From Oikopleura dioica (taxonomy: Eukaryota > Animalia > Chordata): a stretch of 57,156 nucleotides of DNA. Location: NCBI GenBank assembly GCA_907165135.1, contig CAJRAX010000011.1:1-57156 (forward strand), given 5' to 3'. The notes below the pieces were generated by a model that did no database searches, was not told the DNA's origin, and saw only the letters and a list, made by a program, of their open reading frames with translations. How positions within the stretch are numbered: the stretch's first letter is position 1; every line of letters begins with the position of its first letter. The position numbers were made by a program, and so were the translations under genes. Positions 1 through 57,156 of this stretch are shown in pieces.

Positions 1-155
1 AGCACGCTACGGGCCTACGGCCCTTGCGCGCATTTTCTGATAGAGAACTCATTGGGTTGGCAGGGGCAGTCTTTTCTACCGCTGGGACTCATTTTTGGCA
101 GCAAACAACTTCTGCATTCGCAGAATAATAGTTGTTTTCGCCAAAAAAATTTTTT

Positions 156-245
156 CACAGAATTATTCTCCCGGAAAGGGGGTCTTATCGTGAGAATAAT
201 TCTGTTTTTCACAGAATTGTTCTGTGCACAGAATTATTCTCCCGG
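156..245. repeat. Cluster of direct and inverted ACAGAATT(A/G)TTCT motifs
   Basis: CACAGAATTATTCTCCCGG at 156-174 and 227-245, inverted copy GAGAATAATTCTGT at 192-205, near-palindrome ACAGAATTGTTCTGT at 211-225. Confidence 0.6.
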
Positions 246-251
246 TTGCCC

Positions 252-605
252 GACATTTCTCGATGACACTGACCATCAAAAGATGTCCTAAGATGTCAAT
301 TTCGATGGACATTTCTTGACATTTCTCGACATCTGCAGACATTTTGAGTTATTTCTACAAGTCGCAACATAAGGCTTTTTGTAAGTTAATGTCTCACAAT
401 GTCTAGAGACATCCTTTAATGTCAAAAGATGTCTATAGAAGTCATTTGACATCCCTTGACATTTCTCGACATCTCGAGACATCTTAAGACATTCATCAAG
501 TCTCAAGATGCCTCTGAACATCATGCAACGTCTCTCAATGTCAAGAGACATTCTTCAATGTCTGAAAATGTCTCTAGACATTTAAGGACATTCTGAGACA
601 TTTAT
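252..605. repeat. GACAT/ATGTC repeat with about 10-bp period, alternating orientation blocks
   Basis: Many GACAT and ATGTC cores roughly every 10-11 bp. The same family occurs at 6287-6425. Confidence 0.75.
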
Positions 606-1337
606 TGGTCAAAATTTCAAAAACTCGATTTAGTATCAAAAATATTAATAATTTTTCAAAATATAAACTCTTCGACTTCTTCAATAATTCTTGAATTCAG
701 CTGCTTCGTACAACGAAGACGCAGTTTTCGGCTGCACGATGATGTGGGTCTGGCCCGATTGCTGCCCGCAGTGGCAGAATATGAACTTCCTTTCATAATG
801 AATTTCGCCTCTGTTCACTTTCTTACTATTCTTGACTAAACAGACTTTTGTTTCTAACGATAAAAACTTGGGATAAATAATTTAATTTCAATGTTCTGCA
901 AAATAAATATTCGAGACAGATACATCCCAAATCTTTTATTTTTCAGCAGCGGCAGAGGAGCAACAAGTTTGGCTCTTTTTTGTACAAAAGTACTACCGCA
1001 AATCTAGGTCGCAAATCATTTGAGATTCTAGGACCTTCTTTTGATAGCCAATAAGATTGCTTTATTTGGCCCACCGACCAATCAAAACCCTCAAAATCCA
1101 CTTTCAAAATTATTTTCTCCCCACTAATCGTCTCAAAATTAATTTATCCTACCTTTCAGGTTTTGATTTTGTCCAGAAATTTTATGATTCTGATAACTTT
1201 TTCTCCGTGGTAATAAAAACAGAGTCGTAATTTCAGAGTCACGAGAGCGCTTATTCGCCGGTTTATGATCTTCTGTTTTTGAGAAGAGAAATTAAAAACT
1301 CACTTTTGAATTCGAAGTCGAGAAAAAGTAGCTGCAG

Positions 1338-3495
1338 ATGAGACAAGTAACGACACATCCAAAAGAATTGACGAGAGAAGCGGTTGAGAAATGGCTGGAA
1401 GGTTTTAAGAAGAAGTTGAAAAGAACGACGAGCAGAGATGATTTGGACAGACTGCTTTTGTCCGTTGAGAGACAAGAGTTTGAATATAAATGGAATGCTA
1501 ATTGGGAGGAGGTTGTTTTTGAAAATGGAGAAGGAAAAGTTTTGCGTTGGGGCGAAGAAAAAGAAAATGAGCGATTACCGCATTCCAAAACGATTCTTGA
1601 AAAAATACAAAATTGAAAATCGAAAAATCGCGCGATCAGAATTGAAAGAAGAAACTGGAGAATGGATTCTCGACAAATCTTTCAAATCGATTTCTGAAGG
1701 AGGAGAAGCGATCGTTTTGGAAGAAAAATTTGGAGAATTGGACGTTGCCGTCAGGGTGCAGGCTTTTGACTCGGCGCTCTTTTGGAAGAAGAGGAGGAGT
1801 TGAAATTTGAGATTCATCTTTCAAATGGTAAGAATAATTGTTTTATTTTTGATTTTTACATTCTTAGATTATGAAACCGCCGAAAACGACGAAAAATATG
1901 ACGTTCCCGTGATCCCCCGTCATTCCAATATTATCAAGAATTATTGCAGCATAGAAGTCTTCTTGAGCGAAGACGAAGACAACGATGACTGCCTCGGATG
2001 GATAACGATAATGGAAAAGTGCGACTGCGATCTTCGAAGCCGACTCAAAAAAGAAGATCTCAACTTGGAAGAAAAAAAGAAAATAGCAGTTGGAGTGCAA
2101 GACGGACTTGATTATTTGAAGAGCGTCGGAATCTGGCATCACGACAAGAAGCCCGAAAATGTTCTCTTGAAAGATGGAGAACCGAGATGGGTCGATTACG
2201 GGACGTTGCAAGAATTAACTGGAAGAAGGAGCTTACGCGAAATGGGCTACGCGCGGAGAGGAAGCAAATATAGATACAGTAAATTTTTATGTAAGTTTTT
2301 AATTCGGTTATCTTGAATTAATTTTTCGTTTATTTTTTAGATTCTGGTTCTGCTGCTTTTTCGGGAAGTGAAGAACTTTGTAATGAAGACGGAGGAGAGG
2401 GATCGCCACTTCATATTTTGATTCTCTGCGACTGGAAGTCTGCCTGGAGTCTTCTTTACAATCCCATCGAAGAAGGCGAGCGAGAAATGATCAAAAATGA
2501 ACTAAAGGTTTTTGGATTCTTCGTATTTTTTCGACAATTTCATTTTTTTTAGAAATTCAATGCGGCCTGGCTATCAAAAAAAACTCCAACAACCGATGAA
2601 ATCAAAAGTTTATCAGAAATCATTTCGCTAAAAAACGCGCCTTCCCATTTTTGCCTGGACGATCCAAGCTTGACAAAATCCTCCGCGATGGCCAATCTCA
2701 AACAGAAAATGACGAAACAAATCAATTTCGACTTCAAAAACGTGACGAAGAATGTTTTGAACCAGAAAGAAAGCAATCTTTGTGTGCCAATTTCAGTTAC
2801 TACTCTTTTGAGATGGGCCATCAAAAATGATTTGCGAGTTAAAAATGGATATTATGAATTATATTGTTCTTTTGAAAAAATCTTCACAATTCTGACGATG
2901 GTGATTTATCCGCGCAGTTTGGCTGGATTAAATTTAAATCCGAAATTCGAAGAACAAGAATTCCAAACAAACGAAATTGAGTTGCTTCTCAGAAGATTAA
3001 AATTTGAGACTTATTTGAATCCAAGTGGATGGGAAATTATTAAAAGAATGAGTAAAAGATTAATAAGAGGCAATTTTGATTTCGAGCTAGGTATCTTCAC
3101 TTTGTTATCATAACTTTGAAAATAATAATATATTTTCAGTGCTCCTCCACGACAAATTCTCCTCCACCCGTCCCCTGACAGTCACCGGCGCCTACCTAAA
3201 TCCCGACGGATCTGTGTTTTCCCACCAAATGGTGCTTGACCGCGTCGAAAACTCCAAATTCATTCTCCAAAACACACTCATCGACCATTCTGGCACTAAA
3301 ATCGAAATTCCTCAGAACAGGCCATTCTACGCCGAATACAAAATGATGAAAGATTGCTACGACTTCTACAAAAAATATGAGTATCGCGGAGACAACGGCG
3401 AGATCATGACTCTGGCGAACGAGCAGATCAAAAATATGAAGAAAGAAACTTGGCACCTTCTCCCACAGGCTTATTCGATTATTCTCAGAAAATAA
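1338..3495 (+). CDS. Multi-exon protein kinase-like protein with C-terminal papain-like (clan CA) Cys protease-like domain; two apparent 1-bp homopolymer frameshifts in exon 1
   Basis: Kinase motifs ISEGGEAIV, VAVRVQ, HHDKKPENVLL, VDYG. GT-AG introns at 1828-1867, 2291-2340, about 2508-2552 and about 3090-3139 join the ORFs. C-terminal NQKESNLC...SHQMVL...FILQNT. Confidence 0.75.
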
Positions 3496-3929
3496 TAAAA
3501 ATCAATTTTCAAATGTTTGATTTCAAGTGCCTCGAATCATTCTCGTAACTGTAAAATTTTCTTAATGCTACTAATTAAAAATGACAATAAAAATGACGAT
3601 TTCACTTTATTTCTTTCGAATAATCATCAATATTAAAAGTCGGGAAGCCCAATTCTCCAGCAAGCAGGCTTTTCGTATCTTCCCATTCCCAAAATCAATC
3701 GCTTCTTGAGTAAAATATAATATTTTTGATTTCAAAAGAAGGCGGAGTTTTCGTACTTGGTCAGTCATAATTCGGCACTAGAACGAAATGCTACTGCCGC
3801 GGGCAATGCTAGCGCTCATACTTATTCTCTTAAATTGACGGAACGTTTGCTTATTAGTTAACTAAAGAGAATTCAGAATCAGAGAAGAAGATAGAAATTA
3901 TAAGCTTTCAATCTAGAGCTTGAGGCTCA

Positions 3930-6900
3930 ATGTACGGGTATGTATCCCCTTAATTTTTGATACTAGAACTTATAATTAGAAGCAAGATAAAAAATCCGGA
4001 GAAAAATTTTTTTCTTTAAAATTTTTCCACTAAAAATAAAAGACCTTATTTTTTCAGACTGCGCTCAGTCCGCAGACGTCATGTATTCCTCATCTTCGCA
4101 ACAATCTTCCTCGTCATTTTCCTGACCAACAACACAAATGCAGTTCACCGACTCAGGCGGCTCGACATCGAGTCGATCGACTGGAGCAACTACGAAGAGG
4201 ACATCATTTCCCACGTCAAAGAAGAGCTCAATTCCATCGTGGAAAATCCCGAAGATTTTTTAGAATCAAAAAAGACCGAAGAGATAGAAGAGAAAATTGA
4301 GGAAAATGAGAAAACAACTTTGACGGAAACATCATCAACGTCAGCAACATCGACAATTTCGACAAGTTCGACAATTTCTTCCTCATCAACATCATCATCA
4401 ACAACAGAAAAAACTGAGAAGAGAATTGAGACGCCGAAAAGTGCAGAAAACAAAGAAGAAAATCAACAAAGAAAAAATGAAAAAGAGGTTGAAAATGAGC
4501 CAGAAAAACCATCCCATTCACCAGAACCGGAAATATCTCGAGTCAAAATCGAAAAAAACGCTCAAGAACCCGCCGCGATCGCGAAGCAAAAAGCGCTAGA
4601 AAACATCAAAAAACATCTGCAGCCAGCCAAAATCCCAGAAAAAGAATCCGTGCCTTGGGTTTATCCAACAATTCCAGCTCCTGGCGAAAAGAAAAAGGGC
4701 CCGCCAGTAGTGGCAAAACGCTTTGTCGTGAAAAAATTTCTGAATGCGACGAACATTCATATTTTTTATCGATCGCTCCCGGAGAAAACTGAGCAGAGGC
4801 GGCTTTTACGGGCGTATATGAAGATGTGGATGAGTGTTAATTCCGACGAGTCGATGCTTCCGATGAATTACTCGATCGTCTCTTTTGATGACGAAAAAAC
4901 AAGGCGAGAAAGCGAGAAATTCGGGGATCTCCACCTCTGCGCTCGGAATTCAAGCGAGCTGGAAGAATACACCCTTCTCATGAAAGCAGTGAATCTCGCC
5001 ACGGAAATGAATTTGAACGAAACCGAAGTCGCAATTTTCGCCTACACAACTGACCTCGTTGATTCCAGCGAAATCACCAGCGCGACCGGAAAATTGGCAG
5101 CGATCGACTCGGGTGGGGAGAAAAATATGATTTGCTTCAAAGGTTCTAGCAGGGATACGAATCATTATTCTAGTTGTGGAGAAAAACCGGTTTTTGCGCT
5201 GAGAGGAGATGTTGTCAAATTGTTGGCGAAAGAGATGGAGATTATCAAGCCTTACATGGGGAGCATTGAAGAACGCCGAATAGGTACATCTTTTTGTCTT
5301 CTTTTTATCGCAAGAAAATGATTAATTTTAGGCTGGTTGACTGGAATCGTCCGTGCTCGCTCGAAAATCGTAGGATTGGGCGTCAACCAAGACAACCACA
5401 ATCTCATCCAAATGCCCTTCGAACTCGAGCAGTTCAACGACTTCTACGAGGACAACTACGACTGGGGAATGGATCGAAAGCCTCGAAAACTGATGGACTA
5501 CGACCTGCCCGAAATTTACAGAAAACCAGCGGAATGGAAGATAGAAATAGAAATAGCGCCACCTTGCGACCCTTCTCCTTACTTGTATCTCGTGAAAACT
5601 TCCAGGTAAAAATCGAAATTGAGTCACGTGATGAAACTTTCAGGAAAAATTTTGAGCGTCGAAATTTTCTCCGGGCGTTTCAAGAGTTCGACAAAAACTC
5701 GACCAAGATCGAAAATCTTCCTCAAATGCGATTTTTGCTTGGAAAAGGAAAATCCTCGGAAGACCCTTCCATCGAGAAATTCATTAAAAAAGAGATGAAA
5801 GAGCACGGCGACTTGGTGGTTGGAAAGTTCATCGACGAATACGACAATCTTCCTCACAAAACAATGGCTGGCTATACTTACTTCGCCGAAAACTGCATGA
5901 AACCGCACAAGAAGCAGTACGTGATGTTTATCGATGACGATGTCTTGCTGGACGTCGAGCATCTCGACAGTTATTTCAAGCAACCAAACGCTAGCGACTT
6001 CACTTGCTTTGGATTCCTCGGAGAACATGCGAGGCCGAATCGATGGGGAAAATACAACGTTACAATTGAACAGTGGGCGGGCGGTCATTTCTTTCCGAAA
6101 TTTTGCTCCGGTAGGATCTTTTTCCTGCTTCAAATTCTTTATGTTTCAGGTCCTTGCGCTGGAATGACGGCAAAAATGAGCGAGAAGATATATGAGGCAG
6201 CTTCTACGACGGATGCCAAGGGGTTCAAGCTTGAAGACGTCCTTTTTACAGGTTAAGAACTTTCTTAATGTCTACTTTTAGAGAAAAAGAGACATGACGA
6301 GACATCTCCTGACATTGTCGGACATCTTCGGACATCAAGAGACATCAAGAGACATTCTTAGACATCCCAATGTCTTTTGATGTCAAGAAGTGTCGCCAGA
6401 TGTCTGGAGATGTCCCTGAATGTCAAAATGATAAAAAATTTTAACCAGCTCTTGATTTGCTCTCATCGTTGATTTCAGGCATTATTCGAACGAAAGCGGG
6501 CATCCCGGAGCCATCCTTTCAAAAAGACGTGTGCAAACATTTCGACCAAAAGACCAAGCAAGCGACGGAAATGTCGATGTGGCAATACATCCGACAGCTG
6601 TGCGCCCGGCGCAAATACATGTAAGAAACAACGGAAAAAAACAATGGCCCTAACTCATTTTAAAGGTCGACGATTCAAGATCTGGAAAAACTAGCGATCG
6701 CGTTCGGATTCGATCCGAATAAGTACGCGCACCTTAAAGTTGGCCTCCCCCCGGGCGTGTCGGCAAGAAAACCTCCCATCGTTGAAAAGGGGGTTTCGGT
6801 GGTAAAACCAGTCGACCTCGAGGGAAAAGTCGGAAAACCAATTTACCGAAAACCTGATCTTTCAAAACCCGGGCTATATCAGGCCCCAAAGCCGACAGTA

Positions 6901-6987
6901 AAAAAATCTCCAGTTGAAAAAGCTTCGCCTGCTTCTCAAGAAAAACCTTTTGCTAGAAAAAACATCCGAATCGCAGGAAAAAGCTAA
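3930..6987 (+). CDS. Type II membrane GT31 (beta-1,3-galactosyltransferase-like) glycosyltransferase, about 7 exons
   Basis: Spliced N-terminus MYGLRSVRRRHVFLIFATIFLVIFL (signal anchor) and Ser/Thr/Glu-rich stem. GT31 motifs VKTSRKNFERRNFLR (after a 38-bp intron at 5606-5643), FIDEYDNLPHKT, FIDDDV, EDVLFTG. Confidence 0.85.
6287..6425. repeat. Intronic GACAT x~8 then ATGTC x~6 foldback array
   Basis: About 10-bp-period GACAT units followed by their reverse complement, inside the GT31 intron at about 6254-6478. Confidence 0.75.
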
Positions 6988-9358
6988 AAAGAATCTTCTT
7001 TTCTGTGCAATCAAACCATTAGTTCCAAATGACAGATCATTCCAGAACAGTTCAAAATATTATATACTCAATTGAATAAACCAATTATTTGAAAAGAAAA
7101 CACTCTCGATCGGGTTCAAGTACTGACGAAAAAATATCAAAGGCGGGGAAATGCCCTCTTCGTGAAAGTTTACAAGTGGCCTTGTTGCAACAAATGGGAG
7201 CGATGCTATTTGAGGAACAATATTGTTTCCGACAAATTTGCTAAAGCAGATCCTAGGCTCAAATAAAATCGCCCCGGAAGCAAATTTTAAATTTATCGGC
7301 GACTGTCGTATTTGTCACAAATATTTTTTCTATAAAAAATTCAGGCGTTAAAAAATGATAAAATATTGAAAAAAATGTAAAATGAGAGTTTTTTAATGAT
7401 AAATTATTGTTTAACGATGTTTGTAAAACATGTTTGTTTAAAAAAGTTTCGAGAAAAAACGCCGGAAAAAGAAAAAGGTGCCGATGCGGGGAAACAAGTG
7501 AAGGTTAAGCCCTAATCGCCGCCTCGAAAGGGTTAATTTTGCTGCAACCGTTGTGCTCGGAGCTGAGCGCAGGGCTCTAGAAGACGCTGCCGTTATTAAT
7601 TTACGCATTTAGCGGATTTTCGTATTTTTCGCCGGCGCCAAAGAAGAATTGAATTATGCACTAGAAAAGTAGCGCAAAGGGAATTTATGAATTTCGCGTT
7701 TTCGGGAAAAAAGAAAAGGAATAATCCACTACTGCTGTGTTTTCCGGAAGAGGGCACTGTTCGCGGTCGATTGGCGATTTTTATCCGGCACTGGGCACCG
7801 CAGAATGCGATTAAAAGCCCCGCTGTTCATTATCACCTAATTGGGAAGGACTTAGCCGCTAAGCAAGAAGAATTTGGTCGAGTTTACATCGCTCATGAAA
7901 TTTAGCTGATTTTTAAAAAAGGGTAAAGAAGCAATCTTGCTCGATGAGCCCCCTTTCGCCACACTTGGAATCAAAGTTGGAAAGGAGAGCCACTCAATTG
8001 GCTTGTTCCATCCGGCGGTAGTGCTACAGTCACTAAGGAAATGAGAGGTACCCCCTTTTCATTTAATGTTTTCGAGAAGTTCAGAAAAGAAAAACTATTG
8101 AAAAAGATTGAAAACCAAAAGCAAACAAAGATGTGAGAGACATACAGAACTTCTCAATCAAATCCTTCCAGGCGAAGTAATTGATCAAAACCACAAGAAA
8201 GTGGGTAAACAGATCAAAAGCGATCGGACAGACTGTAGCTTTGGAATCAGAATACTTTGAGAAACAAAAGTAATCAAACATCCGCCACCCATCTCATTCT
8301 TACCCATCTCATTTCTTTTCTTTCCGTAGTTTCTTGAACAAGATCGCTTGGTGGAACAAAAACTATAGTTATTTAAGAAAACCCGTCAAAACGATGATTC
8401 TTTTAACAATAAAAGAATCTGATGCGTTAAAAATATCAACCCTTATTTCGTCAAAATCATCGTGAAAGCCGACCAATAGAGTCGCCTAACTGTTATCATT
8501 TCCATTTTAATCCCACTGAGTTGCGGAAATAAGCTTTCGTAATCGACAATTAAGTTTCTCAAGGAGCAAGTTGCTGAGTTAGTACCGCGGGTGGTCGCCG
8601 ATTTTCGGTATCGCCAGGAGGGCGCTCTCGCTCTCTTTTAGCGCGCTAGGACCGCCGCTGCGCCGCGCCCCGCTCAATCAGCTGCGAAAAAAGACGAAAA
8701 TCAAAGCCAAATGTAACAAAAGAAAATTACCTGATTACAATTTGAATTGAACAAGACCGATTCTTTTCAAGAGAGAATTTCAGATTCAAGAGAGATCAAA
8801 TGAAGAGCTTGAAAAACTGAAAACAGAAATCGCCGAAGAGGAGAATTTTAGGTATGCGACCGCACATTATTGCATTTTGACGGGAGAGTGTTCGGAATTT
8901 TGAATCAGACCCAAAATACCACGCTTGTTTTTGAAGATTCTAGCGCTGAAAACGAGCATCTTTCATTTGCATATTATCCCAGAAGGAATTGAAAGCCTAC
9001 GTGGCTTCTCATGACAACTCTTTTAAAGCCTGACTCAGGATTTCTACACAGGTTTCTGAGCACAGTTCATCGAAAAATATCTCCAAACCTTTTTTAGTTT
9101 ATAAATATCGATCGAAAAAAGACGAGAACAATTTTATAGAGCGGAATAGGAAGCGCAGTGGGGAGGGAAGTTTTTGATGTACGGGGACAGGGCATAAATC
9201 GATTTTTCATGCCGAGGGTGAGAAACTTATCCAGGCCACCCGCTGACTCGATATATCGACTAATTTTATATTTTTTAACACATTGAAGTGTTGAGCGACA
9301 GATTTTAGGATCATCCTCGCTGCGCGACTTTAAAAACAGGCTCTGAGACAGGAAAAAA

Positions 9359-9447
9359 CCTGTGTTGAAAACCTGAGTCAGGGTCTGAATTTAATTTTTG
9401 CTAATCATTTGACATCTTTCAGACCCTGACTCAGGTTTTGACACAGG
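9359..9447. mobile_element. Short MITE, family A (TIR core CCTGTG..AAAACCTGA(G/C)TCAGGGTC)
   Basis: About 31-bp inverted repeat cctgtgttgaaaacctgagtcagggtctgaa / ttcagaccctgactcaggttttgacacagg. A half copy lies near 9025-9060. Confidence 0.7.
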
Positions 9448-12400
9448 TTTTGCTCAAGAAAATATGCTCTTTTGAAGCAACAGTAAGATAAGTTTTTTGA
9501 TTCCTTTGTCTTTTCCGAGATCGATCGACCACGAAATTCGTTAGATCTTTTTCTTCTCTTCTTTCAAAATTACGGAAAAAGTAAGCGCTATCGATTAGCG
9601 CCGATTTAACGGGCGGAGGAAGTGAGCTTATCTAACCGCGTAATGCAGCGCGCGCTAAATTCGGCACCGCGGTTGCACCAAAAAATTTTCGGCCGCCGAG
9701 GCTGAATTTATTCAAAACGAATTTCCCGTGGCAGAGGGACACGAAAATGTCAACGCGTTGACTTGGACCGTGCTCGCGTTCGCAGGGGAAATCGGTTAAA
9801 ATATTCATTTTCTTTTCTTGTCATCACGCTGTCTTATCGTTTATCTACTGTATTTATATACAGTCTTTATGGTAAATATGAGCTAAGGCTCTGAAATATA
9901 TTTTCATTCGCTGAATAACAGATAAATGACAATTGTTGCGAAGGGCTTTTCATTAAAATATTTAAGGGCTTTGACTCAGCTTTGCAACGTACAATGTAGG
10001 CCACAATGTTGCAAGTTGCAAAATCGAAACTGAAAAACTGATAAGCTTTGATAATGAGCAGCGAGACCGTTTTTTCTCCTTGATTAAGCTCGGCTCAAGG
10101 CTTATCATCTTCCTTTGTTGCAAGCTTTTTTCTCTCTCCCAGGAGTTTTTTCCAAAACTAAATTGAATGTATAAGCAACAATAGCTCCTCTTCTGCCTGG
10201 CGGGTCCGCTTTTGATTAGCTATTTAGGCCATTTTGGGAAGCAAGTTACGATTCTAGCGCTCTCTGCTTTTATCCTTTGGGAGTGGTCAGCTACTGATAA
10301 GGTGAAGGAGCGCCTAAGCCCCGCCTTATCGCGCCGGACACACATTCATTCACTTAGTCCTTTTCGGGGTCAAATAATTACCTCCGCGCCGGCGTTCCCA
10401 GTCCGGCGTTCTTGACCTCTGCATTCGCCATCTGCGCACTCATCCATTTTTCGAGCCCTGGAATCAGGCTCTTCGAATATTAGTTTATCAAACTTTTTTG
10501 ATTGAGGATAATGAAGCGCGATTTTCAGCGCTTTTATGTTTTGAATTTTCGCGAGTCTCTCAGAGTCAAGAACATACCAGAGCTATTGACAAACGAAACG
10601 AGAAGCACTTGCTTCTGGAAGAGTGCTTTTCAATGAAGCAGCTCAGCCGAAAACTTCAACGACACTTAATCTACCGGCCTCAGAATCGCGAAAATGTTGA
10701 ATAGTGATAATAAGGGGGTCTCCTTTAGATGTCCATATTATAAAGGACAAAATTCGTTAAGAGGTAGAGTCTACCTGGTAGACCCTTGCATATAAGAATA
10801 CATTTTTGAGCCAAAAGCGCATTACAAAGGACGTATTTGATCTGGGAGTATTCCGATGGAAGTGAAAGTGACAAACTCTGACGCGGCCCCGTCGACCTGC
10901 CTCTTTTATATTTTGATAGTTAGCAAAGTGGCGGATCCTTATAAAAGTGCTCATTTGAGGTACACAGCCAGTAAACTGGGCTAAGGGGCCATCTAGCACA
11001 CGCAGTGAACACAATGGAGCTGCCGAGCAGTAAATATTTCATCGCAGATCAACACATCTGCTTTCTAAAAAAACTCAAACATGCTTTTCCTTCAATTTTA
11101 AACACACCCTACATACACACATCTCCTCTTTAGCCAAATGAGCAGGAAAAAAGTAATGAAAAATTGATTTCTTTTCAAAAAACTTTTTCTGTAAAATTGA
11201 CAAATTTATTTAAAAAATCAACTCGGATGTTTTTGAAGCCCAATTCGACCGCGGCTTATCCCTCATAACTCGATTTCACAAAGAAGGGCTTAGCTAAATT
11301 CGGGATCATAGACATCTGTTCAACCCCACTTTTCTTTCTTTGTCGGACCAAAAACCGCTTGAGCTCAAAGTTTTTCAACGCCATGGGAAGATTTGATTTT
11401 GAAGCTCTCTGTCTTCCTTTATTGAGCCTTTTTGCGAGAGGAATCCTTTTCAAATCCGCCGCCGAATGGGTTAATTTGGATAAAATATCCTCAACAAAGC
11501 GAGATTTTAAAACATAAACAACTCAAAATTCAATCAAAATTCAATGCTATGACATCGTTTTTTTTTCTCTTTGAATTTGAGAAACGATGATTGATTTTTT
11601 CATTTCTCGTAAAAATGAAGTTTCGAGACTCTCTGGCCTCTTCAGCGGCATTTTACGACTTTTGGGCTTAGTAGTACTTTTTGGTACGATAAAAAATAGC
11701 ATTCTTCATAACGATCGAGAGATATTTTGGCGCGAAGAATTCAGAAAAATCTTTTTCCAGGGAGAGATTTACAGGTAGTAGCTTTCTTCTTTTTGTTTGT
11801 TTTCGGGGGCGAACACTTGAATACTATCAGAATCGCTTCAAGTGAACTTGAAAAAGGAGAGAATCCATGAAATTGGCCTCGGAGATCCATCATTTTTTGT
11901 CGAAGACTAGGTAGATTTTCACGGCTTTATCGAACTGGAACTCGGTAATTTGCTTATTTCTTATGCAGGTCATCCCAATCCAGCTCTAATTAGATTCATT
12001 AATTAGTAGTTGCCCATGGGCTTTTTTAAACCTGCTCGCCAAGTTTAAATGCCAACTTCTCCAATCCCCAATTTTAATTCAATATTTTTGGCCCAAAAAG
12101 ACTTGGTCGATTCAAACCGGTGAAATCAGTTCTTGGCCAAAAACTTTTCAATACAAAAAATAGCCAAAATAAAGCATAAGCAAATACAGCCGAATATTCG
12201 TAAGAGGCACGAAGGAAATCCTTTTGTTAGCGTGTAACTCCATCGGATATTCGCTATTAAATTAAGTCTATTTGCTCTTTGCTCGCTTCCGTGATACAGA
12301 TCTGATTCGATAAAAGAATCTCTTCTCAGTTCTTATTTATATTTACTTGTTTTCCGAAGCACGGATCTGGCTTTGGCATTATTCAGTAATAAATTTACAC

Positions 12401-12594
12401 TGGCGCCGTCCCAAAAATCCTTCTCCCCGAAAAGGTCGCACCTAGCCCCACTCAGTGCTCATCTCTCAGATGGCATTTAGGATTAAAGTATCGCCCTGTC
12501 GAGTACTCTCAATTTTTCCCATCGTGTTTTTTATATTTCGATTCAAGGGTGAGCGGAAATTAAAATGACACTTTTGCCCTTTCCGTTTAAAAAA

Positions 12595-12843
12595 GGCTCG
12601 GCAACCTGTGTAGAAAACCTGACTCAGGGTCTCAAAGATCTAAAATGAAAAGGCGCGAAGCGGCTTATTCGAATAAGAAAGCCGCAATGCGGCTTCGCAA
12701 GAAAACCTATTAGAAACAAAAGGTGGAAATGGTAACTTCGCGAAGCTGCTTTGCGGCTTCGTTATTAAAAAAGCCGCAACGCGGCTTTTCATTTGACATC
12801 CTTCGGACCTTGAGTCAGGTTTTTTTCACAGGTAACTGAACTC
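12595..12843. mobile_element. MITE family A
   Basis: Left ggctcggcaacctgtgtagaaaacctgactcagggtc, right gaccttgagtcaggtttttttcacagg, with internal AAAGCCGC..GCGGCTT palindromes. Confidence 0.75.
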
Positions 12844-13219
12844 AGAGGGCTACTCTTTATAGGATCTGTCGCGAAATTCGTCCATTAAAATGGTAGTGAC
12901 CCCCTTATTTATTCACATATCCAAATTATTGATGGAGAAAGCCTTAATTTTACGAGACAGATTTTCTGTCCGAATCAGAATTCATCAATGCGAGATCTTC
13001 TACGAATCAATTTCTAAACAGTTTCGTTCTCATTACTTTCCTTTTTTTCGATAAATAATGCAGACGAGTGGTGGACGACGCGTTTTTTAATAATTATTCA
13101 AATGAATAACTTTGCTAAGTGCATCCCACGTAAAAAATCGAGTAGTTTTTCAACTTTTATCGAGACTCAGATCTTTTTAATAATTTATCAATTTCTGATT
13201 GTTAATTCTGTTTTAGGCG

Positions 13220-16200
13220 ATGTCGAGATACAAGCCTTCTCTTGCTCTTACAGTACTGGTCCTACTGTTTCTACCGCTGGCAAATGCAGAAATTTGGCAC
13301 AGCGAACACACAATGAAAGAAACAGGGCCTGGATCCTTTCTCGTCAACTTGGACCAGCAATTCGGCACCTCAGGACTCGAATGGAAACTCATCACGAACG
13401 CCAAAGGATTTGAACTGAAGGGCTCCGATCTTTACACCAAATCCGAAATCGACCGAGAAAAAATCTGCCCAACGAAGAAAAATGAAGACTGTATTATTAA
13501 TTTGAAGCTCTATTCCTTCAAAAATCAAGGAATTTACGAACTCAGGTAGGCTTTTTCAAATTTTTTTGTAAAATTTTTCAATTATTTGATAAATAATAAA
13601 CGTTAAAATTGAAATTACCGCCGCTTGTTTGTGGTTAATCAAAGACTGCGTGATTTAGGGGGCTGATGAGCACGCGTACTCAAAATAAGACCCTGCACCT
13701 CTGCGCTTATTTATAAGCAAATTAAGTTTTAATGGAGATTTCGGCGATTTCCGCAAAAAAATCATAAGGGAATCCCTATTTAAACGGATTTCCCATCCTC
13801 TTTAATTCTTATGAGATAATTTTTCGAAATTCTGTTCAGAAAGGGACACCCTTGAGAAAAATTTGATTCAATGATTTTTCATCATCAAAAAATCGTTTAG
13901 TTTGACGATCGAAGATGTCAACGACCACAAGCCAGTTTTCGAAGACGAACCGATCGAGATTTTCTTTTCCGAAGACGCCCAAGTTGGCCAGCGAAAAATG
14001 CTCTTCAGCGCGACTGATGAAGACTCCGACGAATTCGGAATCGACCGCTACTCGCTGAAAGACGACTCGGAAACGTTCAACCTGGTCGAGTACAAAAACC
14101 CAGACGACACGAAAGTTCCACAGCTGATTTTAAAAAGAACTCTCGACCGCGAAGAAAAGGACAATTACGAACTCGCCTTGACGGCGTTCGACAAAGGCGA
14201 GCGCGCGAGCACGGTCAAGGTGCTCGTCAACGTTGTTGACGTTAATGACAATCGGCCGACTTGGCAAGGCTGCGAGGGAGGCTCCGTTTCGATCTCAATC
14301 AAAGAGGGGCTCGCGATTGGCGAGCGACTGCCGATCTCTATTGTTGCCACCGACGCGGATGATGGGCTAAATGGACAGATTACTTACAGGTAGAAAGAAA
14401 AAACGCGGCAAAAGTGACAGTAGGCTGATTGATACTTTCTCAAAGCTTTTAAAAGATTTCCGGATGATGAAAAGTAGATATTTCGAGACAAATTGTTAAA
14501 AGTATTCAAAAATTTATTATTTCAATTTTAGATATTCCTCGACAACAAACACCGAAGCCCGAAAAGTCTTCAATTTGAACCCTCAAACAGCCGAAATCAC
14601 AATTCTCGAATCACCCGACTTCGAAAACGTCCAATCCCACCACCTCTACCTCGAAGCAGTTGACAACGGTCAAGAACCCAAAGTCGCCTACTGCATCCTC
14701 AACGTCAACGTCCTCGACGAAAACGACGAAGAGCCGGAAGTCCAAGTCACACCGCTGAATGCCGAGGCAGGCAGCAACTCGAGCGTGATTTTTCTGAAAG
14801 AAGACTTCGAAGTTGGAGGGTAAGAGTGACTCAATTCAGGGACCACTTGCTGCGATTTGTGATAAGAGGATCATTTAATCCAGCGTTTTTCACGGCTCAG
14901 GAGGCGATATTCTTAATTTTCGCGATAAGTGAATTAGTTGTTGACGCTCTAGAATCTGTTGCCAAAACAGGCACTGATATGCTGCACCACCACCACCACC
15001 ACGGCACTTGAATTTTTTCCACTATTTGGCATTTTTTTTATCAATTTTGATATTCGGATTGTTTTATTTTCAAAGCTCTATTAAAAATCTTATTGGTATT
15101 TTTTGAAATTCCTGAATTTTAATTGGCCAATCAAATTTTCCTTTTGAGAAAAATTAAAGGTAATTTCAGGCTCTTCGCAATTGTCCTTGTCACCGATAAA
15201 GACAACCGCGGCGAAGAAGTCACCGCCTCCATCGACAACAGCGCTTTTGAACTGGTCAAGTTTGAAGTCGGCAGCTTTCAACTGCTCCTCGCCGAGGCGC
15301 TCGACTACGAGCAGACTACAGTTATTCAGGCGACGATCTCAGCCACCGACGGAGAGCAAAGCCCCCTTACAAAGGTTTATCCTCTCGAGATTGTCGTCCA
15401 GGATGTGAACGACAATGGCCCCAAGTTTCAGCTTCAAGGAAATGGTCATTTTTTCTTCCTTTCTTTTCATTAAAAAAATAAGCCGCTTTGTAAAATTCTT
15501 TCAAAGTTTCAAAAATTGACCGCAAAAAACAGAATACCAAGTCAAACTCTCCGAATCGGAAGAAATCGGCTACGTCTTGCTCAACCGCTTTAGCGCCACG
15601 GACGAAGACGCCGGCGAAAACGGTTGCATCGACTACGAATTAACTGGAAAAGACTCGTATCTCTTCGGCACTGAAGTGGAAGGCGATTGCGGGCCAGTCT
15701 CGATCGTCCTCAGGCAAAAAATCGATTACGATGAACAACAGCTCGACTCGGAAAGCGCTGAATTGGGAAAGATGGAACTTCAACTCGTGGCAAAAGACCG
15801 CGGTTTTCCGCAAAAAACAAGCGCTACGAGCATTTTTGTCGAGCTTATCGACGAGAACGACAACCAGCCGACCTTTTCCAAGTCGAAATACAGCTTCGAA
15901 TTCCCCGAAACTGCTGAAAAAGGCGACATAATTGGAATCATCACCGCTGAAGACAACGATCTCAGCCCTGCTTTTTCCGACATCAAATTCGACTTCAAAC
16001 CTGAAAAAAGTCAGCTGTCGACTCCGCCGAATCCCTTCGAGTTGGAAATGATGGCCGATAAAAAGTCCGCCCAAATTGTTCTCAAAAGACAACTCGATTT
16101 TGAAGATGAAGGAGAGAAAAACAACAAAAAATGGGAATTTGTCATTACCGCCGAAAACCCGGAAATGCAGGGGATGACAGTCAGCGAGGCACATGTCAAA

Positions 16201-17713
16201 ATCCAGCTTCTCGACGTCAACGAGTTCGCTCCTTCGATCGAGTTCAAGAAATTCAAGACGCTGCGGACTAACAAGGGCAAATCCTACGCGGTGGTCGAGG
16301 AACAGGCGAATGTTACTGTATCGAGATTGGAAGTTAGCGATGAAGACGCTTCAACGACCGCAGAGGATGTTTCCATTCAACTTTTTCCGACTTCGAATCA
16401 ATTTTTCAAGCTCCAGGAAACCTCAAAAACCGGAAAATACCTCCTCGACTACCAGGGCAATCACGCTGACGGGCTTTTTCTAGTCGAAATCGCCGCCAAC
16501 GACAATTTTTCTCCTTCCCCAAAAAACAGCACCATCCGCTTTCCAGTGTTCATCAACACTCGAGCGAGCAAAAATGCCACGGAAATTGCCGCAATCGTCG
16601 ATGAAACCCAACTTGAAGATCTTGACAATGACGATTTCGCCGATATTTTGAGCGCGAACATTGTCTTTATCGGCGGCGGAGCAGCGGTTTTCCTCATTTT
16701 GCTGATTGTTTTGGTTTGCTGTTGTTGCAGGTAAGAGCAGTGGCACTTCTTCAAGCCAAATAAGAATATGGAAGAGGATCATTTATTTAAAATGCCGATT
16801 TTTAGAGCGCGCTGCTGGAGCAAGAAAAAAACAAGGGCACCAAGAAGCCTACAATGTTTCGATGAAAAAAGGGGGGCATGATTATTTGGCGAGCTCGAAG
16901 CATGGCGCTACTCTCGACTCAAGAAACGACTTTGAGGGCAACTGGACGAAACCATACGATCCTAGAGCCATGCAGGTAGCTTTTCATCCCTTTGACTCTC
17001 TTTTACTTATTTCTAGTCGCCTGGGCAATCTTCCTATCATTCTGGAAACGACTCTGGCAAGGGCGAATCTATTCCGACTCAAAACTACCCGGGAAACTCC
17101 TACAACTTCCCAGGTAAAAAAAATTCTAAAAAAAGCCAGCAAAATTGGCGAATTCGCAAGTGACTTGTTCAAGTGGCTAGCTGACGGGTCGGCACTTGGT
17201 CCAGCTGTCACTCGCGCTGCACTTGCTCGCTAAAACCCGTCAAAGTTACTTCCGGGGTGATTTAATTATTGTTATCTTTAGCGCCGCCACCAGCAGTTGG
17301 TTACAATACTCAGCCGCAAGAAATTGGGGATGAAGAGTGGATGGGCTCGCTTCTTCGGCAAAATAATAATCAAATCCAAGGTAAAATTCGATGAAACTTT
17401 CTTTCCATATTTTTCGTTTCCAGAAGGAGCCGCAACAGATACCTTCATCGCCGCGCCAATGAGCAAGTCGAGCTCTTCAAAGCTGATCTACTCTCCTCCT
17501 TCTTCCCAAAGCTATCAAAGTCTCAGCCGCCGCGGCAATAACAACCCTCACCGACCTCATTTCTCCACTTTTCTGGACGAAGAAGAAGTCCGCTCTGAAA
17601 CCAGTTCGATCAGCGTCGCCTTGCTCAACGGGCACATGTCTCCTCATTACGACTCCGACATTGCCAGCAACGCCGGAACTCTCAACAGAAATCAGAACAA
17701 TCGAATTCAGTAA
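13220..17713 (+). CDS. Protocadherin with 7 cadherin repeats (delta-1-like architecture), intron-split ectodomain
   Basis: Signal peptide MSRYKPSLALTVLVLLFLPLANA. DxND/ExP linkers (DVNDHKP, DVNDNRP, DENDEEP, DVNDNGP, DENDNQP, DVNEFAP), LDRE/LDYE/LDFE motifs, TM segment ending VCCCCR, cytoplasmic exons. One extra A in an A7 run near 16825. Confidence 0.9.
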
Positions 17714-18076
17714 GTGTCGAAAAAAGGCTAAGCATCGATCATCGCCTGTTTAGATACACTTACCCCTCGCCACAAGAGAGGGATGAAGCCAACTAAACTG
17801 CCTCCAAAGAAAAAACTACCGACGAACCAAGAATTAAAAATATATCTACCTGTTCCATTTCGCGTGCATTCTTCAACTGTAAAAAAGAAACTGACCTCTC
17901 GAAATCGCAAAGCGGAAAAAAAGAAATACAAACTTGCCAAAAATTTAAAAAATAATCGAAAAGTCTTACCGCTAAAGTTCAATTTTTTCTGTTTATTCAA
18001 AAAAAAATCCAAATAAATCAAAATTGAAATCAACGAAGAGTTTTTCTTTCAAGTAAAAATAGAGTTTCATTATTCT

Positions 18077-19358
18077 TTATTCAAGGGAAAACATAACTTT
18101 CATGCAATTTCCAGAGCGCGCCAATTCGAAGGCACTTTCGAATTCTTCAAGTTTGAATCGATGCGAGATCAGCGCTTTCAACAAGTCAAAAAGCAGAAAT
18201 CGCTACTGTTTTTGCTAAAGTCTATTTTGACATTTTCCTTCAATCTGTTTTTGTATTTCTGGGCTATGGTGACTCCAGCTGGCCAAGTGTTGCAGTAGCG
18301 AAAGACGCCGCGAATGTCGATTTCCTGAACCGAAGCAAGCATGATTGGCAACTCGTACATCTTGTCGCGCGGAGCCAAGCCAACGAGAACGACTGTTGAT
18401 CCTGGCTTCGCCGCGAAGATGCTTTTTCGGGATTTATTTTTTCCGCTCGATGTTAAATTGAATGCTCTTTAGAATCCGAAGCTAAGCTGCATGCATTCTG
18501 TTCGACCAGTGCATTCCATCACAGCGTCGAATTTTTGCCCAAGCTCGGTCAAAATGTCGTCACGTGATTTTGACATGACATTAACAGTTTCAAAACCAAG
18601 GGATCGAGCGAGCTCTAGGCGACTTTCGATGACATCTGTTAAGACGATTCTTCCGGCTCCTCTTGCGCTCGCTGCGATCGCGCTTTTATTATCAAATAAT
18701 TAATTAATTAATTTATTCATTACCTCACAAGTCCAATCGGCCCAGCTCCAGTAATAAGCACATCCTGGCCAGGTTCAACTCTTGCTCGCTTAGCAGCGTG
18801 AATTCCAACAGAAAGCGGCTCAATCATCGCGCCCAGCTCGTAGCTCATCTCTTCCGGCATCTTGTAGCAGCAGCTCGCCTTGTGCACGAAGTACTGGCAG
18901 AGACAACCGTCGTCCGGCGGCGTGGCGCAGAAAAACACCTTGCTCAAATTGTAGCGCCCGTTTTTCGTCAATTCATCGTCGCCAGTCGCGTAGCCGGGTT
19001 CGAAAGCGACGCGATCGCCTTTGACAACGTTGCTGACTTTGGATCCGACTTGGATGATTTCGCCAGCGCCTTCGTGGCCGAGAACCATTTTGTTGTCAAC
19101 TGCGAATCGGGCTCCTCGGCCTTGAGTCCAGTAATGAACATCTGATCCGCAGATGCCAACTGCCTGAAACAGAGTTGAAAAATCAATCATTCTCAAGGGC
19201 CTTACCTTTACTTTGATCAAAACCTCATCCTCCTCCAGAGACCGCGTCGCTCCAAGATCGCCAATTTTCAGCTCTGTTATCCAATCGCCCGGAACTCCCT
19301 TGTCAGTCCAGGGATCCTTGCCCTCTCTGTTTTCGACGAAGATGCCTCGATTCTGCAT
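18077..19358 (-). CDS. SORD: Sorbitol dehydrogenase (Zn-dependent MDR family)
   Basis: VGICGSDVHYW, MVLGHEGAG, GDRVAFEPG, IEPLSVGIHA, GAGPIGL, GVFRYCNTWP, LISHRFKLEE across 5 exons. Confidence 0.93.
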
Positions 19359-19575
19359 GTTACAAAATTTCAAGAAAAAGATGGCAAAATGGCCATTTTA
19401 TTCAAATTCAAGTGCTTGGCAAATAAAGAGATTGATGATCGTAAATTGTCGTTAATTTTAAGGAGCCCACTTCTTTCGACAAGAGCTCTGCAAGCTAAAA
19501 TTTGATTTTCAATTTTGCAATACATTTATTTGATTTATTCAAAATCAGTGTCAAAAAGCAGCAGTTAAAGATTTT

Positions 19576-20204
19576 TCAGAAGTCCTTCGAGTCCGCCCAA
19601 GTCAAATCCTTTCGATCCTCCTTTTTGCTTCCAAGACCTCCCAAGTCTCCGAACGCGTCCGCCATCTGGCCGATGATATCGGCATTTTTAGTCGATCTCT
19701 TTAAGAGAGTGTTAATAACACATTTTCAGCGATGTTTCTTTCCGAGCTCAAACCTTTCCGCGGGAAGAAGAGCCTCTTTTGGAGGAAGAACCAAACGACG
19801 CTTTCTTCTTTCCATTTCCGAGGCCGAATTCGTCACCCAAACCCCGAAAACATCCTTCATTTGGTTGACAATGTCAATTTGGTCGATGATTCCCTCGGCT
19901 AAACATTGAAATGACTTTTTTAAACAATCTAAGACGAAAACGAACCTGAAAGATCGACAATATGGCCGATTCCCTTTTCCAAGCAGGCGACTCCGTCCTC
20001 GATCGAGTTCATTTTGCCGCATTCTCTGTTTAAATCGAAGTCAGCAACTCTGTCCATCATCTGAAAATTCAATAAGTGAAAGAATTGACAAGAAAATACT
20101 CACTTCTCCAATGTCGAAACTGTTGATAATATCGCTCAAATCACCGGGAAGGGAGTCGGCTCCGCTGAGGAGGCGAAGGCGGCGAAGAATCCGAAAAGTT
20201 TCAT
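19576..20204 (-). CDS. Small secreted Cys-containing protein (paralog of 26774-27276); one apparent frameshift in the signal peptide
   Basis: Starts MKLFGFFAAFA. Exon 2 MMDRVADFDLNRECGKMNSIEDGVACLEKG aligns with the paralog's FEKVANYDFERPRECHSEKMTIEEGVACVQQG. Confidence 0.7.
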
Positions 20205-20762
20205 CGTTTTTTGATGCGCAGAATTTTCGAGTATGCGCGAGTTGAGTTGGTACTCCCCATTTTGTAATTTCATTTTGCAAATTCAGCAAATAGGGCGTTA
20301 TCTCAGGATAATGAAACGAACCTAACACTTGAGTTCAAATTAACAAATTCTTGCTTATTGATATTTTTCATAATTTCCCGTCATTTTTCATCTGAAGTTT
20401 CTCCTCTTTTTCTATAAAAAATGAGTTTTTCTTGGGAAAAGCTTAAACGCGGTCTTTTTCGAATGATGTAGGATTTCTAGACATTCGACCTTCAATGATC
20501 TTGGCTGTTAGGTTCAGACCAAGGTGCTATAATCGCTCCGGAGACGCCTGTTTTCACCTACCTACAGCAGTCTCGCGCTATAAATCAAATAAAGCTTGTA
20601 GCTTGCTGCTTCATGGAAAATTTTGAACATGGAGTTCAGTATCTCGTTTTGAACCTCGACTGCCAAATTGAAAATGGACTCAGGTTCGACTTTGACCGCA
20701 GAAAAGAACCCGCTCAGCCAAAAAGCGCTGCCAAAAGAGACTTGTTTTCGTTTCGAAATCTC

Positions 20763-22145
20763 ATGAAATTTTTATGTTTTATTCTTTTTTGCTCTTTTTC
20801 TTTGTCGATGGAAATTCCGGCCGAATCGATCGAGAAAATCGTCGGCGATATGGACAAAATGTTCACTTCCAGCCTGAGCGGGTATAAAGAGATCAAGGAG
20901 GAGTTTGCGAAATCGCAAATTGTTTTGCCGGAAATTTGCGCGAATATGAATTCGTTTAAAAATGTGGCGCAGTGTGGGCAGTCGTTTGTTGAAGATGTTT
21001 ATGCTTCTGGAAGTAAGAAAATTTTTGATGGATTTTTTCAAAATTTGTTTAGTAAAAACTTTGATCAACGTCTTCGGCGAAAGCTATTCCGTAGAAGAAA
21101 GCCTCAACAATCTGAACGCGAATTTCGACCAGCTAATTGAAGAACTGGGCGGTGAAAACTTGGTGGACGAAAAACGAAAATGAAAATCGAGAAGGCGAAA
21201 ATGGTGGTTTCCAGTTTGGTCGATTTTAACATTGAAGACAAAAACCTCTTCGCGGGAATTCCCAGCTCGCTGATTAAAATTGACGACATTATTTGGGAAT
21301 CTGCTGAGGAATCTGTTCAAATTACCGATGCTCTACTTGAAGAAGTAAGTTTTTCCTGTCTTTTAGAATACTTCTTGCGAATAGACAATTGATAGAGCTT
21401 TTTAGTGGAGTGGGAGGTACTCATCTGCGGCGAGAAAATTGTTCGATATTTGTAGAGAGAATGATGAAGGTGCGTTTGTTAAATAGATTTTAGGGTTTCT
21501 TTTTGGAAAATAATCAATTAAAAAATGCCGAAAAGAAATTCCAAAATATCTTCTCGCAAAATGCGGCCGAAAGCTGATGAAAGACCTCAAAATCAATCAA
21601 AGTACGAAGTTAATAAAAGCTGAGATAATAAAAATTCGTTCAGAAACAAGTTTGATAATTGATTTCCTCAAATTTTCGTTCGACGAATTTGATGATGACC
21701 GAAATGGAAAACTTGATTTTGAAAAGTTCGAAAAGATCTTTGCCAATTTCATCGCGACGGCCGGATCGACCATGATCAAGATTTTCGATAGAAATGAAGA
21801 CGGAATAATCGACAAAGCGGAAACAAACAAGGTTAGGTTTTGAAAGAATCCTTCTTTGTATGTTTTATAGATTTTGAAAGAACTTGGCAAATTAAGCGTC
21901 TTTCAAGGCGATTATTTGAGCGGATCTTACAGTAATTTCTACCTGCACCCCACTGCTGATGTAAGAACTCCCTCTGAGAAACTTTTAAATAACCATTTTT
22001 TCAGCTGATATCAAGTTTTCTGGTGTCGACAAAACAGACAATTTCGAAGTCGGAGATGACGAATATGACGGCGAAGGTGATGACAAGACTAGCAAGCGAT
22101 TACTATGACCTGCAAGTTTCTGACTGGGAAGCGAGAAATAAATGA
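20763..22145 (+). CDS. Secreted EF-hand protein (3' end uncertain)
   Basis: Signal peptide MKFLCFILFCSFSLS and EF-hand loops DDDRNGKLDFEKF and DRNEDGIIDKAE in downstream exons. Confidence 0.65.
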
Positions 22146-22182
22146 ACCAACAAAAGTCTTTTGCTTTATTTTTTATCGCAAA

Positions 22183-25100
22183 TCAGTATTTGATAATTTC
22201 TTTAACTCGACCTCGATCTAAAAATATCGACGTCGATCCCAATATTTTGCTTTCTTCCTCCACATGAGTGCTCACCAAAACGCCTTTGTTTAATTTTTCA
22301 AACACTTGAAGCAAGCTTTTCATTTTGATCCTCGCTGACGGGTCCAGACCGCTCTAGAAAAAATTAATAATACAGAAAAAGAAGCAAGCACTCACGGAAG
22401 GTTCATCAAGAACGATGAAATCCGGGTTGTTGAGAATCGAAATGGCGACGGACAATTTTCGCTTAGCTCCTCCAGAAAGCTCTTTCGTCAGTCTTTTGGA
22501 ATATTTGACAATATCCACGAGGGAACTGATTTCCTTCGCGACTCGCTGGCAGTTTTCGATTCCTCTTGTTCCGAGTAAGATTTCGATCGTTTCTTCTACC
22601 GTCAAGTTGTCTAGCAGACAATCTTGCTGTCTGCAATACCCGATTCTTCCTGATCTCGAAATGAAGCCACTTGATGGGGTCTTTAATTGACAGAGAATGC
22701 TCAAGAGCGTTGTTTTTCCAGCCCCGTTTGAGCCGAGAAGACAGATGGTTTCCCCACGATGAAGGTTGAAAGAAACATCTTTCAGTACTTCCTTCTTTCG
22801 CTGCTTTTCTATTAAAGGGTCTCAAAATGAAGAATCGAGAAAATAAAAGAATGAAGAATTTTAGACCGTCCTTTGTAGATTTTGGTGATATTTTTGATTT
22901 GAATGGATTCTTCTGAATTAGGAACAGAATTCGTTTCTTCAATGGGTGTTAGTTCATCATCGCAGTTTTCAAGGAAAAAGAGAATCATCCAGTAGATAGA
23001 CGAAAGACCAAAGCATCTGTTTCCATGGTTGTTAAAAAATTAAACGATTTTGTAACCTTTTATTTTCTCCAACCATTTTCTTATCCACGAATTGCCAGAT
23101 ATTCTGACCACGCTCATCGAATCAATCTGTATCGCTTGGCAAAAGAAAGATACTCCCGTGGTCTTTTTACTGATGCATAATTTCGAGAAAGAATTTGACG
23201 AATAGATTTCAAAAAGCTCGATCGCGAAGTTGTACGAAGGCAGAATTCCATACAGCTGAAAGAGAAGAGAAGACTCTTGCTCGTTTCCGGTGAAGATCTG
23301 CGCGCAGGTGGCGGACATGAACATCAGAACCGTGCAAATGATGTTGACGTTGCTGTGGTGGCCGATGAAGGAGCCTTTGTCTTCTGATAGATGGCCGAGG
23401 ATGAAAGCTACCGGCATGTGGGCAATAAAGAATCGGATGCAGACGAAAAAGACGGGCGAGAATTCGTCGAGTCCGAGGAGAAAATTCGGCGATTTGATGA
23501 AAAACTCGTCGCTGCCATCGTTGCGACAAGAAGTAGCACTGACTGTATTAGACAGGTGACGTACTGGATGAGCCAGAAGTGATGCCTTTTCAGGTTCGAT
23601 GTATGCGCTTGAATTTGCCTGAAGCCAGTTGTTCTCTCCTCCACTGCGTTCATTCCAATCGGCGCCATCATCAGCATCATCGCCAAAATACAGTTGTAGA
23701 CTACGGTCATTCCTTTCACAAACGAATCTGTAAAGAGCGCGTCTCCCTCCGGCTGGGGAAGATCAAAGGGCTTGTGGGTCAGAAACATGCTCGAGTTGCT
23801 CTTTGCTTTTGAAGAAGGGTTCGATGAGAATGAAGGAGAGCAGCTGGAGGAGCGTGGAAAAAGTCGTTCGGGAACAAAGAAAAGTCGTAGTCTGGAAGGT
23901 GGACGATTCCGTTCAGTCCCGTTCCGATCGTTTTCAGCACATCGTCGAAATTGACCGTTGATGCTTCCGGGCTTGCGCTTCTATTGCTGTCGAGGAAGAT
24001 GTCTGTCAAGATGATCACGGCTGTCGGGAGGAGAAACTGCATTAAGAGGATGAAAGGATTTCTTTTCAGAAGAATAAAGCACTTTCGAAGCTGAGTAAGG
24101 AGAATTGACGAAATTTGATCGTCACTTTTTTGGCTTTCTGAAGGGCTTTTTCAAGGACTTCGTAACTTTTTATTCGTTCTTCTAGCTGCCAATTTCCTTT
24201 CTCTGTATTGACTGGATCAAAAAATGAGGACAGTCTGAATGAGGGTTCGTCTTTCATCATTTCTTTGAGCGATCCAGACTCGGGAAGCTGCCCATCTTTC
24301 AAGAAAATCACCGAGTTCGCTAAGTTTTCCGCTTCGTCCATGTAATGAGTCGACATGAGAATAGAAGTCGCGCTTGATAAACTTTTCAATATTCCCCAGA
24401 GTTCCTTTCTAGAGACCGGGTCAAGTCCGGAGGATGGTTCGTCCAAAAGCAATCTTTTCGGACGGCCGATGATGGAGAGCCCTAAAGAAAGCTTTCGAAG
24501 CATACCGCCCGAAAGCTGATTCGGAAAGTTTTCGAGCTTTTCGGAAAGTTGAACGTCTTTTGCCAAGGATTCAATCTCTTCATGGTCAAAAGAAGATTCA
24601 GCCGAGAGTTCGGAGAAGATTTCAAAATGCTCCTTCACCGTCAAAAATTCAAAGAAAATGTTGTGCTGCGGACAGTATCCGCAATTCCCGCTGCCGATGA
24701 GGTCTGATCCAGATGTGGGCTCAACAAATCCGCATAGAATGCTCAACAGCGTCGATTTTCCTGATCCATTTTCGCCGAGAAGAACTGTTATTGTCTTTTC
24801 TTCAGTTTTGAAGGAAACGTTTTTCAAGGCGACTTGACCGGAAGAAGAGTAGAATTTCGATAAATTTTGCACTTCGAAGCGAAAAGCGTCCGTTTTCTTC
24901 TGGGAGTTGAGTTTTCTGCTCTTTATGTTCTCAATTTTGAGAGTGAGGTAGAAGTAAAACAGCGTCGTGAGAAGAAGATAGAAGATAACATCGACCATTC
25001 CCAGTGGATCTTCAAAGAAAATTCTCTTGAAGAAATTCTTATTGAGAGACAAGGCCATCTTTTGCCTTCGTAATGGCAGATCATGTCGCAGCCCAATGCG

Positions 25101-26396
25101 AGCAAAATTGTTGGATTGAGAATGATCGCAATTTTCAGCAGAAATGGCATGAGACGCCAGCTGGTCGAGATAAATCCATGCGGGACGGAAATGAAGAAAA
25201 TGATCGCCGAAGTCACTGTTGCCGCCGTTGTTGGCGTCTTGAAAATGTCGAAGCAAAGTGACAGACGAAAATCAAGGAAGAACCATAAGCAGTGAGAAGA
25301 AGCCAGATAACGGAAAACGAAGTGTGGGGAAAGATCGCGCCGTTGGTCGAAATCTTCGCAGTCAACGAGAAGGAAACGATGGCAGAAGCGATCGATTGAA
25401 AAACCAAACTGACGAAGTGGTGCGCTAGAATGATGTCCTTCGGCGACGCGCCAACGAGAGACAGGTAATCCAGTCGATGTTCTTCCCTATGGCGAGTGAT
25501 AGTCCGAATCACGTGTTGGACAAAATGCGCAAATCCGATCATGAAAATCAGGTGGAGTTGTTGCCGCGCCATTTCCGCAAAAGTCGCAGTCAGTTTGACC
25601 GACTGTCGAAACGGCTGTAAAATTTGTTCAGCATCATTTTTGACGCCGTTTTGCTCTAGAAACTGTTTCTGAATCGAGTTCTGCACGGGTAGAAATGCTT
25701 CGGTGTAGTAGAGCGACCACTGAGAATGATCGTCGATCAAAGTTGAGCCGATTGTGTTCGTAATCATTTTCCCAAAAATCGTCGGAGAGGTCAAATGCCC
25801 CATCCAGCCCTTCCAATTTCCCTTGATTGGATATTTTCCAGCAGTTGGAACTGTTCGAATCGTAAAATCTAGCTTTTTAGAAACTTCTGAATGAAAATGA
25901 ACGCCGAGGAAAATATTCAAAGTGCTATTTTTCGATCGGGAATGAATGTACTCTTCCATGTCTTCAACTGTCGAAAATCCTTTCGGCACAATTCTTTTCT
26001 TTTGAGAAATGTTGCCGAAAAAGTCGTAGCCGCTGAATTTTCGACCGATGTCGGAGCAGGTTTTGTTGATGATTTCAAAGTTACGAGGAGTGTCTGGAGT
26101 GAAGAGGATCTCATGAGTGTCGACCACGGAGAATCGTTTGGGATAGACTTTTGACGAAATTATTGGCGGGAGGTTTACTTGCGGCGTGTCGTAATCTCTC
26201 GCTGAAAATTAAGATAGAGATTGGACGAGGGAATTTTCTTACCGATTGATTCCCTGAAACTGAGAAGCAAAATCGAGCTCAAAGAAGGAACCGTCAAGAG
26301 AAGAACCAAATCCAGCGGCTTTCTCAGCTTTTCTAGCAAGAACAGTCGAGCGAGGGTCCAAAATTTTCTCTTTGATATTTTTGAATTTTTCTTCAT
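22183..26396 (-). CDS. Full-size ABCA-family transporter (TMD-NBD-TMD-NBD), with apparent 1-bp frameshifts
   Basis: NBD1 GENGSGKST, LSGGMLRKLSLG, LLLDEPSSGLDP, STHYMDEAE. NBD2 LSGGAKRKLSVA, VLDEPS..GLDP. Hydrophobic TM ORFs lie between them. Frame changes near 25240 and 25060. Confidence 0.88.
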
Positions 26397-26773
26397 TTTC
26401 GAAGAAAATTGATCAGTAAGGAAAATTATCAAGTGCGTTGTCTTGAAATAAGCCGCGCAATCTTTGAACCTCGCACTCAAGTTCAGAGTCTGAGCTTCAG
26501 ACTTTTCTGCTTTTTTGAGGTCAAATTCGACGAGTTGGGAGTCTTTGTGACTTTTATGTTCTGGAAAATTGAATAAAAAGGAACAATGGTATTAAATCTC
26601 AAACAGAAATTCAAGAACGCCAAAAGCTAAGATTTTTCTAACCTCTTATTTTAGGTTCATTTCTTTATTTCAAGTACGAAGGTCACCTTTTTTGTCACGT
26701 TGGTCCACAATGTCTTCACCAAGCTAGTCTAGGCAGGGCAACACTTTGTAAACAATATCAGCAAAATTTTGAA

Positions 26774-27276
26774 ATGAAACTTTTCGGACTTTTTGCTGGT
26801 CTCGCTGCAGCTCAAGATTTTCGCGTGCTCAATGGAGCGGCTGAAGATTTGGACAAGATCATTCGTTCGTCTTCTGGCAACTTCAAAGAGGTAAGTATTC
26901 GCTTCAATTGATTTTTTAATCATGTATCAGATCTTTGAAAAAGTCGCGAACTACGATTTCGAGCGACCAAGAGAATGCCACAGCGAGAAAATGACGATCG
27001 AGGAAGGCGTTGCCTGCGTCCAACAGGGCTTCAGCCAGATTCTAGAGTTTGCATGTAAGTTCTTTCAAGCACCACTCAGCTTACCCGCCTTGCCTAGCAG
27101 AGACTTTCGCGGAGACCTCGGAAAACTTGGTAAAAGACGGAGCCTACGACCGTGTGGTCGAGCGAGCATCGGCATTGACGGAACAAATGAAAAAGAGCCT
27201 GGAAGAAGCCGGATTTAATCTTGAAAAGGACCTCGAAAATAGAGACGAGAATATCACAGAAAAAGATGGTCTGTGA
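26774..27276 (+). CDS. Small secreted Cys-containing protein (3 exons)
   Basis: MKLFGLFAGLAAAQDF signal peptide. GT-AG introns join into one frame, and the protein is a paralog of 19576-20204. Confidence 0.75.
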
Positions 27277-28321
27277 GATTTTTTTCAGAACGGATTTTAA
27301 TTTTATTTAGTTGAAGAATATTTCGAAAATTTCCAAAAAATCATGAAAGAAGCATTTCCTTCCTTCGGAAAACGAAATTAACTGAATTGCTGAATAAACA
27401 AAACTACCGGACAAAAGCGTTTTATTGATAAGAAGAGCGAAAGCTGAAGTTGCGGGAGAGTCTTCGCAGTCGATTTGTTCCTGCTCGGATGAGTACTGCC
27501 GGCTTTTTGAGGAAGATTTCGTAAAATCTTGGATTGTTTCCGACAAAAAATTCTATTAAAATTCTCGTTTTCGGAAACATTCATGAAGCTGTAGACACAA
27601 AGAGCGACAACTTCACGGCGTTCGTAAATTATCTAATTAATATAAAATGTTGCTGAAAAGAAAGCCGTTCGTAAAATGACTAGGAAAAGAAAAGGGCTGA
27701 TCTTCGAAAGTTCTCTGCTAGTTGTTTTGTTTTCTTAAAAAGCTACAAATTAATCTTTCGAATTTGATTGTCTACCACAGTCCATCTTGAGAATCTGTCT
27801 TGAAAACGAAAATCTTTATTTTGAAAATGAAGCTTTCCATTTCTCAAAAAAAGCTGCTTGAGTTTGAAATTAAAAATAATGAGACAATCTAACGCTAAAT
27901 CAACGTCTCAGACGAGTTCATTACAGTCGCGAAAATCAGTTTCGAAAATCAAATTACAGAATAATTTATTTGTTTCAATTTAAAAGAGCTTTTCCCCGCT
28001 CGGGCTCGGGCGGAACGCGTCGGAAGCGGGCGGAGTGTAGACTTCAGTTTGACTAATTTGGCTCAGGATTGGCCGGAGCGCGCTCTCCGCCTCCAATAGT
28101 GGCCAATGAGCCGTGCATTTTAACAATTTCCTTTCTGAAAAAATTTCTCCGCCGAGATCTAAAGAACGCCACAATATAACAACAAAAGAGCCACCAAACG
28201 CCGTAAAAATTTCACCCGTGAAATTGTCTTTTTTACCTTTTTTTGAGAAAGAAAGAGATATAAGAAGAAGACTCTGTTACATAAATTCCTGTTAGATCAT
28301 TTCAATGAAGGTTACGAGGCC

Positions 28322-28495
28322 TTAGTCAGGATCTAAATTAAAATATCATTAATGGAAAGCCGCGTAGCGGCTTTTTAAAAAAACAAAGCCGCAAAAAAGA
28401 ATTAAAATATCAACAGAAAGGGTCATTTGAAGCGGCTTCGTTTCCAAAAAAGCCGCTACGAGGCTTTTCATTAATGATTTTTGAGATCGCCGACT
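28322..28495. mobile_element. MITE family A-related foldback
   Basis: aaaatatcattaatggaaagccgcgtagcggctttt is inverted at aaaagccgctacgaggcttttcattaatgattttt. Confidence 0.65.
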
Positions 28496-29188
28496 CTTTG
28501 AAATTCAATAATGACGTACCAAACTGGCTAATCGTCAAATATTGAATGAGAACGGCAGAATCACTTTCCCAAGATTCAAATCTGATCGCAAAATTGCTTT
28601 TCGCTCTTCGTTGATTTCAACAAAAAAGAGACAAAAAAGATCGCTTTGACCTTTTCGATGATTTTCGGAAAGAATAAAAAGTCTGTTATTGTTTCCGTAG
28701 CTAAGTTTTTGTACTGTGTTTCTTGAGAACCCGGCGAGATTAAGAAACTTAGAGAACAATGAGAAGCAACTCATCGAATGATTAATTTTTGCCGCGAAGA
28801 TTAAAGAAATATATCGAATTATTTTGAAGCTGATTTATGTATTTGTGAACCTCTTTTCAACCCTTCTTTATATCAAAAATGATCTACTTCTGACTCATCT
28901 TCTCCGAAAAAGCTCATACTCAGACGATTACCCCCTCATTTTCCCCTGAATGCCTCTTTTTTCCATCAGTTGGAATCCATTTTATTCAGCGTTATCGATT
29001 TTCCAATCGCTATTTACCGAAAAGCGCCTCGATCATGGCCAGCGAGCACTGCTTGTTTTTAATACTGTTTTTGGCGGATTCTAACAAAATTGTTTCTTTT
29101 CAGATTATTTTTATTTCTTTATGAAGTTTCGAAAATCGTGAAAATTGAGAAGGAAGAGAGAAGGGCTTTTTGAAAGAAAAATCTCAAA

Positions 29189-31155
<1,967 letters not shown>

Positions 31156-31815
31156 AAATTCAAAAGCCAACTCACGCACAAGTTTCTTCTCCTCACCTTA
31201 TACAGTATTCTACTTATTCATCACAGTATTTCAAAAAGAACCAACAACGATGATAATGAACATTCACTTTCCTCACTCTTTCCGAGCTTCCACTGCTACC
31301 CCCTTAAGAAAACTCTATTCAAAAGTGATTCTAGTCCAGAATAAAACCCAAAAATTCTTATCTTATTATCAAAATTGAGCTCTTGACCTGTATTTTCCAA
31401 AAAATCATGAACAAATGAACCTACCCTTAAAATTCTTAATTTCTCAACATGTTCTATTATTTCCAAATCGATAAAATCGTATCTGTACATTTTGGCTCCT
31501 CAAATTTAAAATTTTTGCGTCTTGAAATTACATTCCTGAAAAACTCTACTTACTTTTGCCTTAAAAAACGCGTTCAAAAAAAAGAAGAATAAACATGAAA
31601 ATATGAAAAATTCAAATTGAAATAAACCAAAATGCTAAAATGAAAGAAACACGCTCAAAAAGGGACCTCGTCTCTTTTTCAGTAAATTTTGAAAAATATA
31701 CCTTTATCATTTATTTTTTCGGAACTACAGAATTTGAAATAAAGTGAGAAAATTGCACCATGCAGGATTTTTTTACAGAAAAAGAAGAAAAAGGAACATT
31801 TAGGAAAAAAAGGAA

Positions 31816-32969
31816 CTATTGAAAACTAGTGAAGGAGGCAGGAGAAGGAGCAGGGGACATGACGGGGGTATCGGGAACGGGAGCAAAGGCAGGGACGCGT
31901 GGCAGTTGACGTTTGCTTTCGGACTTGACTAGTTTGATCTCGGCGTTGGGGAAGCGCGGGAAGATCTGAAAGCGGAATTGATCAATGAAAGATGATGAAG
32001 GATGTACTGCTATTCATACGACTCTACCTATAACCGCAGGCCGAGGAAGGTGTTGAAGCCATCCGAATTCAAAGGGGAGGGTCCCTCCCCGAGGAGAACT
32101 TCGCCCCTCCCTCGGCCTACAGCCTCGGAAAGAGAAAAATACCTTGATTTCCGGGTTGTTGAACTGCTTATGAACTTTGAGCGCGCTTTTATACTCGGCA
32201 AATCGAACCATTACTGCTCTTGCATGGCCTTGAACTAAAGAAAAGTGTTACCAAAGAATTCGTTGAGGATCAAACCTGAGGATATCTTGACGATTTCTCC
32301 AAATTTTTCCATGTGACTTCTTATAAAATCTTTTCTGAAGGTCTTTTCGCGGAGTCCTCTGATCATGACGGCGGTGGGTTTTGTCGAACTCTTGGCCCTT
32401 TCGACTTTTGCTTTTGCCTCTTCCTTTCGCTTTTTCTGAAGATAATTTTAAGGCCGTTAAAAATGATTGACTTTTCTACCTTTTCGGAGATAACGATGCT
32501 TTTAACAATTTGATTTCTGAGTTCTTCTTGCTGGTGCGCTTCGTAATTCAACAAACGGCCTTTTATATTATCGCCTTGGACTTCGAAGCTTCGCGAGTTG
32601 CCGTCTTTGAAGAACTTGACTCGGTCTTCTTTTTCTTGGTTGTATCGTTCGCGACGCTTGGCATCTGGAACAAGTAGTTTTTCGTCTTTTAAGGTCTTTT
32701 TGAATATTCATATATAGAGAGAAATCAAAGAAACAATGACAAAGCCGCGCTTTTCGCGGCTAACCATTTCCCGTTTCGTAGCCGCAAGCGGCTTCTCTAT
32801 CCCAGCAATTATAAAAGGCCGTTCCTGATTTAGCAACGACCCTTCTCCGATTCGAAATCTCGGGGCAGAAGGGATTGGAAGTTCCGGAAGAAGAGCTTTT
32901 CGAGTTGACAATTTCTTTCGTTTTCTTGTCTAACAGATTCAGCCCCGTTGGGAAGACGAAACCTGACAT
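31816..32969 (-). CDS. RRM-like domain protein
   Basis: Spliced AVMIRGLREKTFRKDFIRSHMEKFGEIVKISSVQGHARAVMVRFAEYKSALKVHKQFN fits the RRM beta-alpha pattern, followed by a Pro-rich tail. Confidence 0.6.
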
Positions 32970-33193
32970 TCTTTAAGTTAATGGTCAAACAAAAATACCG
33001 ATTTTCCGATTAAACTAGGGAGGCACTAATAAGATTTTGTTTTCAAGAATTGAATTTTGAAGATGCGCGAGAAAAAATGAAGAATCTGAAGATATTCTTT
33101 TCAGGAATGAGTACTTTGAGTTGAAAAAGAAGAGAAAGAGAGGAGCAGATTTACAAAAATAGACAGGCAGGGAGTTATAATTAAGATTCAAAG

Positions 33194-35152
33194 TCACAAA
33201 ATCATCATTTGTCCATGAAGTTTCTTCTGAGCTGCATCAACGATCGCGAACGCTGCTGAGAGGAGAGTTTTCGGGACGCTTTTTCCAGCGTTGATGACTT
33301 GAAAAGAAGGTAAGCAGTGCGCTAGAAATGATGATGGAATGGTTACCTCTTCGGTTGAAGATTCCTCGTAAAAAGAGATGGCTCGTTTCGGCAAGAGACT
33401 TTCGCTTTCGGTTTCAATCGAAGTCGGAAGCTCTGAAGTGAAGAGATAATGATTTTGCTGCGGAAGATAAAGAATTACCTGTCATGGCAGTACAGTCAAG
33501 CCCTTGCTCATCTGTTCCAATTATAGTATTTCTTCCATAGATTACTGCGCTATTTGAACTTGGATTGTCAGAGATGCTCTTTTCCGACGTTGCGTTCTAC
33601 AAAATATTTTCATTTTCCGGCAGAAATGAGCCATTCCTACCGTTAGATTCATCCTCGATCTTCGCAACGGCTTGGCAGGAGGCGTCGGACTCGTCGCGGA
33701 AGAAGTAGGGCCAGAAGAAAGCGTGTTTGAGGCGTTGGAATTGATCGTCTTTAGCGGCGTCTTTTTGACAGGGCTGACGCCGTTTGTCAAGTTGTCGGAA
33801 GAGACGAACAGTCGCGAAGCTCGCAGAGAACGGGCTCGATCAAGCGAGTGCGTATTCGACCGCTAAGGAGAGGTAGATGAGGGAGATAAGGGAGGTCTAC
33901 CTTGAGCTTGCCGACTTGGTCGATGAGTTCTGCCTGCGTTCGCTGGAATTTTCGGCCCTTGATTGTATTTCGCGTCGTTTCAACGCGGAAAAAGTGATGA
34001 TGGTCGATTCCAATCAGCCAGATTCGCTTCGCCACTCCTTAGATTGGCCATTTACGACGCGTCTTTATGGAAGAACAAACCTGTGGATGGGCAAATAAAG
34101 CCGATTTTCGTCTCCAAGTTGTTCACTATTCCAGCTCGTACTTTGACATAGAAGATATCTCGCTTGTAGCTGAGCTCGATTATCGTTGGCCAGGCGAATC
34201 TGTTCAACAAGATCGCTAGAAATCAGATGGAAACGGTGGAGAAGGGGTTACTCTTACTGTTTTGCATGATGTAAATTCCGCCAAAATGGCAGGCCAGGAC
34301 AAGATCCGTATTTTCCGCGTCCCGGACGTGAAATTGATGAAGCCTAAAAACGGTCAATTTCGCCAGCGAAATCAAAGAACTACCCATAAAGCGGTAATTT
34401 CGAAGCAGTTTCCAAATACTTCAGCTCCGCTTTTGAAGTCTTTAATCCATTGTGAGCCACGTGAAGGTCGGATATTCGTTGCATTAAGTTTTCGGAAACG
34501 TTTGGAGCGAGTTTGAGCGAGACGAGGGCGTTGTGATCTTTTTGAGTGTACTGAACAGGAGCATCGCCTAGTTCAGCTTGAGCTGCTAGCGAACCTTTTT
34601 CAGGGCTTCATCAGTGTTTGAATCTATCTTCGATCCTTTTTACTTGATTCTAGTGCTCTTGTCTCACTTCTTCAATGAGAGCTGAATCAAGGAAGATACG
34701 ACATTTCTAGCTTATTTAATCGTTATGTTTTATTCTGTAAAGCCCTTTCCTAGCAATGCATGCGTAACAAATGAAGCGAGAAGTCGTCCCTTTGCAATAT
34801 CGTCCCTCAGTTGGCGATACATGTACAATCTGGTGATTTCCTCGACCAAATAGGCCGGATCTGGCGGGTAGAGCTTCACGCAAAACTTCACCAGCCACGG
34901 CTCTTTTAGCTGCCTTCTTATTTCTTTATCCAGCCTTCAAAAACATCTCCAATCTCTTCAAAACAAAGAAGAATACCTGATCCACTTTCTTTGGTCGTTT
35001 TTCAGGGAAATATACAAGCCAAAGTATTCTTTCTCGCGAATGTCCAGTGAGTCGCACATCAAATCGAACAGCTTTTGCCCTGTCGCCTTCTTTTCGACCT
35101 CGAGGATCTTCGACTCTGCGCCAAAGACCTCGACTTGGATCTCTTTCTTCAT
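33194..35152 (-). CDS. FERM-domain (band 4.1-like) protein
   Basis: [90 protein letters not shown]. Confidence 0.9.
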
Positions 35153-35391
35153 ATTTTCGAATTTGATTCTAGCGCCGTGTACGATTTCCAACTGATCATC
35201 TGAAGGGAGGAAAGAGTTAGGGGCTTTCAAGTTTCAACTTGGTCAGTGACTTTTGGGCAGAAATTTTAACTAAAAGGGGAAAATAGGAAGTTTTTCGTTC
35301 GGAACAATTTTAGCAGAACTGGCATTTTAGACAGCTTTTGTCTAAGCAAAGATATTTCAGATAAAAGGGGGCAGAAAAGGAGTAAAAATAA

Positions 35392-37537
35392 TTAGTCTTC
35401 GATCATATCGTCAATCCAACCCCAGGCGATGATTGAAATGCGCCCTTCGTCTTTGAAATTGTTCGGGTGGACTGCCGGGATTCCGTGGCGCCATTCGACA
35501 TTCACTTCTTTGCCGAAGGTGTAGATGGTGCCGTTGTACTGGGGCACGGAGATCGTCGTTTTTGTCTTTTCAACTGTTCCATGAAGGAAGAGAACTAGGA
35601 GTACCTATCAATGGAAAAGCCGAGCTAGACTTGGAAGCCTGTGTAAAAAAACTGACAGGGTTTAAAAATCTCAGATGAAAAGCCACGTAGCAGCTTTTTC
35701 AACAAATTCTGAACATTTCAGACCCTGACTTAGGGCATGACTCAGGTTTTTTCACAGGTTTCCAAGCCTCTTCTTTCTCTCTCTTTCTCAAAATCTGAGG
35801 AACAGTTCCTTGGCGTGTTCAAAGGCAGCTTCGCGCTCCATGCCGAAGCTGACTGCAATGGTGAGGTTCTGCGTCTTCGCCTTGTCCGCCTGAATAATAG
35901 AAAAGGATAATAAAGCTTTGATAAATAGCGAGTGAAGGATGAAACCGCTTTAAGAAAGGTCAATCCGCCTCTTCCCCTTTTTAATTAAAATTACCTTTAC
36001 AGCAGCTGCATCGTGGTGAAACGGTTTCCACTCGCTCGAATTTCTGTACCAGTTGAAGCGCGTCGCTTTCACGTCCATTTTGAAGTACTCTGTCATTTTC
36101 TTCACAACTTTGAGGAAGGTGGGACACCTCTTCTTCCAATTTCCTTGTTTATCATCGGCGATCAAGTGGGAGTCGTTGTGCCATTTAACAAGTAGTTTAT
36201 CTAAAACGAATTATGAGAGATTTTGTCTTTTCGTAATTTCAACAAAAATGACCTTGTTTCGATGGTGAGTTAAATTTTTACCTTGATCGATGCCGGAGTT
36301 TTGAATCTCATCAAGTAGACTATTGTAAATGGACATGTCGTTTTCATCCCCGAATAGGCCATTTACAACGACGACATCCCTAATCTCAATTTTAATTAAA
36401 AGTCTCTATTATTGTCCCAGAAATATTGCTCGAGAAAGAGAAGGACGAAATAATCGATCGATTTCTCTGTTGAATAATTCTAGTAGCGCTCTTTTCTCCC
36501 TACCTATGGTTGTAAGGGCGTTTGTAGGAAGTCCAGTGAACAGGAGCAGGGACCAATCGGAGATCTGGCGGCTTGTAGCTTGGCTTGAAGTCGACTGTAT
36601 TTCGCCCCTTGACCATTTTGACGCTTTTGTTCTGTTTCGTCTTGTTTTCGTAGTTTTGGCTATTTTCGCCGTTGTAGGAGTGATCGTGGTCGCCGTTCTG
36701 GATTCGATTCTTCCAATTTTCATTTCGAGGATTTCGATGTTGACGATTTTGGTCTTGATCTTCGTGGCTCTGGCGAATGTGGTTGTTTTGCAGACGACCT
36801 CGTTGACCGCGATTTCCGCTACGACCTCTGAAATAAGAAATGATTAAGATATCTCTAGAATTATTCTGAGAACTGAAAGGCCGCTTGCCGCTTCTTGAAA
36901 AAGACCGAAAAGCCGCGCTCTAAAGCGGACTGGGCTCGGCAACCTGAGTAGAAAACCTGAGTCAGGGTTCTAAAAGAATAAAATGAAAAGCCGCTTCGCC
37001 AAAATAATCAACTCAATGAATTTTTTAACTAGCGAAGCCGCTTCGCGGCTTTGTTTTTAAAAAAGCCGCTTCGCGCCTTTTCATTTTACTCTTTATGAAC
37101 CCTGACTCAGGTTTTCTAATTAGGTTGCCGAGCCCAAAAAGCGGATTTGAATTGATTCGCATCGCAGCTTCGTTTTTAACGCGGCTTTTCATGAAAAACA
37201 ATATTTTACTTACCTGTTTGAATTCTTGAACTGATGCCTGTACTTTTCATAATCGTCGTTGTGATTCTGGTCCTTGGCAGATCCGGAATCTCCAGAATGA
37301 TGAAGCCGAACTTCTCGATCGTGATCGTGCTGGTAACTCTTTGGCTCCTGATGTTCTTCTTTTCGCGGTTTTGCCACGGAGAACTTTGAGAATTGCTCCG
37401 CCAGGTTGTCCAGGTCATTTGACTTTTCACGGCTCTGGAATAAAGAAGGTTAATAATTTCGAATAATCAATTTGAATTAAAAATAGAAATCTTACATTTT
37501 GCGGCCCTTTCGCCCGGTAAAATCGATCTTCTGACAT
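35392..37537 (-). CDS. AlkB-like 2OG-Fe(II) oxygenase with Arg/Asn/Gln/His-rich N-terminus
   Basis: RFNWY, PFHHDAAA (HxD), IAVSFGMEREAAF, EWRHGI (distal His), GRISIIAWG (2OG-binding Arg), across about 7 exons. Confidence 0.8.
35628..35768. mobile_element. MITE family A inside a GA-AG intron
   Basis: cttggaagcctgtgtaaaaaa / ttttttcacaggtttccaag inverted ends, with gaccctgact..gactcagg core. Confidence 0.65.
36930..37137. mobile_element. MITE family A, best-preserved copy with 8-bp TSD
   Basis: About 40-bp TIR ctgggctcggcaacctgagtagaaaacctgagtcagggttc / gaaccctgactcaggttttctaattaggttgccgagcccaa. AAAGCGGA is duplicated at 36922-36929 and 37138-37145. Confidence 0.85.
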
Positions 37538-38569
37538 TGTCTGATTCTTCTCTCTCTCTCTTTTCTCCTCTCGAAATTCTCGATCGATAAAATACAATTC
37601 GTAATTCGCGAAATTGGCAGCTGCGTCTCGGAAAAATTTTTTCGCGCGCGATTTCGCCCGACTGGATTCTCAACTGACGCGCCTCGGCCAATTAGATTCG
37701 CGCGTTCGTGGAAAGTCAAATTCTCAATTAGGAGTTACAAATTTCGATTCTAGAGCCTAGTATCTGAATTCAACCCACAGTTTAGTAAAGAATTTAAAAG
37801 GATTTATCCCTGAAATAAAGATTGAAAAGATTTGAAAAAAACATCGAATTTTTCTATTGATTCCCGATTTTTCTCCTCATTTTCGCGTGGATCTGAAGTT
37901 TGTACATTTCACAGCTGGTAGTGAAGCTGCTTGGTAGAAACTACACTTTAGAGATTTTTCCATCGGAGCCCTGAAGAATTACAAAAAATCACTTTCAGTT
38001 CGCAAACCGCTATTTCTTTGAACTCGCTCTTGATTTGCTCCTCTAGTTCGTTCGACTGCTTCTTGTCGTCTTTTCCCCGAATAAGTCTTGCAACAGTTCT
38101 GAACTCCTTCCAGTCCTCATCGACGCCGTCATCCAAATCGTGCAATTTATATATTATTTGACGTAAAAACTGATCAACGAAAGGAATAAAGCAGTTTTTT
38201 CCTGACAGGTCTTTTTGACTTCTTCCGAGGCCTCGCTGTGAAAGAACATCAGCTACTGGAACTCTTTAATGTTGATAGTACTGTCCTTATTTATGGTAAG
38301 AAATACGCGTTCGCCTAATCTTAAACAAAAAAGTTCAGTCGGAAACGCTGTGTGCCATTAAAATTAAGATTAAAGATTGAAATGTGACTGAGCTTATCAA
38401 CGAAGAAAATGGTTTCGTAGGAATATTTGTCGACCACAAAAGGAGAGTAAATGCACTAAGCAGCCACAAAAGACCTACCGGTCAAGCTATTTCTATTTAT
38501 GGAAAAGGGGTGTTTTCTTGTTGATTTTCACTTTCCATGAACTTTGGATCGTTTCATTTCCACAACAAG

Positions 38570-39162
38570 CAACAACATTATGAGCTCCTCTCTTCAGCCA
38601 TCGTCTACACCTTTATGGGCAGATCGAAAGATCTCGCCGTGGGTCCAAGAAACGTGGATTCCGATGGCTGCCGTCACGTAACAATCCTTCCCTTGAGACT
38701 TCGAAAACGGCGCTTTTCAGATCTGAATCGGACCCGAGATTGGCGAACTTGCTCTGTTTCTGCTCCGGAGCGATCATTCTTCTTCTCGGAATTTTCGATC
38801 TGGGCGCTGTCGTCAACTACATTTCAAATCCTGTTCTCGTTGGTTTTATTTCAGGAACGCGTTTTCATGAATAAGTTTCAAAAAAAGTCTTCCTTGATTT
38901 CTTCGCCAGATTTTGTGAAAGCGTGATTTCCAGCTGCATCGATCATCATCCCCTTTTCTCTTCTCGAGCGAGTGTCTGGTCTCTCTGGCCTTCCTGGACC
39001 TTTTACCAGAAAATGGTCATGCGCATTGGAGAGTCGAAATACTACGACGCGGTTATTGGACTGAGCACGCTCGCTACTCTCCTCGCCTTGAAAAATCTTC
39101 GAATTCACTTTGAAGACCCAAAAGAGGGCGACTCCGCGGTTGTGAAGTTTGGGCTTACTTGA
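38570..39162 (+). pseudogene. SLC26/SulP anion transporter fragment (SLC26A11-like), truncated and frameshifted
   Basis: VYTFMGRSKDLAVGP, LCFCSGAIILLLGIFDLGAVVNYISNPVLVGFISG and RIGESKYYDAVIGL occur in shifting frames. No C-terminal half or STAS domain is seen. Confidence 0.65.
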
Positions 39163-39960
39163 TTTCTTGCGGCGAAGAGTCCAATCCGTCTCTTCGATCA
39201 TGTTATTCACCGCATAGAGGCAGCGGATTGAATCTCTTTTCTTCCTTATTTTTCCTCGAGAAGCCGTTCAGTCCATTCCAGCGTCATTTCCGATCTCTGG
39301 AGCAGCTCTTGGCCGAGGTTTTGTTCGCTCAAGCTGACGACCACTTTCATCAAGCTCGCGCCTTCCGTCCGCGATTTCGAGCTAAAGACGACTTGAATTT
39401 CGGAGCTTTGAAATGGACTTACCAGCTGTTCTTCAATCCGAGCGCGTAAGAGGAATTCCTCAAGACACGAGATGATTTCCTGGAATATCTCGGCAATCAA
39501 AACTTGTTCCAACAAATTGAAGAGTCCGTTCAAAGATGATTTTTTCACGACGTCGTCGTAACAGTCCAAAGTCGATGACGCTGCCAAGTCGCAGAATTTC
39601 AGCTCCTCGTCGACGCTTTTTGTTGAATTGCTTATGGCGGAATCAAAGCTATCTTCGTCGTAGAAGTCTTGATAAATGATCATCTGGGACGACTTCAGTG
39701 TCGATTTCGCTCGTTGGATAAGATCTGGTGGCGCTTGCTCTCCGGATCGTATTTTCTTCACGACAGAATTTGAACTCTCTCTTCTGGTTCGGCTCCGTCT
39801 TTTCCAGCGTGTCTAGGAGTTCTGAATATTCGTTGTAGAAGAAAATTCGAGCCCTTAACTTACCTTTGCTCATTTTCTTTCTCAGTTCCTTGTCCCTTTT
39901 TTCTTTGATGCTCATCAAAGAAGAGCTTGGCGACGAGAACAGCGACTCCAATCGTGGCAT
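39159..39960 (-). CDS. Unknown protein, possibly disrupted
   Basis: Overlapping coding-like ORFs 39246-39761 and 39649-39960, no recognisable motif. Confidence 0.35.
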
Positions 39961-41738
39961 GAGAGAAGAAGACAGTGATGACTTTGCGGATTGAGGGCAT
40001 TTTGCACTGATACAGCTAACCGTTAAAAACGCTTGGGAATAAGGACTTGTTTGCTTGAAGCCCGGTACCTATTCTGCCAAATCTGGGAAACTGATAAATC
40101 AAAACTGCAGTTCGAAAGACGGGTTCGACAAAAGAATAAAGTTTGTTTTGTATTCAAATAAACATGCGTCTTTCACCTCATTTACAACTGCTCTTGACTA
40201 ATTTTTTACCTCGAAAAAACAGGAGTTTTCTTCTTTGATTTCAAGATTTGCTTTTGTAAAATGAAAAAAAGTATATTTTCAAAATAACAGCTTGAAGAGA
40301 ATGTCAGACGATCATTTGAGTACTTCTTCGTCCACGTGAGGAGAATTTGAATACTCAAAAATCACATCGACTAAACATTTTCAAAGTCATCGATTTGGTC
40401 TTCAACTAACGGAATTCTTGGCTTTTCAATTGAAAATCAGTCCCGCTGAGCATTTTGTTAATCACAATCAAGCATCTCATCTCATCAGAGAAAGAGCTCG
40501 AGGACGCGAGGATTCTGAAGCGGTAGCAAGAGCAGGCACTAGAGCCTTCGACCTCGCCTACATCATCATTCGCTTCTACGAGAAAGTCAACAAGGATATT
40601 TACGAGGACTTCTTGAATTTAAGCGAACTTGCAAGGTCTTAAATTCCTCCTAGAGCTGGAGCGTCTGACATGATATGATCTTTTCATGAAGCAATCCGTG
40701 TTCTACCGCTCAATCGGCGTCGACGAGGACTTCTGCAACTTCATGTTCAACTTAATGCGAGAAAAGCTGAACGAATACGCGAATGGGAAATCTAGCTGCC
40801 CTTGGACCGGCCGAAACAGCGAGTTTCCGAACAGCAAGCCGCAAGCATAACGACTCGTTATTAACGAGAATTCAATTCCTTTATTTGCAGAAAGATGAAT
40901 TTAGTCTAAGATTTGAAAACTTCGTTTATTAGTTATTAAGAAGCAGGAGAGAACTCTTTGAATATTTCTTTCAGAACTGCTATCGCTGAACTTTAAATAG
41001 ACGCTCTATTATAGACTCCACTATTTGAGTTCGCAAAATTGAAATTTGAAACTGTAATTTTACAAGAAAAATTGCGAACTGGCCTTGTGCTTCCGGCGAG
41101 GCAAATTTCCGCTGACTCTTCCAGATCTTGAATGCCTCCTTCAAATCCGGATCGTCACTTTCCGCGAAATCTTGTTCCTCCATTTGATCGTACTTTTCGC
41201 TAGCTTTGTCGAGCCCAAGCAGGAAGGACTCAAATTTGTGAAGTTTCTCCGCTCATCGCCTTTGAAACTCTTTCGCAATTTTCGCAATTTTCGCTTCTTG
41301 ATTTTTGACTGTACCTATAAGAGGTTCTTTTGGATCGGCAAATTCCCCGCCATCGTCAAGTAGCCAAGCAATTGTGGACATGTTGTGCTCGGCTTTAAAG
41401 CCATATCTTGCATAGAGATTGATTATTTTCTTCAGAACATGGCCTCTCTTTTGTTGGTTACAGGCTAGAAAGGATAAAAAATTATAACCAAATAGGGAAA
41501 AACGAAAATCGTACCTAAATGAAGAGAACTGTGCTTTCCTTTTGCTTTGAAAGGCTTCTCTAGCATTTCTTGGTCATCTTTATATCGTTTAAAAGTTATC
41601 TTTGAACTTGAAAACGGTTTTCTTCCGATGACAGCAAGGTCGAGAATGCTCATATTGAATTCGAGCTCATCCGAAGCCGAGCCGCAAGGAAGCTGGTGAA
41701 AACGTGCGCTGAAGTCACGCTGGAAATTATTAAAAGGA

Positions 41739-43075
41739 TTAAATTCTTTTACCTTGCGCGGTTCTCGTCTCGACCATGCTACGAGTCATCGAGCGCTCAT
41801 TCTGCAACTCCGTGAACGCCTTGACTGCTTTTTCCGTCACCGATCGAAGTCGTTTTCGGGGTGGCGGGCAGCTTCGTTCGCAAAGGCCATTTACTTCCAA
41901 CTTTTCTTCCCAGTATTTTCGCTGCTCCTCTAACTGAACGCTGTAGACTCTACAGTGTAGAGTTTCAATCACTCGGTTTGAATCTTTGCTTCCAAATCTT
42001 TCGAATTGTCCTTCGTCCCTACGATTTTCTCGGAGCTTTCGTTCGTAACCAGTCGATGGACGAAATAATCTCGAGCGTAGTCCCAAACTCGATTGTCGAA
42101 GATGTGTCCTAGAAATGCTCCTGAGCGTGCTCTTGTGTGCATCTCCCGCAGCTAATGTTTCCGCAAACGAGGCCTTATCCATAGATTTTCTTTTGAATTG
42201 CAAGAAAGACGTGCATACCCTTAGCTTTCCTGACTCGACGGAGTTTGCGTATATCGACAAACTGGGCAAGTGGAGTCTTCCTATTTTCAAACATTGAGAG
42301 TGGAAGGAATGATTGCAAAGAACGGTTGAAACGGACTTCACCGACTCGTCCATTCGCTCCAAACAAATCGTACAAGCAGGCAGCTCGGTGAGATTCGGTA
42401 ATGGCCAGCCTGCGCTTTCTCCAGCGTGAAGCAGTTCCACTTTTCCCACATACGTGATTTACGAAAACCTTTATAACTTTTTATGTGACGGCTTTTCTTT
42501 ACCTTGGCAAGTTTCTTCTAAGAGCGAGTTGAATTTCTGCCCAGTAATTGAGTGATAAAAAGTATCGGCACTTTGTTACTCGTCGAATTTTAAGAGAACC
42601 ATGTACTGATTCAGAGACTGGTCGCGCACGATCTTGATGTGTTCTATTTTCTTGTCGTAATTTCCGAGTGAACGGAGCAGATCCTGCGTGTCTAGATCCA
42701 CTGGAACATGTAGGAGCAGGAGCATGTCGCTAGGCCTTCCTCCGTGATGTTGAAGCCGTAGTTTGTCTTGTACAAGTGAATCAGCCCTTGAACTGATTTA
42801 AAAAGGAACTTGGGTTGGGAAAAGTTACCTTGGACAGATTCTATCGCAGCAAGACCGGACATGAACGGTTTTCGGTCGATGAGTTCGTTAGTCACTTTTT
42901 GCGATAGGTTCTGAGAGGGAAAAGATGTTGAAGATGAATTGCTTGAGTTTGAGTTACCTTGAGAGCGTCGGCGAAGGTAGATTCTACCTGAAAATCGACG
43001 GATTCGATTGAGTACTCGACGAATTGCCGAGATCAACGCATTTCTTGGGATTTTTCTCTGTCATTCGAGGACATG
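41739..43075 (-). pseudogene. BRAP: BRCA1-associated protein (BRAP2 domain, RING-H2, ZnF-UBP), disrupted
   Basis: IKIVRDQSLNQYMVLLKFDE*QSADTFY (in-frame TAA at 42576-42578), ELPACTICLERMDES..LCNHSFHSQCL, STCPVCRY, ENLWI..LVCGNISCGR and RVWDYARDYFVHRLV, with frameshifts and a missing segment. Confidence 0.8.
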
Positions 43076-43309
43076 ATATTGACTGCTGATTCTTTTCTAC
43101 CTCGGCGGGCTTTCATAGGACTAGAAAGAAGCAAATGAAATGTGTGATGTGATAGAAACTTAAGTTGTTAGTTTCAAATCAGAAAATAAGAAAATGCATC
43201 TTCAAAACTTAACGGAAACTTACTTATCAGAGCATTCTCGGAGACTAAATAATTATGAAACTGATAATTATCTAATAACCTGGAAGATAAATACTTTTTC
43301 TAAATAAAT

Positions 43310-44050
43310 TTACCTCAAATCAAAAGCGTCGTGCTGAAAACTCTCAAAAATAACGGCTCTTTCGATATTCTGCGCATTTTTGATTCCATGAAGAGGGTCG
43401 CATTTCACATCGTCCTCCACTTCTCCCTCCAAGTCTTCCAGATCTCCACGTCCGCCAAGCAACTCGCTCAACAAAATCGCCGTCTGGCCGTTTGTCCCAA
43501 AATAAATCGTGTCAGATTCAACTTCGCCGGAGGAGTCTTCTTCGAAATCATCTTCGCCGTCATCCAAAATTTCTAATTCTCATGGCAAGGTTGGCCTTTC
43601 TCTTTCGATGATTCCTTCCACAAAGCCGACGGAAAGCTCTCTTCTACCATCCTCAAGTTGATCGGCCAAAGGAGGACGCATCCAGTTGATTTCCTTCGAA
43701 TGGCCGGCGCAGACGAGCGGGAGGATCCAGTACTCGATCGAGGTTATTTCTATCAACCTTTCTGAGTTTGAAAGGTGCTCCATTGTGAAGTCGATCGGCG
43801 CGCTTTTCGATAGTTGTTTCAGCTTCAGAAGGAGCTCATAGAGTAGCGTAAACCACGTTCCAGAGATCAGGATGCGAGTCTAAGTGGATCATTTGAAGCC
43901 TCTTTGCCCCCAATTGACATCGACGGCGACATCCGCCGAAAGGGCCGAAACCGGCGCGAACTTCTCAACAAGAAGTGAATCCCAGCCAAGAACCTCTCCA
44001 TTTCCTCCGCTTAAAATATCTGGCAGACCAGGAAACCAATTGGTGCATTT
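43310..44050 (-). pseudogene. Unidentified coding-like fragment with in-frame stops
   Basis: Collinear short ORFs 43889-44116, 43580-43783 and 43310-43567 are separated by single stop codons. Confidence 0.3.
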
Positions 44051-44436
44051 GCAATTCTGAAATTCGTACAAACAGCATGCAGCTTTTTCTGTACTGGCAA
44101 AGTTTTTACTTTTCAAAGAAATTTCGGAAAAGCCGCTTTGCGGCTTCTTTTTGACTAAGGGGTAGTTCAGCTATAAATTTCAACTGTTTCAGAACCTGAC
44201 TCAGGAATTCTTGTTTTTTTCGGAAAGGCGAGAGTTTGGAAAAAAAAATATACTTTTACGCCTTGTCCTTTTTCAAGTCTTCAATTTTCTCCTTTTTACG
44301 AAAAAAGACTGAGGAGCATTTTAGTCGGAGCGAAAGAAAAAGCCGCAAAAATAGCCCACAGCTTCAAATAAAACATTTTATCTCGAAATAAAAAGCCAAT
44401 TCTAGCAGCTGAACATCCCCCTTTTTCTCCGGAAAG

Positions 44437-44503
44437 TGACAGGAGTGGGATTCGAACCCACGTCCCGGAAAAATCCGCGCTCTGGCCGCTGAGCTACCCT
44501 GTT
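44437..44503 (-). tRNA. tRNA-like gene lacking a complete anticodon loop (pseudo-tRNA or SINE-like head)
   Basis: AACAGGG TA GCTC AGCGGCCA GAGC G CGGA TTTT TCCG GGAC GTGGG TTCGAAT CCCAC TCCTGTC A. D and T arms and A/B boxes are intact. The anticodon arm is 12 nt instead of 17. Confidence 0.75.
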
Positions 44504-45639
44504 TTATCACTTCCGGTGACAAAAGGGACTCTCTGCCGCTTGAATTCGGCTTTCTATTTTAGAATAACTGAGTCAGGGTCATTCAAAAGCTTTTAAAGCT
44601 TTTTTCCGAATGATTCCCCCATTTTTTAAAAGAGCTCGTTCCAAGGATCAGGAATCGTAGTGGATCATTTTTGGATGAAGAAGAAACATTCCGAGTGCAC
44701 TTCAACGACTCTCAATTCCATCTTTGGCATTCTAAAAACAATATTTTCAAAAACTTTCTCGAAAGTTCATTCTTCGTTCATTTCCGCTTCTTCTTCAGAA
44801 CCGTCAGAAATCTCGATAAGGGAGTCTTCGTCCGAGTCTTGCTCCGACTCCGAGTCTGAGTTTGGAATGATCGCCCGCGAAGAAGACTCTTTTTCGAGGA
44901 AGGGCGGCGGACTGTGATTATTTTGGAATCGGCCTCGCTTTTCGAGCTCTTCTGAAAACTATTTCATAAAAATTTCATAGCAGAATTCGAACCTGTTTCG
45001 TGGAAGGAGTCGCGTCTCTTGATCAAATTAACTTCCTTCATCAGCATTTTTCTTTCTGTTTTCCGATTTCGTGGCCGACCATGCTCTGCGCCTTGCTGTT
45101 GCCGTCGAAAAGATCGTCGTCCCGAGCGTTCTTTCGTAGTTTCCTTTGCAAAAATTATGTTGACTTGCTTTTCTCTGCTTCCTAAAGCTAAAATGTTTCG
45201 CTCCGCGCGCGGACCAATCAGCGCGCGCGGAGATTCCAAAAGCGAGAAAAAGAGAAAAGCCGAAAAATGGTGCTAAGGGATGAAAATGAAGAAAACAGTG
45301 AACTAGAGAACAAGAAATAAAAAGAAGGGGTTTTCTTCACTGATTATTTTTGATCTGCACTCGATTGAATGTGAAATTACTGTAGCAAGCTAACTGAAGC
45401 GATCTTTAGAATAAGGCCCAATCGGCCATTTGTCTGATGAGCGGCTGAGATGAGCGTGGCTAATCTCGTGAATGACTTCTTCAGGGCTGAAATGGAGGGG
45501 ATCGCGAGCTAATCGACAACAACGACGAGAAAGGAACTCCAAGGAAAGACTCCTCGAAAAATCTAGCGCAACCGTTTCTTCCCCTCTCGCAAGCCAAGAA
45601 ATACCAACTCGTAAAACAGCTGTTTCAGTCTTCGCAATC

Positions 45640-47280
45640 GTCGTCCGTCAAAAACATTCCGCTGGAGAAACGATTGTTGTAATTGGAGCTGGACCATCAG
45701 GAATTTCTACAGCCAGACAGTTTCATTATTTTGGATTCAATGTGAAGATTCTAGAGGCGAGGAAGAGGATAGGAGGACGAGTTCATGTTTGGGCACCTTA
45801 GGTTCGTTTGAGTGAAAAAGCTCACTTATCGTCCATTTTAAGGTAGCTGTAGGAGCAATGGTCATCAACGGCCGCCAAAACAACCCTATCATCACCATGA
45901 GTCGTCAAATCTACCACGATGTCCACATCCTCGGAAGCCAATGCGGCCTTTTGTCAAATCCGAATCGATGGCTCGTGGACCAGACTTGAGAATGGAGCAT
46001 CATTTCAACACGATTTTGGACATTTTATCCGACTGGAGATTAGACAAGAAAAAGGACATTCCACTCATCGTCGCTCACAAAGAATGCGTCAGCCAAAGCG
46101 CGGAAAGATACTCAAAAACAGAAATGAAACTGCTCGACCTCCACATCAACAACTTGGAATACGCCTGTGGAGCGAGCCTTTCTAGCGTTTCAGCGCTCAA
46201 TTGGGACCAGAACGAGCGTTTTCCGCAATTTGGCAGGGATCATGCGATCGTGACATACGGATTTTCTGATGTTTTGGAAGAATTGTCGAAACCGCTGAAT
46301 ACAGAGTTTGAAATTTTTCGGTTTACCGGTGGCGAGCATTGATCATTCTGGGGAAAAGGTGGTCGTCGAAACGACTCATCGGGAGAAAATTGAGGCGGAT
46401 AGGATCGGATACAGAATACAATTTTCTAAAAAAGGTTGAAATAAGACTTTTGTATCCATTTCAAAAGTTCTTCGTGTCAATCCCACTCATGCTCGCTCTC
46501 ATGAAAAAGAAAATCATCAAATTCACCCCCGACTTATCTCCGCGAAAATGGCGCGCTGTAGAAAACATCGGCGCCGGCCTGATAGAATAATGCCTCCTCC
46601 GCTTCGATTCAAAATGGTGGAGTTACATGATCGGTGGCGCTGATTTCTTTGGCTCCATCAGGCGTCGACGCTGATGATGAACACGATACGTCGGGGATTT
46701 TTAATGTGTTCTACGATATTCCATCGGCTGAGAGTGATCATTTTACGCTCATGTCGATCGCAGCTGGAGCTTCGCTTGATATTTATCATTCGATGAGTGA
46801 TAAACAGCTCGTTTCCAGTGCGATGGCGACGCTTCAAGGCAAGAGTCAATTAACAAGCTCCTTTTTACTTGAATTGTCGCCATTTTGTGACTCTTAAAAG
46901 AAATCTTCAAAGAAAACACGAGCCCAGAGCCCCTGAGCTTCCACATTACACGCTGAGGAAAAGAAGAATACTCCCATATGAGTTATTCTTTTATCAAACT
47001 CGGTTCAACCGGAAAAGACTACGACAAAATGGCGGAACCAGCTTCCGATCGATTATTTTTCGATGGAGAAGCCACCAATCGGTACGTTTAAGCGCATCCC
47101 TCTATAAAAAATGTTTGATAGGTATTTCCCACATACAGTGACAGGAGTGACAGTCCCTACTTGTCCGGAGTTCGCGAAGCAGCGAGAATTTTCAAGCTAG
47201 AACACAAGAAACTCAACCCTGATTCGAAATTCTACGGCGACTCGATTTTCGAACAAACTTCTCTTCATCCCCAGGTAAAG
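45640..47280 (+). pseudogene. KDM1B: Lysine demethylase LSD2 amine-oxidase domain, disrupted
   Basis: IGAGPSG..LEARKRIGGRV, INGRQNNP, NLEYACGASL..WDQNERFPQFGRDH, GAGLIE*, ITR*GK, GEATNR, SGVREAARI. Stops at 46588 (TAA) and 46954 (TGA). No intact SWIRM or zf-CW region is visible. Confidence 0.8.
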
Positions 47281-47560
47281 AAATCATCCCTTTTCTTCCC
47301 TTATCGTTCTCTAAGAAGCGAAAGAGCGAGTCAATCAACCAAAAACCGCCTTCAAAGAAGATTAAACGACGAAAATCCGAGCCGATTCCGACCATGTAAC
47401 CGACCATGTAAAATCTTGTTTCCTTATTTTTCATATTCACATGTTTTTTCTTCTTCCAAAGCTTTACCTTTTTCTCACTGCCTTCATTGTTCTTCTTTTT
47501 GCTGCAATATCTTTAATATATTTTCTTATGCTTGAATCAATGGTCAAAATATTGGTTAAG

Positions 47561-47914
47561 GAATTCGAAAATTTCGGCTATGGTCAATTTTTGGAGTTAA
47601 GAAGATTTGGAGTAAGCCAAAAGGAGCAACTTTATTTTCCGGAAAAATTCCAAATCGGAGCAAAATTTCAAAGCCGATTTTAAGGGTGTTGCAGAAATAT
47701 TTAAGGGTATCTGAATAGCTCAAAAGAAAGCCCGGGCCCCGAGGCGCGTTTTTGCCGGGGTTTGAAAGGGCCGGGAGGCCCTTAACACTATTAAAATCGG
47801 CTTTGAAATTTTGCTCCGATTTGGAGTATTTCCGGAAAATATAATTGCTCCTTTTAGCTTACTCCAAATCTTCTTAACTCCAAAAATTGTGTCGAGCCGA
47901 AAATTTCAATTTTC
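47561..47914. mobile_element. Foldback element with about 100-125-bp inverted arms
   Basis: 47585-47683 is a near-perfect reverse complement of 47791-47889, around a GC-rich spacer. Confidence 0.85.
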
Positions 47915-47949
47915 AGATGAACTGACAGAGAAAAAGTGAAAGGGGATTA

Positions 47950-48605
47950 AAATGGCCCGATTTTCACATGTTTCAGGACTGATTATTTTCCTTCTAGCGC
48001 TGGTTTTTCTTTTTATAATCGACTTGCATATGCAAGGCCTACAGGTACAATGGTGTGTTAACTCTTTGCCCGAAGAGTCTTCAACTGCCAGAAGCCTCAA
48101 AGATCGCCTCTCCTTTTCCAACTCTCAAGAATCACCAGCTGTACTTCATGAAGAATTTGTCCAGTCGCTAGAAAATCCCATTGTGCGCCTTTCCAGTCTC
48201 TCCCGCTCCTCGCTGCAGAATTTTCCCTCTTTGAAATTCGTCCTCGCTTCACTCACCGCAAACGCTGCTTATAGGCTATGAAGTATAGCGATGTCGGAGA
48301 AGCGATGCTAGAGAATTTGATGGTTTCTATTGGCAGATTCGCAGGCAACTGCTCGAAATGTCTATTTCCGAAGCCTACTGGCTCGTACCACTGCTCCGTC
48401 TGTGCCAAATTCGTCATTTAGATGGGTAACCATTCTCTCTCAATTCATCCCTTTTGAACCTCTTCGCTTTAGACCACCACTTTCCCTGGATCAACAACTG
48501 CGTCTGCCATTTCAACCGGCGCTTCTTCTTGAACTTCTGCCTCTGGACGACGATCGGCTGCGGCTACTTCTCGCTGGTCGGCTATCCCTATCTTCGGCAA
48601 AATAA
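47950..48605 (+). pseudogene. ZDHHC palmitoyltransferase fragment, catalytic DHHC changed to DHHF
   Basis: CSKCLFPKP..YHCSVCAKFVI*MDHHFPWINNCVCHFNRRFF, with TAG at 48419-48421 and TTT at 48481-48483. It runs directly into unrelated coding sequence near 48600. Confidence 0.75.
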
Positions 48606-48682
48606 ACCAAGAAGACGACGACAAAATCAGCAACCGTCAGCGCGCCAAAACGACCGGTCACTGCTCGTCCCGCTTTTGGATC

Positions 48683-49369
48683 TTGCGCGAAACCGGCAAA
48701 ACCAGTTGTTACTTCTTGACCGGCGAGTGTGAAACCAATGGTCAATTGGCAATGATTGATCGAGCGAAGAGCACGCTGAATTCTCGACTTGATACTGGAT
48801 TTGCGCTAAAGCCAAGAACGATGAGTGCGAAGAGTTCGATTCCACCGCGGCAAGCTTCAGCCAAACCACGACCTGTTACTACTTCAACTTCTGCGAGTCG
48901 ATTTGGCGCATTTGCGAAGACTGGCGTGAGTAAAACTGAGAGAAAGCCTGGTGCAACAAAGAAAGAGGAAGCGAAGAAGGTGGTCCAGCCGACCTCTTCA
49001 AAGACGAAACCAGGTGTGATTCAGCCAAAGGTTGTCTCACGATTCGGCCAAGCTTCATCTTCTAGCAAGAAAGAAGTGCAGAAAGTTAAACCAGCGAGTA
49101 GTTCAGTAACTGCACCAGGGAAGAGCACGGCAGCGACGAATCCGAAGCCAAAGATTCCGACTTCGACGATGGAAAAGCCTGAAAAGTCGAAGCCGCTTAC
49201 GGCCAAGGCAGCTGAAGTTACTGAGAGACTTTTGAGTAAGACGCCAAAAACGCCTCGCGATAAACCAGCAGAGTCTAAGACTCCTGCTTCTTCCTCTGCA
49301 TCTTTGAAAGCGAAAACACCAGTGCGACCGAAGACTCCAGTGGCGAAAACGCCAGCTAAAACTTCTTGA
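48683..49369 (+). CDS. Lys/Ser/Thr/Pro-rich basic low-complexity ORF, probably an internal part of a broken gene
   Basis: 228-aa ORF with KTP repeats. Coding-like sequence continues on both sides in other frames. Confidence 0.4.
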   Translation: MRETGKTSCYFLTGECETNGQLAMIDRAKSTLNSRLDTGFALKPRTMSAKSSIPPRQASAKPRPVTTSTSASRFGAFAKTGVSKTERKPGATKKEEAKKVVQPTSSKTKPGVIQPKVVSRFGQASSSSKKEVQKVKPASSSVTAPGKSTAATNPKPKIPTSTMEKPEKSKPLTAKAAEVTERLLSKTPKTPRDKPAESKTPASSSASLKAKTPVRPKTPVAKTPAKTS

Positions 49370-49899
49370 TTCAGCTTTTGACGACGAACTAATCAACCCA
49401 ACGAGTAAAAAAGCAGTCTTCGTGTTCGAGCAAGTTGTCCCAGGATTAAAGACGAACGACAAATGCCAAGCCACATTTAACGTAACTACAGCTGAATTTA
49501 ACAAGTCCTAAAAAGCTTTTTAAGGATGTCGCCTGGGAAGTTGCCGGAAAGGGCTTTGTCACCTCCGCCAATTTGACTAATGTTCAAGTCAAATAAGCGA
49601 TCTGAAGAAAGACCGTCGATTCACTAGGCTGCTACTCAAAATACTTGATAGGGACAATTTGAAATTAATGATAATCACCTTTCTACTTTAAGAATTTTGA
49701 TGAATCGAATCGTTTTTCGCCGAATCGTTCCTTTTGCTAGTTTATCCTCGATCCAGGTAAAAAGAACGATTGGATTCGAGGTGATTTTAAAGCGATTGAA
49801 AGCTCTTCTGGAACGAGAAGGAATCGAGAAATGTGTTGGCGAAAGATAGAAGCTACATAATCGAAGATTCCTCTGGAACGATTGAATATTGAAACTCGT

Positions 49900-50345
49900 A
49901 CAAGAAAATGCGATTATTTGGGTATTTCGGCTGTCCTTACTGCGCCAATGTAAGGGCCTATGTTAAATTTCGGGGAATCGATAACAAAGACGTCGAAGTC
50001 AGCATTGGCAAGCCAGAGCTGAAGGGTGTCATTGAAAACTACTTACAAGGTAAATTGCTTGTTCCTTTTGGCAAAGAATAGTCATTTTTAGTGCCCGTCC
50101 TCGCCTTCTACAACAACAGCAGTAGCGAGCCCGACGCAGTAGTGAAGGACTCCGGAGCGATCGTCTCGACTCTGGAGCAAGTGCTCCGATTAGTGGCCGA
50201 GCCGATGAGCGAAATCGCCAAATAATACTTCGACGAAAAGGGTAAATTCATCAAGAGCAAGGTGCCGATCCTGACGAAAGATGGACAGATCCAGACAGTA
50301 AATTCGTTCAAGACGGAATTCTATATATCGAAGCTTTTGCAGTAA
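49900..50345 (+). pseudogene. PTGES2: Prostaglandin E synthase 2-like glutaredoxin/GST N-domain, truncated
   Basis: LFGYFGCPYCANVRAY..VEV, VPVL..KDSGAIVSTL, with in-frame TAA at 50223-50225. No GST C-terminal domain before RSU1. Confidence 0.6.
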
Positions 50346-50590
50346 TCAACTTGACTGAAGGGACGAGCGCTTGGGAGCAGTACGAACAGAGTCCCGAGCT
50401 GATGCAGTGGTACTACTCAGTCCAGCACGCGCTCGACACTCATCAGGGCATGCTCTAAGCACTGGCCCCACTGAATCACTTTTAGACTTGAAAAACCGTC
50501 CAAACTTCATTCTTCAAAAGATAACTAACCAAGGAATCAAGGCCCAAGCTTGTGAAATTACTAGATGTTTTCATTCGTCTTCATTTTAGA

Positions 50591-51440
50591 ATGTCAAGCA
50601 ATGTCACAAAAATCGTTGAAGAAAACAAGAAAAGCAGACACTACAGTCTTTCTCTCAGCGACAAGAGCATCACCCAACTGACGCAGATTTCTTCCGACTT
50701 CAGCCAACTGCAGCACCTCTCCGAGCTCATTCTCGCGCACAACGGCCTCAAACAGCTCGCTGCTTCGATCACAAACTTAAAGAATCTCAAACTGCTCAAC
50801 TGCTTCAACAATGAGCTCGTCGAGCTTCCCGGAAACTTGTCGGAGGTGAATTCAAGAGCGCGATTCTTTTCTAGAAGCCCTTGTTTTAGCTGCAAGAGCT
50901 GAGTAATCTCAATTTGGGAATGAACAAGCTTCAGCGCCTGCCGAACAGCTTCCACAAACTCGCCAAGCTCGAAATACTCGACTTGACGTAAAACAACTTC
51001 AACGAAACAGTTTGCGAGCTCCTTTCTAAGGTAACTCTCAGTCAGTCGCGTTTTTCCTATTTTTGTAGTCGCTGCGCGCGTTGTACGTTTCCGACAACGA
51101 CTTCCACAATCTTCCTTCAAAAGTGGCCCAATTTAAGAGACTTCAAATTCTTTGCGCAAGAGATAACGAGATAACGCTCATTCCGCCGGAAATCGCACTA
51201 ATGGACAATTTGACAGAGCTTCATTTACAGGTACTTGATAACTTCGTTTAGAATCGTATTTCATTTGGATCTTGCAGGGCAATTTGCTGAGTCTACTTCC
51301 GCCGCAGCTTCCAGTGCTCGTCGGGAAGAAGCTCAAAATTCTGAGAGTGGAGAGGAACTAGTTCGTCCGACCGATCGAAGAAAACAGGAAAAAGGCCAAC
51401 AAGCGCTGTAGATTATCTCCGCTCCGACCGTAAGACAGCT
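50591..51440 (+). pseudogene. RSU1: Ras suppressor protein 1 (LRR), disrupted
   Basis: LNCFNNELVELP, LNLGMNKL, LEILDLT*NNFNE, LRALYVSDNDF, LHLQGN, ERN*FVRPI, DYLRS. Three intact introns, stops at 50989 and 51359, and frameshifts near 51410. Confidence 0.85.
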
Positions 51441-51743
51441 CTTCTTGATAGGCTTCCTTTGAGGCTCAAAGTTTGAGCGCAATTCAGAGTACTGCATCTT
51501 CTACAACCGCGAAGGAGGCGACCAGAACGCGAAGCCCTCTGCCGAGCGGCGCAAAGAGCGGGAGAAGAAGCGGCAAGTCACCCGCCCAGTCCAGGCTTGA
51601 TCTGATTCTGTACCTTTTTTGCATGTTCTGTCTGGCAGCACTTCCAATATCCACCAGCGCTACTTTCATCGTCATCAAAAACTCCCTTCAGTGCACTGAC
51701 CTCTCTCTCTTCTACGCTTGATCATTCTAACTGGCCAATTTAA

Positions 51744-52417
51744 GGGGTAGTCCTCGCTTTTGAAAAAATCGGAATTTTCAAATTTTCTTTGCAAATTCTG
51801 AAAACTCGTTAGAAGAGCTAAAAACTTTGTGTTGATCATTTTTTCAAAATATAAGAGGAAAAAACCCAAAATCGCACTTGAAAAATGAGATTTTGATGTA
51901 AAATTTCAAAAACTCGAAATTTTTGCCAATTTTATCCATAGATATAGCTTTATTTCGATTTTAAATTACCTCTAGATAATAAAGATAATAAATAAAATGT
52001 CTATTATTATGCTAATTTAGTATAAATCATCCTTAAAAACTTATTTTTCAAGATTTTGAGACCCAACCTTTGATTGATGGCATTACATTATGACTTTTCG
52101 GAATTTTTAATTTCCCTGAATTCAAACCTAGACGAAGGTATGAACTTTCAAAAAAATTAATAAGTTTAAATTTTTGAAACATCCTCTTGATTTTAGGCGC
52201 GTTTAGAAAAAGGCCAAAATGGCGATTTTGCCCGGGCTAGGTTCTATTATCGCCCTCTAACTCCTTAAGCGGGCGAATAAAATTTTTTCCGTGAATTCAA
52301 ACTTTCATCAGGGTTCGACCTTTCTACTCATATAGTTTTTATCCCTTAACCCCACCGCAAATTTGTGGGAGCGCTGTTCAAAAAGAGCCGAGATCGCAAA
52401 AAGCAGGGACTACCTCC
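51744..52417. mobile_element. 674-bp non-autonomous element with TTAA TSD and GG..CC ends (Kolobok-like)
   Basis: TTAA at 51740-51743 and 52418-52421. TIR GGGGTAGTCCTCGCTTTT / AAAAAGCAGGGACTACCTCC. Confidence 0.75.
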
Positions 52418-52421
52418 TTAA

Positions 52422-52471
52422 GGAACTCCCGTTGAAACTGGTCCACTTTTGAAAGGTTGCTGGGAAGTTCC
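52422..52471. mobile_element. 50-bp TTAA-flanked mini element sharing a TTAA with the preceding one
   Basis: TTAA GGAACTCCC ... GGGAAGTTCC TTAA (52472-52475). Confidence 0.55.
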
Positions 52472-52599
52472 TTAATTGGCAAATGGTTCCTTTTCTTCTA
52501 ATAAATTCGGTTTCTTCAAAATATTTTTTATTCGTATTTTCAGAATTGGCGATTGAAATAAGCCATCCCTTTTGTTTTTACGAATATTGAGAATGATTA

Positions 52600-53301
52600 C
52601 TAAAGGAGGAATCAAACGAGGAATTTACGGGTGTATGGCGCCCAGGTTATGCGGCCGTCCTTGAGTTCCTGAAAGACATGGCCAGCGCGAAGGAAGACAA
52701 AGACTCGGCCTTCCGGTCGGTAATGTCGATGGACAAGTCAGCGTTTAGCCGAAACGATCGGAACTATGAGAACCTCTCGCAAAACAGTGTAACAGTTACT
52801 TCTATCTCGTCGAGTAGATCGCGGCCGATCGACGCCGAGAGAATTAACGCAGGCTTCGTTGTCAACTTCAAAAGAAATACTCTATCTAGGTCACTATTTT
52901 CTGCACAAAGAATTATCCAAACTTGTTTTCAGTACAACTGCGAAAGCAACGGGCTCTGGCGGCTACTTGAACGTCTCTCAAGCGGGTCTCATTCGAGAAA
53001 CTCTTTTCGCTATGGAAAACATCCCCGGCCTCTTCATTTGCTACGACGACAACGTCAATTCACTTTACAGATACCGACTCAAGGAGAAATGACAGAGTAG
53101 ACAGTCGCGATCGATCAGATGTGGAGTCGCTGGGCGCGTTGGGCTTTCACGTTCGCGAAATCAGCGCCTTTATCGCGCAGCACGAGAAGCAGGAAGGATG
53201 ATTGGAAGCGCTGGTCAGCAGAATTCGAGCTGGGACTTTTCCAAGTTTATGCGGCGGAGTATGATGGCAAAAAGACCAAAAAAGAGGACTTGCGAAATTG
53301 A
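52600..53301 (+). pseudogene. Unidentified coding-like fragment with frame changes
   Basis: Overlapping ORFs 52678-53100, 52859-53092 and 53119-53301. Confidence 0.3.
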
Positions 53302-53515
53302 TGCTTCCGAAGCACGAGAATAGACAACTTTAACCGCTGCTGTTTAAGATTTCCAGTATGACTAAATTATAAACACCATAACAGTGTTTTCGGCTTGGTC
53401 TACGGGAGTTTTTCTGAAAACGGGTGTGGGTGGGGATGGGGACAGGCAAAGTCCTCATGTCTTATTATTTGGCGGGAGACTCTGTCTGTCTGCGATCAGG
53501 CAGGCTCCCTTTAAT

Positions 53516-55878
53516 GTTATGCTTGTAGAGGGCTCAAGTTAGTCTTAGAGCGTGGGCGCGACTAGGGTTATGCTTGTAGAGGGCTCAAGTTAGTCTTAGA
53601 GCGTGGGCGCGACTAGGGTTATGCTTGTAGAGGGCTCAAGTTAGTCTTAGAGCGTGGGCGCGACTAGGGTTATGCTTGTAGAGGGCTCAAGTTAGTCTTA
53701 GAGCGTGGGCGCGACTAGGGTTATGCTTGTAGAGGGCTCAAGTTAGTCTTAGAGCGTGGGCGCGACTAGGGTTATGCTTGTAGAGGGCTCAAGTTAGTCT
53801 TAGAGCGTGGGCGCGACTAGGGTTATGCTTGTAGAGGGCTCAAGTTAGTCTTAGAGCGTGGGCGCGACTAGGGTTATGCTTGTAGAGGGCTCAAGTTAGT
53901 CTTAGAGCGTGGGCGCGACTAGGGTTATGCTTGTAGAGGGCTCAAGTTAGTCTTAGAGCGTGGGCGCGACTAGGGTTATGCTTGTAGAGGGCTCAAGTTA
54001 GTCTTAGAGCGTGGGCGCGACTAGGGTTATGCTTGTAGAGGGCTCAAGTTAGTCTTAGAGCGTGGGCGCGACTAGGGTTATGCTTGTAGAGGGCTCAAGT
54101 TAGTCTTAGAGCGTGGGCGCGACTAGGGTTATGCTTGTAGAGGGCTCAAGTTAGTCTTAGAGCGTGGGCGCGACTAGGGTTATGCTTGTAGAGGGCTCAA
54201 GTTAGTCTTAGAGCGTGGGCGCGACTAGGGTTATGCTTGTAGAGGGCTCAAGTTAGTCTTAGAGCGTGGGCGCGACTAGGGTTATGCTTGTAGAGGGCTC
54301 AAGTTAGTCTTAGAGCGTGGGCGCGACTAGGGTTATGCTTGTAGAGGGCTCAAGTTAGTCTTAGAGCGTGGGCGCGACTAGGGTTATGCTTGTAGAGGGC
54401 TCAAGTTAGTCTTAGAGCGTGGGCGCGACTAGGGTTATGCTTGTAGAGGGCTCAAGTTAGTCTTAGAGCGTGGGCGCGACTAGGGTTATGCTTGTAGAGG
54501 GCTCAAGTTAGTCTTAGAGCGTGGGCGCGACTAGGGTTATGCTTGTAGAGGGCTCAAGTTAGTCTTAGAGCGTGGGCGCGACTAGGGTTATGCTTGTAGA
54601 GGGCTCAAGTTAGTCTTAGAGCGTGGGCGCGACTAGGGTTATGCTTGTAGAGGGCTCAAGTTAGTCTTAGAGCGTGGGCGCGACTAGGGTTATGCTTGTA
54701 GAGGGCTCAAGTTAGTCTTAGAGCGTGGGCGCGACTAGGGTTATGCTTGTAGAGGGCTCAAGTTAGTCTTAGAGCGTGGGCGCGACTAGGGTTATGCTTG
54801 TAGAGGGCTCAAGTTAGTCTTAGAGCGTGGGCGCGACTAGGGTTATGCTTGTAGAGGGCTCAAGTTAGTCTTAGAGCGTGGGCGCGACTAGGGTTATGCT
54901 TGTAGAGGGCTCAAGTTAGTCTTAGAGCGTGGGCGCGACTAGGGTTATGCTTGTAGAGGGCTCAAGTTAGTCTTAGAGCGTGGGCGCGACTAGGGTTATG
55001 CTTGTAGAGGGCTCAAGTTAGTCTTAGAGCGTGGGCGCGACTAGGGTTATGCTTGTAGAGGGCTCAAGTTAGTCTTAGAGCGTGGGCGCGACTAGGGTTA
55101 TGCTTGTAGAGGGCTCAAGTTAGTCTTAGAGCGTGGGCGCGACTAGGGTTATGCTTGTAGAGGGCTCAAGTTAGTCTTAGAGCGTGGGCGCGACTAGGGT
55201 TATGCTTGTAGAGGGCTCAAGTTAGTCTTAGAGCGTGGGCGCGACTAGGGTTATGCTTGTAGAGGGCTCAAGTTAGTCTTAGAGCGTGGGCGCGACTAGG
55301 GTTATGCTTGTAGAGGGCTCAAGTTAGTCTTAGAGCGTGGGCGCGACTAGGGTTATGCTTGTAGAGGGCTCAAGTTAGTCTTAGAGCGTGGGCGCGACTA
55401 GGGTTATGCTTGTAGAGGGCTCAAGTTAGTCTTAGAGCGTGGGCGCGACTAGGGTTATGCTTGTAGAGGGCTCAAGTTAGTCTTAGAGCGTGGGCGCGAC
55501 TAGGGTTATGCTTGTAGAGGGCTCAAGTTAGTCTTAGAGCGTGGGCGCGACTAGGGTTATGCTTGTAGAGGGCTCAAGTTAGTCTTAGAGCGTGGGCGCG
55601 ACTAGGGTTATGCTTGTAGAGGGCTCAAGTTAGTCTTAGAGCGTGGGCGCGACTAGGGTTATGCTTGTAGAGGGCTCAAGTTAGTCTTAGAGCGTGGGCG
55701 CGACTAGGGTTATGCTTGTAGAGGGCTCAAGTTAGTCTTAGAGCGTGGGCGCGACTAGGGTTATGCTTGTAGAGGGCTCAAGTTAGTCTTAGAGCGTGGG
55801 CGCGACTAGGGTTATGCTTGTAGAGGGCTCAAGTTAGTCTTAGAGCGTGGGCGCGACTAGGGTTATGCTTGTAGAGGG
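53516..55878 (+). repeat. Telomere-associated 51-bp tandem array, block 1 (46 full units plus 17 bp)
   Basis: Unit GTTATGCTTGTAGAGGGCTCAAGTTAGTCTTAGAGCGTGGGCGCGACTAGG, with no variant copies seen. Confidence 0.98.
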
Positions 55879-56170
55879 TTAGGGTTAGGGTTAGGGTTAG
55901 GTTAGGTTAGGGTTAGGGTTAGGGTTAGGGTTAGGGTTAGGGTTAGGGTTAGGTTAGGGTTAGGGTTAGGGTTAGGGTTAGGGTTAGGGTTAGGTTAGGG
56001 TTAGGGTTAGGGTTAGGGTTAGGGTTAGGGTTAGGGTTAGGGTTAGGGTTAGGGTTAGGGTTAGGGGTTAGGGTTAGGGTTAGGGTTAGGGTTAGGGTTA
56101 GGGTTAGGGTTAGGGTTAGGGTTAGGTTAGGTTAGGGTTAGGGTTAGGGTTAGGGTTAGGGTTAGGGTTA
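55879..56170 (+). repeat. Internal (TTAGGG)n tract, about 290 bp
   Basis: TTAGGG repeats with occasional TTAGG and TTAGGGG. Confidence 0.98.
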
Positions 56171-56875
56171 GTCTTAGAGCGTGGGCGCGACTAGGGTTAT
56201 GCTTGTAGAGGGCCCAAGTTAGTCTTAGAGCGTGGGCGCGACTAGGGTTATGCTTGTAGAGGGCCCAAGTTAGTCTTAGAGCGTGGGCGCGACTAGGGTT
56301 ATGCTTGTAGAGGGCCCAAGTTAGTCTTAGAGCGTGGGCGCGACTAGGGTTATGCTTGTAGAGGGCCCAAGTTAGTCTTAGAGCGTGGGCGCGACTAGGG
56401 TTATGCTTGTAGAGGGCCCAAGTTAGTCTTAGAGCGTGGGCGCGACTAGGGTTATGCTTGTAGAGGGCCCAAGTTAGTCTTAGAGCGTGGGCGCGACTAG
56501 GGTTATGCTTGTAGAGGGCCCAAGTTAGTCTTAGAGCGTGGGCGCGACTAGGGTTATGCTTGTAGAGGGCCCAAGTTAGTCTTAGAGCGTGGGCGCGACT
56601 AGGGTTATGCTTGTAGAGGGCCCAAGTTAGTCTTAGAGCGTGGGCGCGACTAGGGTTATGCTTGTAGAGGGCCCAAGTTAGTCTTAGAGCGTGGGCGCGA
56701 CTAGGGTTATGCTTGTAGAGGGCCCAAGTTAGTCTTAGAGCGTGGGCGCGACTAGGGTTATGCTTGTAGAGGGCCCAAGTTAGTCTTAGAGCGTGGGCGC
56801 GACTAGGGTTATGCTTGTAGAGGGCCCAAGTTAGTCTTAGAGCGTGGGCGCGACTAGGGTTATGCTTGTAGAGGG
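56167..56875 (+). repeat. 51-bp tandem array, block 2 (about 14 units, GGCCCAAG variant)
   Basis: Same unit with T>C (GGCTCAAG to GGCCCAAG) in all 13 copies of that position. Confidence 0.97.
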
Positions 56876-57156
56876 TTAAGTTAGTCTTAGGCGTTAGGTT
56901 AGGTTAGGGTTAGGCTTAGGGTTAGGGTTAGGGTTAGGGTTAGGGACTAGGGTTAGGGGTTAGGGTTAGGTTAGGGTTAGGGTTGAGGTTAGGGTTAGGG
57001 TTAGGGTTAGGGTTAGGGTTAGGGTTAGGGTTAGGGTTAGGGTTAGGGTTAGGGTTAGGGTTAGGTTAGGGTTAGGGTTAGGGTTAGGGTTAAGGTTAGG
57101 GTTAGGGTTAGGGTTAGGGTTAGGTTAGGTTAGGGTTAGGGTTAGAGTTAGGGTTA
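56876..57156 (+). repeat. Terminal telomere (TTAGGG)n with a degenerate proximal part
   Basis: TTAGGG runs to the window end, with a G-rich + strand as expected for a right chromosome end. Confidence 0.97.

What the first reader, a model, noticed from the sequence alone, without database searches (positions are those of the whole stretch)
1338..3495. Protein kinase fused to a papain-like cysteine protease domain
Seen: downstream of the kinase domain the spliced frame contains N-Q-KESNL-C (Gln codon 2763, Cys codon 2781), S-H-QMVL (His codon 3223) and FILQ-N-T (Asn codon 3271). Established: papain has Gln19/Cys25 (spacing 6) and His159/Asn175 (spacing 16, context YILIKN), and both spacings match exactly here. 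Inference: this is a cytosolic (no signal peptide) kinase-clan CA protease fusion, an architecture I do not recognise from animals. It could be a lineage-specific signalling or conflict/defence protein (deubiquitinase, transglutaminase or effector-like). The kinase is atypical (VAVR in place of VAVK, HHD, DYG).
Basis: partly seen in the sequence, partly recalled or inferred. Interest (0 to 1): 0.8.

Follow-up and report, generated by a model that had tools for sequence, protein, structure and literature searches.

The report
Kinase fused to papain-fold protease
This gene of the tunicate Oikopleura dioica joins an unusual protein kinase to a very divergent papain-type cysteine protease in one chain; it belongs to a large, undescribed family, but this copy near a chromosome end has a damaged first exon and is probably dead.

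Summary
Gln (2763), Cys (2781), His (3223) and Asn (3271) sit where stated, in a five-exon + strand gene (1338-3495) whose exon 2 passes Pfam's kinase threshold.

- All named relatives are unnamed Oikopleura dioica proteins annotated as kinase only; the rest are marine-metagenome fragments.
- A model of a paralogue's C-terminal domain (core pLDDT above 90) matches only clan CA cysteine peptidases. The best are C1 enzymes (Der p 1, Z 10.3; xylellain and calotropain, 10.1), with C39 almost level (9.6).
- Cys starts a helix and His lies on a strand.
- Across family members Gln is kept in 89/91, Cys 86/88, His 30/31 and Asn 26/31.
- Uninterrupted metagenome ORFs run from kinase into protease, so the fusion is one polypeptide.
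- No Pfam protease model reaches threshold.
- The kinase always has Arg for the beta-3 Lys but keeps HxDxKxxN and DFG.

This copy is probably a young pseudogene. Exon 1 has two frame breaks at homopolymers. Independent DNA contigs heal one (+T after 1779) but leave an in-frame TGA and one shift. No RNA reads came from this copy.

Function is untested. The scan had already reported this family from other parts of this genome.

The parts
1338..1827 (+). Exon 1: ATG at 1338, N-terminal helical region and kinase N-lobe. The glycine-loop remnant S-E-G-G-E-A is at 1693-1710, and V-A-V-R has its Arg codon at 1753-1755. The exon is not readable in one frame.
   Evidence: paralogues align in the frame of 1338 up to about 1545-1610, then in the frame of 1564 up to 1779, then in the frame of 1782.
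1545..1640 (+). First damaged zone of exon 1, rich in A-runs. The window needs a net frame change here. The independent DNA contig adds A after 1563, AA after 1586 and A after 1599. That reading is collinear with the family profile but holds an in-frame TGA (window 1568-1570) and still needs one shift, which lies between about 1605 and 1640.
   Evidence: table 4 and record 1 (138 letters, 0 other letters, 4 added); (profile positions 16-107 in the ATG frame at 50.4 bits against 38.3 for the window's own letters, then 100-178 in another frame).
1776..1781 (+). Second frame break, in a T-run. It is most likely an assembly undercall.
   Evidence: the contig has one more T after 1779 (record 2, 0 other letters); with that T, the VAVR segment and L-K-F-E-I-H-L-S-N read in one frame.
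1828..1867 (+). Intron 1 (40 nt, GT..AG, phase 1).
   Evidence: the frames of exon 1c and exon 2 join to give ...HLSN-D-YETAEN, collinear with paralogues.
1868..2290 (+). Exon 2: kinase core from the hinge to the activation segment. H-H-D-K-K-P-E-N is at 2137-2160 (catalytic Asp codon 2143-2145) and D-Y-G at 2194-2202.
   Evidence: Pkinase E 2.2e-10, 40.8 bits against a cut-off of 31.7; the family profile matches DAPK1 from hinge to DFG at E 5e-9.
2291..2340 (+). Intron 2 (50 nt, GT..AG, phase 1).
2341..2507 (+). Exon 3: end of the kinase C-lobe. G-S-A-A-F stands where the family has G-T-P-G-F; the C-D-W-K-S-A-W helix F motif follows.
2508..2552 (+). Intron 3 (45 nt, GT..AG, phase 0), the only thing separating the kinase part from the protease part.
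   Evidence: relatives have no interruption here.
2553..3090 (+). Exon 4: the conserved linker (F-C-L-D-D-P-S-L-T-K-S) and the helical (L) half of the papain-fold domain. Gln is at 2763-2765 and Cys at 2781-2783; the Y-P-R-S-L-A-G-L-N-L-N-P motif lies here.
   Evidence: (Peptidase_C1_2, E 0.061, below threshold).
3091..3139 (+). Intron 4 (49 nt, GT..AG, phase 1).
3140..3495 (+). Exon 5: the beta-sheet (R) half of the papain-fold domain. His is at 3223-3225, Asn at 3271-3273 and the stop TAA at 3493-3495. An AATAAA at 3494-3499 overlaps the stop.

Best explanation
The stretch is one copy of a large gene family seen only in Oikopleura dioica and unnamed marine-metagenome fragments (probably appendicularian). 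Its single polypeptide has four parts in order: a roughly 100-residue helical N-terminus; a very divergent, non-RD eukaryotic-type protein kinase domain in which the beta-3 lysine is always arginine; a strongly conserved but apparently flexible linker; and a cytosolic cysteine peptidase domain of the papain fold (clan CA, closest in shape to family C1) with an intact Gln/Cys/His/Asn set. Shown: the fusion, the fold, the conservation and the size of the family. Inferred: the C-terminal domain is an active thiol peptidase (or isopeptidase). Also inferred: the kinase-like domain, which the full-length model packs against it, acts as its nucleotide-binding or phosphorylating regulatory module. That would make it a single-chain kinase-effector switch, in the manner of IRE1 or RNase L, where a kinase-type domain controls a C-terminal hydrolase. 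This particular copy lies about 50 kb from a telomere. It keeps exons 2-5 open (491 codons) with all catalytic residues, but exon 1 is disrupted, so it is most likely a young pseudogene or at best N-terminally defective.
For: - Family and organism: 67 representatives; 40 paralogues, all named ones Oikopleura dioica; 358 clusters at E <= 0.01; of the 120 listed, every named one is Oikopleura dioica.
- Kinase: Pkinase 40.8 bits against a 31.7 cut-off; DAPK1 E 5e-9; Foldseek E about 1e-6 to 1e-7 to many ePKs.
- Papain fold: (model pLDDT 78, core above 90). Cys is the first residue of helix 82-98, His221 lies in strand 217-229 and Asn237 follows strand 232-236.
- Structural matches: one search lists 50 of 50 clan CA peptidases. 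Der p 1 scores Z 10.3 over 157 residues at 3.3 A; xylellain and calotropain 10.1; cathepsin B 9.7; PCAT1 C39 9.6. (atlas) gives C39-like, C1 and Josephin. Searches give weak C1 signals.
- Conservation: (Gln 89/91, Cys 86/88, His 30/31, Asn 26/31). In one search the blocks around Gln/Cys and the linker are the best conserved in the protein (0.88-0.93).
- One chain. A 1233-nt ORF present in three assemblies and a 1350-nt ORF run from kinase motifs into the protease without interruption.
- Full-length paralogue model: pTM 0.79.
- Damage in this copy.
- Family expression. The RNA runs give only 10-18 partial reads at 90-99% likeness; the best-supported ones (loose ends at 2236 and 2274) read like paralogue P0089.
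Against: - No enzymatic or expression data exist for any member.
- Foldseek against the PDB gave nothing significant for the protease domain.
- A family profile found no protease in the PDB by sequence.
- No Pfam protease model reaches threshold.
- Z of about 10 is only moderately above the background the tool quotes (7-8), although the list is uniform.
- Arg in place of the beta-3 Lys is the classic kinase-dead change, so the kinase may be a pseudokinase.
- Asn is replaced by Thr, Ile or Met in 5 of 31 members, and Cys by Ser in 2.
- I could not read model coordinates, so the closeness of Cys and His in 3D is inferred from topology only.
- The pseudogene call rests on one short contig of one run. 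The window assembly clearly undercounts homopolymers, so part or all of the damage could be assembly error.
Confidence: 0.72

Rival explanations
1. This copy is an intact, functional gene, and all frame breaks in exon 1 are homopolymer errors of the assembly.
For: All five differences between the window and the independent DNA contigs are homopolymer-length differences, with zero substitutions (records 1 and 2). One of them heals the break at 1779. Exons 2-5 are open over 491 codons with every catalytic residue present. Adding only the AA after 1586 would give one open frame.
Against: With all the contig's letters, the reading collinear with the family profile crosses a TGA and still needs a shift. 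The window's own letters are also broken. No RNA read from this copy was found in three RNA runs. Other copies of the family in this genome are reported broken (earlier notes s1-343559, s1-331762, s1-371357; not tested here).
Confidence: 0.25
2. The C-terminal domain is not a general peptidase. It is a ubiquitin-like-modifier isopeptidase (deubiquitinase, UFM1 or ATG8 protease type) or another clan CA chemistry such as an amidase, acyltransferase or transglutaminase.
For: Clan CA contains all of these. UfSP, ATG4A, ZUFSP and Mug105 appear at Z 6-8 and Josephin in the atlas search. The protein is cytosolic, without a leader or a recognised pro-domain.
Against: C1 endopeptidases and C39 peptidases score higher (Z 9-10) and align over more residues (150-166 against 130-136). 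Eight paralogues scanned here have no UBA or other extra Pfam domain.
Confidence: 0.25
3. The kinase-like domain is a catalytically dead pseudokinase. It serves only as a scaffold or nucleotide sensor for the protease.
For: Arg replaces the beta-3 Lys in every aligned member. The glycine loop is degenerate (S-E-G-G-E-A). Pfam and PDB sequence matches cover only the region from hinge to DFG. The window copy also has G-S-A-A-F where the family has G-T-P-G-F.
Against: HxDxKxxN and DFG (DYG here) are conserved throughout. That is unusual for a pseudokinase under no catalytic constraint.
Confidence: 0.45
4. The Q/C/H/N pattern is a chance motif in a non-enzymatic tail, or kinase and tail are two separate genes.
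For: Short motifs with these spacings arise by chance, and sequence-only searches find no protease.
Against: The fold search is uniform for clan CA. The residues are near-invariant while mean column identity is 27-29%. Single ORFs span both parts.
Confidence: 0.03

Closest known systems
Papain family, peptidase family C1 (Der p 1, xylellain, calotropain, cathepsins B/L/X)
   Same: These are the best structural matches (Z 9-10.3, 150-166 residues aligned). They share the order Gln, Cys (helix N-terminus), His (strand), Asn; Gln-Cys six residues apart and His-Asn sixteen apart; a Cys-to-His distance of about 140 residues as in papain; and the local contexts V-T-x-x-x-x-N-Q...C and [FY]-[IV]-L-Q-N, which resemble papain by my recollection.
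   Different: Identity is only 5-16%. No Pfam C1 model reaches threshold (best 12.6 bits against 22; 2 of 39 members at E < 1). There is no signal peptide and no I29-type pro-domain. The domain is cytosolic and sits at the C-terminus of a kinase.
Peptidase family C39 (bacteriocin-processing domains of PCAT1, ComA)
   Same: They are almost tied in Z (9.1-9.6) and head the atlas fold list. They are clan CA domains fused to another enzyme module (an ABC transporter), which shows that such peptidase domains work as parts of larger machines.
   Different: C39 domains are about 130-150 residues with a much smaller helical half. Only about 125 residues align, and they are bacterial.
IRE1 and RNase L (kinase or pseudokinase domain fused to a C-terminal hydrolase)
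   Same: Analogy of design only: a kinase-type domain directly followed by an effector hydrolase in one chain. IRE1 is among the best Foldseek hits for the kinase part.
   Different: The effector there is a KEN-domain ribonuclease, not a peptidase. No homology of the effector parts is implied, and regulation by dimerisation or nucleotide binding is not shown here.
Non-RD kinases of innate immunity (IRAK4, RIPK type)
   Same: The residue before the catalytic Asp is not Arg (HHD here; HFD, HYD, HCD, HKD in paralogues). IRAK4 recurs among the fold matches.
   Different: No death domain or other immune adaptor domain is present, there is no subfamily-level sequence match, and the fold E-values are equally good for CDK, MAPK, ULK and DCLK kinases.

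Membership tests
Eukaryotic protein kinase superfamily (Pfam PF00069) | Profile score above the curated threshold | tested here: met
   Exon 2 alone scores 40.8 bits against a cut-off of 31.7, E 2.2e-10. Paralogues score 31.8-49.4 bits.
Eukaryotic protein kinase superfamily (Pfam PF00069) | Catalytic loop HxD...N and the Mg-binding DFG Asp | tested here: met
   H-H-D-K-K-P-E-N at 2137-2160 and D-Y-G at 2194-2202; both are conserved in paralogues.
Eukaryotic protein kinase superfamily (Pfam PF00069) | Beta-3 lysine (VAIK) and glycine-rich loop GxGxxG | tested here: not met
   V-A-V-R has Arg at 1753-1755, and Arg stands there in every aligned paralogue. The loop reads S-E-G-G-E-A.
Peptidase clan CA (papain fold) | Two-lobed fold with the nucleophile Cys at the N-terminus of a helix and His on a beta-strand of the other lobe | tested here: met
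   Paralogue models place Cys as the first residue of a helix, His inside a strand and Asn just after the next strand. All 50 best chains are clan CA, best Z 10.3. 3D distances could not be read.
Peptidase clan CA (papain fold) | Catalytic Cys and His (plus Gln and Asn/Asp) conserved across the family | tested here: met
   Gln 89/91, Cys 86/88, His 30/31, Asn 26/31; all four are present in the window copy.
Peptidase family C1 (Pfam PF00112 / PF03051) | Profile score above the curated threshold | tested here: not met
   Peptidase_C1_2 scores 12.6 bits against 22. Only 2 of 39 members match at E < 1, best 0.0036. The PDB profile search finds no protease.
Peptidase family C1 (Pfam PF00112 / PF03051) | Secretory or lysosomal zymogen with a signal peptide and an inhibitory pro-domain | tested here: not met
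   There is no hydrophobic N-terminus in the window copy, and a kinase precedes the domain. Whether the conserved linker acts like a pro-segment is unknown.
Deubiquitinase / UBL-protease families of clan CA (UCH, USP, OTU, Josephin, UFSP, ATG4, ZUFSP) | Closest fold match or family profile match, and a ubiquitin-binding surface | tested here: inconclusive
   UfSP, ATG4A and ZUFSP appear at Z 6-8, below C1 and C39. There is no Pfam hit. Binding cannot be tested with these tools.
Active cysteine peptidase (function) | Thiol-dependent hydrolysis, blocked by E-64-type inhibitors and lost in a Cys mutant | not testable with these tools
   Needs bench work.

The most novel reading that the evidence does not exclude
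The family is a lineage-specific, single-chain 'kinase-gated protease' switch. The non-RD kinase-like domain senses a signal (nucleotide, phosphorylation or a pathogen-derived ligand) and releases or activates the attached papain-fold peptidase, perhaps by cleavage in the invariant flexible linker. The hundreds of fast-diversifying copies, some near chromosome ends, would serve as a cytosolic immune, cell-death or genetic-conflict system in appendicularians.
Probability: 0.15. Interest if true: 0.85.

Novelty: new variant of a known kind. Interest (0 to 1): 0.55.

Why it matters
Both folds are textbook enzymes, but I found no description of their fusion in one animal protein. The protease half is invisible to domain databases, so the public records of these proteins are annotated with a kinase domain only or left uncharacterized. 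A family of this size (358 clusters, fragments included) in a laboratory chordate with a very compact genome implies a sizeable piece of unknown biology. It may be a new way of coupling phosphorylation or nucleotide sensing to proteolysis. It also defines a new, very divergent family within clan CA. For genome annotation, the result is a warning that this assembly undercounts homopolymers, so apparent frameshifts need checking against short reads.

Tried and rejected
- Sequence-only searches of exons 4 and 5 and of the family profile against the PDB found no protease.
- Foldseek of the domain model against the PDB gave nothing significant; only the exhaustive structural aligner showed the fold.
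- There are no paralogues inside the window.
- I considered introns or micro-introns as the cause of the exon 1 frame changes and rejected them. Paralogue proteins align collinearly with no spare DNA. The only in-frame GC..AG pair I could find by eye (1552-1639) would delete a conserved segment and has no support.
- I classified the single-letter differences in the DNA run as synonymous or not. They are a mixture of paralogue k-mers (partial depths, stop-creating changes), so I drew no conclusion about selection.
- Pfam scans of eight paralogues found no extra domains such as UBA or ankyrin.
- The literature searches found nothing relevant.
- The neighbouring genes are ordinary and give no functional context: galactosyltransferase, cadherin, ABC transporter, alcohol dehydrogenase and RING finger.

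Full report
**What is there.**
The stretch 1338-3495 (+) reads as a five-exon gene with short GT..AG introns:
- exon 1, 1338-1827; intron, 1828-1867
- exon 2, 1868-2290; intron, 2291-2340
- exon 3, 2341-2507; intron, 2508-2552
- exon 4, 2553-3090; intron, 3091-3139
- exon 5, 3140-3495, with stop TAA at 3493 and an AATAAA overlapping it

The kinase motifs are V-A-V-R (Arg codon 1753), H-H-D-K-K-P-E-N (2137-2160) and D-Y-G (2194-2202). Exon 2 alone passes Pfam's kinase threshold (40.8 bits against 31.7). Exon 4 gives only a sub-threshold hit to Peptidase_C1_2 over the Gln/Cys region (E 0.061).

Whole-domain questions were answered with natural paralogues returned by the searches.

**Whose gene it is.**
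An exhaustive search with exon 4 found 67 representative relatives. A search with the longest (P0007, 664 aa) returned 40 proteins. All named ones are 'unnamed protein product [Oikopleura dioica]', annotated with a kinase domain only or not at all. A profile of the C-terminal domain found 358 clusters at E <= 0.01. Of the 120 listed, every named one is again O. dioica and the rest are unnamed marine-metagenome fragments. The window is therefore O. dioica. The family is large and, as far as these databases show, restricted to Oikopleura or appendicularians.

The window ends in (TTAGGG)n and a 51-bp satellite, so the gene lies about 50 kb from a telomere. Its neighbours are ordinary genes, and there is no second copy in the window.

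**Is the C-terminal half a papain-fold peptidase?**
I aligned 39 C-terminal domains, with the window's exons 4 and 5 as separate rows, and folded a paralogue (P0097:141-451) with that alignment. Mean pLDDT is 78, and above 90 through most of the core.
- The Cys is the first residue of a long helix (82-98).
- The His lies inside a strand (217-229).
- The Asn directly follows the next strand (232-236).

This is the topology that defines the papain fold. The full-length model of P0080 shows the same.

Foldseek found nothing significant. The exhaustive structural aligner gave 50 of 50 clan CA cysteine peptidases:

| Match | Family | Z | Aligned residues / rmsd |
|---|---|---|---|
| Der p 1 | C1 | 10.3 | 157 / 3.3 A |
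| xylellain | C1 | 10.1 | 163 / 3.8 A |
| calotropain | C1 | 10.1 | 150 / 3.2 A |
| cathepsin B | C1 | 9.7 | 166 / 3.7 A |
| PCAT1 peptidase domain | C39 | 9.6 | 125 / 2.8 A |
| UfSP, ATG4A, ZUFSP | UBL proteases | 6-8 | about 135-148 |

The atlas fold search agrees, giving C39-like, C1 and Josephin. A language-model look-up also leaned to Peptidase_C1.

Over 113 family hits, Gln is kept in 89/91, Cys in 86/88 (two Ser), His in 30/31 and the Asn at +16 in 26/31. Mean column identity is only 27-29%. The blocks around Gln/Cys are the best conserved of the whole protein.

So the fold and the catalytic set are established as far as prediction can go. Membership of clan CA is met. Membership of family C1 by profile is not met, and C1 against C39 cannot be separated by Z alone. 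The size of the helical half (about 140 residues between Cys and His) and the longer aligned lengths favour a C1-like origin.

**Is it one protein?**
In the window, only a 45-nt phase-0 intron separates the last kinase exon from the first protease exon. In relatives there is no interruption at all:
- P0038 is a 1233-nt ORF found in three independent marine assemblies. It runs from the kinase catalytic loop through DFG into the Gln/Cys region.
- P0064 is a 1350-nt ORF that runs from DFG to the end of the protease.

The full-length model of P0080 has pTM 0.79. For a 705-residue two-domain chain, that suggests a fixed mutual arrangement; I could not inspect the interface itself. The linker (P0080 residues 436-472, pLDDT under 50; the invariant F-C-L-D-D-P-N-L-T-K-S block lies just before it, where pLDDT is already falling) combines low model confidence with the highest sequence conservation. 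That combination is unexplained and would fit a cleavage, docking or pseudo-substrate segment.

**The kinase.**
It is a genuine but extreme member of the eukaryotic kinase fold. The profile matches DAPK1, CDK9 and TTK only from hinge to DFG. Foldseek gives E of about 1e-6 to 1e-7 to CDK11, IRE1, p38, ERK3 and IRAK4, with no clear subfamily. Every member has Arg where the beta-3 Lys should be and a degenerate glycine loop. All keep HxDxKxxN and DFG, and the residue before the catalytic Asp is never Arg, so the kinases are non-RD. Whether the domain phosphorylates or only binds nucleotide is open; I put it near even.

**State of this copy.**
Exons 2-5 are open (491 codons) and keep every catalytic residue. 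Exon 1 is not in one frame. Paralogues align in the ATG frame to about 1545-1610, then in another frame to 1779, then in a third.

Laying an independent DNA run (X2, contigs) showed that the window differs from it only in homopolymer lengths: +A after 1563, +AA after 1586, +A after 1599 and +T after 1779, with no substitutions on those contigs. That pattern is typical of homopolymer undercalls in the assembly.
- With the run's letters, the break at 1779 disappears.
- The first zone becomes more collinear with the family profile. The ATG frame now matches profile positions 16-107 at 50.4 bits, against 38.3 for the window's own letters.
- However, that reading crosses an in-frame TGA (window 1568-1570) and still needs one shift, somewhere between about 1605 and 1640, to reach the kinase N-lobe.

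Either version is therefore disrupted.

Three oligo-dT RNA runs gave only 10-18 partial reads at 90-99% likeness. The best-supported ones continue into sequence that reads like paralogue P0089. So the family is transcribed, but I saw nothing from this copy. The runs may also come from another O. dioica lineage. I rate a young pseudogene, or an N-terminally defective gene, at about 0.7. The evidence rests on one short contig.

**How it most likely works.**
Shown: the architecture, the fold and the conservation. Inferred: the C-terminal domain is an active cytosolic thiol peptidase or isopeptidase (about 0.7). The kinase-type domain would regulate it in cis or mark its substrates, by analogy with IRE1 and RNase L, where a kinase-type domain controls a fused hydrolase.

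The large, diverging copy number, the non-RD kinase and the frequent broken copies are compatible with a defence or conflict role. Nothing here tests that. Broken copies are reported in earlier notes of this scan, and I tested only this one.

**Novelty.**
I found no paper on this combination. The scan itself has already reported the same family from other pieces of this genome, with the same reading. This window adds one more copy, probably defective and lying near a chromosome end, and shows that its assembly undercounts homopolymers. I file it as a new variant of known kinds: a known kinase fold plus a known peptidase clan, in an undescribed fusion, with a protease family that no profile recognises.

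Noticed in passing
window 53516-57156: The window ends in a chromosome end. A 51-bp satellite (about 46 and 14 copies, 99-100% matches) is interleaved with two blocks of the telomere repeat (AGGGTT, i.e. TTAGGG)n at 55875-56171 and 56872-57156.
   Followed up: partly
window 1563, 1586, 1599, 1779 (also 1303 and 3576 outside the coding part): The assembly differs from independent DNA contigs only by shorter A- or T-runs, with no substitutions on the same contigs. This looks like systematic homopolymer undercalling, so apparent frameshifts elsewhere in this genome may be artefacts.
   Followed up: partly
window 2640-2670 (F-C-L-D-D-P-S-L-T-K-S) and 2899-2934 (Y-P-R-S-L-A-G-L-N-L-N-P): These two of the most conserved blocks of the family lie in, or next to, segments that the models predict with low confidence (P0080 pLDDT falling from about 430 and under 50 at 436-472 and 518-525). 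They could be cleavage, docking or phosphorylation sites; this is unexplained.
   Followed up: no
window 2236-2274: RNA reads from three runs match only this conserved stretch and continue on both sides into sequence that reads like paralogue P0089 (I-D-E-E-T-G-R-S-G-Y ... N-N-V-A-L-S-A-A-T-P). At least that paralogue is transcribed, and its reads are continuous across the position of this copy's intron 2.
   Followed up: partly
P0080, P0081, P0083 N-termini (not in the window copy): Some paralogues begin with a 15-17-residue hydrophobic stretch followed by a basic cluster. This could be a membrane anchor or a mis-annotated start. The window copy has none.
   Followed up: no
window 29942-30192: There are two short arrays of a 21-bp unit containing the palindrome TGCAGAACG(C/G)CGTTCTGCA, about 130 bp apart and in opposite orientation.
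   Followed up: no
window 5294-6253 (+), 15577-16731 (+), 18723-19373 (-), 24069-26127 (-), 41742-42449 (-): The neighbouring long ORFs carry galactosyltransferase, cadherin, alcohol dehydrogenase (GroES-like), ABC transporter and RING-finger domains. There is no functional link to the kinase-protease gene.
   Followed up: partly

Follow-up and report, generated by a model that had tools for sequence, protein, structure and literature searches.

A block of satellite units lies distal to a telomere-repeat tract at the end of Oikopleura dioica scaffold C16, with relatives at gap-facing arm ends

Non-telomeric DNA is found among the telomere repeats of several organisms. The yeast Y' element is a gene-bearing element of 5-7 kb. 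TALT elements are unique genomic segments that are tandem-amplified on all chromosome ends of telomerase-null survivors (PMC4595603). For Oikopleura dioica, whose centromere sequence is unknown (PMC7941098), the paper describing the OKI2018_I69 assembly reports subtelomeres with longer-period tandem repeats and small scaffolds with telomeric repeats; it describes no 51-53-bp family, fixed anchor base, restriction to gap-facing ends or satellite/TTAGGG alternation (PMC8008620). Our literature search found no other description of a 51-53-bp satellite family.

The window analyzed here is the entire scaffold C16 (57,156 nucleotides) of the OKI2018_I69 assembly, which represents an Okinawan O. dioica in 64.28 Mb and 19 scaffolds. 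The assembly was produced with Canu from reads with a median length of 840 bp and then processed with Racon (three rounds), Pilon and HaploMerger2, and the heterozygosity of the genome is about 3.6% (PMC8008620).

The end of C16 is a series of blocks, all on the forward strand. A subterminal block shared with other scaffold ends (42196..53515) finishes with GGCTCCCTTTAAT, the fixed anchor from which every array of the family starts. Block 1 (53516..55878) follows, with 46 identical 51-bp units of the T variant, each holding one telomere-type site, TAGGGTTA, and a 17-base partial unit ending GTAGAGGG. At junction J1 (55867..55888; GCTTGTAGAGGG/TTAGGGTTAG, with a 4-nt AGGG overlap) the array passes into TTAGGG tract 1 (55879..56167; 289 bp), which is interstitial within the contig, shows only GG/GGG length noise and is free of unit fragments. 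The satellite is re-entered at junction J2 (56160..56181; GGTTAGGGTTAG/TCTTAGAGCG), where block 2 begins (56168..56875); it comprises 13 C-variant units of 51 bp, all identical, and a 14th with an altered end (GGGTTAA). A noisy terminal TTAGGG tract (56876..57156) extends to the contig end. TRF, combined with direct reading, gave 46.3 copies of the 51-mer at 53516-55878 (100% matches), a TTAGGG repeat at 55875-56171 (96% matches, 3% indels), a second 51-mer array of 14.3 copies at 56167-56894 (99% matches) and a last TTAGGG tract at 56872-57156 (88% matches, 5% indels).

Counted unit by unit, 46/46 units of block 1 and 13/13 full units of block 2 are identical within their block, and the sole difference between the two blocks is one T-to-C change (GGGCTCAAG versus GGGCCCAAG). 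The initial annotation had described alternating 51-mer and TTAGGG blocks, each uniform and differing by one fixed base, and in the contig this description holds. It had also named polishing as a possible source of the uniformity, and invariance is indeed partly a polishing product: the unit is present in contigs of three independent runs, which also carry 88-597 one- to three-base unit variants, each of tiny depth compared with the summed unit depth. Inspection by eye showed stops in each of the six reading frames of the 51-mer. Its alignment to TTAGGG scores only about 2 SD above shuffled sequences, and we claim no derivation from TTAGGG. A marine metagenome run yielded no contigs matching 56140-56330 despite an index word share of 0.48; metagenome contigs scanned with a 33-mer gave no match, and those scanned with a 17-mer gave 34 single chance matches, mostly in soil-type records and with no tandem copies.

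Both blocks had been said to exit to TTAGGG at the same base. Block 1 does switch at GCTTGTAGAGGG/TTAGGG. Block 2 does not: past TTGTAGAGGG it reads TTAAGTTAGTCTTAGGCGTTAGG, and 13 bases (AAGTTAGTCTTAG) carry the unit on in register (phase -1), such that its exit is a blurred consensus with no clean switch at one base. A further fragment in the terminal tract, GACTAGGGTT, lies behind noisy TTAGG repeats and is 9 bases out of register. Because the unit fragments in the terminal tracts of C16 and C4 are in register, with this one exception in C16, the consensus in these tracts blends unlike reads. The 22-mer spanning J1 occurs at only three places in the genome, on C16, at C1:6029603 (the left gap flank, C1-left) and at C4:5191087 (C4-left). 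Its presence at exactly three scaffold ends indicates that the exit was inherited along with the array, and the proposed repeated cutting at one base is not supported.

The re-entry at 56167/56168 reads GGGTTAG/TCTTAGAGCG, and the GTTAG microhomology noted there is confirmed: 5 nt are shared, and when every telomere phase is paired with every unit position, an overlap of at least 5 nt arises by chance with P=0.016. With up to 1 mismatch allowed, J2 was matched at this one place in the whole genome. Together, microhomology and uniqueness argue against a random blunt chimera, and the significant microhomology fits recombinational copying at a chromosome end.

Much of the C16 end has a twin on C1. 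The last 15 kb of C16 correspond to C1:6,015,972-6,029,624 without substitutions, and block 42196..53515 corresponds to C1:6,015,972-6,027,294 at 100% identity; over 7,292 bases of the subterminal block there were 0 mismatches and 11 small gaps. The same block is 96-99% identical to the C4-left and C1-right gap flanks. The twin of block 1, at C1:6027305-6029614, differs from the C16 copy in that some units are deleted and a patch (6028671-6028749) is a hybrid of unit and telomere sequence. This twin ends 10 bases past J1 and therefore neither confirms nor contradicts the C16 structure. Block 2 has its counterpart on C4, where all 68/68 units of C4:5187582-5191085 are identical to its 13/13 units. 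This unit-for-unit match to an existing array speaks against single-monomer amplification, which had been suggested as the source of the blocks.

Matches to the 51-mer unit in the genome are limited to C16, C1 and C4. C1-right carries 83/83 identical 53-bp units that are about 86% identical to the 51-mer. C5-right has 289 copies (exact-pattern count) of another 53-bp unit, which compares with the 51-mer no better than shuffled sequence and is therefore treated as a separate satellite that occupies the same position. The arrays of C16, C1-left, C1-right and C4-left all begin at the same base after CCCTTTAAT. Given this fixed proximal anchor at all ends, the array behaves as a chromosomal satellite spreading by duplication. 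The switches from satellite to TTAGGG are abrupt in every member and occur at telomere-like seeds (AGGG, TTAG, TT and TTAGG).

All three 500-N gaps of the assembly, on C1, C4 and C5, are presumed centromeres and are flanked by 51-53-bp satellites. At five of the six arm ends at these gaps, and on C16, the satellite is followed by TTAGGG pointing into the gap, and these gap-side tracts run for 10 bp to 1.24 kb until the contig breaks. The outer telomeres that were sized (n=4; scaffold starts only, of C1, C4, C5 and the small scaffold C13) consist of plain TTAGGG over lengths of 2.4 to at least 4 kb, and no 51-mer was found in their first 4 kb. The question raised earlier, whether the 51-mer occurs at other chromosome ends, is thus answered yes for the gap-facing ends of C1 and C4 and no for the four outer telomeres checked; the 51-mer is confined to ends facing presumed centromere gaps. 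The gaps were placed by synteny and by turning the recognised long telomere outward (PMC8008620), so that "facing the centromere" is partly true by construction. The long and pure outer arrays suggest active telomerase. A six-frame search for PF12009, the telomerase RNA-binding domain, gave no match, with the control genomes silent as well, and a literature search returned nothing relevant on Oikopleura TERT.

From these data we tentatively place C16, at a little under an even chance, as the outer part of one member in a family of chromosome-arm ends of Okinawan O. dioica. The plan of this family, which we put forward with the same reserve, would be a duplicated subterminal block, then a 51-53-bp satellite starting at the fixed anchor, then outward G-strand TTAGGG. 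Our leading account of the mosaic, again just short of evenly balanced, is that microhomology allowed a C-type end to be copied, once, onto a T-type end, the exit being inherited. The TTAGGG 3' end of the T-type end would have annealed to GTTAG within the C-type array of another end; DNA synthesis would then have run on to the donor end, as in break-induced replication or telomere capture, and would have carried over 14 units, the donor's inherited exit junction and its TTAGGG. Block order, the identity of block 2 with the C4 units, the shared exit and the unique, microhomologous re-entry are direct observations, and since block 2 is the C4 variant unit for unit, one copying event explains both the variant and the shared exit. 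The clean TTAGGG of tract 1 and the common starting base of the arrays also favour this account. Against a single copy, the full alternation is seen in one contig only, within its last 1 kb, and J2 is known from the assembly alone. Support in a Nanopore assembly is weakest at contig ends, and HaploMerger2, three Racon rounds and Pilon acting on multi-mapping repeats could alter structure.

In a competing account, unlikely in our judgment but to be taken seriously, the assembly or its consensus appended the distal 1 kb, comprising J2, block 2 and the last TTAGGG, to a simple array-TTAGGG end. A chimeric read, haplotype merging or polishing with multi-mapped reads are the proposed sources, each part of the same unlikely scenario. 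Such a join would suit the short reads given to Canu and the processing that followed, and C16 is a small leftover scaffold that duplicates C1 over its last 15 kb, free of substitutions, in a genome of such heterozygosity. The hybrid patch and deleted units of the C1 twin, the in-register fragments inside the terminal tracts and the exact equality of block 2 with the variant of another locus point the same way. The cleanness of J2, with its 5-nt microhomology, speaks against an artefact, as does the lack of adapter sequence there, although adapter remnants are visible elsewhere in the contigs of a Nanopore run. An overlap-based join would still require a read with TTAGGG followed by the 51-mer; Canu trims read parts that have no support from overlapping reads, so at least two reads probably contained J2. 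The patch in the C1 twin may in turn be what misplaced reads of the form units-TTAGGG-units would be expected to leave. A rather doubtful further account is that the TTAGGG tracts of these arm ends are interstitial, that satellite and TTAGGG alternate many times across the gap, and that C16 reaches one period further into this pericentromeric mosaic than other scaffolds. The recurrent order of satellite and gap-pointing TTAGGG, and gap-side tracts that are short compared with the outer telomeres, agree with it. Very high summed unit depth in three runs hints at more copies than the approximately 174 assembled, this depth being uncalibrated and no measure of copy number, and the authors of the assembly suggested that small scaffolds of this kind carry pericentromeric interstitial telomeric sequences (PMC8008620). 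The whole assembly has a single re-entry junction, and the gap-facing orientation follows in part from placing the long telomere outward; both weaken this account.

The interpretation given in the initial annotation was a standing system of mixed maintenance: telomerase would take turns with the amplification of a 51-bp monomer, and the array would always break at one base. The distal non-telomeric repeat and the microhomology on which it drew are supported; the system itself is not, and we regard it as highly improbable. Uniformity inside each block would be expected of it, and the abrupt switches at telomere-like seeds are what de novo telomere addition would leave. These features are outweighed by an exit that is inherited rather than recurrent, by a block 2 that already exists elsewhere and is no new amplification of a mutated monomer, by the common proximal anchor with its indication of spreading by duplication, and by the absence of the unit from the four outer telomeres checked. 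We know of no precedent for a 51-nt telomerase template. The rolling circle or alternative RNA template suggested as its engine found no support either: the 51-mer unit was found in no RNA run, and an Rfam scan of 50000-57156 matched no family.

Taken alone, the C16 mosaic is what recombination between related chromosome ends ordinarily yields, or it may be an assembly join. Of greater importance is its setting, in which a single satellite family with a fixed anchor marks gap-facing arm ends that are capped with TTAGGG pointing into the gap. It is conceivable, if rather unlikely, that every megabase arm carries outward TTAGGG at both ends, the inner end being built of the conserved block and an arm-specific 51-53-bp satellite. 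If so, the arms could be separate telocentric chromosomes whose satellite-bearing ends are the centromeric ones; alternatively, the three centromeres could lie on head-to-head telomere arrays flanked by these satellites, in which case C16 would be the first piece of sequence to reach into an Oikopleura centromere. Synteny with another lineage is the sole basis on which the arms were paired, and Hi-C gave few inter-arm contacts (PMC8008620); in a karyotype study, about 12 signals per nucleus found no explanation (PMC7941098). The position of the centromere and the physical joining of arms bear on the extreme genome scrambling reported in O. dioica (PMC11067885).

Among known systems, the Y' elements of Saccharomyces cerevisiae (PMC4595603) are likewise non-telomeric, lie beyond an internal telomere tract and share its orientation; they occur at some ends only and pass from end to end by recombination. 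C16 also has a correctly oriented non-telomeric repeat distal to a TTAGGG tract, and its block 2, on the far side of tract 1, matches the C4 array exactly; unlike Y', the element in C16 is made up of 51-bp satellite units, only one internal tract is seen, and the ends face presumed centromere gaps. In TALT1 and TALT2 of Caenorhabditis elegans (PMC4595603) and mTALT of mouse (PMC7889907), a non-telomeric block is also found between same-orientation telomere repeats next to a chromosome end, an anatomy termed a reservoir, and tract 1, block 2 and the terminal TTAGGG of C16 similarly lie on one strand. Unlike the TALT survivors, O. dioica is wild type and shows one block, with no spread to the outer telomeres checked; in place of tandem amplification over most chromosome ends, the genome has one re-entry junction. 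Pericentromeric interstitial telomeric sequences (PMC6410037) and the fusion sites of the Indian muntjac (PMC2760882) have TTAGGG adjoining satellite in mapped centromere regions, as the O. dioica tracts adjoin satellite at presumed ones. C16 has non-telomeric DNA past tract 1, and the two arms of C1, and those of C5, stand head to head as at a telomere-telomere fusion; here, no read or contig spans the gap, and the O. dioica tracts could equally be true ends. Telomere-associated satellites, finally, are end-specific and locally homogenised tandem repeats between unique DNA and TTAGGG, and the O. dioica arrays likewise separate chromosome-specific DNA from the terminal repeat, with units uniform inside an array and divergent from one array to the next.

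The layout of the end of scaffold C16 was checked by direct reading and with Tandem Repeats Finder, and the order 51-mer, TTAGGG, 51-mer, TTAGGG described in the initial annotation is present. The program placed a first array of the 51-bp unit at 53516-55878 (46.3 copies, 100% matches), a first TTAGGG tract at 55875-56171 and a second array at 56167-56894 (14.3 copies), which is followed to the contig end by noisy terminal TTAGGG (88% matches, 5% indels). In a unit-by-unit count, 46 of 46 units in block 1 (the first array) and 13 of 13 full units in block 2 (the second) were identical, and the blocks differ by the single fixed base that had been reported, GGGCTCAAG versus GGGCCCAAG. Re-entry from TTAGGG into the 51-mer joins GGGTTAG to TCTTAGAGCG. 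The microhomology noted at this junction is borne out: five bases, GTTAG, are common to the telomere repeat and the unit, and an overlap of at least five is expected in 1.6% of telomere-phase and unit-position combinations. The proposal that both blocks exit at the same base stands for block 1, which passes cleanly from GCTTGTAGAGGG into TTAGGG, and not in the same form for block 2, where GTAGAGGG is followed by TTAAGTTAGTCTTAGGCGTTAGG, 13 bases of which keep the unit register (phase -1) in place of clean repeat. Elsewhere in the scaffold, two short arrays of 21-bp units (29942-30001 and 30134-30192), about 130 bp apart, are near reverse complements of each other (GCAGAACGGCGTTCTGCAAAT and TGCAGAACGCCGTTCTGCATT).

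The genome searched comprises 64,281,565 bases in 19 scaffolds, and the window is the entire scaffold C16. The source assembly matches OKI2018_I69, from Okinawan Oikopleura dioica, as described (PMC8008620). OKI2018_I69 is a Canu assembly of Nanopore reads (median length, 840 bp), polished three times with Racon and then by Pilon with 150-bp Illumina reads; haplotypes were merged by HaploMerger2 and scaffolding was by Hi-C (PMC8008620). Its megabase scaffolds were assigned to chromosomes solely via synteny with the Norwegian physical map, and each centromere is represented by a 500-N gap (PMC8008620). According to the assembly authors, Hi-C contacts between paired arms are few and the pairing needs further evidence, and small scaffolds with telomeric repeats may be heterozygous subtelomeres or pericentromeric interstitial telomeric sequences (PMC8008620).

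A genome-wide search of the 19 scaffolds confined the 51-mer to C16, C1 and C4. The sequence before block 1, C16 42196-53515, corresponds to C1:6,015,972-6,027,294, with 100% identity over 3.8 kb and, in a further 7.3 kb aligned, zero substitutions, in a genome whose reported heterozygosity is ~3.6%. The twin array in C1 has approximately the unit number of block 1 and an identical exit. Since flank, array and exit all match, the inner end of the C1 short arm is present twice, the C16 end being its second copy. A genome similarity search found no colinear partner for the first 42 kb of C16. Positions 1-20000 and 26001-46000 are a patchwork of repeats matched at 70-98% in the neighborhood of the C1, C4 and C5 gaps and in the initial 18 kb of C2.

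At three further loci, the flank ending in GGCTCCCTTTAAT gives way to an array at this same base: in C4, on the other strand of C1, and, more diverged, in C5. On the left of the C4 gap, the array consists of 68 identical C-variant units (C4:5187582-5191085), and block 2 of C16 is identical to it unit for unit. To the right of the C1 gap, on the opposite strand, a 53-bp relative with ~86% identity to the 51-mer is repeated in 83 units, all identical (C1:6030400-6034790). On the right of the C5 gap, beyond 1.24 kb of CCCTAA and beside the diverged flank copy, the position taken elsewhere by the 51-mer arrays is occupied by a 53-bp (sometimes 52-bp) unit in 289 copies (C5:5708749-5724008); this unit shows no detectable similarity to the 51-mer. 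On its left, a 254-bp higher-order repeat (C5:5705301-5706900; 99% between copies) holds one unit of the 51/53-bp family and, close to the edge of the gap, passes into TTAGGG where the two share TTAGG. In the whole genome, the exact 22-mer GCTTGTAGAGGGTTAGGGTTAG is found three times only, each time where an array terminates (C16, C1-left and C4-left).

Satellite followed by TTAGGG is found on both sides of the gaps in C1 (6029625-6030124) and C5 (5707009-5707508), and on the left side only of that in C4 (5191657-5192156); the right side of the C4 gap is the sole arm end lacking such a cap, and C16 may have its place there. At every one of these TTAGGG flanks the G-rich strand points toward the gap, and the tracts span 10 bp to 1.24 kb up to the point where the contig breaks off. 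The C1 and C5 flanks resemble head-to-head telomeres at presumed centromeres. Telomere-like orientation and abrupt junctions are seen at five of the six gap-side arm ends, as well as in C16, and the gap-side junctions are located at short telomere-like seeds (AGGG, TTAG, TT and TTAGG); we infer that these are what de novo telomere addition would leave. The scaffold starts of C1, C4, C5 and C13 carry clean telomere repeat for 2.4 to at least 4 kb, and the outer telomere adjoins ordinary DNA at the junctions seen (C1 and C4). Other chromosome ends had been suggested as places to look for the 51-mer; it is present only on the gap sides of C1 and C4 and in none of these four starts within the first 4 kb. 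At the C1 start, ~400 bp of degenerate repeats precede unique DNA, at the C4 start the telomere repeat switches abruptly at ~2.37 kb, and at the C3 start CCCTAA spans only ~100 bp.

Contigs of four sequencing runs were compared with 56140-56330, in which 56140-56181, containing the re-entry junction, was left out as repeat. The 51-bp unit had very high summed depth in the 2025, 2020 and 2022 runs, and variants one to three letters off formed 88 to 597 short, low-depth contigs. These variants imply that the real arrays are very homogeneous and probably not literally invariant, rare variants having likely been erased by polishing; the internal invariance ascribed to the blocks thus holds for the units of the contig and is qualified by the variant contigs. 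At 56245 and 56315, contigs of the 2025 run pass from inside the 51-mer into AGCAATACGTAACTGAACGAAG, which we take to be the reverse complement of a Nanopore adapter; it identifies the run as Nanopore and its contigs as carrying adapter remnants.

The terminal tract of C4 contains unit fragments, TGGGCGCG and GTTAGTCTTAGAG, exactly in register with the upstream array (phase -1 and 0 of 51). That of C16 contains one fragment in register, AAGTTAGTCTTAG, and a second, GACTAGGGTT, that follows noisy TTAGG repeats and is shifted from the register by 9 bases. In the C1 counterpart of block 1, unit and telomere sequence are mixed in a hybrid patch (6028671-6028749) that is absent from C16. These features show that array-continuing reads were piled together with reads switching to TTAGGG, and a consensus so blended weakens base-level claims about the second exit. 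Such signs are clear at the array ends and favor an assembly artefact as the source of the mosaic, an explanation we nevertheless consider rather unlikely: a simple chimera at the re-entry junction is opposed by the clean first tract, the significant microhomology, the absence of adapter from the junction, and the fact that Canu trims read parts without support from other reads.

Our preferred reading, held tentatively and with somewhat less than even confidence, is a real structure generated by one copying event at the C16 end. The presence of GCTTGTAGAGGGTTAGGGTTAG at three array ends, together with the common anchor base at which the arrays start, indicates that flank, array, exit and telomere were duplicated between ends as a whole; individual arrays were homogenised afterwards. 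Because the exit junction is shared and block 2 consists of C4 units, a single event is enough. In this event, the TTAGGG tract of an end with the T-variant array would use GTTAG to pair inside a C-variant array, copying would proceed to the donor end, and the donor's own exit junction would be transferred along with the copied units. The re-entry junction has one occurrence in the genome. The initial annotation had instead proposed a standing mixed maintenance system of alternating telomerase addition and 51-bp monomer amplification, which is very improbable given an exit duplicated between three ends and a block 2 identical in its units to the C4 array; the same observations argue against taking the common exit to reflect a mechanism that cuts at one place.

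C16 could also form the margin of a more extensive pericentromeric mosaic, although we regard this as unlikely. Equally unlikely, and in our view the aspect most worth pursuing, is a wider reading in which either the centromere regions of this animal contain head-to-head telomere arrays with flanking satellites or the arms lack a covalent link. A karyotype study, according to which the O. dioica centromere sequence is unknown, observed about six signals in metaphase and oocytes and left about twelve in other nuclei unexplained (PMC7941098).

With regard to known systems, C16 differs from TALT-based maintenance in its defining features, as there is neither tandem amplification nor spread to the four outer telomeres examined. 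The single copying event proposed here follows the same logic as Y' acquisition in yeast, and the same logic as the "reservoir" stage of TALT elements in C. elegans (PMC4595603).
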